DNA of 64,000 nt from Candidatus Latescibacterota bacterium (GCA_965198115.1 OZ240241.1:608001-672000); one strand, 5' to 3'. Counted from the stretch's first letter, positions 1 through 64,000 are shown. The notes: a model not told the origin generated them from the letters alone. Made by a program: numbers and translations.

Positions 1-1698
1 TATCCGCTGGAAACCGCGAGAGATCGAACTTTCGACCCGAAACGAGCTCGATCTTGAAAAAATCAAGGAAATCTTCGTCCACTTCCTGTACGGGCATGCG
101 CCAGTCCGTGCCTTCGTGACCTTCCGGTTCGACACTCCGGACCATCCCACCACCCCATCCCATCCTCCATCGGTAGGCACTCGCCTCGATGACGTTGGGA
201 TGGTTGAGGAAAGCTTCCTTCACCACCTTGTACCGGTCGGCGAGCTTGGGGGCGTCTTCTGCCAGTTGACTCTGGTCCGCACTGAAGATGGGGAGGGTGA
301 CGAGCTGGCTGGGATCGTAGCCGAGGTCTTTAGACATCACATATTGCATCTGCTGATAAACGACACCCGTCCCGATGAGCAGGACGATCGATATGGCGAA
401 CTGCGCAACAACGAGCGCCTTCCGTATCGTATGCCCCGCCGATCCCCCATGGAACGACCCCTTTAGTGTTTCGGAGGGCTGGAAGGACGACAGGAAGATG
501 GCTGGATAGGCCCCCGCTACGACGCCCACGACGCCGGCAATGCCAAGCAGTGCCACAGCCAGACCGGGATCCTCGATGAGATCCAACGTGAGCTGTTCTT
601 GGAAGAACGTGTTGAAGTCCGCGATTATAAGCTTCACGATGATGACGACAGAATGGATGCAAGAATGGTTGTGACGACGGACTCGCCCAGGAATTGTCCA
701 ATCAACTGGCTGCGATGGGCACCCGTGACTTTCCGCAGCCCGACCTCTCCCGCTCTTTGAGCGGAACGAGCGGTTGCGAGGTTCGTGAAGTTGATACAGG
801 CGATTGCCAGGACGATGGCCGCGATCGCTGCGAACTGGTAGACGCGGTTGATGTCGCTCCACCAGCCCACGTTGTAATCTCTACGAGAATAGAGGTAGAT
901 GTCGCGGAACCCCTGAAGGTGGTAGTCGTTGTTCCTGGCAATCTCAGGACCCATGTAGCGTTCGATGAGGGTGGATATCTGGGCTCTGAGACGATCGAGA
1001 GCCGCCCCCTCTCGGATCAACAGGTAGATACGTACGGGTCGCCAGGAATTATTCCCTGACCATCCGTTCCATACCTCAATGGATCCTTTAATGTTGGGGC
1101 TGGTAATGACCGCATCGAAGCGAAGCGTCGTGTTCTGCGGGATGTCCTTCAGAACGCCCGTGATCATGAATTCGCCAGTTGTGTAGCGGTGCTTTATCGT
1201 CAAGGTTTTTCCGATAGGATCGTTGCCGCCGAAGAGTCGTTTCGCGATCGATTGGGTAATGGCGATCGAACTTGGATTTGGAAAAGCCGTTTGGACCGAT
1301 CCTGAAACGAACGGGTAATCGAATACTTTGAAAATCGTCGTATCGGCGATACACACGTCGAACCTGCTGGCCTTCCCTGCGTAGAGCACATCTGTCCAGA
1401 AGTCGAAGATCCGCACGGCCTCCTCGACTTCCGGGAAACTCTGCTCGATGGCGTTTGCCAGAGCACCTGAAGTACCCACGTGGAAAACGGATTCACCCCC
1501 GCTTCGCGTTTCCCTCAGCACGCGGTAGATACGATCGCTCCTCGAGTGCCACCGATCGACGCTGAACTCGCTCTGGATGTAGCGGACGATCAGAGTCGTC
1601 GTCGCCAGACCGATGGCGAAGCCGAAGACGTTGATGAGGGTGTAGCCCTTCTGGCGCATCATGTTGCGCCAGGCTATGGTGAGGTAGTTTCGGAGCAT
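1..1698 (-). pseudogene. MacB/FtsX-family ABC transporter permease, frameshifted near 650 and running off the window
   Basis: ORF 634..1698 starts MLRNYLTIAWRN...INVFGFAIG and has ACINFTNLATARSAQRAGEVGLRKV. The continuation (GAYPAIFLSSFQP...RKALVVAQFAISIVLL...KDLGYD) is in another frame. Confidence 0.85.
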
Positions 1699-1926
1699 CA
1701 GGCAGCAGGCAGATGAATCGATTGTTGGCTGTGGGTGGTCGGCTGAGGCAGTGGCTTCGCCCGTTGCCTTCTGACCTGGGTTAGCTTAATCTGACAATTT
1801 CGCGGAGGCGAGGGTTTCATTCGGGAATAGCTCACGATCCTCCGATCTGCCGGTTAGCGGGCCTACCTGAAGACTTTAGCCGAAAGAGCCATCCTTGCGG
1901 TGGTGCAACATGATGGTGTTACCGTC

Positions 1927-2620
1927 TGTCCGGCGTCAATCATTCTTTCCGGTCGTGTTGCCTCACGTAGTGTCGTGTTGCCTCACGTAGTAATGTTACC
2001 AGGTACAGAAGCTGCTGCATCAGACTCCGATTTGCTGGTGTCGGAGAGAGTGTACTGGGGCGCCCCGGGTTCCAGATTGGCCCCACCGAAGATAAGTTTC
2101 CGGGCCATCGTACGGCGCCAGTCCCGTACCCGACGCTGTAGAGTGCGGAGTTGGCCGGGGGTGTACGTAGAGGGGTACTCCTGCTGAAGCCGCTCGAGGA
2201 GGGATTTGGCCGTTGCGTCGGGCTCCTCGACTAACCACCCTTCCACCACGGGCCATACCGAGACGAAGGGATCCAGACGCGTACGCCAGTGACGGCCTGA
2301 GGCCGGGGGCAGTCGGTGTGTTGGCCGGGCTTCTCCCCCGCGCCACAGGGTGGGCAATTGTGATAGAAAGAGGGCAAGGTCGTCGTCGGTTGAGGACCCT
2401 TCAGTCGCTTCGTCCGGCGCAGAGAGCCGGGTTAGCGCGGACTGTGCTAAGCGGATCTCGTTAAGGAGCTGTAGGGGGTCCAACGAGGCCGAGAGTTCCT
2501 GAAGTCCTCGGATCTGGTCGTCCGCGATGTATTCGGATGCCAACAATCGCTGGCAAGGGGTGGCCGGCGGATAGTAGTGCTTGATCACCTTGGCGCCCTG
2601 TCGGCTCTTCTCCTTGAGCT
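1927..2620 (-). mobile_element. 3' remnant of an integrase-core (ISNCY/IS21-like) transposase with its terminal repeats
   Basis: ORF 1983..2645 has KVIKHYYPPATPCQRLL...LLERLQQEYP...GQLRTLQRRVRDWRR. The end starts TGT at 1927, and a 20-bp tandem repeat gtcgtgttgcctcacgtagt lies at 1952-1971 and 1972-1991. Confidence 0.7.
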
Positions 2621-2621
2621 T

Positions 2622-3036
2622 GAAGGCTGCACTCGAATCACTCAAGCCAGAACTGAAGCTGATGAATCAGTCTGCTGTGGCGAGCCTCGAGGAGGGCCTT
2701 GAAGAAACGCTGACCCTTCATCGACTGGGAATGCTCCCATTCCTGAAACGAAGCTTCCGAACCACCAACTGCATCGAGGCGCTCAACAGCATGACCGGCG
2801 ACCTCACCCGGAAGGTCAAGCGATGGAACAACTCTCCCCAGAGACACAGATGGGTCGCCGCTGCACTCCTCGATATCGAACCACGCCTGCAACGCGTGAA
2901 GGGATACAAACACCTCCCGCTACTTAGGCAAGCACTGATAAACGACCTGAATCTCGGCAACGAGCAGAATGATCGACAGAGAGCATGAACAATCAACGGA
3001 GCCCGATGAGTTTCAACTGACAATGGGACTTTGACC
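2622..3036 (+). mobile_element. IS256-family 3' fragment with right inverted repeat
   Basis: SLEEGLEETLTLHRLG...RTTNCIEALNS motif. The end gagtttcaactgacaatgggactttgacc is the inverted counterpart of the IR at 11401-11438. Confidence 0.85.
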
Positions 3037-3398
3037 AGTAGAGGTGGAATAATCAGTATCTCCTTAATCTTTGGATTCTGGCTCCCGCAAATGCTCATCG
3101 TCCCCCAGGGCCGCCAGCTGGTCATCGGGATCGGGGGCCGGGGAGTATCCCGCCATCCGACGGGCGAGCTCGTCTTCCCAGGACGCATAGACCGCGCCGG
3201 ACGGCCGACCGCTCGGCAACGTCAGCCGGGGGCCGCTCTTCTTCAGCCCATGCCCGAACACCGGACGCGAGCGCCGCGGCAAGTTGCAGCAGGAAATTAC
3301 GACCTTTTACTTTTTGAAACCTGGAGCGATCTTCAAGTATCGAGCCGCCGTGTAGAACCGGCAACGACCGACCATAGAAAAGCGGGACAAGGTAACCG

Positions 3399-3794
3399 AT
3401 GTCTGAAAACTTCGAAAAGGTGAAAGCCTATCTACAGAACCTCGAACTTCCGACGGAATCGGAAGACGAGACCGAGGAACTCGTCATCGTCAACGACGAC
3501 GAACGAGGTATTCACAACCTCATTATCGACTGCGAGGACCCGATTCTCATCCTCGAACAGGGTGTTTTGCCGCTCCCGTCTGATACGGGTAAGCTCTACG
3601 AGCGGCTTCTCGAAATCAACCGAACGCTCATTCACGGTGCGTTCGCCATCGACCTCGAAACCCGGATGGTTCTGTTCCGCGACACCCTCCGGCTCGAAAC
3701 ACTCGACCGGTCCGAGCTTGAGGGCTCGATCAACGCCCTGAGCCTCGCTATGGCCGAGAATGCCGAAGAACTCATCTCTTTCAGCCACAGCTAA
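3399..3794 (+). CDS. YbjN/CesT-like chaperone-fold protein
   Basis: 131 aa with LYERLLEINRTLIHGAFAID...LFRDTLRLETLDRSEL, directly upstream of pspA. Confidence 0.75.
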   Translation: MSENFEKVKAYLQNLELPTESEDETEELVIVNDDERGIHNLIIDCEDPILILEQGVLPLPSDTGKLYERLLEINRTLIHGAFAIDLETRMVLFRDTLRLETLDRSELEGSINALSLAMAENAEELISFSHS

Positions 3795-3820
3795 TTTCGC
3801 CCCCCAACAGGAGTATTCAA

Positions 3821-4522
3821 ATGAGCATTTTTCAGCGCGTCTTCAGACTCGGCAAGGCCGAGGTCCACTCGGCTATCGACAAGATCGAGGATCCGATCAG
3901 GATGACCGAGCAGGGTATTCGGGACCTCAAAAAAGATCTCAACACCGCCATGACGAGCCTGGCCGAGGTCAAGGGTCAGGCCATCCGTCTCAAGAAGCAG
4001 GCGGAAGACAACGCCAACGCAGCGGCAAACTACGAGAAAAAGGCCATGCTCCTGTTGCAGCGTGCCCAATCGGGCGACGTCGAACCGGCTGAAGCCGAGC
4101 GACTGGCCACGGAAGCCCTCACCCGCAAAGATGATACGGCTACCCGGGCGGCCCAGCTCGCCAAGGATGCGCAGCAGCAAGAAACGATGGCGAACAACCT
4201 GCAGACGCAGGTCGATCGTCTTAAATCGACAATCGCCAGCCACGAAAACGATCTCATCACGCTCCGTGCACGTGCCTGCACCGCCGCCGCTACCAAAAAG
4301 ATCAACAAACAGCTGGCCAAGGTCGACTCGTCAGGCACCCTAGCCATGCTCGAGCGAATGAAAGAGCGCGTCGACCAGGATGAGTCCCTCGCCGAAGCCT
4401 ACGGCGACATCGCTGGCCAAGCGACATCGACCGACGACGAAATCGACCGCGCCATCGCGAGCGGCGGCGGGTCCAGCGACGAGCGTCTGGCCGCCCTCAA
4501 GGCCAAAATGGGGGTCTCGTAG
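3821..4522 (+). CDS. pspA: PspA/IM30 family protein
   Basis: MSIFQRVFRLGKAEVHSAIDKIEDPIRMTEQGIRDL, long coiled coil, C-terminal ERLAALKAKMG, RBS ggag. Confidence 0.9.
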   Translation: MSIFQRVFRLGKAEVHSAIDKIEDPIRMTEQGIRDLKKDLNTAMTSLAEVKGQAIRLKKQAEDNANAAANYEKKAMLLLQRAQSGDVEPAEAERLATEALTRKDDTATRAAQLAKDAQQQETMANNLQTQVDRLKSTIASHENDLITLRARACTAAATKKINKQLAKVDSSGTLAMLERMKERVDQDESLAEAYGDIAGQATSTDDEIDRAIASGGGSSDERLAALKAKMGVS

Positions 4523-4569
4523 GATCGAAGGAAAGTTATCAGAGCGCGGTACTAAAGCGACCTGTGGAA

Positions 4570-5480
4570 CGGTTCGCAGTCGCAGCTGTCCCTGTTCCGT
4601 TCAGTGACGGGGGTCGACTTCCCGCTGCTGCAGAGAGCGGGAACGGGCGGAATCCCCTGGGGTCTGGGCGTTGAGAACATCGTCGTGGTCAACCAGGAAG
4701 GAACCATCCACGACATCTTCGACATCTCGGATCGTCGCCGGCTCAACGAGGCGGTCGACTTCCTGCTCACACCCGTGCCTGCGCCGGTATCCCGGCTTAA
4801 CCGATCCTCGCTCGACTTCGGCTCAACCGGAATCGTCGGAACCGACATCAGCATCATCCTCACGGTCGAAAACACCGGAGACGCGCTCCTCGAAGTCTCG
4901 AGCATCACGTCGGACCACTCCGACATACGGTTCGATCAGAGCACGTTTACGGTCAACCCCGGGAGCCGCGAAGACGTCACCGTCACCCTCTCCCCGGCGG
5001 ATGCAGGCTCGATCTCCGGTCGCGTCACGGTCACCACAAACGACCGCACCTGGACGCTACTCGTCGACCGGATCACCATCGAACGGCCGCATGCCGATGA
5101 TCGCCCTACCGGCATCTATGCTCGACTTCGGTACGATCGAGGTTGGACGCGCCGATTCCCGGGGGCTGGAGATTCGGAACGATGGACCGGGTCCGCTGAA
5201 CGTGACGGATGTGCGGACGGACATTCCGGGCATCACATTCTCCGCCCGTGTCTTCACCGTAGCTGCAGGTGAGGTTTCCACGATCACCATCCTCGTGGAC
5301 GCCCAAACCGAAGGCCTGATCAGCGGCATCGTCGAGATCATCAGCAACGACCCCGATATGATGAGCTCGACCGTCACGGTCTCCGCTACGGCAGAGATCG
5401 ACGTCGCAGATGCACGCGCAGACTTCGATGGCAGCGGCACGATCGATTTCCGGAACCCTCTGGTTGACCCCTCCGAGTAG
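4570..5480 (+). pseudogene. Fragment of a surface protein with Ig-like (choice-of-anchor D) repeats and a dockerin/EF-hand-like start
   Basis: Two LDFG...(V/I)xNxG...IxSNDP repeats split by a frameshift near 5085. Ends ADFDGSGTIDF, truncated at about 5450, with no clear start. Confidence 0.7.
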
Positions 5481-5872
5481 CTCTCCCTTCCTTGGGGATG
5501 AGAAACTCAATTAAATTTGGACGATCTTTTTCTGCCGGGGCTCTGGGGCGGATTTGATGAAATCGTTCCGAATTAGGGGCCTATGGGATCTGAGTGGGTA
5601 GAGGATCAGCAAATCCAGTATCACTTCTCTGATCGGTAACTTGTTAGTTACCACATGACAAGATATTCTATCGAACCAACTCAGAATCCTGTCCAGCTCC
5701 TCACGATGGCCAATAACTGATCAAGTATGGGAAAACGGATTGTAAAGCCCGTAGGCGGACGATCGCAGAAAACCCGACTTCAAGTCCGATCAAAAAAGAT
5801 CGGCGATTTAAAATCGAGTTTCTCTACGTGTAGGAAGGGAAGGCTATTCGGGAGGCTTCAAAGAAGGCCTCT
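5451..5872. mobile_element. MITE-like or internally deleted IS remnant
   Basis: Imperfect inverted repeats of about 50 bp (5469-5516 and 5806-5855) around an AT-richer non-coding core. It truncates the upstream gene. Confidence 0.5.
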
Positions 5873-6297
5873 CCCATCGAACTGGGAGGCGGTCGCCTAA
5901 CGCTCAGGAGACCACGTTCACGGCGTGGCTTTTTGCAGGACTCTCAGGACTTGACCGAGCGAGGAATCGTGTCGGCATTTCCATCACACCCGAGGAAATC
6001 GCTGGCACGCTCGAACTGTGGGGCGACTCGACAAAGCGGACGGCCATCTATCTCCGCTTTGGTAACAAGGGTTTGCTGCGCGTCAAGCTGTGGGGTCCGA
6101 CGGGAGGCACCCCGACAAGTCGCCCGGTACTGTCTCTCCGAAATTCTCCGAGCAGGAGCTGTTGTTCCTCGCTGATTGGGGTTCTCCTGTATAACTATAG
6201 TTTTCGGACATACCGTTATGGCATGCCCAAACCCCTGAAAACACAGCGAGTTTCACCCCCGATCCCAAGGGGGTTTTTGGACAGGGGGCAAAAGCGC

Positions 6298-6872
6298 TTC
6301 GGGTCGGGCTCTACCTCGCGTCTCCACCCACGACCAGAAGACACTGCCCCTGCAGCTCTCTGCGATGCGGGATGCAAAGAAGAGGAGTTGGGGCCGTCAA
6401 GGTTCAAGACGTGGGGTCTGGGGCCACGACACGCCCGCAGCGGGAGAAGCTCATCGAGGCGGCCCGACGGCGGGAGATCGATTGCGTCCTGGTCTGGCGA
6501 CTGGATCGCTGGGGGCGGTCGCTGGTGGACCTGGTGGTCGAACTCCGCAAACACGGCCAGCATCCCGGCGAGCGCTCTGCCGCTGGGGGTCGTCAGGTCG
6601 AGCGCTTCGCAAAGTGACACGAATCCCACGTCGAGTGCGTTCAGTTCCTGGAGCATGTTCCGCGAGATATTTTGCGGGACCGCGTGAAAGCGGGAATCGA
6701 CCAAGCAAGAAAGGATGGGAAACCGCATGGGCGGCCCATGACAGCAGGTAAGCTCGTGCCGGAAATGAAGCAGCTTCGCAAGGATGGGCTGAGTAAGCGG
6801 GAAATCGCCAAGCGCCTCGGCATCAGTCGCACCTCTGTTATCCGCTGGCTAGGCTCTCCGAAGTGCTCTTAG
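6298..6872 (+). pseudogene. Serine recombinase (resolvase/invertase) with frameshifts and an internal 123-bp inversion
   Basis: On +: RVSTHDQ, VWRLDRWGRSLVDL and RDRVKAG...HGRP...HTH. The middle part NMLQELNALDVGFVSLCEALDLTTPSGRALAGMLAVFAEF is on the - strand at 6537-6659. Confidence 0.85.
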
Positions 6873-6890
6873 CGCCTTAACGTGCAATTT

Positions 6891-6919
6891 TTGACCAATG
6901 GAGGAGTGACCCCTATAAT
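6891..6919 (+). promoter_or_regulatory. Sigma70-type promoter, probably giving a leaderless mRNA
   Basis: TTGACC-17bp-TATAAT, with the ATG 6 nt downstream of the -10. Confidence 0.65.
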
Positions 6920-6925
6920 GTCTCC

Positions 6926-7300
6926 ATGACCAGCTTCCAGATGTCAGTGACGGTGCTCGCGGTGATGCACGCGGTCTTCGCCGGCTTCACGGCCCTGGTG
7001 GGTGCATTCGCGAACGGTGGAGACGTCTGGCAACGGCTGCTAGTGGTTCTCCTGCATCCGCTTGGCGCCGCGGGCGTGCTAGTGCTCGTGTTGCGGCCCC
7101 GCCTCGCCACGACGACGATCCTTGCCCTAGCGGCACTCCTGACAGTGAACGTGATCGCCGACCTAGGTCTTGCGCAGCTGATGGCTGCGGGCCGCGTGCG
7201 GGGTGATTGGGAACTGGCGCTGGCCTTCTCGGTGGTTCCGGTCATCGGAGTGGTCTACGCGCTGGCGCTGCTGCGCACGGCCCGCGGAACGGTCGGGTAA
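6926..7300 (+). CDS. Small 4-TM membrane protein, function unknown
   Basis: 124 aa with four hydrophobic segments and its own promoter. Confidence 0.7.
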   Translation: MTSFQMSVTVLAVMHAVFAGFTALVGAFANGGDVWQRLLVVLLHPLGAAGVLVLVLRPRLATTTILALAALLTVNVIADLGLAQLMAAGRVRGDWELALAFSVVPVIGVVYALALLRTARGTVG

Positions 7301-7489
7301 GGCGCAGTCCGGAAGTGGCAGTCTCAACCGGTTGATGTCGGCGGCGCCGGGACAATGACGGTGCGCAACCGTTCCTTTGTGCAACTCTGCCAGCGTTCGC
7401 TTGATGATGTAGGGTTCCCATCGATCGGCTAGTCACGACGCGTCCACGTTTCGAATCCCTGCAGGCCGGTGACGCACTTTTCCAGTGGT

Positions 7490-7740
7490 GCACGTCCAGA
7501 GCGGCCGGAGCATACCGCCACCTGCCTCCCGGCGTTTCCTCCACCCTACGGAACCAACCGAAGAACAGAAAGAGGTCACCGCAACGGATGCCCTGGTTCT
7601 GAAGCTCGGTCTGCGCGCCGTCGACCTGCCCGAATGTCGGTCGCCAGTCGGGCAGCCGCTGAAGTGCGTCGGCGCGGATGTCCGGATCGAGATGACACTT
7701 GTCGTCTCCTCGAATGTCCTTGTTGGTCAGGCACTCCACA
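7490..7740 (-). pseudogene. Nmad3-like (nucleotide-modification-associated) fragment
   Basis: CHLDPDIR...WRPTFGQ...AQTELQNQGIRCGDLFLFFGWFRRVE. Confidence 0.6.
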
Positions 7741-7749
7741 ATCGGTGCA

Positions 7750-7962
7750 AGTGAGCTGTCCCGCCAACGACACGAGGATGCAGCAGCGAAGGTACGAGGA
7801 AAATTCTTGGGCGAGCTTTGCGGTGCCGATAAGGACACGCACTTCTTCGTGGGAACGATTCTCGCGCACCCCACTAGCTGGGTCGTGATCGGGGTCTTCT
7901 ACCCGAAGAAGGAGCCACCGAGCCTTTTCGACGCCGGCCAAGTCCTCGAACAGGACATCTGA
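7750..7962 (+). pseudogene. C-terminal fragment of a hypothetical protein
   Basis: KDTHFFVGTILAHPTSWVVIGVFYP...SLFD with no credible start. Confidence 0.4.
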
Positions 7963-8033
7963 TGGGGTTCAACCGCGTTCTTGAGATACGCAAACTCGCA
8001 GCGCCTCGACAGACACGCGGAGAGATTTCGTCC

Positions 8034-10717
<2,684 letters not shown>

Positions 10718-11029
10718 GCTCGGCGAGGTGCTCGTAACGGTCGTCTCCTGTTGCGTCCACCAAGCCGAGGTAACTGCAGACCGCAAAGGCATCAGTCCAC
10801 AGATACCGCTACGGATAGGAAGAATACACGGGGTCTTCTCCTTCTGAGGCAAGGGTATCTGGGTAAGATGCTTCGTTGCGAAGAAACCTGGGAAGACGAC
10901 GAGGCCATCGACGACGAGCTGACCGCCTCCAACCCGCTCATCATCCAGCGGAACCAGGTCTCCACCACGATCATGTTCGAATACCCTACGAAGGAAGAGC
11001 GCGAGTCGGAGCTGCCGAAGCTCTTCCTG

Positions 11030-11236
11030 CCGACGAGCTGTCTACCATCTTCGATGAATACCGTCAGGCTGAAGGGTCGGAGAGCAGCGTGCAGAAGGGG
11101 ACCGGACTGGGGCTGTCCATTGCCAAGAAGTTCGCAGAGCTGCTGGGCGGGACCATCGGCGCGGAGAGCGAAGGTTGGCAAGGGCAGCACGTTTACCGTG
11201 CGGGTGCCTACCACTTACCAGCCATCCAAAGCCTGA
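11030..11236 (+). pseudogene. Histidine kinase HATPase C-terminal relic
   Basis: ELSTIFDEYRQ...GTGLGLSIAKKFAELLGG...GKGSTFTVRVP, frameshifted. Paralog of the 3' end of 16539..18914. Confidence 0.8.
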
Positions 11237-11261
11237 ATTCGAAATTACTGTCGTGAAAGAC

Positions 11262-11295
11262 CAGCCCCAATTCTCTCACAGAGTTGGGGCTATTC
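11262..11295. terminator. Hairpin, probable terminator
   Basis: agccccaattct...agagttggggct inverted repeat. Confidence 0.45.
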
Positions 11296-11400
11296 AGTCT
11301 CCGCCTAATCCCCTCCATCAGCCACGCTTGCCCGCCGTTCATTGCCCTTTCTGAATACTATGGCAGCGATTTGACCGCCTCTATAATCAGCGGTCGTGTC

Positions 11401-12470
11401 GGTGTTGTGCCTATCGTAGTTGAAACTTAGAGGGCTCCAAACTTACGTTGGGTAGACGTGTAGGAGCGTATACCCGTAAGAAAGGAGCCCAGATGGAGAA
11501 GCTATTTGTAGGCGATGGTGAAGTCAAGGTTGAGGGCGATGTCATCGATTTGGAGACGCGTTTGTCGGTGATCCAGGCGTTGATCCCGTTGGGTCTGGAG
11601 GCAGTGGCAGACCTCCTCCAGCAGGAGGTCGAGCAGCTCGCAGGCGTTCGGTATGCGCGCAAAGGTTCGGAGCAGGCGCATCGTCGGTGGGGAAGCCAGA
11701 AGGGATCCGTGTATCTGATGGACCAGAAGCTCCCGTTAGACGTTCCCCGGGTGCGCGACGTCGAGGCCGACGCAGAGGTTTCCCTGGCTGCATACCGGGC
11801 TCTACAGACGCCCAAGAAGACGGACGAGGGGCTGTTGCTTCGTGTTCTCAAGGGGATCTCGTGCCGCAACTACAAGGCCTGTGCCGAATCGGTTCCAGAA
11901 GCGTTTGGTATCTCAGCGTCCTCCGTCTCGCGGCGGTTCATCAAAGCCACCGCGAAGAAGCGGAAGCAGTTCCAGGAGCGTCCCCTCGACGACTACGGCT
12001 TCGTGACCCTGTTCATTGACGGAAAGAGCTTTGCCGACGAAGAGATCGTGATCGCTCTGGGGGTCACGATGGACGGCCAGAAGATCCCCCTGGGCTTCGT
12101 CGAATCGGCGACGGAGAACGAACGGATCTGCCGCCAGCTGATCCAAGACCTCATCCGGAGAGGCCTGTGCTACGACCAGGGCCTTCTCGTTGTGCTTGAC
12201 GGCTCAAAGGGACTCCGCAGTGCTGTCACCAAAGCCCTCAAAGGGTATGTGCGCGTGCATCGCTGTCAGTGGCACAAGCGCGAGAATGTCGTCAGCTATC
12301 TCCCGGAGAGGGAACGTCCAAGAGTTCGACGGAAGCTCCAGAAAGCCTATGACTGCGACACCTACGAGGAGGCAAAGGCCGCACTCGAATCACTTAAACC
12401 CGAACTGAAGCTGATGAATCAGTCTGCCGTAACGAGCCTCGAGGAAGGCCTGGAGGAAACCCTGACCCTC
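11401..12470 (+). mobile_element. IS256-family element, 5' part (transposase from 11493), truncated by an IS3 element
   Basis: Left IR at 11401, LFIDGK, VVLDGSKGL, RCQWHKREN. The ORF stops at the TGA that begins the IS3 end. Confidence 0.9.
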
Positions 12471-13527
12471 TGACCTGCCCCCATCTATGTGTCCACATCC
12501 AGAGTTAGGATATGGCTGCGGTGAGCGGTTTGGTGACCGCTTCAGGTGCAGGTGGGCGATAGCCCAATGAGCTGTGTGGTCTGATGTGATTGTACTGCCA
12601 GCGCCACCACTTGGTCAACACCCTGGTCTCCTCCAAGGTCGTGAAGATCTCACCGTTGAGTAGCTCGTCTCTGAGCTTCCCGTTGAAGCTCTCGATGTAT
12701 CCGTTCTCCCACGGGCTGCCCGGCTCGATGAACAAAGTTCCGACCTCCAACCTCGAGAGCCAGTCCCGAACCGCTTTGGCTACAAACTCCGGCCCGTTAT
12801 CCGATCTGATGTGTTTCGGGACACCATACCTCAGCATCAGCTTCGCCAACGTCCGCAGAACGTCCCGTGATGTTTGCTTGCGAGCGACCTCGATGGTCAG
12901 GCACTCACGCGTGTATTCATCCACGACTGTCAGGAACTTCAACGGCCTCCCTTCACGTGTGCGATCGAACACGAAGTCGTAGGCCCAGACGTGGTTACGA
13001 TGCTCGGGTCTGAGTCTGATGCAGGAGCCGTCGTTGAGCCAAAGTCGACCCCGCTTCGGCTGCCTGGCGGGCACCTTCAGCCCCTCCTGACGCCAGATCC
13101 GCTCCACCCGCTTGTGGTTCACCCGCCAGCCATCGGTCCTAAGAAGAGCCGTGATTCGACGGTAGCCATAACGTCCATATTCGCTGGCCAGAGAGACGAT
13201 GTTCGCGGTCAGGACGGTCTCGCCGTCCGCCACCTTGAGCGTGTATCGCTGGGTACGGCGCACCTGACCCAGCACACGGCACGCCCGACGCTCCGAGACA
13301 GCCAGGGCCTCACGCACGTGCCCGACCGCCTTCCTTCGCCGCGTCGGGCTCAGAAGTTTCCCCGGGACACCTCCTTGAGAATCGAGATATCCAGGGCCTG
13401 GTCGGCCACAAGACGTTTCAGACGCCCGTTCTCTTGCTCCAGCTCCTTCAGCCGGCGGACCTGGTCGACCTCCATACCGCCGTATTCCTTGCGCCACCGG
13501 TAATAGGTCTGTTCGCTGACGCCAAGC
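12471..13527 (-). mobile_element. IS3-family (IS407-like) element, orfA 5'-truncated, orfB intact
   Basis: WAYDF...VDEYTRE...RSDNGPEF...PWENGYIESFNG DDE core, GGGAAAC slippery site at the orfA/orfB overlap (about 13355-13365), terminal CA/TG at 12471. Confidence 0.9.
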
Positions 13528-14253
13528 TCACGCGAGACCGTTCGTCGGATGCCCGGGTCTCAAGATCGTCGTAATGAGCTTGCCGCTTTGGCCTTCATAG
13601 ATATGTAGCGGCATATAGCAGTGTTCATTGTAATACGCGTTGAAGAGTGAAAATTGTTGCGCACCGTGCGTTGGGTCATCCGTGTCGTCGATATCGAGAA
13701 TGATGCTTGGGGGTGCCTGGTCATACGATGCGATGAACCCGTCTACAAAAGCCCGTGCGAGCCGATACAAATCCGAGCGTCGCACATCATTCTCAAGTCG
13801 TGTCATCGTTGATTGGCTCCCGAGATCAGGACCGGAAAGAGGAAGCCGATCGCAGGCAGCCTTGACGCCCGGATCGTGGCGCAAATCATCACAATCGACG
13901 GCATCTTCATAGCCGCAAGCGATCTGAAAAACACGCTGCTTCACAAGATCCAAAAGCGTGTGATCGATATAGCTTGGGTGACGACGATCTCGCAAAGCAT
14001 CTACCATTCTGGCGATCAATCCCATCTGAGACTCAAGGGCGCGAAGCAACAGAACTCCACCGTCACTCCTGACGGCGCCACCGGCAAAATCAGCCTCAAC
14101 TACCTTGCCCGAAATGCTTGCGAATGGTAACCGGATCTGACTAGGTTCTATCACGGTAGTTCCTTCCAAGTGTTGTTTTGATGTGTCAGCCCTAATGTAG
14201 GGAAAAACAAACACTTGTACAAGGAGACTACCTTTTTTAGGGCATAATTCAGG
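13528..14253 (-). mobile_element. IS1380-family element, 5' half
   Basis: SDGGVLLL...QRVFQIACGYED...LDIDDTDDPTHGAQQ...FNAYY...PLHIYE. The end reads cctgaattatgcc from 14253. Confidence 0.88.
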
Positions 14254-14474
14254 CTAAGCGTCGCCATTCACGTCTAGTTTACCCCTCAGTCATCCAGGCC
14301 GGGGGGCTTCTTCGTTGCAGATATCCATGTAGCTGACTCCCGGTTTCGCCAGCCAGCCGCCACTGAGCCCTTGCTCGTTCTGTAGAATCTGGCTACAGTT
14401 GTACTGATTTGCTCCCTCTCCCTGAAAGATCGGAAGAGGGAGCTCTGCGTTTTGGCCATTCTCGGGAAGCAGGT

Positions 14475-14750
14475 ATGGGGATGGGAGAAGGTGAGAACAT
14501 AGGTGGCTATCATCGGCTGGCGGCCGCCGTCATCGTGGGTGCTGTGCAAGATTACACGGAGGCGAAGGTGACGATGGACGGTCGTCCCGGTTCGTCACGG
14601 ATCGTGGCAGAAGTAGACCGGCGGAGTGCGGAGCGTTTCCTGAAAGGTCGCGGGCTCGACTTCTGGGCTGTCGCGGCCGGCGTGGAGGCACAGGCGCTAC
14701 GGGAAAGAGTACTTTGTCCTGAAGCCGTCTCTGAGACTGGGCATGCTTGA
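14475..14750 (+). CDS. Hypothetical protein
   Basis: RLAAAVIVGAVQDY...SAERFL resembles small phage-type proteins. Start uncertain. Confidence 0.4.
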   Translation: MGMGEGENIGGYHRLAAAVIVGAVQDYTEAKVTMDGRPGSSRIVAEVDRRSAERFLKGRGLDFWAVAAGVEAQALRERVLCPEAVSETGHA

Positions 14751-14853
14751 TTAGCGATCCCAGAGGAGTTTCTCTTTGCAGCGAAACATCTTCACTTTCG
14801 AGATCGGCGATCGTCATTGTGAGATATACATCTGCAGCCACTGCCTGACGCAT

Positions 14854-14949
14854 TTGCTGGGCGGGACGATCGGCGTGGAGAGCGAAGTCGGGAAGGGCAG
14901 CACGTTTACGGTGCGGGTGCCGGGGAGCTACCACCAGCCTAAAGCCTGA
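14854..14949 (+). pseudogene. Histidine kinase C-terminal relic
   Basis: LLGGTIGVESEVGKGSTFTVRVPGSYHQPKA*. Confidence 0.75.
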
Positions 14950-14963
14950 AGTCCCTGCTGTCT

Positions 14964-15959
14964 TCAGCGCACGTGGACCTCGATCACATCGCCGTCCTGG
15001 ACGACGTGATCGCGCTTGACCTGCTGGCCGTCATACTTTTCGGACCCCCAAATGCGGGCGAAGCGGAAGGTGAGAGCCAGGTCCTTGTGGACGGCTTCGG
15101 CCACGTCCAGGACCGTGCTTCCCCGGGGCAGGACGTAGGGACGGGAGTCGTCGACCGGTTTGCCGGGAGGCTTGGTGTAGACGCGCAGGACGTTCAGGGC
15201 GCCGAACAGGTGAAGAGGCAATTCGTCCACATAGCGGCCGGGCCTCACCGAGACCGGTAAGACGGTGAACTCGCTTCCACACGCGTCCATCAGGGAGGCG
15301 AGGCCGGCGTCCGCTCCCGGTGTCTCACACTTGGTGGCCAGGATCAGCGCGTGTTTGACGGCCACGGAAAGGTTGGGGCTTGTGGTCTCCCGGTTGCCGG
15401 CAAGGGTCAGGTGGTGGTCTTCGAGGATGGCGGCGACGTCGAAGACCTGCTCTTCGGGATCGGGACGGGAGAGGTCCACGACAAGGAGCACGAGGTCGAC
15501 ATTCCGGACGATGTTGAACACCCAGGGCTCTGTGTGCGCCGCCGAGATTGGGGGCAGATCCACGAGCTGGATCTGGGCATCCTCGTAGGCCATCATGCCG
15601 ACGGTGGGTCGGTAGGTGGTGAAGGGATAGTCTGCTACCTGCGCGTCGGCTGCGGTGGTGGCGGCCACGATGCTGGACTTGCCAGCGTTGGGTTCGCCTA
15701 CCAGAGCGACTTGGCCCGCGCCCTCCCGCTCGATGTGGTCCAGCGTCGCTGTCCGGCCCCCCTTCTTCTTCCCCTCCACGGCATCCTTGCGGTGCCCCGA
15801 CAGGCGACGGCGAAGGTCAGCTCGAAGATGGTCAGTGCCCTTGTGCTTGGGGATGATCGCAAGCATCTCTTCAAGGGCCTCGATCTTTGCATCGGGCGTG
15901 GTCGCCTCGCGGTAGCGGTCCTCGGCTCGATGGTAGTCCGGTGGAAGGTTGGCAGGCAC
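14964..15959 (-). CDS. DRG-type (Obg superfamily) GTPase with a TGS domain
   Basis: MPANLPP start (GTG), PKHKGT, GEPNAGKSS, YPFTT, C-terminal ARIWG...DHVVQDGDVIEVH. Confidence 0.9.
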   Translation of the reverse strand: MPANLPPDYHRAEDRYREATTPDAKIEALEEMLAIIPKHKGTDHLRADLRRRLSGHRKDAVEGKKKGGRTATLDHIEREGAGQVALVGEPNAGKSSIVAATTAADAQVADYPFTTYRPTVGMMAYEDAQIQLVDLPPISAAHTEPWVFNIVRNVDLVLLVVDLSRPDPEEQVFDVAAILEDHHLTLAGNRETTSPNLSVAVKHALILATKCETPGADAGLASLMDACGSEFTVLPVSVRPGRYVDELPLHLFGALNVLRVYTKPPGKPVDDSRPYVLPRGSTVLDVAEAVHKDLALTFRFARIWGSEKYDGQQVKRDHVVQDGDVIEVHVR

Positions 15960-16219
15960 GACGCGTTAGTTCCAGGTTGGGCGTAGATGATGGCGTGAGA
16001 TGGGGTAGGCGGAGACTTCACCCGAGACGGGGAATGCTTGGGGCCTGGGCACCGTGAGAGGCCCGGCATAAATAGTCTCATAGGTCGGGAGGTGCGTCAA
16101 GGTCGGATGAGGCGTGGAACATACGAGGAGGCGAGAAGCGCCACGAGCCTGGGGCTGGAGGCCCGAGGCAGAGGCAGCTTCGGTGGCCGAAGCCGACACG
16201 GGCAAAGACATCCTCCTCC

Positions 16220-16318
16220 GCGGAGCTGCTGGGCGGGACGATAGGCGTGGTGAACGAAGTCGAGAGGGGCAGCACGTTTACGGTGCGGGTGCCGGTGGAG
16301 TACACGGACACCACCTGA
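16220..16318 (+). pseudogene. Histidine kinase C-terminal relic
   Basis: AELLGGTIGVVNEVERGSTFTVRVPVEYTDTT*. Confidence 0.7.
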
Positions 16319-16538
16319 TTCCCCCGCGTTTGGACGCTGACACACCCAGACCCCACGTAGCCATAGGCAGACGACGCGAAGATTCCCTGACCAACTCTGG
16401 ACCCGCCAAGACGAACACTTCCGAAACCCCCACGTATCGACCCGAGAGCGACTGCCCCGGTATCACTTCAGCCTTCGCCTAATCCTCTCCATCAGCCACG
16501 CTTGCCCGCCGTTCCTCGCCATCGCATCTTGGGTTGCG

Positions 16539-18914
16539 ATGCGCGCCTATGCCACCATCCTCGCCCTGCTGCTGACGTTAGGCCCGTCCTAGGCCGTCGA
16601 GCCGACGCTCGCACGGCTGTCATTCTGGGTACCCGAACGGATGACCGAATTCGAAGCAGCGTACCAGAAGCGCGTGGTGCCCATTCTGCGACGACACAAT
16701 CTGGTGGAATTCTCAGGATCCGGACCGGCGGCTCTCGAATCCAGTTTAGCACGTTCATCTTTCATTCGTCTATTGGCGGTTGAATCGCCTGCCGAGTTCT
16801 TGGGTATTCGACGGGCACTTCTGTCCGATCCGGCGTTTCAGAAGGCCCGACGGGTCTTGGGGGCCATCTTTAACCCGTCGAGTTCTGATGGTCTGATCGA
16901 CGTGTACTTGGCAATCCACAGGTCGCCAGCAGGATCGGGCAAACAGGTTGTTGCTGGATCGGGACAGGGGCATTGGCGCACGTACGGTATACCCGACGGC
17001 CTGCCTCACAATAGGGTGAGTTCGATTGTTCAGGATCGCGAAGGGGCGCTCTGGTTCGGCACCGAGGGGGCCGGTGTATGTCGGTACGATGGGGACACTT
17101 ATACCACCTTCACTGAACAAGATGGATTGGCCAACAATAGGGTACGTGCGGTTTTCCAGGATCGAGAGGGTGCGCTCTGGTTCGGTACCTCGAACGGTGT
17201 GAACCGGTATGATGGAGAGCGGTTTACCATTTTCAACCGCCGAGATGGACTGGCACAGTTTGATATACAGTCGATTTACCAAGATCGAAAGGGGACACTC
17301 TGGTTTGGTCACTTCGGCCATGGAGTAACCCGCTATGATGGTGAGACTTTTGCCATCTTGAACCATATCGACGGACTGGCTTCGGGGGATGTATGGTCGA
17401 TTTTCCAGGATCGAGAGGGAGCGCTCTGGTTCGGCACCAAGGGTGGTGTGAGTCGGTACGATGGGGAGAGTATTGTCTCCTTCACGACTGAAGATGGCCT
17501 GGCGCACAATGATGTTGGGTCGATCTGTCAGGATCGAGAGGGTGCCTTGTGGTTTGGAACCCGGGGTGGTGGGATCAGCCGGTACAATGGAAAGACCTTT
17601 ACCACGATCACGAGCCGAGATGGCCTGGCTCACAATGACGTATTGGCGATTCAACCGGATCAAGAGGGGTTGGTGTGGTGCGGCACGAATGGCGGGGGCG
17701 TGACCCGCTATCGTCCGCCTACACCGGTACCGCCGCCCGTGTCTATTGATGCCGTCCTTGCAGATCGCCGGCATGAACGCGTGTCCGAGATTGCCATACC
17801 ATCCACCGTGGCACTCACCACGTTCGAGTTCCACGGAACGAGCTTCAAGACCCGTCCGGAGGCGATGGTCTACCGCTATCGGTTGAAGGGGTATCAAGAG
17901 GACTGGAAAACCACACGTGAGCGCCGTATGGAATATCATTCTCTGCCGAGAGGAACCTACACCTTCCAGGTACAGGCGGTGGATAGGGACTTGGTGTATT
18001 CAGAGGCGCCTGCGACCGCGACGCTGACTGTGCACCTGCCCTATGAGCGGATCGGCTGGATGTCGGCGCTCGGGATTTCGATTCTGCTGATCGGATGGCA
18101 GTCGGTGCGCGTGATCCTGAGGGACAGGAGGCTGCAGGTGGCAAACGCGGAGCTATCTGCGGCGAACGAAGAAATCCGCCTTCAGACGGAAAGGAAGTCG
18201 GCGTTCTTCGCTTCGATGGCGCACGAGTTGCGAACCCCGATGAACGCCATTAAGGGATTCACGGGTCTGATCATGAGGAGAGCAGGGGATCATCTTCCCG
18301 AGCGTCAGCAGCAGAATCTTCAGAAGGTGGACCTGGCATCGGATCACCTACTCAACATCATCAACGATCTCATGGATCTCTCAAAGATCGAGGCCGGACA
18401 GATGGACGTCAACTTAGAGGACTTTGATGTGGCGTCCCTGGTTTCGCTCTGTCGCGATACGGTCAGCCCGCTCGCCGAGCAGAAGAATGGCCTTGAGTTA
18501 GTTCAAGATGTGAAACATGTCGGGCAGGTTCACACCGACCGCCAGCGGCTACAACAGGTGCTTATCAATCTGCTTTCAAACGCGATCAAGTTCACAGATT
18601 CCGGGAGGGTAACCGTCCGAGCGTTCAGAGAGGGCGTGGACCTTGTACTGGCGGTCGAGGACACCGGTCAAGGAATCCCATCAGACGAATTGCAGACGAT
18701 CTTTGAAGAATACCGCCAGGTGAAGGGACGGTCAGACAGCAGCGTCCAAAAGGGAACCGGTCTGGGCCTGTCGATTACGAAGAAGTTCGCGGAGCTGCTC
18801 GGCGGATCGATCAGCGTGGAGAGCGAGGTGGGTAAGGGCAGCACGTTTGCGGTAGGGTGCCGATGGAGTTTTCGATCCAGTCGGAGTAATACGCAGTCGG
18901 GTTCGCCTTACTAA
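16539..18914 (+). pseudogene. Sensor histidine kinase (beta-propeller Reg_prop repeats, Y_Y_Y, TM, HisKA, HATPase) with a nonsense codon in its signal peptide
   Basis: Repeated QDREGALWFGT, MAHELRTPMNAI, NLLSNAIKFT, GTGLGL. ATG 16539 and the signal peptide are cut by an in-frame TAG at 16590, so the open frame is 16641..18914. Probable frameshift in the last codons. Confidence 0.85.
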
Positions 18915-20179
18915 GTGCATGGTTTCATAAACATTATTACGTATGTCTTGAACATTATTTGTAGCTTATGTTCTCCTTCAAAAGGAGGAGAACAATGCCA
19001 AGACGTTCGCCTTATGTGGTGCTACTGTCTGAGAAGGAACGGGTCGACCTCGAGCGAATGGCTGGACAATATACGTTACCGTATTATCAAGTGATCCGAT
19101 CGAAAATCGTGCTTCTCGCCGCCGAGGGATTATCCAACAAGATTATCGCCCAACGGTTGGATGTCCCGCGTCCGATCGTAAGCAAATGGCGTAAGCGCTT
19201 TTTCGAAGAGCGTCTTTCGGGACTCGAAGATAGATCTCGTCCCGGGCGCCCGCCCGGTTTTCCCCCCCTCAGGTGGTCGTTCAGATCAAGGCGCTGGCGT
19301 GTGAACTACCGAGCGAGAGCGGGATACCGCTCTCGCGGTTCAGCTGTTCCGAGATTGCCGCCGAGGCAGTGCAAAGGGGCTTCGTTGCCAAGATCAGCGG
19401 CGCCACTGTCTGGCGCTGGTTGAACGAGGACGCGATTCGTCCTTGGTATCATCGCTCCTGGATTTTCCCACGGGACCCGGACTTCCAAACCAAAGCAGGT
19501 AGAGTCCTTGATCTGTATCACCGCCAATGGCAAGGAAAGCCTTTAGGGCCGAGGGAATATGTACTTTCTGCCGACGAAAAGACCAGTATTCAAGCACGAG
19601 CTCGCAAGCACGTTACCCTACCGCCAGCCTCGAACAGAGCGGCACGCGTTGAAACACGAATACGAGCGGAAAGGAGCCCTGGCCTATCTGGCTGCTCTCG
19701 ACGTGCACAATGGTCGAATCTTCGGTCTCTGTGAGTCTTCTTCGGGTATCGAGCCCTTCAACCGGCTCCTGAGCCTGATCATGAGCCGGAAACCCTATTG
19801 CTCGGCAAAGAAAGTCTACCTCATCGTGGATAATGGCTCCTCGCACCGAGGGCAAACATGCATCGACCGTATCCAGGGGAAGTGGCCAAACATCCACCCC
19901 GTTCACCTTCCGATCCACGCAAGCTGGCTCAATCAGATCGAGATCTACTTCTCGATCCTCAAACGCAAGGCTCTGACACCTATCGAATTTGCATCGCTCG
20001 AAGAGCTTGAGGCAAGAATCCTCGGTTTTCAGGAACGCTACGGACGTATCGCCACACCCTTCAAATGGAAGTTCACACGAACAGATCTCGCGGAGATGAT
20101 CGACAAACTCAGGTTCTACGATACGCCCTTGGCAAAGTCTGCTTAGAATACGTAACCGTATTTGAGAACAGGAGTACTA
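18912..20179 (+). mobile_element. IS630-family element
   Basis: HTH ORF 18995.., TTTTCCCCCCC frameshift site at about 19258-19268, SADEKTSIQAR, IVDNGSSH, HASWLNQIEIYFS, TA-bounded imperfect IRs, extra frameshift near 19652. Confidence 0.9.
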
Positions 20180-20195
20180 AGTGGAAATGGGAGGG

Positions 20196-20370
20196 TGAAT
20201 CGCCCCGGGTATTCCGGAGGCTCGGTTAGTTGAGTACAGCCACCATTGGATGGTCATTCCGTTGCTTGTAGTGCCGCTGTTCGAACTCGATGGGTGGGAT
20301 GTCGCCGATGGGCTCCAGGAGTCTTCTGTTGTTGTCCCGGTCCACCCATTCGAGCGTGGCGAACTCGGTG
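20196..20370 (-). mobile_element. IS3-family right-end remnant
   Basis: EFATLEWVD...RRLLEPIGDIPPIEFE and terminal tgaatcgccccgg. Confidence 0.75.
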
Positions 20371-20499
20371 TTGTCTTGGCGTCAACCACGCCCAGCATCC
20401 GACAAACAAGCTGCCACATCTCCGACTCGCCCGAAACTTGCGCCCCTACCCGGACCCAGATGCCCTTGCCACTGGAGGAAAGAACCCCGTTTATTCTTC

Positions 20500-23201
20500 C
20501 TATTCGCATCCGTTTTTCACGAAGCGAATTCCTTTCGCTCTTTCGGTGCTCAGCGTGAAACCGGTGACCTCGCCCTGTCCATTCCTGCCGAATACGAATT
20601 CCCTGTCTCCCACTCTGAATGTGTCTCTTTCTACGAATCTTAATGGATTCTCCGGTGCGTTCTGCTGCCTGAGAAAAATCCCGCGACCCTCGATCACCAG
20701 GCTGCAGGCTGAACGCAGTTCATCACTGTAGTACTCTCCTTCGAATTCCGTCGGTTCAAAATCGTGGAGAAGATACATATGCGCGATCCGGGTCGTGGAC
20801 ATGGGGGGATTCATTCCGCTGTGATTGCACAGGCAGATAACCGTAAAATGCTGCTTGGGGAAGTGGATCATCTGCGCCTGAAAGCCCAGCATGCTTCCCG
20901 CGTGATGGACCGTTTTCAGCCCCCTGTATTCCCCCACGAGGAGGCCGCACGCACATTTGAGCTGTTCGCCACTGTTCAACTTGCCGCACGTGAGTATCTG
21001 GGAGATAAACTCGCTGTCGAACAGCTTGCCGCCGTGAAAGCCCTGATCCCAGCGGTAGAGGTCTTCGACAGTGGTCAACAGACCACCGTCCCCTACCACC
21101 CTGAGATTCTTGGCATAACTTTGAAAGCCACCATCCTCCCCCGGCCTGTAGCTGATCACCCGATCCTTGCAGGGCGTGAGATCGTCGTCGAAAAAAGTGT
21201 CGTGCATCCGCAAGGGTTTGAAAATGGCTCTATCCGGGTTTCTCAACGGTGAAACTATAGAATGACAAGGTCATAGATCGTTCCCTACGCTTGGTTGTGT
21301 GTGTAGGACAATCAAAGCGAAGGGGGTGCGACCTATGACCGGGAGCAGATTACTATCGAAACTGCTGAGATTCAAGGGGTTCCGTGTTGTCAGCTGGTGG
21401 TTTGAGGGGAGAAGCTGTTTCGTCATCGCCGTAAAGCCACATAAGAATGGTTGTTGTTGTCCGGAGTGCGGCCGTCGAGGTAAAATCGTCCGCACAATGC
21501 CCATCCGCGTCGGTGGCGTGACATTCCGGTGTGCGGGTGGAGGGTCTGGCTTCTCTACCATCCTCGGGAGATTCGGTGTCCTACCCACGGTCGTGTGGTC
21601 GAGGAGATTCCGTGGGCGGAGCGGTTCTCTCGGGTGACGTATCGCTTCGAGTATGCCATGCTGCGCTACTGCCAGACCATGACGCAGAAGGCGGCGTCCG
21701 AGTTACTGCGCATCTCTGCCTCGACGCTGTCGGATCTCCTTCACCGATCCATCACGCGGCTTCGTGAAGGTCATCGTATCCGAGGGCTCAAAACCATCGG
21801 GATCGACGAGATCTCCTACGCCAAGCGTCACAGGTACGCCACGCTCGTTTACGATCTGGACCGCTCCTGCGTGGTGTGGGTTGGCCGCGGCAGGGCGCGT
21901 AAAACGATCGATCGGTTCTTCACAGAGGCTCTCAGTCCCTACCGGAGATCCAAGATCGAGTGGGGCCTGCTGCGACATGAGCGAAGCTTGAAGCTTACAT
22001 CGGAGCCATCCAGGAACACTGTCCGAATGCCAAGCTGGTCCTCGATCGCTTTCACATCGTCAAGGCTCTCAATGCCGCCGTTGACGAGGTCCGTAAGGAC
22101 CAGTGGCGTAAAGCTGCCCCGGATGAGCGCAAAGCCATGAAGGGCCTCCGATGGCTCCTCTACCGGCACTCAGCGACACGCTCCAGAGGGGATACTCGGA
22201 CACTCAAAGCACTGGAGAAGGCGAACTACCGAATCTATAGAGCCTGGAGACTCAAGGACGAGTTCGAGCAGTTCTGGGAATACAAAGCGCCCTGGGCTGC
22301 CGAACGCTTCCTGAAATGCTGGACGACGTCCGCACTCAGAAGTCGACTTGAACCCCTGCGAAAGTTCGTCAGGACCCTGCGACAGCACTTCTTCGGCGTC
22401 CTCGCATTCGTGAACACGCGTCTTACCAACGCCATCGCCGAAGGCCTCAACCGAATCGTCCAAATCGTCAAGAACCGAGCCAGCGGATTCCGCACACTCG
22501 ACGCATTACGATATGATCTTCCTTACCGTCGGAGACATAAACATCCCTGAGCAGATTCCGAAGAGGTTCCGCACACTCTAACCGCGCCCCCATGCCAGGA
22601 ACCACGGCACCTTCACCCACTTCATCTCGTTGAGAGATCCGGATATAGCCTTGAAAATGGCCTCTTCAGCGAATTCGCGAAGCGATTTCCCGCTCACGCG
22701 GCCGACAATCTCTGCCAACAGGATGTATCCCGAGTTGCTGTATAGATGCCTCTCTCCAGGCGAGAAATTCAGGGCTTTCTGGCGAGACAGGATCTCGATG
22801 GCGTCTTCATTCCCAAAACTCTCCTCCTGGCTCCGACCTGCCAGGCTGAACAGATCGAGATAGTCTCGGATTCCGCTGGTGTGATGAATCAGATGCCGGA
22901 TCGTGATCGGGCGCTCATACAGGGGAACTTCCGGTACATATTCACGTAGGTCGTCATCGAGCGAGAGGTCTCCTCGTTGAGCAAGGAGCACGATGCTTGC
23001 CGCCGTGAACTGTTTTGATGTCGACGCGATGTAAAAGACTGACTTCGACGTGAGTGGAATACCGTTTTCCAGATCGGACATCCCATACCCACGTGTGTAA
23101 ATGAGCTTCCCATCCTGGATGATGCCGATGGCGCATCCGGGCGAGTCAGGCTTGTCCCATTCGGCAAAGAGTTCATCTACCTTGTCGGTCAGCGATTTCA
23201 T
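20500..23201 (-). pseudogene. Serine hydrolase (beta-lactamase class C/PBP-like) interrupted by ISL3
   Basis: N-half ASTSKQFTA, HHTSG, YSNSGY (22651..23201) and C-half GDGGLLTTVEDL...HAGS (20500..21225) rejoin at AIFK/PL. Confidence 0.9.
21226..22650 (+). mobile_element. ISL3-family element, frameshifted copy
   Basis: IRs ggctctatccgg / ccggatatagcc, 8-bp target duplication ttgaaaat (21218-21225 and 22651-22658), near-identical to 25717..27136. Confidence 0.95.
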
Positions 23202-23264
23202 TCAGTCTCCATCAAAGGTGTGCATGATGATGAGCCTAGACAGGATTCTGAGTTGGTTCGATGC

Positions 23265-24178
23265 TCAGTAATCTCTGAGGCCGCCGTCCGGGGCAATCAG
23301 CGGCGGGCGTTCGTAGGGCACCGGGGGATGGTGTTCGAACGCCTCTTCATTCAGTTCAATCCCAATGCCCGGTGCGTCGGGAACCATTAGATACCCGCCT
23401 TCGCGTTTGAGCGGCTCCTTCACGAGATCCCGCTTGGGATTTCGATCTTCATCCCAGGGATATTCCTGGATAGAGATGTTATGCACCGCCGCATCAATCT
23501 GCACGCACGCCGCTGTCAGCACGCAGCTCAGTGGGTTGTGGGGCGCCACCCCGACATAATGGGCCTCTGCCAGGGCGGCGATCTTTTTCACATTGGTTAT
23601 GCCACCGGCAAGGGACAGGTCGGGTCGCACATATGCAGCGCCCTGGTGATTCAGTAGATCCTGAAACTGGTAGATCGTATACAACCGTTCGCCCATCGCG
23701 AGCGGCACGGGCATATTGGCCGCCACATACGCCCACGCGTCCATATTCTCGGGTTCGATCGGGTCTTCAAAAAAATACAATCGGTAGGGTTCCAATGCCC
23801 GTCCCACGGCAATCGCCTCTGCGGGGCTGAGCCGGTTCACCACGTCAATCATAACATCCACATCCGGTCCCACCGCCTCCCGAACCGCCGCCACCCGTTC
23901 CTCGGCGTTGCGGATCATCGTCCCGTAACGCATGCCTTCCAGCCCGCGCCCTTCCTCAAAATCGGACGCGCCGAAATCCCCAAACGGATATAAACGAACA
24001 GCCGTGAATCCCTCTTCCACACACGCAACCGTCCGTTCTGCTAGCGCCTCGGGCGTGTCGCCTCCCAGATGGGTGTAGAGCCGTACTTTCTCACGTGTTG
24101 GCCCCCCGATGAGTTCGTAGACTGGCTTGCCCAGGGCTTTGCCTTTGACATCCCACAGTGCAATATCCAACGCTCCGA
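23265..24178 (-). pseudogene. Mandelate racemase/galactonate dehydratase-like enolase, N-terminus lost
   Basis: DIALWDVKGKALGKPVYELIGG, FFEDP, GERL, RPD, PHN. The 5' end abuts IS256. Confidence 0.85.
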
Positions 24179-25552
24179 GAGTTCAGGTCAATAGGTGTGT
24201 AAAAGAAATCAGGCGGCCATCTTCCCGGTTTCGACCTGCGGTCCGGTTGAGTGTTTCTGATCGTAGACTTGTTGTAGCAAGTGTGGCGCGGTGAGTTTCC
24301 TGAATCGGCTCTCTGCGACCTTGAGCGTACGCCAGATGAGAGTCGTGGCGTTCCTGACTTTCTTGAATCGCCTGGCGGCGTTTGTGCGAAGCCGAACGGA
24401 AGCAAAGGGGCTCTCGACGACGTTCGTGGTTCTCAGGTGTTTCCAGTGTTCCTTCGGGAAGTCGTAGAACGTGACCATCCGATCCCAGTTTCTTTCGAGC
24501 GTCTCCACGGCGGCAGGGAACTGTGAGCGATACCGTGCGGCAAAGCGTTTCCGGAGCTTCTCGGCCTCCTTTTTCGTGCCGGCATAGGGGATCTGGACGA
24601 GCAGTGCGCGGGCTTCAGCCTGTGCACGCTTGGCGACCTTGTCGAGCACGTTGAGGATCTTGTGGTTCCAGCACCGTTGTTGCCGGCTCTCTGGCCAGAC
24701 CTGATCAACGGCCGCCCAGATGCCCATATTCCCGTCCGCGGCGATCAGGACAGGATGTTCGAGCCCGCGATCCCGGAGATCCCGGAGCACCGTGAGCCAG
24801 GATTCTGTAGACTCTCGATAACCGGGTTCTATCGCCAGGATCTCCTTGCTGCCGTCGCTCATCGCGCCGATCACGACCAGCAGACACGCCTTCTCGCGCT
24901 CGAGCCCGGCTTTGACGTAGATGCCATCAGCCCAGGCGTAGACCAGTTCGCGATTATCCAGACGCCTTTCTTTCCAGTCCTGGAAGTCGACCTCCCACTT
25001 CCCTCGAAGACGAGCGATCGAGGTCGGCGAAAGCGGCGCGCCATCACCGAGCAGCGCACGCAAAGACAACTCGAAGTCGCCCTGGGAGAGACCGTGGAGA
25101 TAAAGGTCGGGAAGCAGATCTCCAATGGCCCTGGTTCTCCGGGCGAACAGGGGGAGGATGCGGCTTTCAAACCGCTCTTCCAGACCACGAACCCGGGGAC
25201 GCCGGACCTTGATCGTTCCGCAGCTCGTCGAGAGACGCCGGGGCTTGCCGTAGCCGTTCCTGTAGCCCGTGGAGCTATCGACCTCGGCTCGGCGCTCATA
25301 CCACGACCGGCCCAAGAACGCGGTCGCCTCCTCCTCCAGAATGGACTGGAACCGGCCCTGGATCTCTTCACGGATCCAATCGTCAACCGTCTCCCACGTC
25401 GGCATGGACTTCAATGGGGCTCTATGCGTATGTTCCTTCACGGCGATCCTCCTTCCCAACCGGGCCTCTCACCCGGTTTTGTGTGAATCAACTATCTCAC
25501 GGGAAGGGTAGGGTCGCCCTTTCTCTTTTTCCACACCTTTTGATTATAGCTC
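24179..25552 (-). mobile_element. IS256-family element with intact transposase (24209..25459)
   Basis: YRNGYGKPR, WADGIY, ADGNMG, QRCWNHK, RTTNVVES. IRs gagttcaggtcaataggtgtg / ccacaccttttgattatagctc, no target duplication visible. Confidence 0.92.
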
Positions 25553-25716
25553 GTCTTCCCCGACCCCTCTTCTTCGGCTGCACGGTCATTTTGCCTCGCT
25601 TTCTCGATCTTTTTGATTGATCAGGTGCTCGATCACGCGGTCCGCGAGGACCTTGAGTCAGAGCGTTCCGAAACCAAAAATGCTTACCGATGACGCCCTG
25701 GAGTCCCTTTGAAAAA

Positions 25717-27136
25717 GGCTCTATCCGGGTTTCTCAACGGTGAAACTATAGAATGACAAGGTCATAGATCGTTCCCTACGCTTGGTTGTGTGTGTAGGAC
25801 AATCAAAGCGAAGGGGGTGCGACCTATGACCGGGAGCAGATTACTATCGAAACTGCTGAGATTCAAGGGGTTCCGTGTTGTCAGCTGGTGGTTTGAGGGG
25901 AGAAGCTGCTTCGTCATCGCCGTAAAGCCACATAAGAATGGTTGTTGTTGTCCGGAGTGCGGCCGTCGAGGTAAAATCGTCCGCACAATGCCCCATCCGC
26001 GTCGGTGGCGTGACATTCCGGTGTGCGGGTGGAGGGTCTGGCTTCTCTACCATCCTCGGGAGATTCGGTGTCCTACCCACGGTCGTGTGGTCGAGGAGAT
26101 TCCGTGGGCGGAGCGGTTCTCTCGGGTGACGTATCGCTTCGAGTATGCCATGCTGCGCTACTGCCAGACCATGACGCAGAAGGCGGCGTCCGAGTTACTG
26201 CGCATCTCTGCCTCGACGCTGTCGGATCTCCTTCACCGATCCATCACGCGGCTTCGTGAAGGTCATCGTATCCGAGGGCTCAAAACCATCGGGATCGACG
26301 AGATCTCCTACGCCAAGCGTCACAGGTACGCCACGCTCGTTTACGATCTGGACCGCTCCTGCGTGGTGTGGGTTGGCCGCGGCAGGGCGCGTAAAACGAT
26401 CGATCGGTTCTTCACAGAGGCTCTCAGTCCCTACCGGAGATCCAAGATCGAGTGGGCCTGCTGCGACATGAGCGAAGCTTACATCGGAGCCATCCAGGAA
26501 CACTGTCCGAATGCCAAGCTGGTCCTCGATCGCTTTCACATCGTCAAGGCTCTCAATGCCGCCGTTGACGAGGTCCGTAAGGACCAGTGGCGTAAAGCTG
26601 CCCCGGATGAGCGCAAAGCCATGAAGGGCCTCCGATGGCTCCTCTACCGGCACTCAGCGACACGCTCCAGAGGGGATACTCGGACACTCAAAGCACTGGA
26701 GAAGGCGAACTACCGAATCTATAGAGCCTGGAGACTCAAGGACGAGTTCGAGCAGTTCTGGGAATACAAAGCGCCCTGGGCTGCCGAACGCTTCCTGAAA
26801 TGCTGGACGACGTCCGCACTCAGAAGTCGACGTGAACCCCTGCGAAAGTTCGTCAGGACCCTGCGACAGCACTTCTTCGGCGTCCTCGCATTCGTGAACA
26901 CGCGTCTTACCAACGCCATCGCCGAAGGCCTCAACCGAATCGTCCAAATCGTCAAGAACCGAGCCAGCGGATTCCGCACACTCGACGCATTCAACGATAT
27001 GATCTTCCTTACCGTCGGAGACATAAACATCCCTGAGCAGATTCCGAAGAGGTTCCGCACACGCTAACCGCGCCCCCATGCCAGGAACCACGGCACCTTC
27101 ACCCACTTCAGCTCGTTGAGAGATCCGGATATAGCC
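25717..27136 (+). mobile_element. ISL3-family element with intact transposase (25790/25826..27067)
   Basis: CPECG zinc finger, IGIDE, CDMS, DRFHI, TNAIAEGLN, target duplication ttgaaaaa (25709-25716 and 27137-27144). Confidence 0.95.
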
Positions 27137-27569
27137 TTGAAAAAGCGGGTCCAGGCCATGGCCCGGCCCTTGAAGAACCTCCCCGCAAGAACGTCAAGCA
27201 GGAGAAAACCACTGAGCCGACAAAACGGCTGAGTCCGGGAGAGCCGCAGCGGAGCGCAGGTCCGGTACACCAGCCACAGGTAGAGATCGAGGCCCCAGGG
27301 CGCAGCGTTTGAGCGCCGGCCGTGGTGTAGTTCAGTCGAGCAGAAGCAAGATCGCTCGAACCCGATCTTCGGTGCCGATCACCGTCATGTTCTAATACGC
27401 TGAACCTCAGTGATGTCCATCGACAAATCACTCCAGGAGATCTTACCGCGCGGCCAACGAAAATCGTTAAGACGCAGAGCCGCCGCCAGGCGTGTCACTT
27501 CACGCAGCTCGTCGGGGCGAGCGACGTGAACTTCGAGATGAGTGAAAAGTGGACCCATCCCCGGTGGCC

Positions 27570-27770
27570 GATATAATGAGCTTGTACGGGCCGTTGCGTC
27601 GGACATACCGAAACCGGTTGCCTGGGTTGGTGCGGGGCAGGGCACAGCGCCATCATCCGCGCCATGAAGCCCCTGTCGGGGTCCGCTTCGCTGGCGTTGA
27701 CAAGCTGGTTCACCTGATCGGCGCGGGTGAAGTGGCGTTTGTGTCGGAGGCGAGGGTATAAGCGCTCCTG
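27570..27770 (-). pseudogene. Plasmid-type RepA (RepA_C/IncW-like) N-terminal fragment
   Basis: RHFTRADQVNQLVNASEADPDRGFMARMMALC...PRTNPGNR...RRNGPYKL with frameshifts. Confidence 0.65.
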
Positions 27771-27928
27771 GCCGGAGTTGAACTACTCGACGGCTCCGGG
27801 CGTCTTGACCCTCGTTGAATCGACATCTACAGACTTGGGTTAGGTGCTTTGACGCGGGCCTGGGTGTCCCACTTCCATGTGTCCCACTTTTCCTCGCAGA
27901 AAAACACGCACGGCTGTCCAGTCTTCCA

Positions 27929-28250
27929 CTACCCCCGCGGGAAGGCATACCGCTCGAAGGTCAACATCCAGTCGCGGCCCTGCGCCCGACTTCGCCACCC
28001 GGCCCGCTTCTGCTCGACCACACGTCGAGCGGCTTCGGCGAACGTGGGTATACCAACGGAGCGCCGCTTCTCTGCCAGCGGGTCGCCGCCCGAGCGGGCG
28101 AGCTTGCGGTTGGCCAGCGCCTGCTCGCGGGCCTCGGCCAGCGAGACCAGGGCGACGCTCCCGAGCCCGAGCGCGTGATCGATTCGGAAGAAGCCATCCA
28201 ACTCCTTGCGGCCGCTCGCCATGACGTGCGGCTTGGCCAGTGCCCTGTGG
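27929..28250 (-). pseudogene. P4-like integrase arm-binding domain fragment
   Basis: LGLGSVALVSLAEAREQALANRKLARSGGDPL...PTFAEAA. Confidence 0.75.
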
Positions 28251-28462
28251 GATCGCGACATCGGCCAAATTTTTGATAAAAAGGGATGAGATTGTGACCG
28301 AAGGACAGATGACGGACGAGATCACGGCGGTGTTGAGCGAGGGCGGGCGCGAAGCGATCAAGACCGGCTGGACGCGGCGCGTCCCCAATGCTACCGTGGA
28401 CTTTTTGGGAGCTTTTGGGGTTGGCCATGATGGAGGCCTTCGCGAGCGATGAAGATCATCTT

Positions 28463-29513
28463 GGGGTGTGTCCAGAGATTTGTGTAACTGGTGACACGAT
28501 TACTTTAACGGGACACGATCTTCGAACATGATGGCGAACCGGTTGATGGCCCCATTCCAATCGTTCAGTGGCCGGGTCCATCGTTTGGAGATGTTTCGGA
28601 TCGCCAGATACAGGAGTTTGATGGCGGCCTGATCATTCGGGAACGCGCCTCTGTTCTTCGTGACTTTCCGGAGCGATGCGTTCATTGACTCGATGGCGTT
28701 CGTCGTGTAGATCACCTTCCGGATCTCTGGTGGGTAGGCGAAGAACGGGGTGATGTGCTCCCAGTGTTCACGCCAGGACCGACCGATCATCGAGTAGGTG
28801 TTGTCCCACTTCACAGAGAACTTCTCCAGTTGGTTCTCGGCCTTACGAAGTGTGGCGGACTGGTAGATCGCTTTGAGGTCTCGGGCGACTTCTTTGCGGT
28901 TCTTCCAGGAGACGTAGTTCAAGCTGTTCCGCACCATATGGACGATGCACAGTTGAACATCTGTCCTCGGGAAGACGGCTTCAATCGCTTCAGGGAAGCC
29001 GTTGAGCCCATCTACACAGGCCAGGAAGATATCGTTGACGCCACGGTTCTGGAGCTCGGTCAGGACCGACATCCAGAACTTCGCGCCTTCGTTCTGAGCC
29101 GTCCAAAGGCCTAAGAGCTCTTTGTTTCCTGATAGATTAACGCCCAACGCAAGGTAGACGGCCTTGTTCGTGACGCTTCCATCGTCTCGAATCTTGACGC
29201 GGATCGCGTCCAGATAGACGATCGGATAGATGGTGTCCAGAGGTCTGGACTGCCAGGCCTTGACCTCCTCGATGACATCATCAGTCACACTGGAGAGCAG
29301 CGAGGGAGAGACATCGACCCCGTAGAGCTCCTTCAGGTGCTCCTGAATCGCTCGAGTCGTCATCCCACGGGAATACAGCGAGATGATCGTGTCATCAAAC
29401 CTGTCGAACCGTCTCTGGCGCTTTCTGACGATCTGGGGCTCGAACTCACCATTGCGGTCCCGAGGCACTTCGATCGGGATCGCACCACGGTCGGTCTTCA
29501 GTGTCTTCGGAGT
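28463..29513 (-). mobile_element. IS256-family element, 5'-truncated
   Basis: PRDRNGEFEP, YLDAI, CVDGL, QLCIVH, YTTNAIES, end ggggtgtgtccagagatttgtgtaa. Confidence 0.9.
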
Positions 29514-30513
29514 CTTGCTCGCGGAGCGCCTGTCCGAGGTTCATCGCGGCGACTTCGTGGAGCCGACGAATATCACGTTCGAGGAGTTCAAGGACCGCTG
29601 GGTGTCTCAATACGCCGAAACCCAGGTTGTACCTAACACCCTTCAACGCTACCGCTCTCAGTTCAAGATTCACCTGCTTCCGGCGTTCGGGGACAAGAAT
29701 CTATCTCAGATTGGCGTGGAGGACATTCAGAGGTACAGGTCCGACAAGGAGAAGACTCTGGCGCCCGGCACTGTCAAACAACACCTCTCGCTCCTACGGC
29801 AGATGTTCGACCATGCCATCGACTGGGATTATCTCAGGAAGAATCCCGCCAAGAAGGTTCCCAATCCGAAGGTTCCGAAACGCGAGAAGGACTTTCTTGC
29901 TCCTGATGAGGTCCGTGCCCTTCTCGAGCACACGCCGGAGAGGTGGTATGCCTTCATTCTCGTGGCGGTGACGACAGGGCTTCGTGTCGGCGAGCTGCTG
30001 GCAATGAAGTGGTCCAACGTGGATTGGGATCAGAGCAAGTACTTCGTGCGCGAGAATCTACAGCGGAAGACAGAGACGCACCCCAAGGGTTTCTCGGCGC
30101 CGAAGTCAGACGACTCGGTTGCTCCTGTGGACCTCTCTCCTCGAGCCTGTGAGGCTCTCAGGGCCCACCGTGCAGCGCAGGCCGAGGAAAAGCTGGGAGC
30201 CGGCGCGGGTTACCGGGACCTGAATCTTATCTTCGCGACTGAGAAGGGCCAGCCCCTTGACCACTGGAAAGTCAAGAGAAGGGTATTCGAGCCAGCATTG
30301 AAAAACGCGGGGATTCGGAGAATCCGATTTCACGACTTGAGGCACACCTGTGCGTCCTTGCTGATAGCCCAGGGCGAGAGCCCCAAGTATATCCAGAAAC
30401 AGCTTCGACACGCCTCCATAGAAATGACCTTCGATACATACGGGCACCTTTTTCCCGAGGCGGCACAGGAAGCCGTTCAGAGATTGGATGGGGTGATTTT
30501 CGGCGGGAAGTGA
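29514..30513 (+). pseudogene. Tyrosine integrase, 5'-truncated
   Basis: TGLRVGELLA, RFHDLRHT, QLRHAS...TYGHL catalytic motifs. The N-terminus is lost at the junction with IS256. Confidence 0.85.
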
Positions 30514-30672
30514 ATAGGGAGTCCGTCTAACGAAATCTAATGAAAATCTAATGAGCGGGGCAGAATTAGACGAAAACAGCCCTAAATAGACTGAAAGATC
30601 ATTGGCTGTAAATCCCTGCGAGACAGAGCTTTTTAGAACTAAACCGAAGCAGACCAAAAGGCCGGTTGTCTC

Positions 30673-30717
<45 letters not shown>

Positions 30718-30727
30718 GCTTGTTCGG

Positions 30728-30763
30728 CGGGGTCAGATCGCAGATCTGGCCCCGTTTCTTTTT
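30728..30763 (+). terminator. Intrinsic terminator
   Basis: cggggtcagatc-gca-gatctggccccg followed by tttcttttt. Confidence 0.75.
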
Positions 30764-30902
30764 GCCAGAGCGCTATGTTCGGGGAGCCTTACAAAGAGCT
30801 TTACTTCAGAGGTTGCGTGATCCATACAAGCTTGACAATTCGGATTGCAGGGGACACATTTCTGCCCTTCGGCAACCCCAATCCCTCACTGTGGAGGTTA
30901 CA

Positions 30903-31340
30903 ATGGCTGGTATCGTTCCCCTCATCAGTTCCGGTGTGCAAGGGCCCCTGGGCGTGTTTCATCTGCCCCGATTCTGGCAGAAGGTCGTCCTGAAGGCGAC
31001 CGGGAACCTGCACGACGAATATCCTGAATGTGGCGCCGGATTCGATGCGATGGTGCTTGGCGCCCTCGGCCTCGATCAGGACGCGACACTGGCGTACTTG
31101 CACGAGAATGTGCCTTCCTACCCCGAGTTCGAAAAGTGGATCCTCGAGCAGAAGGGCGGGAGTGTGGACCAGGCTGCGATCGATGAGTTCAACGCCGCAG
31201 CTCAGGGCTACAACCACGACGACGACACCCGTAAAGCGATCCTCGAGGGAGCTGGTATCGAGGACGACGGGACGATCTTAGACGCCGTCCATCTGAATCA
31301 GCTGGAAGACTGGACCGAATTCCACGCGTCGCTGAAGTAG
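30903..31340 (+). CDS. DUF5069-like protein
   Basis: RBS ggagg, LGVFHLPRFWQK...FDAMVLGALGLD...WILEQ, upstream TTGACA at 30832. Confidence 0.65.
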   Translation: MAGIVPLISSGVQGPLGVFHLPRFWQKVVLKATGNLHDEYPECGAGFDAMVLGALGLDQDATLAYLHENVPSYPEFEKWILEQKGGSVDQAAIDEFNAAAQGYNHDDDTRKAILEGAGIEDDGTILDAVHLNQLEDWTEFHASLK

Positions 31341-31353
31341 CCGGAGAGTTCCA

Positions 31354-32241
31354 ATGGCGAATGACTTCACAATCGGTGTCGTCGGCGTCGGTAGAATGGG
31401 CAGCAACATCGCACGTCATCTGAAGGACGACGGATTCACTGTATCCGCCGTTTACGACACGGCGACCGATCTGGCCAAGGATCTGGCGGGCGAGCTGGGT
31501 TGTGCCCACGCCGAGACCCTGGCTGCGGTCACGTCCCAGGCCAACACGGTCATCACGGTCGTGACCAATGACGACTCGATGCGCGACATTTTTTCGTTGT
31601 CGGGCGACAGTTTACTCACCGATGCATCGGGCACGACCTTCATCAACTGCGCGACGGTCTCCCCGGCCATCCACGTCGAGGTGGAAGCCCTGTGCGAGAA
31701 GGCCGGGGGAAGCAGCCTCGAAGGGTGTATGGCCAGCAGCATCACTCAGGCGAGAGAAGGCACGCTCTACCTGATGTGCGGTGGTAAGCGGGACGTGTTC
31801 GACCGTGTCAAGCCGATCCTCGATTCGATGAGCACCGACCTTCGTTACATCGGGGAATCGGGCCGTGCTGCCCAGGTCAAGGCCCTCGTGAACATGGTCA
31901 TGAACATCAACACGGCGGGTCTGGCCGAAGGGCTCGGCCTCGGCCAGGCGCTCGGTCTTGATCTGAACACGCTGATGGAGGTCTTTTCACAGACGGGTGC
32001 CAATTCGCGTGTCCTCGAAACCGACGGTGAAGATATGGTTGCTCGCGATCACGAATGTTACTTCTCGTCGGCTCACGCGGCAAAGGACTCGGGAATCGCC
32101 CTCGATCTGGCTGAGGACGAAGGGTTGAATCTTCCGTTGGCGAAGGCCACCAAGGCCCAGTTCGACAAGATGATCGAAGTCGGAAAGGGCGAGCTCGACA
32201 AGTCGGGCGTCGCCGAGTTGACGTTCCCCGGTCGAAGTTGA
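31354..32241 (+). CDS. NAD(P)-dependent beta-hydroxyacid dehydrogenase (3-hydroxyisobutyrate dehydrogenase family)
   Basis: GVVGVGRMGSNIA Rossmann motif, KALVNM, KDSGIA. Confidence 0.88.
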   Translation: MANDFTIGVVGVGRMGSNIARHLKDDGFTVSAVYDTATDLAKDLAGELGCAHAETLAAVTSQANTVITVVTNDDSMRDIFSLSGDSLLTDASGTTFINCATVSPAIHVEVEALCEKAGGSSLEGCMASSITQAREGTLYLMCGGKRDVFDRVKPILDSMSTDLRYIGESGRAAQVKALVNMVMNINTAGLAEGLGLGQALGLDLNTLMEVFSQTGANSRVLETDGEDMVARDHECYFSSAHAAKDSGIALDLAEDEGLNLPLAKATKAQFDKMIEVGKGELDKSGVAELTFPGRS

Positions 32242-32259
32242 CGGGTTCGTCAGGGGGCT

Positions 32260-32649
32260 ATGGTGTTATCTCGCATTTACAGGAAGCTGGCGAATCGGCG
32301 TAAGGAAAGCGATCGGGTTCCACTCGCCCTGAAAGTCCAAACCACGGACTCGGGAGGCGAGGCGGTCGAGATGATGTCGGAAGACATCAGCGAGACGGGT
32401 ATCCGTCTCCACTTCCAGCAGTGGACGATTGCCGACTTTCTGGGCCAGGAGGAGATTCCGCTCGAAGTGTTTATGGAGCCGGAAGTGCCGCCTGTAAAGC
32501 TCCAGGCCCGGCTGGTGTGGGCGTTCAACGCAGGAAACGGAGGCTCCGTGAGCGGGTGGCAGTTCCTGGAGTTCAAGGGCCGCTCTCTCAGACGCTTTCG
32601 GAACTTTATCGGACGCAAAGAAGGTGGGGATATCGACGTTGAGGGGTGA
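32260..32649 (+). CDS. PilZ-domain protein
   Basis: RRKESDR (RxxxR) and DISETG (DxSxxG) motifs. Confidence 0.8.
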   Translation: MVLSRIYRKLANRRKESDRVPLALKVQTTDSGGEAVEMMSEDISETGIRLHFQQWTIADFLGQEEIPLEVFMEPEVPPVKLQARLVWAFNAGNGGSVSGWQFLEFKGRSLRRFRNFIGRKEGGDIDVEG

Positions 32650-33233
32650 TGGTCAGACGCCTGTATGATTGGGTGATGGGGTGGTCGGAAAGTCGCTTCG
32701 CGACGCCCGCCCTGTTCGCCATTGCTTTCGCCGAATCCTCGTTTTTCCCGATACCGCCCGATGTGTTGCTGATGGCACTCGCCATCTCGGCACCACATCG
32801 GGCGCTTTTTTATGCGGCCGTCTGCACCGCAGGATCCGTAACCGGCGGTTTGCTCGGTTACGCGATCGGCGTGTATGCTTACGAGCTGGTTGGTGAGCCG
32901 ATCATCGCTTTCTACGGAGCAGCGGACAAGTATGAATACGTGCGACTCCAATACCAGGCCAATGCGTTCACGTTTATTGCGATAGCGGGATTCACGCCGA
33001 TTCCATATAAAGTCTTTACGATTGCAGCTGGCGCGACACAAGTCCCGATACCCACACTGGTTGGTGCCTCCATTCTCAGTCGAGGTGCTCGTTTCTTCAT
33101 CGTATGCGGCCTGATTCGCCTATTTGGCCCGCAAATCAAAGCGTTGATCGACCGTTACTTCAACCTCCTCTCGATCGTGTTCGTCATCCTGTTGGTCGGC
33201 GGCTTCCTCATCGTCCGCTGGGTCTCCCATTGA
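32649..33233 (+). CDS. YqaA/DedA-family membrane protein
   Basis: FAESSFFPIPPD, GFTPIPYKVFTI, RGARFF. Confidence 0.9.
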   Translation: MVRRLYDWVMGWSESRFATPALFAIAFAESSFFPIPPDVLLMALAISAPHRALFYAAVCTAGSVTGGLLGYAIGVYAYELVGEPIIAFYGAADKYEYVRLQYQANAFTFIAIAGFTPIPYKVFTIAAGATQVPIPTLVGASILSRGARFFIVCGLIRLFGPQIKALIDRYFNLLSIVFVILLVGGFLIVRWVSH

Positions 33234-33522
33234 GAGTCAATACGAAGCTGCGAAAGTGCCGTCACACTGAGTGCGAGCCTGCCCCGAACGAAGGCAAGGG
33301 GAAGTATCGGGTATCTGACACGATTACACCGCTCATCCCGAAGGACCTCATCGTTCAAGCTATTAGAGCCTCAACTGTTAGATTTAGGAATTGCAGGTTG
33401 TATCGAGGGACGAGCGGCATTGTTGCCCGCTTTCCTGACGTCTGACAGCTGACGACTGGGCCTGCGAGCGCAGCGAGCAGGCCACTCACTCCTGGGCGCG
33501 GCTGATCAGAGACAGCCCAATC

Positions 33523-33551
33523 TTGTCAGGATTTCGCGTATCCTGTATATT
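33523..33551 (+). promoter_or_regulatory. Sigma70-type promoter of tRNA-Pro
   Basis: TTGTCA-17bp-TATATT followed by a GC-rich discriminator. Confidence 0.65.
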
Positions 33552-33569
33552 CAGCCGCGCAAAAGGTGA

Positions 33570-33646
33570 CGGGGCGTGGCTCAGCCCGGTAGAGCGCCTG
33601 CTTCGGGAGCAGGAGGCCGAAGGTTCAAATCCTTTCGCCCCGACCA
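33570..33646 (+). tRNA. tRNA-Pro(CGG), probable prophage integration site
   Basis: Full cloverleaf with cggggcg acceptor, cctgc-ttCGGga-gcagg anticodon arm, ggttcaaatcc and CCA end. Confidence 0.96.
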
Positions 33647-33650
33647 ATAA

Positions 33651-33690
33651 AAACAAAGGGTTACGTCATATAGACGTAACCCTTTGTTTA
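33651..33690. terminator. Bidirectional terminator-like hairpin
   Basis: aaacaaagggttacgtc-atata-gacgtaaccctttgttt. Confidence 0.75.
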
Positions 33691-33829
33691 TGGAGACTGC
33701 CATTTCAGTGCCAAATCAGAAGCGGAAAGGCCCGAGTTTCCAGATCTTGTTTCTTTACGAACGTGCTTTTGTAGTAGGCCTTGCGTGCGGAGTCACCGAC
33801 CAGGGCCAGGGTTCGAGTAGGCCGATCGG

Positions 33830-34555
33830 TCACCGGTGTATCTGGCTGTCCGCTTCTAAGTCTTCGCCATAGGACCTGATCGCTTCATTACCGATCTCTT
33901 CCCGGCGTAACTCGCGCCAGTTGCTCCAGCGATCAAATAGGAAGCGTGAGATCAACCCAACAAGACATCCCAAGGTTAAACCAAGCAGTGGTGCCGAGAA
34001 AGACGGGAAGTAGACAGATGCAGAACCAGAGACAAGCACCACTAACAGCTTGGGAATGTAGAATAGCCTGGGGGGAAGGTGGAGCGGCCCGAACCTATAC
34101 GGCATGAAAGCAAGCGCAAACCCTGAGATAGCCGCGATTACTAACAGGACCATGTCTGGATTCTGAGACATGTAGTCCGCCATCCGGACCTTGAATATTT
34201 TCTGGTAAAAAAAGAGGAGCAACGAGAGAGCGCCGAGAAATATCCCAGACCCGAGGTCCATTCGTGCCCACCAACACGTCTTCAGTTCACCGTCGCATAA
34301 TTCCCAGTCGATCTTGGTCTTCCATCCAAAGTAGATGACGATGAAGCACATTGCCCATGGTATGGCCTGCTTGCTGATCAGGCTGTCGACGAAGCCGGCG
34401 GCGAGCCCGCCGCCCTTCGCCAGCTTGTCTAGGTCGATCCCGATGAACGCCCATACGAGCAGGAATGCGCTCCACAGCACAAGCTGCCTACGCGATTTGT
34501 GGTAGGTGCCCGAGAGCTCTGGGCGAATCTGAGAAGCCTGCTGCTTGGTGCCCAT
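33830..34555 (-). CDS. Multi-pass membrane protein (prophage accessory)
   Basis: 241 aa with about 6 hydrophobic segments. Confidence 0.7.
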   Translation of the reverse strand: MGTKQQASQIRPELSGTYHKSRRQLVLWSAFLLVWAFIGIDLDKLAKGGGLAAGFVDSLISKQAIPWAMCFIVIYFGWKTKIDWELCDGELKTCWWARMDLGSGIFLGALSLLLFFYQKIFKVRMADYMSQNPDMVLLVIAAISGFALAFMPYRFGPLHLPPRLFYIPKLLVVLVSGSASVYFPSFSAPLLGLTLGCLVGLISRFLFDRWSNWRELRREEIGNEAIRSYGEDLEADSQIHR

Positions 34556-34633
34556 ACTCGAATTCCCTCGAGGTTGCCCCTTGCGGTGTTCCCCAGAAAT
34601 TGGACATCGTCCTCTGAATGGTCTGCGCCCCCT

Positions 34634-35905
34634 CTACTTCTCCTTGAGCTCGGCATTCTCTGATCGCAGCATCTCCACTTCCTTTGTCAACTTGTCCAGC
34701 TCAGCCATCAGCTTCGTTCTGTCGAACGCCTCCACCCGGGCGACCTTCCCGCGCTCGATTCGATCGAGCACCGACTCTTGGCTGAAATCCAGGAGGTCCA
34801 CGACCCAGTTATAGGACTGCGGCGTCAGGTGGCTGTAGATCTTCGTGACTTCGAGGTCCGAATGCCCGAGCAGCTCGCCGACGATGTAGAGCGAGACACC
34901 GCGCTGGACCAGGTTGCTCGCGAACGTGTGTCTCAACGAATGAACCGTCAACGACTTCGGCAGCCCGGCGTCCTTCACCCACCTCGCGAACCTCCGAGTG
35001 ACGGTGTCCTTCCACCAGGGTGAGGGCTTCGGCTTTCCGTATTTGTCGTGAGCTGGGAATATCAGATCGGACGCCTGGAGTGCCTTGCTCGCCTTCCTGT
35101 TATTGAAGCGAGCGACAAGCAGGTCCAGTAGAGGTTCGCTGATCGGAACCGCTCGAGGTCGCCCAGACTTCGTGCGGTGATTGTATTTCGATTTCCTGCC
35201 CGGGATCCGGATCGTCTGGCCATTCAGGTCGACGTCGGTCCATTCGCAGTAGATGCCCTCGTTTCTCCGCATTCCCGTGTAGAGGTAGAACATCGCCTGG
35301 TCGACGAGCTCCTGATCGGCCGGTGCCTTCTCGAGCAGTTTTACGAGCTGGGGGTCGTCGAAATACTCGACGTCCTCTGCTTCGGCTTCCTGGGGCCGCT
35401 CCACGTCGCTGAACGGGTTGGCCGAAGAATTACCCCAGGACACCGCTCGATTCCAGGCGGCGTGCAACGCACGGAAGTAGATCGCCAGCGTGTTCCTCGA
35501 TCGACCCTTCTTCTCGCCCTGCGGTTCGAGGATGAAGACCTTCCACTTCTCAACGTCCCGCTTCGAGATGTCGTCGATCACCGGATCTTTCTTCCCGAAG
35601 AACGTCTCCAGCGAGCGGAAAGCGGACCGCGCGCCTTCGGCCGTCTTCGGGGTCTCCGGAAAGGTGACCGCCATGAACTGCACGTACTTCTCGTGGAATT
35701 CAGAGAGTGGGATGCGCTCGACGTGAGGACCGTCGGTCTCGGGAGGGGAGATGCCGAACTTCGCGCGACGCATCCGCTGCTCGATCTCACCGGCGATGAA
35801 TCTCGCCTCCTCGAAGTCCGGCGTGCCGGTGGAGCGGCGGCCAGCGCCATACTCCCGCAGGTCGACGTAGTAGTTAGCCGACTTCTTGTCGCGAAAAAGC
35901 CTCAC
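34634..35905 (-). CDS. int: Prophage tyrosine integrase
   Basis: YTGMRRNE, HSLRHTFAS, LLGHS...TKIYSH. Confidence 0.93.
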   Translation of the reverse strand: MRLFRDKKSANYYVDLREYGAGRRSTGTPDFEEARFIAGEIEQRMRRAKFGISPPETDGPHVERIPLSEFHEKYVQFMAVTFPETPKTAEGARSAFRSLETFFGKKDPVIDDISKRDVEKWKVFILEPQGEKKGRSRNTLAIYFRALHAAWNRAVSWGNSSANPFSDVERPQEAEAEDVEYFDDPQLVKLLEKAPADQELVDQAMFYLYTGMRRNEGIYCEWTDVDLNGQTIRIPGRKSKYNHRTKSGRPRAVPISEPLLDLLVARFNNRKASKALQASDLIFPAHDKYGKPKPSPWWKDTVTRRFARWVKDAGLPKSLTVHSLRHTFASNLVQRGVSLYIVGELLGHSDLEVTKIYSHLTPQSYNWVVDLLDFSQESVLDRIERGKVARVEAFDRTKLMAELDKLTKEVEMLRSENAELKEK

Positions 35906-35913
35906 TTCAACAT

Positions 35914-36255
35914 CTATGGGAAGAAAGCGATCTTGATCAGCAACCCCACGATAATTGGGCCGTATCCGAACTTCAGCACCGCCAGATCGCGTTCGATCTT
36001 GACGAACCGTCCATCAATCCCGATGAATCGCTCATCGATCTTGGTGAATCGTTCGTCGACCTTGGTGAAGCGCTCATCGATGGCGGCTTTCAGTTCGGTT
36101 AGGTCCGCGTCGATGGCGGCTTTCAGTTCAGCCAGGTCCTCTTTCGTGGCCAGCCGCTCGGCCAGCGGGATAGCTCCCGCCGCAGCCTTCGCCTTCTCCT
36201 CGGACGCGCCGGCCTCGATCAGCGCATCGTAGACTTCCGAAACGATCAGGCTCAT
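35914..36255 (-). CDS. DUF1640/CCDC90-like coiled-coil protein with C-terminal TM
   Basis: YDALIEAGASEEKA, LATKEDL, heptad repeats IDERFTK. Confidence 0.7.
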   Translation of the reverse strand: MSLIVSEVYDALIEAGASEEKAKAAAGAIPLAERLATKEDLAELKAAIDADLTELKAAIDERFTKVDERFTKIDERFIGIDGRFVKIERDLAVLKFGYGPIIVGLLIKIAFFP

Positions 36256-36314
36256 CGCTTATCCCTTCGGTTACTCTTATATTCAGAGTCAGTTCAAAAC
36301 CTTGAAAGGTGAAC

Positions 36315-36836
36315 ATGGAATCAATTGATCCGACCGACCGTGACATTCAGGTGACGCCCAATGATCTCGAAAGCCAGTATCCATCGGTAGACCTGGCGTA
36401 CGAGCTGGGCGTCAGTTCATACGAAACGGCGTTGAAGCGGTGGGACGCGATGGAGGGCCGCATCACCACGCTGGTGTCAATCGCGGTCTCTCTGACGCTC
36501 GCCATTCCCGTGCTGTCAAAGGCGTTGAAGTTGGCGATAGAACCACCCTGGATCGTCCTCACGCTGCTGGTTTTTCTGGGAGCGATGGCAAGCTGCCTGT
36601 CCGGCCGTCTATACGGCACGATCAAGCTGGTTGACCCCGGCGTGCTCTATGAGAACTACCTGGACGACTCGCACTGGGAGTTCAAGAAGAACTTCATCTA
36701 CTGGGCGGGCGTCCACTTTCGCGCCAACGTGAAAGTCATCGAAACGAAATGGCGACTCTACGCGGTGGCTACTTTTCTCCTGTGCCTCGAGATGGTTTTG
36801 GTGATTCTCTGGGTCTCCCCGATCTGGTCTCGATAG
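36315..36836 (+). CDS. 3-TM membrane protein (prophage accessory)
   Basis: Hydrophobic helices, oriented opposite to neighbouring genes. Confidence 0.7.
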   Translation: MESIDPTDRDIQVTPNDLESQYPSVDLAYELGVSSYETALKRWDAMEGRITTLVSIAVSLTLAIPVLSKALKLAIEPPWIVLTLLVFLGAMASCLSGRLYGTIKLVDPGVLYENYLDDSHWEFKKNFIYWAGVHFRANVKVIETKWRLYAVATFLLCLEMVLVILWVSPIWSR

Positions 36837-36928
36837 CCGTATCAGGCTTGCGGGGAGAATAACCAGCAGAGTAGCTTGTGAAATGACAGACATTCCGGTA
36901 AATGATCGCAAGGTTGCTGGCATTAAAA

Positions 36929-37572
36929 TCACTCCCGAGATGATTTCGGCGGGCGTTCAGGCTTTGGCTGTTCGTGTTCCCTTCGATGTCGCATTCCCGA
37001 TTGGCGGGGAAGAATCCGTCGTTGAGGAGGTTCTCTCAGCAGCTCTTCGAGAGCGCCTTCACGTCGATTGAAACAATCCTGAAGGTGAACAAGTGCTTGG
37101 CAATGATCTGTAACATCCCTGATGACATCCCAGATCTCCAGCAGTTCATCCTCATGGATATCGCGGGGCAACCAATTAAGCGGTTTACGGGCTTGAGGCC
37201 GAAAGGTACGAGGCCTGTGTTCGAAGCGTGCAACGGTTTCAGTATCATCCCAATAGACCCACATGTCGTGGACATATCGATTGCGTCGGGGCCGCAGAAT
37301 ATCATTGATGTAATCCAGCACATCGGCAGCAGCTTCCGGCAATTCAGACTGTCTCGTTTTGCCACATACGCTAATTTGATGGCTGTGATTTGATCGCGCA
37401 TATCGAAACAATGAGCAATACCGAAACTACTATTATCCAGTGGCATTTCGCTAACAACCATAAAAAGACACCGAATGGCCGATTCGAGGTTTGCCCAGCT
37501 ATTACAGAGTGTTCCCACAGCGATCGCATACGGTATGAGTTCTGGATCAACCAAGTCTTCGGGATAATCCAT
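36929..37572 (-). pseudogene. Hypothetical (HEPN-like) protein, frameshifted near 37345
   Basis: AVGTLCNSWANLE N-half and RNRYVH (RxxxxH) C-half are in different frames. Confidence 0.5.
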
Positions 37573-37591
37573 AGCGAGACTCTTCTGCCTC

Positions 37592-37771
37592 TCAGTTCCC
37601 AGCTGCCGCGATCGCCTCGCGCAACCCCTCCAGCTTGGCCATCCCGTGCTCCACCGTGCAAAGACGCGTCTCAATCCCATCAATACGATCCCGCAGATCC
37701 TTGAACAGCTTCAGCGTCAGCGCCGCCAGCGCCGAGCCCACACTCAGGATACCGATCAACTCAGCGCTCAT
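37592..37771 (-). CDS. 59-aa protein with N-terminal TM and coiled coil (not in the ORF track)
   Basis: MSAELIGILSVGSALAALTLKLFKDLRDRIDGIETRL...KLEGLREAIAAAGN, G-rich RBS. Confidence 0.65.
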   Translation of the reverse strand: MSAELIGILSVGSALAALTLKLFKDLRDRIDGIETRLCTVEHGMAKLEGLREAIAAAGN

Positions 37772-37807
37772 ATTTCCCCCTATTTGGTCACGGTTTTAGA
37801 ACCGAGT

Positions 37808-38011
37808 TTACCCCCTTATCACCCTACCACTTCCCCCAGCCTTCGGGTCCTTGAGCTTCAGGACTCCAGGCGGATAGCTCGCAGATTGCGGTTTGTTCTC
37901 ATTGTCAAACCACCTGACGCTCAAGTGGCCCTTATCGTCGATATACGACACAGTCATGTCAGGTCCGCCTGACTTCAACGTAACAACGTCACCAACTTTG
38001 AATTCTGCCAT
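37808..38011 (-). CDS. YodC/DUF2158-family protein
   Basis: FKVGDVVTLKSGGPDMTV...WF. Confidence 0.85.
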   Translation of the reverse strand: MAEFKVGDVVTLKSGGPDMTVSYIDDKGHLSVRWFDNENKPQSASYPPGVLKLKDPKAGGSGRVIRG

Positions 38012-38294
38012 CTCGATTCTCCTTTCGCCCCCGCGGATATGCCAGGGCCTCCACCCCTATCTGCCGGTTTTTCAGGCAGATAATCGCCGGTCATCAATCG
38101 GAGGGTCTTCAATGTTGGCGGGAGGGGCCGTTGTAGGATCGGTCGGATTTCAACCTCTGAATCTCCTTCTGTAGTTCCTCAGACAAGACAGGGGTATGGG
38201 TCAGGGGGCCGAATTTGCGGTGTGAGGTCTTGGGATGATGGGACTGAGGTGGTCTGGTCTGGCAGGTGTCTTTTCCAACTGCGCCGCGTCAACC

Positions 38295-38756
38295 CTATGT
38301 CTCATCAACAACACATTCACAAGTTTCGTTTCCCATGAACCACACTCTGCGAAAACGACCAGTGTCACTACTGAATGAATCTTGAATTGAAGGAATACTC
38401 ATGTCTGGCGGCTGCACGCCGTCTGTGTAGAAAAGAAGCTCGATTGGATAGTCAGTCCGGTAGTTCTTAGATTTTTTTATTTTCTTCCTTGCGATTTCAG
38501 GTACAGGATTACCCGACCGAGTATAGTTCGATACACCCCCCGTCGAAAGTGCATGAGAAATCGCGCTATCAATTTCTGGGGAACAAACTTCAGCGAGTTC
38601 GAACGCAACGCATTCACCAGACACCTTGCAGAGAATGTCGGGCTCCGGAGGATCGCATTTCCTGATTGATTGGCGATCAATCGGCAAACCCGAGCGACTT
38701 ATAAAATCCTCGAATACTTGCAACTCTCTTGCTGCCTTTTTTTCATCATCACTCAT
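38295..38756 (-). CDS. Hypothetical protein, possible PD-(D/E)XK nuclease fold
   Basis: PPEPDILC...VAFELAE, low GC, downstream of cI. Confidence 0.6.
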   Translation of the reverse strand: MSDDEKKAARELQVFEDFISRSGLPIDRQSIRKCDPPEPDILCKVSGECVAFELAEVCSPEIDSAISHALSTGGVSNYTRSGNPVPEIARKKIKKSKNYRTDYPIELLFYTDGVQPPDMSIPSIQDSFSSDTGRFRRVWFMGNETCECVVDET

Positions 38757-39465
38757 TGCGGAAAACTCCTGTCGTTGCCTGTGAGGGTGTCACGCGCAGG
38801 ATCTGGATGGCGTTGTCGAGATTGTTCTGCGTCGCGGCCCAGTCGAGCGCGCCCCCCACGGCACAGGCGCATACTCCGAATTGTCGCTCACCAAAAGCCA
38901 CCCTCCATCCTCATCCTTCCCCGCCCGCTTCACGATCAGGCCCTGGTCGTTGATCACGACGTAGATTTCTGTTTCGAGCCGCGCCGCCCCTTTGCTGTTC
39001 CGTCCGCCGGACCGAGTGCGCCGCCTCTTGATCACCCGTTCCATCTCCATCGGCCAACTTTCGATCGGGTAAAACAGGATCGGACCTCTCGTCCGTCTCT
39101 GGATCGTCGCGCTTCATTTCCAAGAGCTGTTCCATAAGTTGCTGCAATTGATCGAATCGGTGAGTGTTTCGATCTGCCTGACGAGTCTGGGAGGCTACAA
39201 GCTGCATCAGCAGCTCAATGGCATCCGCATCTGGTCCTGGGCTCTTTTTGGATACCAGATCGACCCAGGGCTTCTTCCTGCCGATGCGAAATTCCAGGCC
39301 TAGCGCCGATGCCACCTCTGCTGCTCGTGACAATTTCGGATCATGTCCGAGCAGGATGCTTCGGATAGCGAGCCTGGGCAACCCCTTGACCGTAGCAGTC
39401 CCAGTGGCTGACCGACCGCCGAGAGCCTCTCGTATCATTTCTTGGAATTCATATAGTGCACTCAT
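38753..39465 (-). CDS. CI-like repressor (HTH ORF 38911..39465) with a deleted and frameshifted S24 peptidase remnant
   Basis: HTH ...HDPKLSRAAEVASALGLEFRIG. IYVV...LIVKRAGK...WLLVSDN is out of frame. Divergent from the cro-like gene. Confidence 0.7.
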
Positions 39466-39546
39466 CGTATAAAATATAGTACAAGGGCCGCGGTGAACAT
39501 AAGAAAACCCTCGACAACCTGTATCGTTTATGATATAATCTATCTC
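39466..39546. promoter_or_regulatory. Immunity region with divergent promoters
   Basis: On +: TCGACA-17bp-TATAAT (39511-39539) with extended TG. On -: TATATT 7 nt before the cI ATG. Confidence 0.7.
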
Positions 39547-39807
39547 ATGCAAGATACAATTCAGGTTCGCCGACTGGCTCAGAGGTACGCGGGTGCTCGC
39601 AGAATAGCACTCTCGACCCTTGGGCGTATCGCAATCAAGAATTCCAGTTTTTTTGATCGGCTTGACAGCGGACACGTGACCATCCGTTCGGTCGATCGGA
39701 TGGTTCAGTGGTTTTCGGACAATTGGCCAGAGGGGTTGGAGTGGCCTTCAGACATCGCGCGTCCGGCGCCCACGGCGGAGGCTGAGGCGGTGGAGGAGGG
39801 GGTGTGA
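39547..39807 (+). CDS. Cro-like protein
   Basis: STLGRIAIKNSSFFDRL...WFSDNWPEGLEWPSDIARP, divergent from cI. Confidence 0.75.
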   Translation: MQDTIQVRRLAQRYAGARRIALSTLGRIAIKNSSFFDRLDSGHVTIRSVDRMVQWFSDNWPEGLEWPSDIARPAPTAEAEAVEEGV

Positions 39808-40137
39808 GCGTAGAAATGTCGCAGGAGCTATCGACCGGGCTGTCTGAAGCGTTCGGAAGGAAAGTCGATATCGCGGACCTGGATACGACGGAACTGACGG
39901 GGTGGATTCGGTATCTCCAGTTGGCTAGGCATCCTGATCCTGATCGAAGGCCTCGCGAACGATCCGAATGTACCTAAGGAGCTCCTCGGCCTCCTCGTGG
40001 TGGCCAGTTTCTTCTGTCGCAACGGCGACAAGCGCAAGTCCAAAAGCGTATTGATTTTCTTCCCAATGGATTTGGCCCACCCTGATCGGGGCCGTCTCAG
40101 TGGGAGCGAAATAACAGGAGAAGGTATCGGAAACCCG

Positions 40138-40437
40138 ATGAGGCCGAAGATATCCCGTGAGCACGGGCGTATGGAGCTGCACGTCCACGGGGGTACGGTG
40201 CGGCTGGTGTTGGAGAACGTCAACCGTGAAGGCGATCACTGGCTGACGTTGGAGCACGGTGTTGGTTCCAGCGCCTCAGTGATCGGTTATCTGCGTCTGA
40301 AGCCTATCGCTGGTGATCGGCATACGTTCGAAGTAGCTGAAGTACGCCCGGCGTGTGGGCCACTGCTTCATTTTCCAGGCGAGTCACCAGCCCCAACCGA
40401 ACGGAGGCCAATGAAGCGCGGTGGAGGGGCTCCGTGA
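40138..40437 (+). CDS. Hypothetical phage protein, paralog of 40812..41054
   Basis: Shares LENVNREGDxWLTL and FEVA with the paralog. Confidence 0.5.
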   Translation: MRPKISREHGRMELHVHGGTVRLVLENVNREGDHWLTLEHGVGSSASVIGYLRLKPIAGDRHTFEVAEVRPACGPLLHFPGESPAPTERRPMKRGGGAP

Positions 40438-40494
40438 AGGTGGACGGCGGGCGTCACCGTTTCCAAACATAGTCAAGAGGACGTCGGAGCAAAG

Positions 40495-40815
40495 ATGTCT
40501 ATGACCGCAACCCAGGAGCTGTTGTGTGCGATCCGCGAGACGCTGGTGTGGGAGAAGCCGTTTGTCACGCCCCGTGAGGCTTCAGACGACCAGGGTGTGG
40601 GGATGCTTCCCTGGTCTCAGCGGACGATCGAGCAGATGTGTCGTGACGGAGAGATTCCGGCGCGTAAGAAACGTGGGAAGTGGATGCTGTGTCCGAGCGA
40701 GATCGCTGCGTGGATCGGGCGTCTTCCGCCGAACGTGAGCGCGCGGCGGATCGCGGCCAGCGCGCAGGCGGACGACATTTTGGGTCGGTTGAGGCGAGAG
40801 CGACGGGTGGGATGA
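40495..40815 (+). CDS. Excisionase-like HTH protein
   Basis: TPREA...RTIEQMCRDGEIPARKKRGKW. Confidence 0.75.
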   Translation: MSMTATQELLCAIRETLVWEKPFVTPREASDDQGVGMLPWSQRTIEQMCRDGEIPARKKRGKWMLCPSEIAAWIGRLPPNVSARRIAASAQADDILGRLRRERRVG

Positions 40816-41054
40816 GGAGCCGTCCGGTCAACGCAGATGTGAAGGAGAGGTGGCCTTTGGAGAACGTCAACCGCGAAGGCGATCAGTGGCTGACGCTGAT
40901 CGACGAGCACGCGAGGCCAATCGGTCAGCTGCGATTGCGGCTCATTGATCCGAACTGTCGAGGGTGGTTCGAAGTAGCAGGGCGTTATTGGGGAGCGCCG
41001 GGTTTAACGTCCGTCGGAATCAGAGCGTCGGAGTTAGGGTATGTCGCTCGATAG
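40812..41054 (+). CDS. Hypothetical phage protein, paralog of 40138..40437
   Basis: ATGA overlap with the upstream gene and a shared 42-bp block. Confidence 0.5.
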   Translation: MRSRPVNADVKERWPLENVNREGDQWLTLIDEHARPIGQLRLRLIDPNCRGWFEVAGRYWGAPGLTSVGIRASELGYVAR

Positions 41055-41064
41055 GTGAAATTTG

Positions 41065-41168
41065 TGGACAGAAAGCCGGAGGCGTCGCCGGAGAGTGTTC
41101 GCGTGGGGGCGAACAACCCAAACAGGGGAGAGGGAGCTCCTCCGGCAACGCCTCCGGCTTTCTGTCCA
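41065..41168. ncRNA. Candidate structured RNA (29-bp stem enclosing a hairpin and a purine-rich loop)
   Basis: tggacagaaagccggaggcgtcgccggag ... ctccggcaacgcctccggctttctgtcca. Confidence 0.5.
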
Positions 41169-41198
41169 ACTGAGGGATTTTGAGAAAAGGAGAAAGGG

Positions 41199-42647
41199 AT
41201 GATGGGTCAGGATGTTTTGGGTGTGCACTTGATCCGTTGGTCTGTCGCCGGGTTAGGTCCGATCAAGAACAAGGTATCGATCGAGGTGGGTGATCGGTCG
41301 ATGCTGCGGATCGGTGGGGTGAACGGATCGGGCAAGACGAGTCTCTTCGATGGGATCCGTCTGGTTCTGCTGGGTGAGCGGATCGACCCCCGCGAGATCA
41401 TCCACCACGGGAAGCGCCGCGCGGAGGTCGATGTCGATACGGACTGCTTCTACGCCAAGCGCGAGTGGTGGAGCGAAGGCGATGGCACTGTCCGCACGGA
41501 CTCGTCGATCGTTTCGAAGATGGGTGCGAAACTTGGCAAGCGCGATCTGTCACGACTGCTCAGCCCGACTCTGTTCAGTCCCAGGAAATTTGCCGATCTC
41601 CCAAATAGCACCGAAGGGCGTCGGCAATTGACGGACATGATCAGGGCATCGCTGGCCCTGGATTTCTCGGACCTCGACCAACAGATCGCCAACGTCAGGC
41701 AACTGGCAAAGCGGCTGCGCGAGCAGAAAGAGCAGGCAGAAGGCGAGCGGAAGAGTCTGTCCTGGCCCGAGGACACGCCGGAAAAGACCGTCGACATCAA
41801 GGCGCTGCTCGAGACGCAGAGGCAGATCCGCAGCCGGAACCAGCTCGCCGATTCGGTCAAGGGGATTGAGGAGGACCTGGTCGGCCTCGAAAAGCGCGAG
41901 GCCGGACGTTCGGAGCTCGATGCTGCGTGGCGATTGGTCAATGACTCTGTCGCTGAAGTCGATCGACTTCGCGAAGAACTCCGCGAGGCCGAGGACCGGC
42001 TGGCCAGGGCACGCGGGCGTGCGGCCGAACTCAAGCAAGTCGTCCCTGACGTGGTCGCCGTTACGGACATGCGAACGGTGCTCGAGAATACCAGAGAGAT
42101 GCTGGCCACTGCCGACGCGACGCTCGGCCCGAATCCTCCCGCAGAAGAAGAGATCGAAGTCCAGATCGGGTCGGCCGAGGAGGTCAATATCGCCGTGCGT
42201 GCCCGCGCTCGCGCTGCCGATCTGGACGTCAAGATTCGGGAGTTCGATAAGGGGATCAAAGACGCCAGGAACCAGGTCGGTGGATTTGAGAACGACAAGG
42301 GGGCCCGGCTGCAAGAGAACAGCCGCGGCATCGAAGGGCTCGACGTCGATCAGTTCGGCTTGCGCTATCTGGGCGCCCCCATCGAACAGGCTTCCACGGC
42401 GCAGCGCTTGGCGCTCGGTTGCGAGATCGCAGCTGTGGCCGGCGGGGATCTTCGGATCTGCTTCCTCGAGGAGGCCGCGCTATTCGACGACGAGATGATG
42501 GCCTTGGTGGAACAACGTGCACGCGAACGGAACTTCCTGGTCTTGGCGGAAGTTGCAACGCGGACCATAGAAGGCGACGACCGGACCGAGTGGGTGCTCT
42601 CTGACGGCGAGCTGGTGAAGGCACCGCCGGAGGGTGTATCGGCGTGA
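41199..42647 (+). CDS. SMC/Rad50-like AAA ATPase
   Basis: GVNGSGKTS Walker A, long coiled coil, ASTAQR signature, FLEEA Walker B. Confidence 0.85.
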   Translation: MMGQDVLGVHLIRWSVAGLGPIKNKVSIEVGDRSMLRIGGVNGSGKTSLFDGIRLVLLGERIDPREIIHHGKRRAEVDVDTDCFYAKREWWSEGDGTVRTDSSIVSKMGAKLGKRDLSRLLSPTLFSPRKFADLPNSTEGRRQLTDMIRASLALDFSDLDQQIANVRQLAKRLREQKEQAEGERKSLSWPEDTPEKTVDIKALLETQRQIRSRNQLADSVKGIEEDLVGLEKREAGRSELDAAWRLVNDSVAEVDRLREELREAEDRLARARGRAAELKQVVPDVVAVTDMRTVLENTREMLATADATLGPNPPAEEEIEVQIGSAEEVNIAVRARARAADLDVKIREFDKGIKDARNQVGGFENDKGARLQENSRGIEGLDVDQFGLRYLGAPIEQASTAQRLALGCEIAAVAGGDLRICFLEEAALFDDEMMALVEQRARERNFLVLAEVATRTIEGDDRTEWVLSDGELVKAPPEGVSA

Positions 42648-43579
42648 ATTCCAAAACCCCCGACCTCGATGAAGGTGTTCACGCAGGCCTCGACGAAGGG
42701 ACGTATCTCGCGCTGCCTTATGCCAGCCAGTCGAGGCTTCGCACGCTGGCCAGACACTCCCCAAAGCGGATGCGCTACGAGATGGCGCATCCCGGCGATT
42801 CGACCGACGCGCAGATCCTCGGCTCGGCGATCGACGTGGCAGTCCTCGAGCCCGATCTGCTGGACTCCCGATACGCGGTCGCGCATCAGTGTGAGGCCTT
42901 TACCAAAGGCGGCGATCGTTGCAAGAACATAGGCGCTGCCCGCTACGACGGGGAGCACTGGTTCTGCAACGTCAAGAGCCATCCGCCTACCGGGATCCTC
43001 CGGGACGACATCACGGCCCTCTCGCCGGCCGACTGGAACACGTGTGTCGACCTTCGGGATCTGTGCCGCGTTCACCCGGCCGCACAGCGTCTCCTGGCTG
43101 GCGAGCGCAAGAAGCTGGTGGCGATCTGGATCGATCCCGAAACAGGCGTGAAATGCAAAGCCGAATTCGACGTCCTCGACGACACGGAAACCTTCATCAC
43201 GGATCTCAAGTCGACGCTCGATGCATCCGATGAAGGTTTCCGCCGAGAGATCGATCGCTGGAAGTATCACTGGCAAGGCGGGTTCTATGTGCAGGGGGCG
43301 AACATTCTCGGCTTTTCGGTAGAACACTACGCGATCGTCGCGGCAGAGAAGGGAACGCCGGTCGACGTCAACTGTTTCGAGCTCTCGGGCGAGGCGCTCG
43401 ACGCCGGCTGGAAGGAGCTGCGGGTTGCCTTGAAGCGGTGGGCGTGGTGCCAAGAGGAGGGGGAGTGGCCGGGATACGATCTGGGCGTGAAGGAGATCAG
43501 CCTTCCTCCGTGGGCCTGGAAACAGATCGAGGAGCGTGTGTCGAAGGCTGAAGCGGCAGAAGAACTGGAGGTAGCCTGA
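42644..43579 (+). CDS. RecE/exonuclease VIII-like PD-(D/E)XK nuclease (DUF3799-like)
   Basis: WIDPETGVKCKAEFD...TDLKST...YHWQGGFY...WPGY. Confidence 0.85.
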   Translation: MNSKTPDLDEGVHAGLDEGTYLALPYASQSRLRTLARHSPKRMRYEMAHPGDSTDAQILGSAIDVAVLEPDLLDSRYAVAHQCEAFTKGGDRCKNIGAARYDGEHWFCNVKSHPPTGILRDDITALSPADWNTCVDLRDLCRVHPAAQRLLAGERKKLVAIWIDPETGVKCKAEFDVLDDTETFITDLKSTLDASDEGFRREIDRWKYHWQGGFYVQGANILGFSVEHYAIVAAEKGTPVDVNCFELSGEALDAGWKELRVALKRWAWCQEEGEWPGYDLGVKEISLPPWAWKQIEERVSKAEAAEELEVA

Positions 43580-44388
43580 TGGAACTCGTCGAAAGCGACG
43601 TGGGTCCGATCGAAAGCAGTCTGGACATCAGCGGCGGGACGCTCGATCGACTGATTTCGAAAGCCCAGCAGTCGCCGCGCGACATAGTGGCCTTCGCTCA
43701 AACGGTGGAGGCATCGGTCCTTCGCGATGACAAGGTCGCAGGGGATTGTCTCTTTGGTCTGCCTCGCGGAGGAAAGATGATCGAGGGTCCGAGCGTCCGT
43801 TTGGCAGAAATCCTCGTTCCGGCCTGGAAGAACGTGATGGCCGACGTGCAGGCCCTCCCTGTCGGGCCCCGAGACACCGAGGTCACATCCGTGGCCACGT
43901 TCATCGATTTAGAAAACATCGTGGCCATCCGGATCGCGACCAAGCGACGGATCACGGACAAAGGTGGCCATCGCTATTCGGACGACATGGTGGTGATGAC
44001 GCAGAACGCGAACAACGCGATCGCCTTCAGGAACGTCGTGTTCAAGGGCATCCCCCAGGCGCTCTGGTGGTCGATCTACGAGAAGGCTCGTGTCAAGGCC
44101 CTGGGCGAAGGCGGGACGATTCCGCAAAAACGCCAGGCGATGCTGGACTGGTTCGGCAAGCTGGGCGTTGAGCCTGCTCAGATCCTCACCCGCCTGAAGG
44201 TTGCAGGAACGTCTGACATCAGTATCGACGAGCTCGTGACACTCAAAGGCCTCGGAAACGCGATCAAGGAAGGTGAGATCACTGTTGAGCAGGCTTTCGC
44301 TGGTGGGGCCGTACTTGGCGCGCCGCCCGACGACGGATCCCTGAACCAGCGTCTTGAGAAGGAGAAGAATGGGGACGGCGGGCAGTAA
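43579..44388 (+). CDS. Putative single-strand annealing protein
   Basis: PRGGKMIEGPSVRLAE motif, in the RecT position after the exonuclease. Confidence 0.55.
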   Translation: MELVESDVGPIESSLDISGGTLDRLISKAQQSPRDIVAFAQTVEASVLRDDKVAGDCLFGLPRGGKMIEGPSVRLAEILVPAWKNVMADVQALPVGPRDTEVTSVATFIDLENIVAIRIATKRRITDKGGHRYSDDMVVMTQNANNAIAFRNVVFKGIPQALWWSIYEKARVKALGEGGTIPQKRQAMLDWFGKLGVEPAQILTRLKVAGTSDISIDELVTLKGLGNAIKEGEITVEQAFAGGAVLGAPPDDGSLNQRLEKEKNGDGGQ

Positions 44389-44542
44389 CGGGAGTCGGAT
44401 CAGAACATAGCTCGCCGCGCGAAGGAACGCACCAGGACGAAGGGTAGTTGCTCCCCGCCGTTCTTCTCCCTGGATCTTCCCACCGGCAGCCGGGCTTTCC
44501 CCTGCTCGGCTGCCGACCCCCAACCCTACGAGAGGAACACCG

Positions 44543-44974
44543 GTGTCCGATTTCGATCTGACCCAGATCAAGGCACGTCCAGGCGAGAAGACCGACGTCC
44601 GCTTTTTCGACGAGAACAGCGTCGGGGGCAATGGCGACTACGACTCGAAGAAATCTGCCGACCCTCCGCGCCCCGAGCTCTACAATGCGATGAACGCGCT
44701 CGTTCCGTTCGCCTGCGAGACGCTGGGGCTCCCCGAGTCCTACGGGACGGGCATGGAGATCGTCGACGTGAAGGTCTGCAAACGCGACGAGGGCGAGAGC
44801 CTGATCATCAAGTTCACAAAAACGATCGACGACGAGGAAGAAATCGACTGGTCGCCAAGGGTCCCCCAGGTGCCCGTGGAGTCTGCCGAAGTCACGGAGA
44901 TCGTGAACCGGATCCGGGAAGAAGCCAGCCTCTTCGTCCAAGGCAAACGCGTTCAGCAGGAGCTGGCACTTTAA
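44543..44974 (+). CDS. Hypothetical phage protein
   Basis: RBS gagg with GTG start, acidic 143-aa ORF. Confidence 0.65.
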   Translation: MSDFDLTQIKARPGEKTDVRFFDENSVGGNGDYDSKKSADPPRPELYNAMNALVPFACETLGLPESYGTGMEIVDVKVCKRDEGESLIIKFTKTIDDEEEIDWSPRVPQVPVESAEVTEIVNRIREEASLFVQGKRVQQELAL

Positions 44975-44976
44975 GC

Positions 44977-45270
44977 ATGAAGAACAAGGCCGGGTATCCC
45001 TTCGAACAGGGCCTTCCTGTCAAAGTCGTCCTGCGTCTTCTCCACGCAGACTTCACCAAGGCCGACTACAAGCTCTACCTCCAGACTCCTCACTGGAAGA
45101 ACATGCGCAAGGAGGTTTTCGCCATTCAGGGTTCGCAGTGTCGAATGTGCGGGACCCGGAAGAACCTGCAGGTTCACCACACCCCCGCTGCGTACAAGCG
45201 ACTCTTTCGCGAGGATCCGAAGCGCGACCTCTCTCCGACGTGTAAGCGGTGCCACCGAAAGAACCACTGA
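44977..45270 (+). CDS. HNH endonuclease
   Basis: YLQTPHW...CRMCG...LQVHH...CKRCH. Confidence 0.85.
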   Translation: MKNKAGYPFEQGLPVKVVLRLLHADFTKADYKLYLQTPHWKNMRKEVFAIQGSQCRMCGTRKNLQVHHTPAAYKRLFREDPKRDLSPTCKRCHRKNH

Positions 45271-45277
45271 AAACATT

Positions 45278-46024
45278 ATGGCGGGGGACTGGATCAAGGT
45301 CGAACACGTGATGCCCGACAAACCCGAGGTCAGCCTACTGGCTGATGCTCTTGAGGTGAGCCACGACGAGGTCGTCGGCAAACTCGTTCGGTTCTGGATC
45401 TGGGTAGATCAGCAGTCCATTGATGGGCGGAATCTGCACGTCACGGAGGCTCTGATAGACCGGGTCACTTTTTGTCCCGGTTTTTGCGAAAAAATGCTCC
45501 AGGTTCGGTGGCTAAAGAGACGTAAACGGAGCGGTTTCATCGTTCCCAACTTCGACCGACACAACGGTAAGTCCGCTAAAAGACGGGTACTTAAGACACA
45601 ATGGAAGAGGGACAAAAGGTCGTCATCCAAAGACGACAATTTGGAGACAAAAGAGCGACCAGAGAAAGACTCTTCTCTCTCTCTTCTCTCTAAGGGTTCT
45701 GAAGTACCAGAGGGGGGTGTGGGGGGAGGGAAGCTGGACCCGCTCATCAAACCGCTTCAGGAGGCTGGCGTGCTTCTCCCGATCCCGAACAGTCTCCCTC
45801 GGGAAGAACGAGACCAGGTCCAAAACCGAGCGCTCGCGTTTGTTGACGAGCACGGACCGGAGAAGGCCGAGGAACTGATGCGATCGATCCTCGACGAGAA
45901 ACCGAAGACCCTGAACCAGGCGCTCTTCTTCATCGAACGGAGCCAAGATGCAGACCGTGGGCAGAGCGGTATCCCGCGAAGCGCGACAGGCGTCGCCACC
46001 TACGACGGTAGCCGATCCAGCTGA
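45278..46024 (+). CDS. Phage replication initiator
   Basis: MAGDWIK...KPEV...PNFDRHNGKSAKRR, upstream of the DnaC-like gene. Confidence 0.8.
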   Translation: MAGDWIKVEHVMPDKPEVSLLADALEVSHDEVVGKLVRFWIWVDQQSIDGRNLHVTEALIDRVTFCPGFCEKMLQVRWLKRRKRSGFIVPNFDRHNGKSAKRRVLKTQWKRDKRSSSKDDNLETKERPEKDSSLSLLSKGSEVPEGGVGGGKLDPLIKPLQEAGVLLPIPNSLPREERDQVQNRALAFVDEHGPEKAEELMRSILDEKPKTLNQALFFIERSQDADRGQSGIPRSATGVATYDGSRSS

Positions 46025-46847
46025 CCTGATCGAAGACGAGACCTTCTGTCGCGTCTGCTACAACAGCGGCGAGATCGTGCGCACCGACGGTCTCGAGCGA
46101 TCGAAGGTTCCGTTGACCGGCCTGCCTTGTCTCCGATGCCATCCGGAAAACTTCAACCCAGCCTTCGAGGCGAGGCGCCAGGAACGTCTCGACGAATCTC
46201 TCCAGCGGGCGCGGCTGCCGGTGAAGTATCACCACAAGACGCTGTTCGACTTCGTCGACGACCCAACTCGGCTGAGCCGCGTTCGGTTCGCTCCTGTTGT
46301 TGCCAGACGGATGAAGGATGGCCGTGATCGGTTCACGCGCGAAGAGATTCAGCGCATCGGCGAGTGGAAAGAAAAGCTTGAGGGATATATCGCGAACCTC
46401 CAGGAGAACCTGAACAACGGAATCGGCGTGACGATCTGGGGCGCGACGGGGTCGGGGAAGACGCTGGCTTTCAGCATCCTGACCAATGCGACCGTCAAGG
46501 GGGGACACTCTGTCGCCTTCGTTCCAGAAGAAACGGTCCTGGGCGCGTTACGGGGAACATACGACGACGCCAGCCTTGTCTCGGAAAACGAAATGCTCGA
46601 CACGCTGCGATCGGTGAAGGCCCTGATGATCGACGACCTCGGGATCCGAGCGACCGAATGGTCGACGTCGAAGTATCACGCGCTCATCGACCCACGCTAC
46701 GACGCAGGGCTACCGACGTTCGCCTGCACCAACCTCGAGCCCGATCGACTCGCAAAGGTATACCCGCGGCTCTCGAGTAGGCTCGCCCGCAACATCGAAA
46801 TCGCGATGAACGGTCCGGACCTCAGAGGATCGGAGCTCGACGTATGA
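45948..46847 (+). CDS. DnaC/IstB-like helicase loader ATPase
   Basis: Cys pairs, GATGSGKT, MIDDLG, RY...PTFACTNL, SRL. Confidence 0.88.
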   Translation: MQTVGRAVSREARQASPPTTVADPADLIEDETFCRVCYNSGEIVRTDGLERSKVPLTGLPCLRCHPENFNPAFEARRQERLDESLQRARLPVKYHHKTLFDFVDDPTRLSRVRFAPVVARRMKDGRDRFTREEIQRIGEWKEKLEGYIANLQENLNNGIGVTIWGATGSGKTLAFSILTNATVKGGHSVAFVPEETVLGALRGTYDDASLVSENEMLDTLRSVKALMIDDLGIRATEWSTSKYHALIDPRYDAGLPTFACTNLEPDRLAKVYPRLSSRLARNIEIAMNGPDLRGSELDV

Positions 46848-47224
46848 AGGTCACAGACCCTGGGGTCCAGCTCTACGCGCGGCAGCTGGGCGTCTCGCCC
46901 GAGTGGGCACTGCGCCGGCTCCAGTTCCAGCAGATCGGGCGGGAAACGAAGGACTACGACGATTCTACGATGCTCCCCGAGCTGTCGCCTTACGCGACGC
47001 GGATGCTCGGGCTTCACCTGGCGATGGACCAGGCGGATCGGATTCCCGGCACATCGCCTGTGCTCCGAAAGGAGCGCGAGGATCGCTTCGCCGAACTGCG
47101 AGAGCAAGCCGACTCGCTTACTGAGAAGATCATCTCGACGCACGGAATAGCCGGTCTCCGAAAAGTCGCCGGTGAGGTTCGCGAGCACGGGGAACGTCGA
47201 GCAGAGATGAAGGGAGCAGCGTAA
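46844..47224 (+). CDS. Hypothetical phage protein
   Basis: ATGA-coupled ORF. Confidence 0.65.
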   Translation: MKVTDPGVQLYARQLGVSPEWALRRLQFQQIGRETKDYDDSTMLPELSPYATRMLGLHLAMDQADRIPGTSPVLRKEREDRFAELREQADSLTEKIISTHGIAGLRKVAGEVREHGERRAEMKGAA

Positions 47225-47863
47225 ATCGAACAGCCTGTAGAAGCCTACCCGCTGCAATGGCCGGCGGGATTCGAACGCGAAAACGATCCTCAGCCGTCGC
47301 GATTTTGGAAACCCTGGAGATCGGGTGGTGGCGATCGTCGGCATTCGGTCGATGAAGCACGGTATTTCGTGCAGCACGAGATCCACAGCCTGCAATACCG
47401 CGGAGACTCAGACACGGTTGTGATCAGTACCAATCTCCAGCTCCGACAGGACGGATACCCGAGGTCTGGCCAGCGCGAGCCTGATGACCAGGGCGTTGCG
47501 ATCTACTTCGATTACGACGGAGACTGGCGCGTCTTGGCCTGTGATCGGTGGAACCGAATCGCCTGCAACATCTGGGCGATCGCCAAGACCATCGAAGCGA
47601 TGCGCGGTATCGATCGCTGGGGCGTGAGTGACATGCTCAACCGTGCTTTCCTCGGTTTCAAAGGACTCCCGGAAGAGGGCAGCGGGCGACCGTGGTGGAA
47701 GACCCTCGGGCTGAACGGCGACGCACGATCGTACACCCAGGACGAAGTCAAGGTCGCATTCCGGACGCTGTCGAAGAAAATGCATCCCGACGTCGGTGGA
47801 GCTCCAGAGGAATGGCATGAACTTCAGACCGCTTACAAGCAAGCGATGGAGGCGACGGCGTGA
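47225..47863 (+). CDS. Phage protein with C-terminal J domain
   Basis: AYPLQWPAG N-terminal motif, VISTN, ACDRW, MHPDVGG (HPD). The frame opens at ATC 47225. Confidence 0.8.
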   Translation: MEQPVEAYPLQWPAGFERENDPQPSRFWKPWRSGGGDRRHSVDEARYFVQHEIHSLQYRGDSDTVVISTNLQLRQDGYPRSGQREPDDQGVAIYFDYDGDWRVLACDRWNRIACNIWAIAKTIEAMRGIDRWGVSDMLNRAFLGFKGLPEEGSGRPWWKTLGLNGDARSYTQDEVKVAFRTLSKKMHPDVGGAPEEWHELQTAYKQAMEATA

Positions 47864-48258
47864 CCGAGTGTGCGAAGACTGCGGCGATGACTGTAAACGT
47901 CGACAGGATGGCGCACCACCTTCGCTCGCTGATGAAGGCCGAGGTGCTGAAGCTCCTGAAGCTGGGCGTGTGCTCCTGCCGCGCCCTGGAACGGTCGCTG
48001 CGAACTAAGGGCTACGGTCCCCTGCTCGGCGCGAACGGCGCAAGAGCCGTGGACCGCCTGGTGCTGGAGCTGCGCCACGACGACGGGCAGGCGATCTGTG
48101 CGATGGAGGTCGTCACCACCGACATCGTCTACACGCTCGCAGGTATCCACCAGCGGGGGCCGATGCGAGTGAGGAAATCGGTGAAGCCGGAGCAGCTTAA
48201 GAAGACATCCCCCTCTAATTCACTCTCCCCACGAAAGGATGTAGACGAATGCCAGTAG
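47860..48258 (+). CDS. Hypothetical phage protein
   Basis: GTGA-coupled ORF. Confidence 0.55.
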   Translation: MTECAKTAAMTVNVDRMAHHLRSLMKAEVLKLLKLGVCSCRALERSLRTKGYGPLLGANGARAVDRLVLELRHDDGQAICAMEVVTTDIVYTLAGIHQRGPMRVRKSVKPEQLKKTSPSNSLSPRKDVDECQ

Positions 48259-49880
48259 AAACAGGGTTGCACGAGCTGCCGACTGAAGACCTCATCCCCA
48301 CTCCGAAGTTGCACGAGCTGCTGACCAAGGACCTCATCCCCACCGAGGACAACAAGCGGAAGGTCGATCCGAACTCGCCCGACATCCTCGAGCTTACACA
48401 GTCGGTCAAGGAGGTGGGTGTGCTGCAGCCGGTTCTGGTGCGCCCTCACCCTCAGAAAGCTGGCAAGTGGGACCTGCGTGCCGGCCATCGTCGACTGGTG
48501 GCGGCCAGGCTCGCCGACTTGGAAACGATCCCTGCGATCGTCGCTGATCTGGATGACCGTCGCGCAGCTGAGATCACGACCGTCGAGAACCTGCAGCGTG
48601 AGGACCTCTCGCCGATCGAGGAGGCCGAGCAGCTGCAGGTCATGATCGATGCGGGATGGGATATGGGGGCTTGCGCGGTGTCGATCGGGAAGGACCTGGC
48701 GTGGGTCCACTCTCGCGCCCGAATCTCCAAGCTGATCCCGGAGTTTAAGGAATTCGAGCTGGATGACGGGAGGCTGCTTTACGAAGCCTGGAGCATCGCC
48801 CACCTCGAGATGATCGCTCGCTATCCGGAAAACACGCAGAAAGAGATCTTTGCGATTTTCGAGAGGCGACATTACGTCCCGGATCTCGGGGACCTGAGGG
48901 GGACGATCGGTCGGCTCACGAACGAGCTGGACAAGGCGTCATTCGATCCGGAGGACCTCGAACTGGTGCCCGAAGCGACGTGTCCTGACTGCCCAAAACG
49001 CCGTGGTCATCATCCTGATCTGTTTCAGGAACTGGGACCCTCCATCCCGCTGAAAGAGGACGTTTGTCTGGACCCCGAATGCTACGCGATGAAGTCCCGG
49101 GTCCACGGGGAGAACGTCCTGAAGAAAGCGCAAGAGAAGGACGACAGGACGGTGGCCGTCGCAAAGATGCCGTATCACGACGAGTATCAGAAACCCGGGT
49201 CCACAAGCTATATGACTGACTACCGCCCAGCCAAGAAAGCCGACAGGGGCGCGATTCCAGCCGTCGTTGTCGGGGGCGAAGGGAAGATCGGAAGAAAGGT
49301 GTGGGTCAAGCCCACGTCCGGCTCGGGATCCTCAAGTTCCACGAAGACCGGGAAGAAGACGCTGGCCGAGAAGAAGACGGCGTTGGAGCAGCGTCGGATG
49401 CGGCACGCCCGGGCGGCGATGTGGGAGAAGATCGAGAAGATGGAGGCGGCTCCCAAAAAACCGCTGACTTGGTATGGTCAGATGATCGCCGCCGGTGCCT
49501 ATGACAGGGGGTTTGAACGCTGGAACGCAGCCGATATGGCCGCAGCCAAAAACAAGGACCTGCTAGAACACCTGTGGACTGGTATTTGGCAAGGGCTTGA
49601 AGGATACCCGCTGTTCGATGTGAACGACCGGGAGATCCCACCGAGGAAGCAGAAGGAACTTGAAGTGCTGGGTAACGAACTCGGGATCAGTTGGAAGGAT
49701 CTGGTGGCTGCCGCTGTGGAGGCCATTCCCGTCCCGAAAGCTTGGGCTGAGGAGGAGGCCGCGAAGGCGAAGGCCTCGAGCAACGGCCAGGCGAAGAAGG
49801 CACGAACCAAGAAGACGCCGAGAAAAGCGAAGAAGACGAAGCGGACCAGGAAGGTGACAAAAAAGGCCGATCGGTCGTGA
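48249..49880 (+). CDS. ParB/RepB/Spo0J-family protein
   Basis: GVLQPVLVRP, AGHRR, ENLQREDLSPIEEA, CPDCPK...C..P.CY, lysine-rich tail. Confidence 0.9.
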   Translation: MPVETGLHELPTEDLIPTPKLHELLTKDLIPTEDNKRKVDPNSPDILELTQSVKEVGVLQPVLVRPHPQKAGKWDLRAGHRRLVAARLADLETIPAIVADLDDRRAAEITTVENLQREDLSPIEEAEQLQVMIDAGWDMGACAVSIGKDLAWVHSRARISKLIPEFKEFELDDGRLLYEAWSIAHLEMIARYPENTQKEIFAIFERRHYVPDLGDLRGTIGRLTNELDKASFDPEDLELVPEATCPDCPKRRGHHPDLFQELGPSIPLKEDVCLDPECYAMKSRVHGENVLKKAQEKDDRTVAVAKMPYHDEYQKPGSTSYMTDYRPAKKADRGAIPAVVVGGEGKIGRKVWVKPTSGSGSSSSTKTGKKTLAEKKTALEQRRMRHARAAMWEKIEKMEAAPKKPLTWYGQMIAAGAYDRGFERWNAADMAAAKNKDLLEHLWTGIWQGLEGYPLFDVNDREIPPRKQKELEVLGNELGISWKDLVAAAVEAIPVPKAWAEEEAAKAKASSNGQAKKARTKKTPRKAKKTKRTRKVTKKADRS

Positions 49881-49962
49881 TGGAATCATCTCCTCCCACA
49901 ACACGCAGCCGCCAACGCGTCATTGTCGGCGGTGCCTTCGACTGGCTACGGGACGCGGAGCC

Positions 49963-49991
49963 TTGACAGCGTGTGTATGAGGGTCTAAGTT
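49963..49991 (+). promoter_or_regulatory. Probable late promoter
   Basis: TTGACA-17bp-TAAGTT at the early/late boundary. Confidence 0.65.
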
Positions 49992-50053
49992 TGCTCTTGG
50001 AGCCGCTCAACACCGAACGGAGGAAAGTCTTGGTTGATTGACAAAGACGGGTT

Positions 50054-50168
50054 CTGACATCGTGAGAGGCAGTACTCCTGCGCAGGGGATCGTTCCCGTA
50101 GGTCGCGGGTAGTAGCGAGCTGTAACGGCCGCATTCGTGAAAAATCACGGGTGCGGCCGTTTTCGTTT
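50054..50168 (+). ncRNA. Three-hairpin cis-regulatory element with overlapping intrinsic terminator, copy 1
   Basis: 84-nt repeat unit, terminator aacggccgcattcgtga-aaaa-tcacgggtgcggccgtt-ttcgttt. Confidence 0.65.
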
Positions 50169-50275
50169 GAGGAGAGAACGTGGACCTTTGCAGTGTTTTT
50201 CCAAGCTGATGAGCGGTGCGGCTCTGATCCTGGCGGCGCCGGCGCGGCCCTCGAGATGGCCCGGGACACTGTTCT

Positions 50276-50542
50276 ATGGCGGGTGAGAATCTGAATCGAG
50301 AGTTGGGCGCGATCCAGGCGACGCTGAACGCGGTGAAGGAGGACGTCCAGCGCCTGGACGTGAAGTTGGACGAGGTTCTTCATGCGATTCCCAGCCACGA
50401 AGAACAGCTAAAAAGCCACGCGGCGCAGCTCGCGTCATTTCGTGCGTGGCGCAACGGGCTGTTCGGTAAGGCCGTGGCCCTGCTCGGGGCCGCCGGCGCG
50501 CTCGGGGCGGGTATCAGCTGGTTCTTCGCTCGGACGAACTGA
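50276..50542 (+). CDS. Coiled-coil protein with C-terminal TM (XhlA/holin-like)
   Basis: Heptad pattern followed by AVALLGAAGALGAGISWFF. Confidence 0.65.
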   Translation: MAGENLNRELGAIQATLNAVKEDVQRLDVKLDEVLHAIPSHEEQLKSHAAQLASFRAWRNGLFGKAVALLGAAGALGAGISWFFARTN

Positions 50543-52314
50543 TGAGAGCCCCCACTACTTTGGAGTTTGCGATGAAATATGACGGGAACAAACACATCCT
50601 GCTGCGGAACCAGGCGCACAAGGCGAAGCTGACACCCGAGGAGTTTTCCGGGTTCGAACGACACCTCAAAGAGAGCGGGGTAACGGTTTTCGATGTAGAG
50701 GTGCCCGATTGGCCGCCCGCGGAAAAGTCGCCTCTGCAACTTGGTGGTGGCAATCCGTTCGAGGGCGAGTCCTGGGAGGGCACTCAGCCGGCGATCTCCA
50801 ACTCGGATTACGCCGGGCGCCGGCTGGTCACGAAGCTCGCCCGTGAAATGGCCGGGCCCCGACTCGCGCCGAAACGACTGGCCTATCAATGGCAGGTTCC
50901 CGAATTCGATCCCGAGCGACACATTCTGATGCGCCAATGGCTGGCCGAAAATGAGGTGTCGATCGTCGATTTCCTTCGTGAATACATTCCCAAAGTCAGA
51001 AAAGAGATTGGACGAGATCCGCTGTTCGAGGTTGCAAACCCACACGCCCAGGCTGAGAGTGATGCAGGAGGGGGCTACAGTCCTACCCGCCGTGCGCTCG
51101 CCATTGACGACCTCCTTGTTCTGAATAAGTTTGCCCAAGTTTCGGAACGGTTCACCTACGACTCGGACCAGCCCGTCACCTGGGTGCGTGCCCTGGACGA
51201 CTCCCGCTGGGAAGCACGACGTCAACATCCTCCGCAGCAAGAGCGGTGGGAGAATCACCGCTCTTGGATTAACCGCACGATCGGTGATGGCGCCTGGACC
51301 GAGGAAGACCGAGGGCCGGAAGGCCATGCCTTCGGCCCGTTCATGGAGCTATGGGACGACGGGGCGATGCAGCTCTGGTGTTACAAGCGGGCACTATCTT
51401 TCCTCGAGGACAACGCGCTGATTATCAACGGTGTTTCCGTCTCTTTCACCCCGGAGAAGATCGGGCACGTGTGTCGCATGGTCGGTCACGTGGAAAATGT
51501 ATCCGCGATACTGGGCATTGCCCCCGAACGCATCCAAGCGGAAAAGAGAATACAACAACCGCTTAGAATCGACTGTCACTTCGAGCAAAAGGGCAACGGA
51601 CCGTTCTGGCATCTGGGAGCGAATCCGAGCTCGCCCTTCCATCGTGCAAGCGAAAGGCCCCCGCTGGTCTTCCGCTTGCACAACGACGGTTCAGGGCAAG
51701 TCCGTGCGTGGGGCGATAAGTCGCTGCTCGACGGTTTTACTCTGAATGGGGTTGGTCTGTATGACTTTGCGCCGTGGCAGTCCGGTTTCCGCATTCAGGT
51801 AGATGCGGCGGACACAGAGATAATTCTTGAACGTGATAGATCCTCGCAGCCTCTTCCTGTCGACCCAAAGCCATCTCCACCCAGCGACGTGACGGATGGT
51901 GCAAGTGCTTATTCTCCTGCATCAGTCATCAATGCGTTGCAAGAGACCTTGGGCCGAAGCGTGTCGCTATTTGGACGTTCTGCGTCTGATAGTGCGGTGG
52001 TCGCCCTCACCCGGCAGGGCCTGAATAAATTCCTGCTGGACGATTTGTCGGATCGTGACCTCTACGTGACCGACGCGGGAGGACGCAACTACGACTGCGA
52101 AAACTTCGCCGAGCGGCTGAGGGTTAATCTCGCAGTGGCGCACGGTGTGAATGGCTGCATGGTCATCTGGGGCGACGGTCATGCTTTCAACGCTTTCGCC
52201 GTTGTCGGTTCGGCGGGTCCTGACATCGTGCTCGTGGAGCCCCAGACCGATGAGATCGTGACCTCGCCGGAAAGGGAGTACAGCATCGAGCGCCGCGCGG
52301 AGGTGCTCCTGTAA
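50542..52314 (+). CDS. 590-aa protein with C-terminal papain/transglutaminase-like (MOA Agglutinin_C-like) cysteine protease domain
   Basis: YDCENFA...GHAFNAF...VEPQTD after a proline-rich linker. N-terminal region not recognised. Confidence 0.7.
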   Translation: MRAPTTLEFAMKYDGNKHILLRNQAHKAKLTPEEFSGFERHLKESGVTVFDVEVPDWPPAEKSPLQLGGGNPFEGESWEGTQPAISNSDYAGRRLVTKLAREMAGPRLAPKRLAYQWQVPEFDPERHILMRQWLAENEVSIVDFLREYIPKVRKEIGRDPLFEVANPHAQAESDAGGGYSPTRRALAIDDLLVLNKFAQVSERFTYDSDQPVTWVRALDDSRWEARRQHPPQQERWENHRSWINRTIGDGAWTEEDRGPEGHAFGPFMELWDDGAMQLWCYKRALSFLEDNALIINGVSVSFTPEKIGHVCRMVGHVENVSAILGIAPERIQAEKRIQQPLRIDCHFEQKGNGPFWHLGANPSSPFHRASERPPLVFRLHNDGSGQVRAWGDKSLLDGFTLNGVGLYDFAPWQSGFRIQVDAADTEIILERDRSSQPLPVDPKPSPPSDVTDGASAYSPASVINALQETLGRSVSLFGRSASDSAVVALTRQGLNKFLLDDLSDRDLYVTDAGGRNYDCENFAERLRVNLAVAHGVNGCMVIWGDGHAFNAFAVVGSAGPDIVLVEPQTDEIVTSPEREYSIERRAEVLL

Positions 52315-52320
52315 TCGCAC

Positions 52321-52491
52321 ATGAGCAAACTGGATCTGGACGCGATTGAAGAGATGTCGCGGTTGCCGTCGGGCGTCGCGTCGGCGCTGCGAAAGAAGTT
52401 GGTCTACCTCCAGGGCCAGGAGGCTGGCATCCACGTCGTGCAATCACGGATTCTTCGAATTCTCACTGAGAAGGAAGTGGAGCAGTCCTGA
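52321..52491 (+). CDS. 56-aa hypothetical protein (not in the ORF track)
   Basis: MSKLDLDAIEEMSRL...EKEVEQS*, whose stop codon is the first TGA of repeat copy 2. Confidence 0.55.
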   Translation: MSKLDLDAIEEMSRLPSGVASALRKKLVYLQGQEAGIHVVQSRILRILTEKEVEQS

Positions 52492-52607
52492 CATTGTGAG
52501 AGTAGTACTCCTGCGCAGGGGATAGTTCCCGTAGGCCGCGGGCAGTAGCGAGCTGTAACGGCCGCATTCGATGGATTGGAGTTCCCATCGAGTGTCGGCC
52601 TTTTTTT
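52488..52607 (+). ncRNA. Three-hairpin cis-regulatory element with overlapping intrinsic terminator, copy 2
   Basis: 83-nt repeat unit, terminator ggccgcattcgatgg-loop-ccatcgagtgtcggcc-ttttttt. Confidence 0.65.
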
Positions 52608-52665
52608 GTTTCTGTGGCGCACACGTAACCCTGGTCGAATCGAACCCACCCACGAGGCAAATTCA

Positions 52666-52929
52666 TTGGCTGATTTATTCGAGAATTATTCAGCAGGCCT
52701 AACCTCGCCGCTGTCGCGCTCGGAGGTCGCCGACGTGTCGGCGGAGGACCACACGTTCACAAACGTCACTCGGGCCGTTCTCCTAAGCGAGGGTGTTGTC
52801 GTCATGCGGCTGGTGGGCGACGAGGCCGACTTGACGTTGACCGTGACCGGCGGAGCCTTCCTGCCGCTCAGGGTCGCGGTCGTGCGCAACACGGGGACCA
52901 CCGCGACGTCCGTGGTGGGGTTGTGGTGA
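52666..52929 (+). CDS. Head-spike base protein (RcGTA Rcc01079-like)
   Basis: TTG start with gagg RBS, DLFENYSAGLTSP...TRAV...LPLRV...TGTTATSVVGLW. Confidence 0.7.
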   Translation: MADLFENYSAGLTSPLSRSEVADVSAEDHTFTNVTRAVLLSEGVVVMRLVGDEADLTLTVTGGAFLPLRVAVVRNTGTTATSVVGLW

Positions 52930-53378
52930 TGGCCGAAGTTGGCGTGGGGACGTCGATCACGATGACCTACGGCCGCATCGTCGCCGGGTCGAAGGGGCGA
53001 GTCCCGTTAACGGGAGAAGCTGTCCGCGCGACGATCACGGCGGGGGCCGACGAAATCTATCGGGAAGGGATTCACGGTTCTGCCACCGGCGACCTGGAGA
53101 TCACGAGCAGCCTGGTCATCAATCGCGTCCGGCTGCGGCCGGACCGCCAATTATTCACCGTGAACGTACGGGGTGACGACGCATTCCCTAGCTGGGTTTT
53201 TGGCGAAGGTGCCGGCAAATCCTTCTATCTCCTGATCGAGGGCACCGCGCATGAGTTTGAAGTCCAGGACTCGCGCTCCGGGGGCGGGTTTATAACCTGG
53301 GTTGCCGTCGACATCCCGGCACCCGATGCGGGCACCACGGTCACGCTGATCGTGGCGGATAGCGGAGCAATAGTGTAA
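52929..53378 (+). CDS. Beta-rich virion protein, possible head spike or fibre
   Basis: Coupled to the spike-base gene, starts MAEVGVGTSIT. Confidence 0.5.
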   Translation: MAEVGVGTSITMTYGRIVAGSKGRVPLTGEAVRATITAGADEIYREGIHGSATGDLEITSSLVINRVRLRPDRQLFTVNVRGDDAFPSWVFGEGAGKSFYLLIEGTAHEFEVQDSRSGGGFITWVAVDIPAPDAGTTVTLIVADSGAIV

Positions 53379-53389
53379 GGGGTCAGCGG

Positions 53390-53794
53390 ATGAGTTTTGA
53401 ATACGAACAGCAGTACGCCTACAGGCTTAGCCAGCGCAAAGGCTTCCTGCTAGACCGTCAACTGCAGATGTATGGCGGAGAAGTCAACCATCCCCTCTTC
53501 AGCCCCCGGTCCACCGGGGTGATCGTGGAGCCGGGGTATGCGTGGGATGGCCCGAGCGGCCCCACGATCGACACGACGAACGCCATCCGGGCGTCACTGC
53601 TTCACGACGTGCTCTACCAAGCCATGCGTGAGAAGTTGATTCCAAGGAAACGCAACCGCCGCATCGCCGACGCAGCGTTTCGAAAGATTCTCAAAGAGGA
53701 CGGCATGCACTCCTTCAGGCGGTGGTTGTGGTGGATCACCGTCCGTCTGTTCGGAGGATACGCAGTCAAACCACAAACGAGGGATAGACGATGA
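53390..53794 (+). CDS. DUF1353-like protein
   Basis: GYAWDGPS...ASLLHDVLYQ...AD...VRLFG. Confidence 0.75.
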   Translation: MSFEYEQQYAYRLSQRKGFLLDRQLQMYGGEVNHPLFSPRSTGVIVEPGYAWDGPSGPTIDTTNAIRASLLHDVLYQAMREKLIPRKRNRRIADAAFRKILKEDGMHSFRRWLWWITVRLFGGYAVKPQTRDRR

Positions 53795-54198
53795 GTGTCT
53801 TGCTCGAAGATCTCAAGCGCGACGAGGGGTTTTCTCTGACGCCATATGAGGACAGCGAGGGCCTGCTGACGATCGGCTACGGCACGCTGATCGAGGAGAT
53901 TTCGAAAGAAGAGGCCCAGTGGCTCCTCGAGCACCGCCTGGAGAAGATCGTCGCCGAGCTCGTCGCTGCCGTGCCGTTCGTCGTCGATCTTCCCGCATCT
54001 GTCCAGCGTGGCCTGCACAACATGGCTTATAACCTGGGCGTACCTCGTCTCCTGGGTTTTAAAAACATGTGGGCGGCGTTGGAGGCTGGTGATTACGCGC
54101 GCGTGGCGACCGAGGCACTGGATTCGAAGTGGGCTGGACAGGTGGGCCCCCGTTCCGAGCGCATCGCGGCCTTATTCAGGAGCGCACAGGATGGCTAA
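53791..54198 (+). CDS. Endolysin (T4-type lysozyme)
   Basis: LKRDEG...YEDSEGLLTIGYG...NMAYNLG...DSKWAGQVGPR. Confidence 0.9.
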   Translation: MSVLLEDLKRDEGFSLTPYEDSEGLLTIGYGTLIEEISKEEAQWLLEHRLEKIVAELVAAVPFVVDLPASVQRGLHNMAYNLGVPRLLGFKNMWAALEAGDYARVATEALDSKWAGQVGPRSERIAALFRSAQDG

Positions 54199-54739
54199 CC
54201 CATTCTCATCCCTGGGCAAGGCGGTCGGCAAGATCGCCCCCGGCATCGCGTCGATGTTGGGATCCTCGGCCGGTGGCCCCATCGGCAGCGCACTGGCTTC
54301 CGACGCCGTCAAGGGCGTGGCCAAAGCCCTGGGCGTAAAGACCGAAGCGCCTGAGGCCTTGCTGCAAGCCCTGGAGAAGGCCACGCCCAGACAGCTGGAG
54401 GCGATACGCGCGGCCGACCACGACTTTCAGGTGCAGATGCGCAAACTCGGCCTCGAAGAGGAGGCCATACACCACAAAGACCGTTTGTCGGCGCGGGGGC
54501 GGGAAACCCTCGTCGGCGGCCGCACCACGCCCGCCCTTGCCGCCGTGACCGTGGCCGGATTCGTCGGCACCGTGGCCGTGGTCCTGTGGCTCGAAGGACG
54601 CGTCGACTCATCGCTCGGCGACTCCGTCCTCGCCGGTGCCGTCGTCGGCTACATCTCCGCCAAAGCCGACCAGGTCATCTCCTACTACTTCGGCTCCTCC
54701 TCGACCAGCGACGAGATGATCAAGAATGGGAAAAAGTAG
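54191..54739 (+). CDS. Holin-like membrane protein
   Basis: DRLSARGRE, two TM segments, VISYYFGSS, adjacent to the endolysin. Confidence 0.7.
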   Translation: MANPFSSLGKAVGKIAPGIASMLGSSAGGPIGSALASDAVKGVAKALGVKTEAPEALLQALEKATPRQLEAIRAADHDFQVQMRKLGLEEEAIHHKDRLSARGRETLVGGRTTPALAAVTVAGFVGTVAVVLWLEGRVDSSLGDSVLAGAVVGYISAKADQVISYYFGSSSTSDEMIKNGKK

Positions 54740-54741
54740 AC

Positions 54742-55077
54742 GTGAGCGCCACGACCTTCGAACGCGATTCGTCGGCCGCCCGCGGCTACGCCCGCAGATG
54801 GAGGAAGGCGCGGGCGGCGTTTTTGCGAAAAAACCCGCTGTGTGTGATGTGCCGGGCCGAGGGCAAAACCCGAGAGGCTCACGTGGTGGACCACATCATC
54901 CCGCACAAGGGGGACAGGAAGCTGTTCTGGGATCGATCGAACTGGCAGGGCCTGTGCACGGCGCATCACTCGGGAGCCAAGCAGGCTCTCGAGCGGCGCG
55001 GCTACGGCAGGCAGGTAGGAGCAGACGGCTGGCCCCTGGACCCGAACCATCCGGCCAACCGTGGAGTTAGTTCATAA
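54742..55077 (+). CDS. Packaging-associated HNH endonuclease (HK97 gp74-like)
   Basis: RGY..RWRKAR..FL..NPLCVMC...VDHIIPHKGD..LFWD..NWQGLC..HH. Confidence 0.9.
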   Translation: MSATTFERDSSAARGYARRWRKARAAFLRKNPLCVMCRAEGKTREAHVVDHIIPHKGDRKLFWDRSNWQGLCTAHHSGAKQALERRGYGRQVGADGWPLDPNHPANRGVSS

Positions 55078-55086
55078 AGGGGGGAC

Positions 55087-55422
55087 TTACTCATAGCTGA
55101 GCCCTCGCGCCAGGAACGTTGTGGCGAGCTGGTTCAGGCTCACGCCTTCGGCCGCCGCGCGCTTGGCAAGTTGCATGTGCAGACTTTTGGGTATCCGCTG
55201 GACAAACTGTCCGCTGTAGGACTTGGGCTTGGGCAGCTCATCACGGTCTTCCCTTTCGGCAGCCACCCAGGCATCGAAGGCGTCGCGCGCTTCGGAGATC
55301 GCCTCCTCGAAGGTGGTGCCGTCGGCCATGCATCCAGGCAGATCGGGAACGAGGACCAGGAAGCCGCCGCCGTCCTCTTCGTGAAGGGGAGTAACCGTGA
55401 TGGGATAGTCTTCAAATCTCAT
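55087..55422 (-). CDS. hicB: HicB antitoxin
   Basis: VPDLPGCMADG...SGQFVQRIPKSLH...EGVSLNQ. Confidence 0.9.
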   Translation of the reverse strand: MRFEDYPITVTPLHEEDGGGFLVLVPDLPGCMADGTTFEEAISEARDAFDAWVAAEREDRDELPKPKSYSGQFVQRIPKSLHMQLAKRAAAEGVSLNQLATTFLARGLSYE

Positions 55423-55657
55423 GACTTAAGCCCTCTTCGATGAGTGTTACCAGATGCTTGATGTAGACCGGCTTGATGGGTTTGTGCATCGGGATTGTCA
55501 GATGATGGCCCCGTGCGTTCGTAAGGACGGCGTGACTGGTTCCGCGTTGTCGGAGCGTCAGGTTGTGGGCTTTCGCCACCGTCTTGATGTTGTCGGGCGT
55601 CCAATCGCCTTTGGGGTTGGACTTCATTCGGGTAAGCAGTTTAGCGGCGTTTCCCAT
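55412..55657 (-). CDS. hicA: HicA toxin
   Basis: GTSH...LTIPMHKPIKPVYIK. Confidence 0.88.
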   Translation of the reverse strand: MGNAAKLLTRMKSNPKGDWTPDNIKTVAKAHNLTLRQRGTSHAVLTNARGHHLTIPMHKPIKPVYIKHLVTLIEEGLSHEI

Positions 55658-55665
55658 ACCTTAAT

Positions 55666-55683
55666 GATACTGTATATAGTATC
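55666..55683. promoter_or_regulatory. Palindromic operator upstream of hicA
   Basis: gatact-gtatat-agtatc. Confidence 0.5.
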
Positions 55684-55769
55684 TCATGTCGAGCAGTATC
55701 TCCCAAGGGGTAAGGGGGGTGTAAAACCCGCGAGCGTTCGGATGTAGACCGGTAGGGTCGTTTTTTTCT

Positions 55770-56222
55770 TTGGCGGCCAAAAATAAAAATCGGGCGGTGA
55801 GCGTGACGAAAAAGGGGTCAAAAGGGGTCAAGAAACGGCCGAGCCCGGGGAGGGGGCGTAGACCGAAGCCTCTGGCTCTGCACGTGGTGGAGGGGACGTT
55901 TCGTCGCCATCGGCACGGTGATCTCGATGCGGTTGTCGTGGCCGACCTCGAGATCGATCCTCCGAAGCGGCTTCCGCGTAAGCGGTTGCGGGAGCTGTGG
56001 GACCGGTATATCCGCACGGCATTTTGGCTGACGGACCACGACGGCCCGTCGGCGTATATGTGGGTGGTGCTGCAGGAGGAGTTCGAAAAGAATCCGAATA
56101 TGATAGCCTCGCGTATCGCGCAGCTCCGAGGGTTGGGAGCGGAGCTGGGGTTGAGCTATCGGAACAAGGCCCAAACCAGACCTGAAGGCCCGGAGTCGGA
56201 CAATGCCCGTTTCTTCGCGTAA
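55770..56222 (+). CDS. Terminase small subunit
   Basis: GRRPKP..LHVVEGT...PPKRL...ELGLS, upstream of the large subunit. Start uncertain. Confidence 0.8.
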   Translation: MAAKNKNRAVSVTKKGSKGVKKRPSPGRGRRPKPLALHVVEGTFRRHRHGDLDAVVVADLEIDPPKRLPRKRLRELWDRYIRTAFWLTDHDGPSAYMWVVLQEEFEKNPNMIASRIAQLRGLGAELGLSYRNKAQTRPEGPESDNARFFA

Positions 56223-57993
56223 GGGTCCGGCGTGTCCGGACCCGGTCACGTCGTATGCGCGGGCGGTGTTGCGGAAGCGCAAGCCGATTGTCGCCGGTCC
56301 TTACGTGCGTGGGGCGTGCCGACGCCACCTGCGCGATCTGAAAGCGAAAGATCGGGGGCTGCGGTGGGACTGCTCCTCGGCTCTGCGCGCCATCGCGTTT
56401 TTTCGGGACGTGCTGCGCCTGAACTCCGGGGCGTATGAGGGTAAGCCGTTCGTCCTTCTGCCGTGGCAGTGCTTCTTGGTGGGGTCTTTGTTCGGATGGA
56501 AGCAGGAGGATGGGTATCGCCGGTTCCGCCGCGCCTATATCGAGGGGGGGAAGGGCTGTGGGAAGACGCCTCTTTGCGCGGGCATCGGGCTGTATATGCT
56601 GTGCGCGGACGAGGAGCCGCGCGCGGAGGTGTATGTGGCGGCTTACAACCAGGACCAGGCCAAGGTGATGTTCCGGGACGCGGTGGCGATGGTGGAGCAG
56701 TCGCCGGACCTGTCGTCTCGTCTGCATCTCTCCGGCGGCCAGGAGAAGGACAACATCGCATATGTGAAGACGGGGTCGTTCTTCCGTCCGATCTCGTCGG
56801 AACGCCAGGGGCGGGGCAAGTCGGGCCCGAAGCCGCACTGCGCGTTGCTGGACGAGGTCCACGAGCATCCGACGAACGCGACGGTGGAGTTTTTGGCCGC
56901 CGGCGTGAAGGAGCGGAAGCAGCCGCTGACGGTAATGACCACGAATAGCGGGTCGGATCACGAGGGGGTGTGCTGGGAATATCACGAGTATGGACGCAAG
57001 GTTGCCGACGGCACGCTCGAGGACGACGGGTTTTTCTCGTATGTGTGTGCCCTGGACGAGGGCGAGGACCCGTTTGCGGACGAGGCGTGCTGGGAGAAGG
57101 TGAACCCGAGTCTTCCATCGATCCCGGGTTACGATTACCTGCGCCAGCAGGTGCGTCCGGCGCGGTCGATACTGTCTCAGGCGGCCGTGGTGCGGCGTCT
57201 GAACTTTTGCCAGTGGCGTTCTGATGGCACGGAAGCGTGGGTTTTGGAGGATCTGTGGCGTTCGTGCCAGAGCGACGCTCTGGATTTGGGGGATTATGAG
57301 GGCGCCCCCTGCGTCGGCGGCCTGGACCTGTCGCTGTCGAGTGCCCTGACGGCGCTCGTGCTGGCGTTCGAGGCCGGAGCGACCGGAGCGTCCGGTGCGG
57401 GCGGCGAGCGTGCTTGGGACGTGTTTTCGTGGTTTTGGATGCCGGGAGATCGGCTTTTCGAGTTCGAACAAAATGATGGTGTAGTCGGCCAGTATCAGGC
57501 GTGGAAAGAGGCCGGACATCTGTTTGCCCCTGCCGGCAGGGTGATCGACTACGGTCACGCGGCCGACCTGATCGTCAAGCTGTGTGCCCGTTTCGACGTG
57601 CAAGCCATCGCTTACGACCGCGCCAAGATCGAGCTCTTGCGGGCCGAACTCGACAAGCTGAGCGCCGACGTGCCGCTGATCGAGCACGGTCAGGGTTTCT
57701 ACAAGGCCAAAGATACGGGCCTGTGGATGCCGGGGTCGATCGAGGCGACGGAGGCGGCGATGCTGGAAGGGCGTCTTCGTGTAAGTGCGAATCCGGTGTT
57801 GAGCTTGTGCGTGGCCAACACGCAATGCAAGCCTTCGTCGATCAACCCTTCTGATCGACACTTCGACAAGCGGAAGTCGTCGGGCCGCATCGACGGGTCC
57901 GTGGCGCTGGTGCAGGCAATCGGGGCGGCGTGCTACGCCGACCTCAAGCCGAAAGCGAGTATCTACAACGAGCGCGGGCTGCTGGTGATCTAA
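56203..57993 (+). CDS. Terminase large subunit
   Basis: GKGCGKT, LLDEVHEH, GLDLS, RIDGSVA. Confidence 0.95.
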   Translation: MPVSSRKGPACPDPVTSYARAVLRKRKPIVAGPYVRGACRRHLRDLKAKDRGLRWDCSSALRAIAFFRDVLRLNSGAYEGKPFVLLPWQCFLVGSLFGWKQEDGYRRFRRAYIEGGKGCGKTPLCAGIGLYMLCADEEPRAEVYVAAYNQDQAKVMFRDAVAMVEQSPDLSSRLHLSGGQEKDNIAYVKTGSFFRPISSERQGRGKSGPKPHCALLDEVHEHPTNATVEFLAAGVKERKQPLTVMTTNSGSDHEGVCWEYHEYGRKVADGTLEDDGFFSYVCALDEGEDPFADEACWEKVNPSLPSIPGYDYLRQQVRPARSILSQAAVVRRLNFCQWRSDGTEAWVLEDLWRSCQSDALDLGDYEGAPCVGGLDLSLSSALTALVLAFEAGATGASGAGGERAWDVFSWFWMPGDRLFEFEQNDGVVGQYQAWKEAGHLFAPAGRVIDYGHAADLIVKLCARFDVQAIAYDRAKIELLRAELDKLSADVPLIEHGQGFYKAKDTGLWMPGSIEATEAAMLEGRLRVSANPVLSLCVANTQCKPSSINPSDRHFDKRKSSGRIDGSVALVQAIGAACYADLKPKASIYNERGLLVI

Positions 57994-57994
57994 A

Positions 57995-58147
57995 ATGCGA
58001 AGGAGAGCGGCGATAGCGGTCTATGGTTTCCTGGGCGTGGGGGTCGTGTCGTGCGGCCTCTACCAGTGGTGGGCGCCGTCGGCGTGGATGTTCGCCGGAG
58101 CGTGTTTCATCGTCGACGCTTTGCTGCTGAAGCGGGAGAGCCGGTGA
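57995..58147 (+). CDS. 50-aa 2-TM protein (not in the ORF track)
   Basis: MRRRAAIAVYGFLGVGVVSCGLYQWWAPSAWMFAGACFIVDALLLKRESR, TGATG overlap with the portal gene. Confidence 0.7.
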   Translation: MRRRAAIAVYGFLGVGVVSCGLYQWWAPSAWMFAGACFIVDALLLKRESR

Positions 58148-59439
58148 TGCTGAGCTTCCTGATCGAGCGCCGGGCGAGTAAAACGGCGGGTGTGGCGCTG
58201 TCACACCCGGTCTTAGCCGAATGGCTGGGCTCGGGCCCGATGAGCGCGGCGGGGCAGGCGGTGACGGTGAACACGGCGCTGCAGGCCTCGGCCGTCTATG
58301 CGTGTGTGCGCAACACGGCCGAGACGATCGCGTCGCTGCCGTGTGTGCTCAAGCGTGTCTCGCGTGACGAGGGCGGCCGCAAGCGGAGCGAGGACGCCGT
58401 CGGTCACCCGCTGTTTTCGGTGCTGCTGGAAACGCCGAACGCCTGGCAGACAGCGTTCGACTACTGGGAGATGGTGGTGGAGCACCTGGAGCTGCGCGGC
58501 AACCACTACGCGCGTGTCGTGCGCGACGGGAACGGGCAGACGGTGGCGCTAGAGCCGCTGCACCCCGACCGCGTGCGTCCCCTCTGGTCCAATGGGCGTC
58601 CGGCCTATGAAGTCCAGCCGAGGAAAGAAACAGGCAGGTCGGGGCGTGACATCCTGCTTTCCGATGAGATGTTTCACATACGGGGTCCGCTGCAGGGCGA
58701 CGGGCTTTTGGGTTCTTCGCCGATCCATATGCACCGCGAGACGATCGGACTGGCGCTGGCGGCGCGTAACTACGGCGCGCGGTTTTTTGCCAACGACGCG
58801 CGACCTTCTGGTGCGCTGACGGTGTTGGGGACGCTGGATGAAGAAGGGCACAAACGGCTGGCCCGGGAGTGGAAGGCCGCCTACGGCGGGGAGAACCGTC
58901 ACGGGACGGCCATCCTCGAAGAGGGAACGAAATATGAAAGCATCGCTATGTCGAACCAGGACGCCCAGTTCCTGGAGTTGATCGGGGCCACGGACCTGCA
59001 GATCGCGCGGCTGTTTCGGACGCCGCCCTACAAGATCGGGATCATTGAAAAGTCGACGCTCAACAACGTGGAGCAACAGAACCGGGCCTGGGTGACGGAC
59101 AAGCTGGCGCCGTTGGCTGAGCGTATCGAGGACGCCATCGCCCGGGACCTGCTGACGACGCGGGGCCGCCGCTCCCTCACGGCGCGGTTCGACTTCGCCG
59201 AACTGCTGCGGGGTGACATCAAGACGCGCACCGAAGCTAATGCCAAAAACATCCAGTGGGGCGTCCTGTCTCCCAACGACGTGCGGGAGCGCGAAGGCCT
59301 CAACCCGATCGGTCCCGAAGGCGACCTGTATGTGTCGCCGCTGAACATGCAGCCGATGGCCGCGCTCCTTTCCGCGCTGGAAGGGTCCGGCGGGTCCGGC
59401 GACGTTGAGCCTGAAGAAGAGGAGGAAGACGATGCCTGA
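58147..59439 (+). CDS. HK97-family portal protein
   Basis: AVYACVR..AETIASLP, PNAWQT, DAQFLE, IARLFR.PP, PNDVR. Confidence 0.95.
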   Translation: MLSFLIERRASKTAGVALSHPVLAEWLGSGPMSAAGQAVTVNTALQASAVYACVRNTAETIASLPCVLKRVSRDEGGRKRSEDAVGHPLFSVLLETPNAWQTAFDYWEMVVEHLELRGNHYARVVRDGNGQTVALEPLHPDRVRPLWSNGRPAYEVQPRKETGRSGRDILLSDEMFHIRGPLQGDGLLGSSPIHMHRETIGLALAARNYGARFFANDARPSGALTVLGTLDEEGHKRLAREWKAAYGGENRHGTAILEEGTKYESIAMSNQDAQFLELIGATDLQIARLFRTPPYKIGIIEKSTLNNVEQQNRAWVTDKLAPLAERIEDAIARDLLTTRGRRSLTARFDFAELLRGDIKTRTEANAKNIQWGVLSPNDVREREGLNPIGPEGDLYVSPLNMQPMAALLSALEGSGGSGDVEPEEEEEDDA

Positions 59440-60043
59440 GAGGAAGACGATGCCTGAAATGGAACGCCGATCGTTTCCCGGCGTGGAGGTGCGCGCCGAG
59501 GCCGCCGACGGCGAGGACATGCCCGCGATCGTGGGGCGCGCCGCCGTGTTCGACGCGTTGAGCGAGGAGATGTGGGGGTTCCGCGAAAGGATCGAAAAGG
59601 GGGCGTTTGCGGCCACGATCGCAGAAGACGACATCCGGGCGCTCGTCAACCACAGCCCCAACTACGTGCTGGGGCGCAACCGCTCTTCGACGCTGTCCCT
59701 GGCCGAAGACGACGACGGCCTGTCGGTGCGTATCGAGCCGCCGGATACGCGGTATACCCGCGACCTGGTGACGTCGATCGAGCGGAGCGACGTCTCGGGC
59801 ATGTCGATCGGGTTTCAGACCCTTACCGACGAATGGAACGTCGAGGATGGCGACCCGGTCAGGACGCTCAAGGCCGTGCGTCTGTTCGACGTGTCGGTGG
59901 TGACGTTCCCCGCCTATCCGCAGACCGACGTGGCGCTCAGGTCCCTTGTGGCGTTTCGGGAGCGATCGGCACGACCGATGCGATCGGTGCGGCGGGAGCT
60001 GGACCTGATGGAAGCCGGCTACGGCGTCAGGAGGGCGACGTGA
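59432..60043 (+). CDS. HK97-family prohead protease
   Basis: GFRERIEKGAF, ALVNH, GMSIGF, DVSVVTFPAY. Confidence 0.93.
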   Translation: MPERKTMPEMERRSFPGVEVRAEAADGEDMPAIVGRAAVFDALSEEMWGFRERIEKGAFAATIAEDDIRALVNHSPNYVLGRNRSSTLSLAEDDDGLSVRIEPPDTRYTRDLVTSIERSDVSGMSIGFQTLTDEWNVEDGDPVRTLKAVRLFDVSVVTFPAYPQTDVALRSLVAFRERSARPMRSVRRELDLMEAGYGVRRAT

Positions 60044-60199
60044 ACAGCGCGGCCCGTGGGACGGGAAGCGCGAGGTGCCGGAGGCTGTCGTGCAGGCCGC
60101 CGACATCCGGGAATGCCCCGAGCAGCTCCGTTGAGGACACATGGAAGACCATCTGCGGCAAGCCGGTATCGACAACCTGATCAAGGAAGGAGATGGAAG

Positions 60200-61432
60200 A
60201 TGAAGATAAAAGATCTGCTGGAGAAGCGGGCCCAGGTCGTGGCCGAGGCGCGAGCCATCGTCGACGGCATCGAGGCCGAGGAGAAGGAACGGGAGTTCAC
60301 CGCCGAGGAGCGGTCGAAGTATGATGCGCTGCTGGAGAAGGCCGGGCAGTTGACCGACCAGATTCAGGACGAGGAGCGTAAGCAGGAGCTCGCGCGCCAG
60401 GAGGCCGCGATCGACGCCGGAAACCCTGCCTCAGGAGGACAGCCCGAGACACGGGACCAGGCGGTGCTGCAAATGGACGGCTTCCGGTCGTGGATCACCC
60501 ACGGCATGGAAGCCGAGCGGCGCGACCCCGACGCCTTCTCCGAGTTCCGCGCGCAGTCTGTCGGTGTCGACACCGAGGGCGGGTATCTGGTCGCACCCCA
60601 GGAGTTCGTCAATGAGCTCATTCGCAACATCGACGATATGACCTACATCCGCTCCTGGGCGACCGTGCGGCGGCTGACGATGGCCACGAGCCTTGGCGTG
60701 CCCACCCTGGAATCGAGCCTCGACGATTACGCGTGGACCACGGAGATCGCGCCCGCAGCCGAAGACGAGGGTCTTCGCATCGGGAAGCGCGAGCTTCATC
60801 CGCAGCCGCTGGCGAAGCTGTTAAAGATGTCGAACCGGCTGCTCCGGCTGTCCGCCCAGGACGTCGACGGGCTGGTGCGCTCGGAGATGGCCCTCATCCT
60901 GGGCTATACCTACGAGAAGGCGTTCCTGATCGGCTCCGGCGCGAACCAGCCGCTCGGCGTGTTCACCGCGTCTTCCGACGGCATCCCGACGTCGCGCGAC
61001 GTGGCCACGGATAACACCGCTGTCGCCGTCACCACCGACGGCCTGATCGAGGCGAAGTTCGCGCTCAAGGCCGGCCACCGGCGCAACGCCCGCTGGCTGT
61101 TCCACAGAGACGCCATCAAGATGATCGCCAAGCTCAAGGACTCCGACGCCCAGTATATCTGGTCCGGGGCGGTGCGCGAGGGCGAGCCCGACAGGCTGCT
61201 GGGGCTGCCCTACTTCGAGAGCGAGTTCGCGCCCAACACGTTCACCACCGGACTCTACGTCGGCATCCTCGGCGACTTTTCCTACTACTGGATTGCCGAG
61301 GAAGCCTCGCTCCAGATCCAGCGCCTGAGCGAGCTGTTCGCCCGCACCGACCAGACCGGTCTCATCGCGCGCCCCTACATTGACGCCATGCCGGTGCTCG
61401 CCGAGGCGTTCGTGCGCGTCAAACTCAGCTGA
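60200..61432 (+). CDS. HK97-family major capsid protein
   Basis: N-terminal coiled-coil delta domain, GGYLVAP, GSGANQPLG, KLKDSD, LLGLP, GDFSYY. Confidence 0.95.
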   Translation: MKIKDLLEKRAQVVAEARAIVDGIEAEEKEREFTAEERSKYDALLEKAGQLTDQIQDEERKQELARQEAAIDAGNPASGGQPETRDQAVLQMDGFRSWITHGMEAERRDPDAFSEFRAQSVGVDTEGGYLVAPQEFVNELIRNIDDMTYIRSWATVRRLTMATSLGVPTLESSLDDYAWTTEIAPAAEDEGLRIGKRELHPQPLAKLLKMSNRLLRLSAQDVDGLVRSEMALILGYTYEKAFLIGSGANQPLGVFTASSDGIPTSRDVATDNTAVAVTTDGLIEAKFALKAGHRRNARWLFHRDAIKMIAKLKDSDAQYIWSGAVREGEPDRLLGLPYFESEFAPNTFTTGLYVGILGDFSYYWIAEEASLQIQRLSELFARTDQTGLIARPYIDAMPVLAEAFVRVKLS

Positions 61433-61503
61433 GCTGACACGGCACGCGACGGTCAAGGCGGCCCGATGAAGGCACAACCTGAAAGAAACGACAGGAGAAA
61501 ACT

Positions 61504-61950
61504 ATGGAATCTCTTTTGCGCAGCACCCTCGTCACCCGCGTCAAAGACGCGGTCACGGCGGGAGTGACGAAAGTCAGCGACGCCACCGTCGTCGACATGC
61601 AGAACTACGAAGGCGTGATGTTCATCGCCCTGTTCGGGACGCTGACGGCCAACCAGGTCACGTCCATCCACGCCGAGCAGGGCAAGACGGCGGCCCTGAC
61701 CGACAAAAACGACCTGGAGGGCACCCTGGTCGGGCCTCTGGCTGACGCCGACGACAACAAGCTGCTGATCCTCGACGTCAAGAACCCGACAGAGCGCTAC
61801 GTGCGTCTGGTCGTGAACCGCAAGACCGCCAACGCCGTCGTCGACGGCATCATCGCCATCCAGTATGGGCCGCGCAAGAAACCGACGAAACAGGGCACGA
61901 CCGTCGGGGTGGCCGAAGTGCACACGGGGCCCGATGAAGGCACAGCCTAA
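61504..61950 (+). CDS. Putative capsid decoration protein
   Basis: VDMQNYEGV...RYVRLVV, directly after the capsid gene, RBS aggag. Confidence 0.6.
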   Translation: MESLLRSTLVTRVKDAVTAGVTKVSDATVVDMQNYEGVMFIALFGTLTANQVTSIHAEQGKTAALTDKNDLEGTLVGPLADADDNKLLILDVKNPTERYVRLVVNRKTANAVVDGIIAIQYGPRKKPTKQGTTVGVAEVHTGPDEGTA

Positions 61951-61962
61951 AAGGAGCTGACG

Positions 61963-62196
61963 ATGCGAATCAAAATGCTGGCGCACATGGCCGGCCCCGA
62001 GGTGTCCGCCCACGCCGGAGATGAGGTCGACGTGGACGACAAACAGGCCACCGCCCTCATCTCCGGCGGCTATGCCCAGGCCGTGAAAGTCTCGGCCGAG
62101 CAGGCGACGACCGGACCGGAAGAAAAGGCTGTGGATCCGCCGGAAGGCCCGGCGGTGAAAGCCAAGCCGCGCAAGAGGCGAACCCGACGCTCGTAA
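61963..62196 (+). CDS. Small head-associated protein
   Basis: MRIKML...AGDEVDV...LISGGYA. Confidence 0.65.
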   Translation: MRIKMLAHMAGPEVSAHAGDEVDVDDKQATALISGGYAQAVKVSAEQATTGPEEKAVDPPEGPAVKAKPRKRRTRRS

Positions 62197-62199
62197 AGG

Positions 62200-62790
62200 A
62201 TGCCGCTGCGCTACGCCCTCACGCAGGTCACGCCGCCTGCTCGTCCCCCGCTCGAGCGGGATAAGGCGAAGGTCCACCTCAACGTCGACACGGACGATCA
62301 GGACGAAGACGCCCTGATCGACGCCCTGATCCAGGCGGCGCGGCGTCAGGCCGAGGTGTTTACGGGCAGGTCCCTGATCACGCAGACCTGGGAGATGAGG
62401 CTCGACACCTTCCCGGCGTGGGAGATCGAGGTGCCGCGGCCGCCGCTTCTGTCCGTCGAGGGCATCGTCTACGTAGACGCCCTCGGGAAGGAAAAGACCT
62501 TGCCCGCCACGGCATACCGCGTGGATGGCAAAAGCGCGCCCGCACGCATCACGCCGGCCTACGGAGAAACCTGGCCCGCCGCGCAGCCCGTGACCGGCGC
62601 CGTGGTCGTGACCTTCAAGGCCGGCTACGGCGACGCTCCCGACGATGTGCCCGAGGACATCCGCCAAGCGATGCTGCTGATGGTCGGGCGGTGGTACAGA
62701 TACCGCGAGGACCTCGTCGACGCGCCAATGGCCAAGGTGCCGTTCGGAGCTGAGAGCCTTCTGCGCCCCTACAGGATCTGGAGGGTGTAG
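62200..62790 (+). CDS. Head-tail connector (gp6-like)
   Basis: AKVHLNVD..DED.LI..LI.AAR..AE.FTGRSLITQTW...VPEDIRQAML. Confidence 0.9.
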   Translation: MPLRYALTQVTPPARPPLERDKAKVHLNVDTDDQDEDALIDALIQAARRQAEVFTGRSLITQTWEMRLDTFPAWEIEVPRPPLLSVEGIVYVDALGKEKTLPATAYRVDGKSAPARITPAYGETWPAAQPVTGAVVVTFKAGYGDAPDDVPEDIRQAMLLMVGRWYRYREDLVDAPMAKVPFGAESLLRPYRIWRV

Positions 62791-63108
62791 ATGAAGCTCG
62801 CAGCCGGCAGTTTTGACAGGAAGATCACGCTGCAGACAAGGCGGGTCCCCGACCCACACGGCGCGCCTGTCGAGGTGTGGGTCGACTTGGCAACCGTGCG
62901 AGCGCAGGTCGTCCAGCGGTCCGGGCGCGAGTTCTTTGGCACCGATCAGCTGCAGGCCGAGGCCCGCGTCATCTTTCGCATAAGGTGGAGGCGCGGCGTC
63001 ACGGCACAAGACCGCGTCGTCTACGACGGCCGCGCGCACGACATCCACGCGGTGATCGAAACCGGCCGCAAGGACGGCCTGGAGCTCTACACCACAACGA
63101 CAGGATGA
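62791..63108 (+). CDS. Head closure / head-tail adaptor
   Basis: AGSFDRKITLQ...SGREFF...FRIRWR. Confidence 0.88.
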   Translation: MKLAAGSFDRKITLQTRRVPDPHGAPVEVWVDLATVRAQVVQRSGREFFGTDQLQAEARVIFRIRWRRGVTAQDRVVYDGRAHDIHAVIETGRKDGLELYTTTTG

Positions 63109-63110
63109 CG

Positions 63111-63551
63111 ATGAAGCGCGACCCCCACCTCTTAAGGTGGCTGCTGCTGGAATCCGAAAAACACGACGGCCCGTTCCTGTCCTCCGAGCTGTCGCATCAA
63201 TCACATCGGTCGCTCGACGGCTACGTCCCGGACGCTCCGGGGGCTCCGGTCGCACCGGCGCAGATTGCGGGCCACGCCCGGCTGCTCTCCGATGCCGGCT
63301 TTCTCGACGGCGCCGACGCCGCGACGATGGGGGGCGACGACTTCCTGATCCGGCGCGTGACGTTTTCCGGATACAACTTCCTCGACGCCGTTCGCGACGA
63401 GAGAACGTGGCGGGAGACCTGCGACAGGATCAAAGCGGCCGGAGGGTCCGGTCCCTCCGGAGGAGGGTTCGACGTAGATCTGATCAAGGACGTAGCCGCC
63501 CTGATCGTCAGGGAAAACCTCGGGTTGGCAGGCGATGGCAACGAAGGTTGA
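63111..63551 (+). CDS. DUF2513-like winged-helix protein
   Basis: MKRDPHLLRWLLL...H..LL.DAG...TFSGYNFLDAVRD..TW. Confidence 0.8.
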   Translation: MKRDPHLLRWLLLESEKHDGPFLSSELSHQSHRSLDGYVPDAPGAPVAPAQIAGHARLLSDAGFLDGADAATMGGDDFLIRRVTFSGYNFLDAVRDERTWRETCDRIKAAGGSGPSGGGFDVDLIKDVAALIVRENLGLAGDGNEG

Positions 63552-63945
63552 CCAAGAGATCGAGGATCGGCTGACAAACTTCGCAGGGCTGACCGCGCTG
63601 GCCCAGCACATCCGCTGGGGCCGGCTCGCCCAGGATGACGTCCTGCCCGCCGTGGTCCTCCAGTGGACGGGTGGCGGCTACCGCGACCGGGCGATGGGAA
63701 CGGACACGGGCGACGTGCGGGCGCGCCTGCAAGCCAGCTGCTGGGCCGAACGGTATGACGTCGTCGTCCGCGTCGCCGAGCAGGTGCGTCTGGCGCTCAC
63801 ACGCTTTCCGGTGCGCGACGCCGCCTACGCCGGCGACGTCCAGGACGTCTATCTCGACAACGAGATCGATCTCTATGAAGAAGACACAGAAACCTACCAC
63901 CGCGCCCTCGACTTCGAGGTCGTGTATACGGAGACACCGGCATGA
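63535..63945 (+). CDS. Tail terminator/completion protein (DUF3168-like)
   Basis: LPAVV...ARLQASCWAERY...VRLAL...YHRALDF. Confidence 0.8.
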   Translation: MATKVDQEIEDRLTNFAGLTALAQHIRWGRLAQDDVLPAVVLQWTGGGYRDRAMGTDTGDVRARLQASCWAERYDVVVRVAEQVRLALTRFPVRDAAYAGDVQDVYLDNEIDLYEEDTETYHRALDFEVVYTETPA

Positions 63946-64000
63946 TCGCGCGTGACCAGAACGTGTGGCTCGGCGGCTACGACCTCACCGGCGTGATGAA
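63942..64000 (+). CDS. Probable major tail protein, partial
   Basis: MIARDQNVWLGGYDLTG directly after the tail terminator gene. Confidence 0.55.
   Translation, partial: MIARDQNVWLGGYDLTGVM

Follow-up and report, generated by a model that had tools for sequence, protein, structure and literature searches.

An 84-nt element that occurs twice in a prophage of a Candidatus Latescibacterota bacterium, each time overlapping a predicted intrinsic terminator ahead of the late genes, is real, conserved and undescribed, and its action as a switch is a prediction from the sequence. The preferred reading is that the late genes are released by local antitermination of the RAT type at each terminator, mediated by a phage protein, with a probability of about 0.55. 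The repeat, the hairpin overlap, the gene order, the fit of the promoter to the host consensus and the occurrence of both copies in a second phage were seen directly. The overlap with the terminators alone is weak evidence and was energetically unremarkable; the case is carried by conservation and position rather than by energy.

The prophage was ~42.8 kb in length and integrated at tRNA-Pro with a 47-bp att repeat. Its gene order was lambdoid, i.e., integrase, repressor region, recombination and replication genes, the element, spike base, lysozyme, terminase, portal, capsid and tail. The tail genes continued past the end of the window, which is the whole stretch of 64,000 nucleotides that was analysed. 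The relevant features are given below.

33600..33646, plus strand: attL, at the 3′ end of tRNA-Pro
47860..48258, plus strand: basic ORF of 132 aa (22 K+R, 14 D+E), no known family; candidate trigger
48249..49880, plus strand: ParB-like protein, 543 aa
49880..49966, plus strand: ORF of 28 aa that overlaps the ParB stop and has its own stop codon in the −35 box
49963..49991, plus strand: predicted late promoter, TTGACA-17-TAAGTT, with a start site predicted near 49998
50034..50057, plus strand: possible leader ORF of 7 codons (low confidence), TTG start, GGAGG 10 nt upstream
50054..50137, plus strand: element copy 1, 84 nt; the likeness between the copies starts at ~50051
50124..50168, plus strand: predicted intrinsic terminator 1, 17 pairs, tail TTTTCGTTT, −30.1 kcal/mol; the 3′ end of copy 1 serves as its 5′ arm
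50276..52314, plus strand: ORFs of 88 aa and 590 aa, skipped in the related phage
52321..52491, plus strand: ORF of 56 aa, a short helix and a long helix (pLDDT 88), its stop codon being the TGA at copy 2's 5′ edge; candidate trigger
52488..52570, plus strand: element copy 2, 83 nt
52560..52607, plus strand: predicted intrinsic terminator 2, seven-T tail, −24.8 kcal/mol; the 3′ end of copy 2 serves as its 5′ arm
52666..64000, plus strand: putatively gated late genes (spike base protein, DUF1353, lysozyme, HNH, terminase, portal, protease, capsid, connectors)
76422..76468 in window-equivalent numbering, outside the window: attR, the 47-bp copy

The two copies were separated by 5 substitutions and 1 indel, with 78 of 84 bases identical in the alignment and 92.9% identity in BLAST (E 3e-25). 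The 84/83-nt duplicate described in the initial annotation was thus borne out. The 8.43-Mb genome held these two copies only, according to blastn, nhmmer and two covariance models, and the next nhmmer match had an E value of 8. A perfect 10-bp palindrome was observed within the element at 50077–50086. The end of the repeat fell exactly inside the terminator 5′ arm in all four copies of the window and the related phage. At the Rfam gathering level, only tRNA was found in the window; at E values up to 10 over 49800–52800, the element matched no family, and three weak unrelated matches occurred elsewhere in the stretch. The earlier statement that no riboswitch class was recognised therefore held in the cmscan-type check, even at E 10. 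Twister, hammerhead, pistol, HDV-like, C4 and T-box RNAs, considered as the identity of the element, were without Rfam support.

Relatives of the element were sought in several collections. No match was found in 50,697 phage records and no usable homologue in plasmid records (both blastn). Among 101 relatives searched by DNA, the best non-self match had an E value of 0.0125; no relative was found in 132 genomes of the class with a covariance model or in 168 genomes of the phylum by DNA search. Exact and gapped patterns gave 0, 0, 25, 120 of about 240, 1 and 35 stretches in IMG/VR and 0 and 20 stretches in JGI metagenomes, none of which extended beyond the pattern. The pattern matches were judged by eye and with the model R2 (98 loci, including 96 of the 120 from IMG/VR, and 18 loci, including 17 of the 20 from JGI). 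The Bacillales-like phage motif in L102/L117 had 16 nt and GCAGT in common with the element; R2 matched 14 positions at an E value of 3.2, probably by chance. In the literature, which was covered mainly through open-access texts, no paper was found that deals with the element or with a phage late operon in which an RNA overlapping a terminator is repeated, and the motif was absent from the searched part of the supplements of PMC10690425.

The late promoter was evaluated against the host genome. A TTGACA box followed by TANNNT occurred at 134 sites at a spacing of 17, whereas 4–16 sites were counted at most other spacings; spacings of 16, 18 and 20 had 29, 38 and 58 sites, respectively. TAAGTT was among the commonest −10 forms at such sites, and 22 of the 74 tRNA genes had such a promoter site upstream. 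A matrix was built from these host-type sites and applied with a cut-off of 9. The site at 49963, which was missed by the E. coli-type promoter scan, scored 16.2, the best host-type promoter between attL and attR. Hence, the TTGACA-17-TAAGTT promoter claimed before copy 1 fits the host consensus and stands as a prediction. A second promoter site (score 15.0) was located at 51104 inside the 590-aa gene. No host-type promoter was found just before copy 2 in the matrix scan, and a single site above the cut-off, scoring 9.7, was present on the plus strand from terminator 2 to attR. Expression of the late genes, ~22 kb in length, would require read-through of terminator 2 and probably of both terminators.

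Downstream of copy 2, the first gene encoded the spike base protein (matched by NF048002 at E 1.7e-15), and genes for lysozyme, terminase, portal and capsid came after it, in agreement with the placement of copy 2 ahead of the spike, lysis and packaging genes in the initial annotation. The 88-aa ORF had a coiled coil and a hydrophobic end, with an XhlA match only at E 0.12; no family was found for the 590-aa ORF or the 28-aa ORF.

The stretch was present, in whole or in part, in nine public runs, of which none is registered as RNA and six were compared. A related phage was present in runs X5, X6 and X8 of study P3 and in run X9 of study P4; in runs X3 and X4, no piece lay on the element among the matches listed. 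Over three aligned coding stretches, the related phage showed 146 differences in 1700 positions, a divergence of ~8% in coding DNA. Compared with window copy 1, its element showed 3 differences over 88 positions and 0 over 73, and its second copy differed from window copy 2 at about 6 of 84, which would equal the coding rate. For the spacers after the terminators, no piece at 80% was among the matches listed. The second copy of the related phage resembled window copy 1 and not copy 2, which suggests old copies that were homogenised rather than a recent duplication; the conservation figures are consequently not independent.

The gene order of the related phage was inferred from contigs broken at the repeat. 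A 305-nt contig carried the repeat at both ends and also held terminator 1 and, seven letters on, the 56-aa ORF; a second contig led out of the repeat, across a different terminator and into the spike gene. Between the copies of the related phage, the 56-aa ORF thus stood alone, and the 88-aa and 590-aa ORFs were skipped. A 13.5-kb contig contained the C-terminal part of the 132-aa ORF, 27 letters and a piece of the promoter, with the element ~580 letters on; this contig was without ParB and joined 48138 to 49960. The 33-nt piece spanning the promoter was present in one comparison and absent in the second.

The two terminators of the window differed in their loops and 3′ arms. The related phage had a third version of the 3′ arm, fully Watson-Crick, in which two G·U pairs of window terminator 1 were replaced by A-U. 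The claim that the diverged loops and 3′ arms still pair was therefore seen to hold in the window and extended to the second phage. The presence of both copies and of a third pairing 3′ arm in the related phage argues against a neutral recent duplication. The 3′ side of the upstream stem P3, as the initial annotation had claimed, was also the 5′ arm of the terminator in both copies, according to the sequence and the predicted folding. In the folding model, the probability that the 5′ arm was paired upstream before the 3′ arm was made was 0.98 for copy 1 and 0.86 for copy 2. The gain from this upstream pairing was 5.2 kcal/mol for copy 1; that for copy 2, which the control scan missed, was computed separately as 7.7 kcal/mol. 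Among 188 terminator-like hairpins of the genome, 57 gained at least as much as copy 1, and 2, copy 1 included, reached its pairing probability of 0.98. In the model, the terminators outcompeted the upstream fold by margins of 15.3 and 8.0 kcal/mol. Because they win unaided there, a binder would be needed.

The fold of the element was examined in the isolated state and against its variants. The initial annotation had drawn a three-stem, aptamer-like fold. The pair probability of the claimed P1 and P2 stems was 0.0 in both copies, that fold lay ~9–11 kcal/mol above the minimum (−19.9 versus −30.5 kcal/mol), and G50098A of the related phage broke one P2 pair; the three-stem fold was accordingly not supported. 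The third stem, P3, was retained with predicted pair probabilities of 0.86–0.99 in the isolated element. In the minimum-energy fold, a long bulged stem at 50073–50114 adjoined P3. The stability of the isolated element did not exceed that of its shuffles (z −0.96 and −0.65), and several near-equal folds were predicted. An alternative fold with two hairpins, H1 (50052–50087) and H2 (50101–50130), agreed with all 9 variable positions, four of them as changes from C-G to U·G. These positions broke one pair of the fold in the initial annotation, one pair of the minimum-energy fold and none of H1/H2. H1/H2 would accommodate 83% of transitions in any case, and its energy is 6–13 kcal/mol above the minimum; hence, the support that it draws from the variable positions is weak. 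The base of the terminator 5′ arm would be held in both P3 and H2. No pair was changed on both sides inside the element in the four copies of the two phages (0 of 22 pairs between the two window copies), for which the minimum-energy fold and H1/H2 are both candidates.

In the proposed mechanism, the promoter would be active in the lysogen and give a leader of ~170 nt that stops at terminator 1, and terminator 2 would act as a second lock. After induction, a protein from the derepressed early operon would bind the nascent element and hold the base of the terminator 5′ arm in an upstream helix, either P3 or H2. The polymerase would then pass that single terminator, and release would take place at each copy separately. 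The presence of one element copy per terminator points to local rather than processive action. This local gate is consistent with the count of precisely two copies in 8.4 Mb, each joined to a terminator hairpin; with a host-type promoter followed by element and terminator twice and then by all virion and lysis genes without a further good promoter; and with the retention of pairing by three different versions of the terminator 3′ arm in two phages that keep both copies. Evidence on the other side comprises the number of phages, which is just two, the lack of a recognised RNA-binding family or fold in either candidate protein, the length of the element, which far exceeds that of a 30-nt RAT, and the 57 of 188 controls with a comparable gain.

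Two ORFs were considered as the binder, of which the 132-aa ORF is judged most likely and the 56-aa ORF second, as far as the sequence indicates. The 132-aa ORF was favoured because it would be under repressor control, which would tie the opening of the gate to induction. In the related phage, its homologous C-terminal part led into the late promoter, the ORF being the last early gene there. The position just before the late promoter is the place of Q in lambda. A search among 1.84 billion representatives returned the 132-aa protein itself and one weak match in a 610-aa protein. Its 98-residue model was of low confidence (pLDDT 57), the best fold-search hit (Z 6.2) was uninformative, and a winged-helix guess was unsupported by the fold searches. 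The 56-aa ORF would lie between the gates as bglG does and, as the binder, would provide positive feedback. It had no relatives in the searches made and 0 fold-search matches at E 0.001; the protein is charge-neutral, and no Shine-Dalgarno sequence was visible before it in the related phage. Neither candidate showed an RNA-binding family or fold. ParB was rejected as the regulator; the related phage contig skips it, which indicates that it is not needed for the element.

Known regulators were also searched for. No antiterminator, sigma or NusG family was found among 64 prophage ORF translations compared with PHROGs or in the ORF subsets compared with Pfam (29 and 11) or NCBIfam (17). The Q family PF06530 had 0 matches in the genome, with the control matched in 2 of 14 genomes; together with the PHROGs search, this agrees with the earlier failure to recognise a Q-like gene, although a Q protein of another family or an unrecognised analogue may be encoded. 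The CAT RNA-binding domain PF03123 likewise had 0 matches in the genome (control matched in 4 of 14 genomes). For ANTAR (PF03861), the count was 0 in the genome and the control likewise gave 0 of 14; no match was found in the prophage ORFs scanned. Antisense duplexes within the prophage reached −54.2, −35.0 and −35.9, versus −50.0, −34.6 and −39.0 for the best of 4 shuffles, which were scanned on one strand at half density. The initial annotation had proposed an undescribed RNA-based late switch triggered by a ligand, a protein or an antisense RNA. Given the layout, the second phage and the three arms, a terminator-overlapping late switch remains the best reading; the ligand was without support, and antisense pairing did not rise clearly above the shuffles.

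Processive antitermination of the Q type, loaded at the promoter by an unrecognised protein, is rather unlikely and was weighed first among the alternatives. The element would then be the body of a terminated leader similar to lambda 6S or StxS, perhaps acting in trans, and would have been copied once with half its terminator. The layout matches that of pR′-tR′, where the promoter is always active and terminated just downstream (PMC7547250), the 33-nt promoter piece was kept in the related phage, and the overlap energy was ordinary. However, copy 2 has no promoter of its own and would make no leader RNA. Furthermore, both copies were kept in two phages, PF06530 had no match, and the promoter piece was absent in the second comparison.

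A small-molecule riboswitch is distinctly unlikely. Here, an 84-nt aptamer would block the terminator in its bound form and tie the late genes to a host metabolite or second messenger. The size, the near-invariant sequence (also in stretches that the minimum-energy fold leaves unpaired), the several near-equal folds and the lack of a recognisable protein partner are in line with such an aptamer. Riboswitch classes are usually shared between phages and hosts, and the element had neither an Rfam match at E 10 nor relatives in the 132 class genomes (model) or the 168 phylum genomes (DNA). Moreover, a metabolite gate alone would not separate lysogeny from lysis.

Coupling to a ribosome that ends on the TGA at the 5′ edge of the element and thereby steers its folding is very unlikely. 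Both window copies do start with a TGA that closes an ORF, namely, the 56-aa ORF at copy 2 and the 7-codon TTG ORF with GGAGG upstream at copy 1, and the TGA context before copy 2 was unchanged in the related phage. However, among the differences listed, copy 1 of the related phage had a one-base insertion after 50049 and other upstream sequence, by which the visible 7-codon ORF was lost, and a stop codon may merely mark the edge of the duplication.

Factor-free antitermination by a put-like RNA that binds RNA polymerase directly has a slighter chance still. Two adjacent bulged stems of ~70–80 nt in two similar copies recall the outline of putL and putR, as given in the available part of PMC9378689. 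However, put reaches terminators up to 10 kb away, and one copy would suffice; put is constitutive and would leave the late genes on, and the element shares bases with the terminator. In addition, AGACG, the conserved first duplex of the two-stem put fold with its unpaired hinge, was absent from the repeated unit. A DNA-level site or a neutral duplication beside plain terminators, for which the 10-bp palindrome and a folding no better than that of shuffles could speak, is the least probable, as both copies, but not their flanks, persist at ~8% divergence, the end of the repeat falls inside the 5′ arm, and plain terminators without release would silence the late genes.

A bolder form of the preferred reading, local antitermination by a phage protein, was also formulated and is held as a tentative and rather doubtful proposal. 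The element would define a new class of late switch, in which an 84-nt two-domain RNA at each late terminator is opened by a new family of RNA-binding proteins and the 56-aa gene self-amplifies a one-way commitment to lysis; less likely, it would be an undescribed riboswitch aptamer that ties lysis to a host signal. Few phages, nearly all from cultured hosts, have had their late-gene control worked out, and many prophages are without a recognisable Q or activator. If the preferred reading is true, one of two orphan proteins would acquire a function. Because its promoter belongs to the sigma-70 type, such a compact RNA–protein switch would be testable by a reporter in a laboratory strain. The weight of the proposal is limited for now by two phages only and by predictions from sequence.

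In comparison with known systems, the element is not a member of RAT, Q, put or ANTAR RNA by the tests applied. In the lambdoid late switch, the promoter follows the replication genes, and Q and 6S RNA take part. The present layout resembles pR′-qut-tR′ in that a predicted host-type late promoter is followed by a short leader, a terminator and then lysis and virion genes (PMC7547250, available part). Unlike the Q system, no Q family match was found here, and the conserved element, which would be part of the transcript, overlaps the terminator and recurs at a second terminator 2.4 kb on. HK022 putL and putR are likewise two similar two-stem cis-acting RNAs in a lambdoid phage, whereas put is early, processive and factor-free, acting through the β′ zinc-binding domain, and is not part of a terminator (PMC9378689, available part). 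The dual-hairpin RNAs of the ANTAR proteins NasR and EutV resemble the H1/H2 fold, which has two hairpins with the second competing with the terminator; however, no hexanucleotide loop with A at position 1 and G at position 4, as defined in the available part of PMC12591593, was seen by eye in the folds considered. The main text of that 2025 review of RNA-binding antiterminators had no word beginning with "phage".

The closest likeness in outline was to BglG, SacY and LicT. The RAT is ~30 nt, versus 84 nt for the element (PMC12591593, available part). The genome had no CAT_RBD, the element had no Rfam match, and the genes concerned are phage late genes instead of those for sugar uptake. According to the available part of PMC9678765, BglG binds a region in partial overlap with each of a pair of terminators, one on either side of bglG. 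Here too, the upstream RNA is predicted to overlap each of two terminators partially and the two gates of the related phage enclose a single small gene, in the manner of bglG in the bgl operon of E. coli. A RAT-like gate at each late terminator, if true, would be a solution other than the processive Q of lambda.

The DNA directly 3' of terminator 1, the predicted intrinsic terminator that shares its 5' arm with the first element copy, was occupied by two short coupled ORFs for which no family was found. A second host-type promoter candidate lay further downstream, inside the 590-aa gene, and could drive the 56-aa ORF and element copy 2. These features were as follows:

within 50180-50286, forward strand: 9-codon ORF preceded by a strong GAGGAG, directly 3' of terminator 1
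50209-50286, forward strand: 25-codon ORF, coupled to the 9-codon ORF and overlapping the start of the 88-aa gene
51104-51131, forward strand: promoter candidate TTGACG-16-TAAGTT, score 15.0

Upstream, the end of the 132-aa ORF (48085-48138) differed from the related phage, recovered from public sequencing runs, at 1 position in 54 nt, and no longer piece of this ORF was present among the matches listed for that phage.

An intergenic motif of ~80 nt was common to two IMG/VR phage contigs, L102 (380-460, reverse strand) and L117 (370-450, forward strand). The motif had no Rfam match, and its 3' side was overlapped by a hairpin. In L117, a hammerhead ribozyme of type II, matched at E 1.3e-06, preceded the motif. 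A further scan for the motif returned the same two contigs only.

Among the other prophage genes, the early ORFs at 39997-40437 and 40680-41054 were without a family match; they had a 42-nt repeat (93%) in common and were also alike in a C-terminal stretch. A toxin-antitoxin pair was located in the late region:

55087-55692, reverse strand: HicAB-type genes in antisense orientation, flanked by those for HNH and the small terminase; the pair has a promoter candidate of its own

Elsewhere in the window, 21217-22657 and 25708-27143 were 99-100% identical and ~4.5 kb apart, and this duplication is probably an insertion sequence. Outside the window, 20 tRNA genes were arrayed within 2 kb of the host genome (G000:C1:2870558-2872531).

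The repressor-like gene (38790-39465, reverse strand) was split over two frames. One carried the N-terminal part; of a CI-like peptidase region, the other had the C-terminal half alone. The parts matched phrog_6201 and phrog_4. The two-frame gene may be non-cleavable, decayed or the product of an assembly slip, and its state bears on the inducibility of the prophage.
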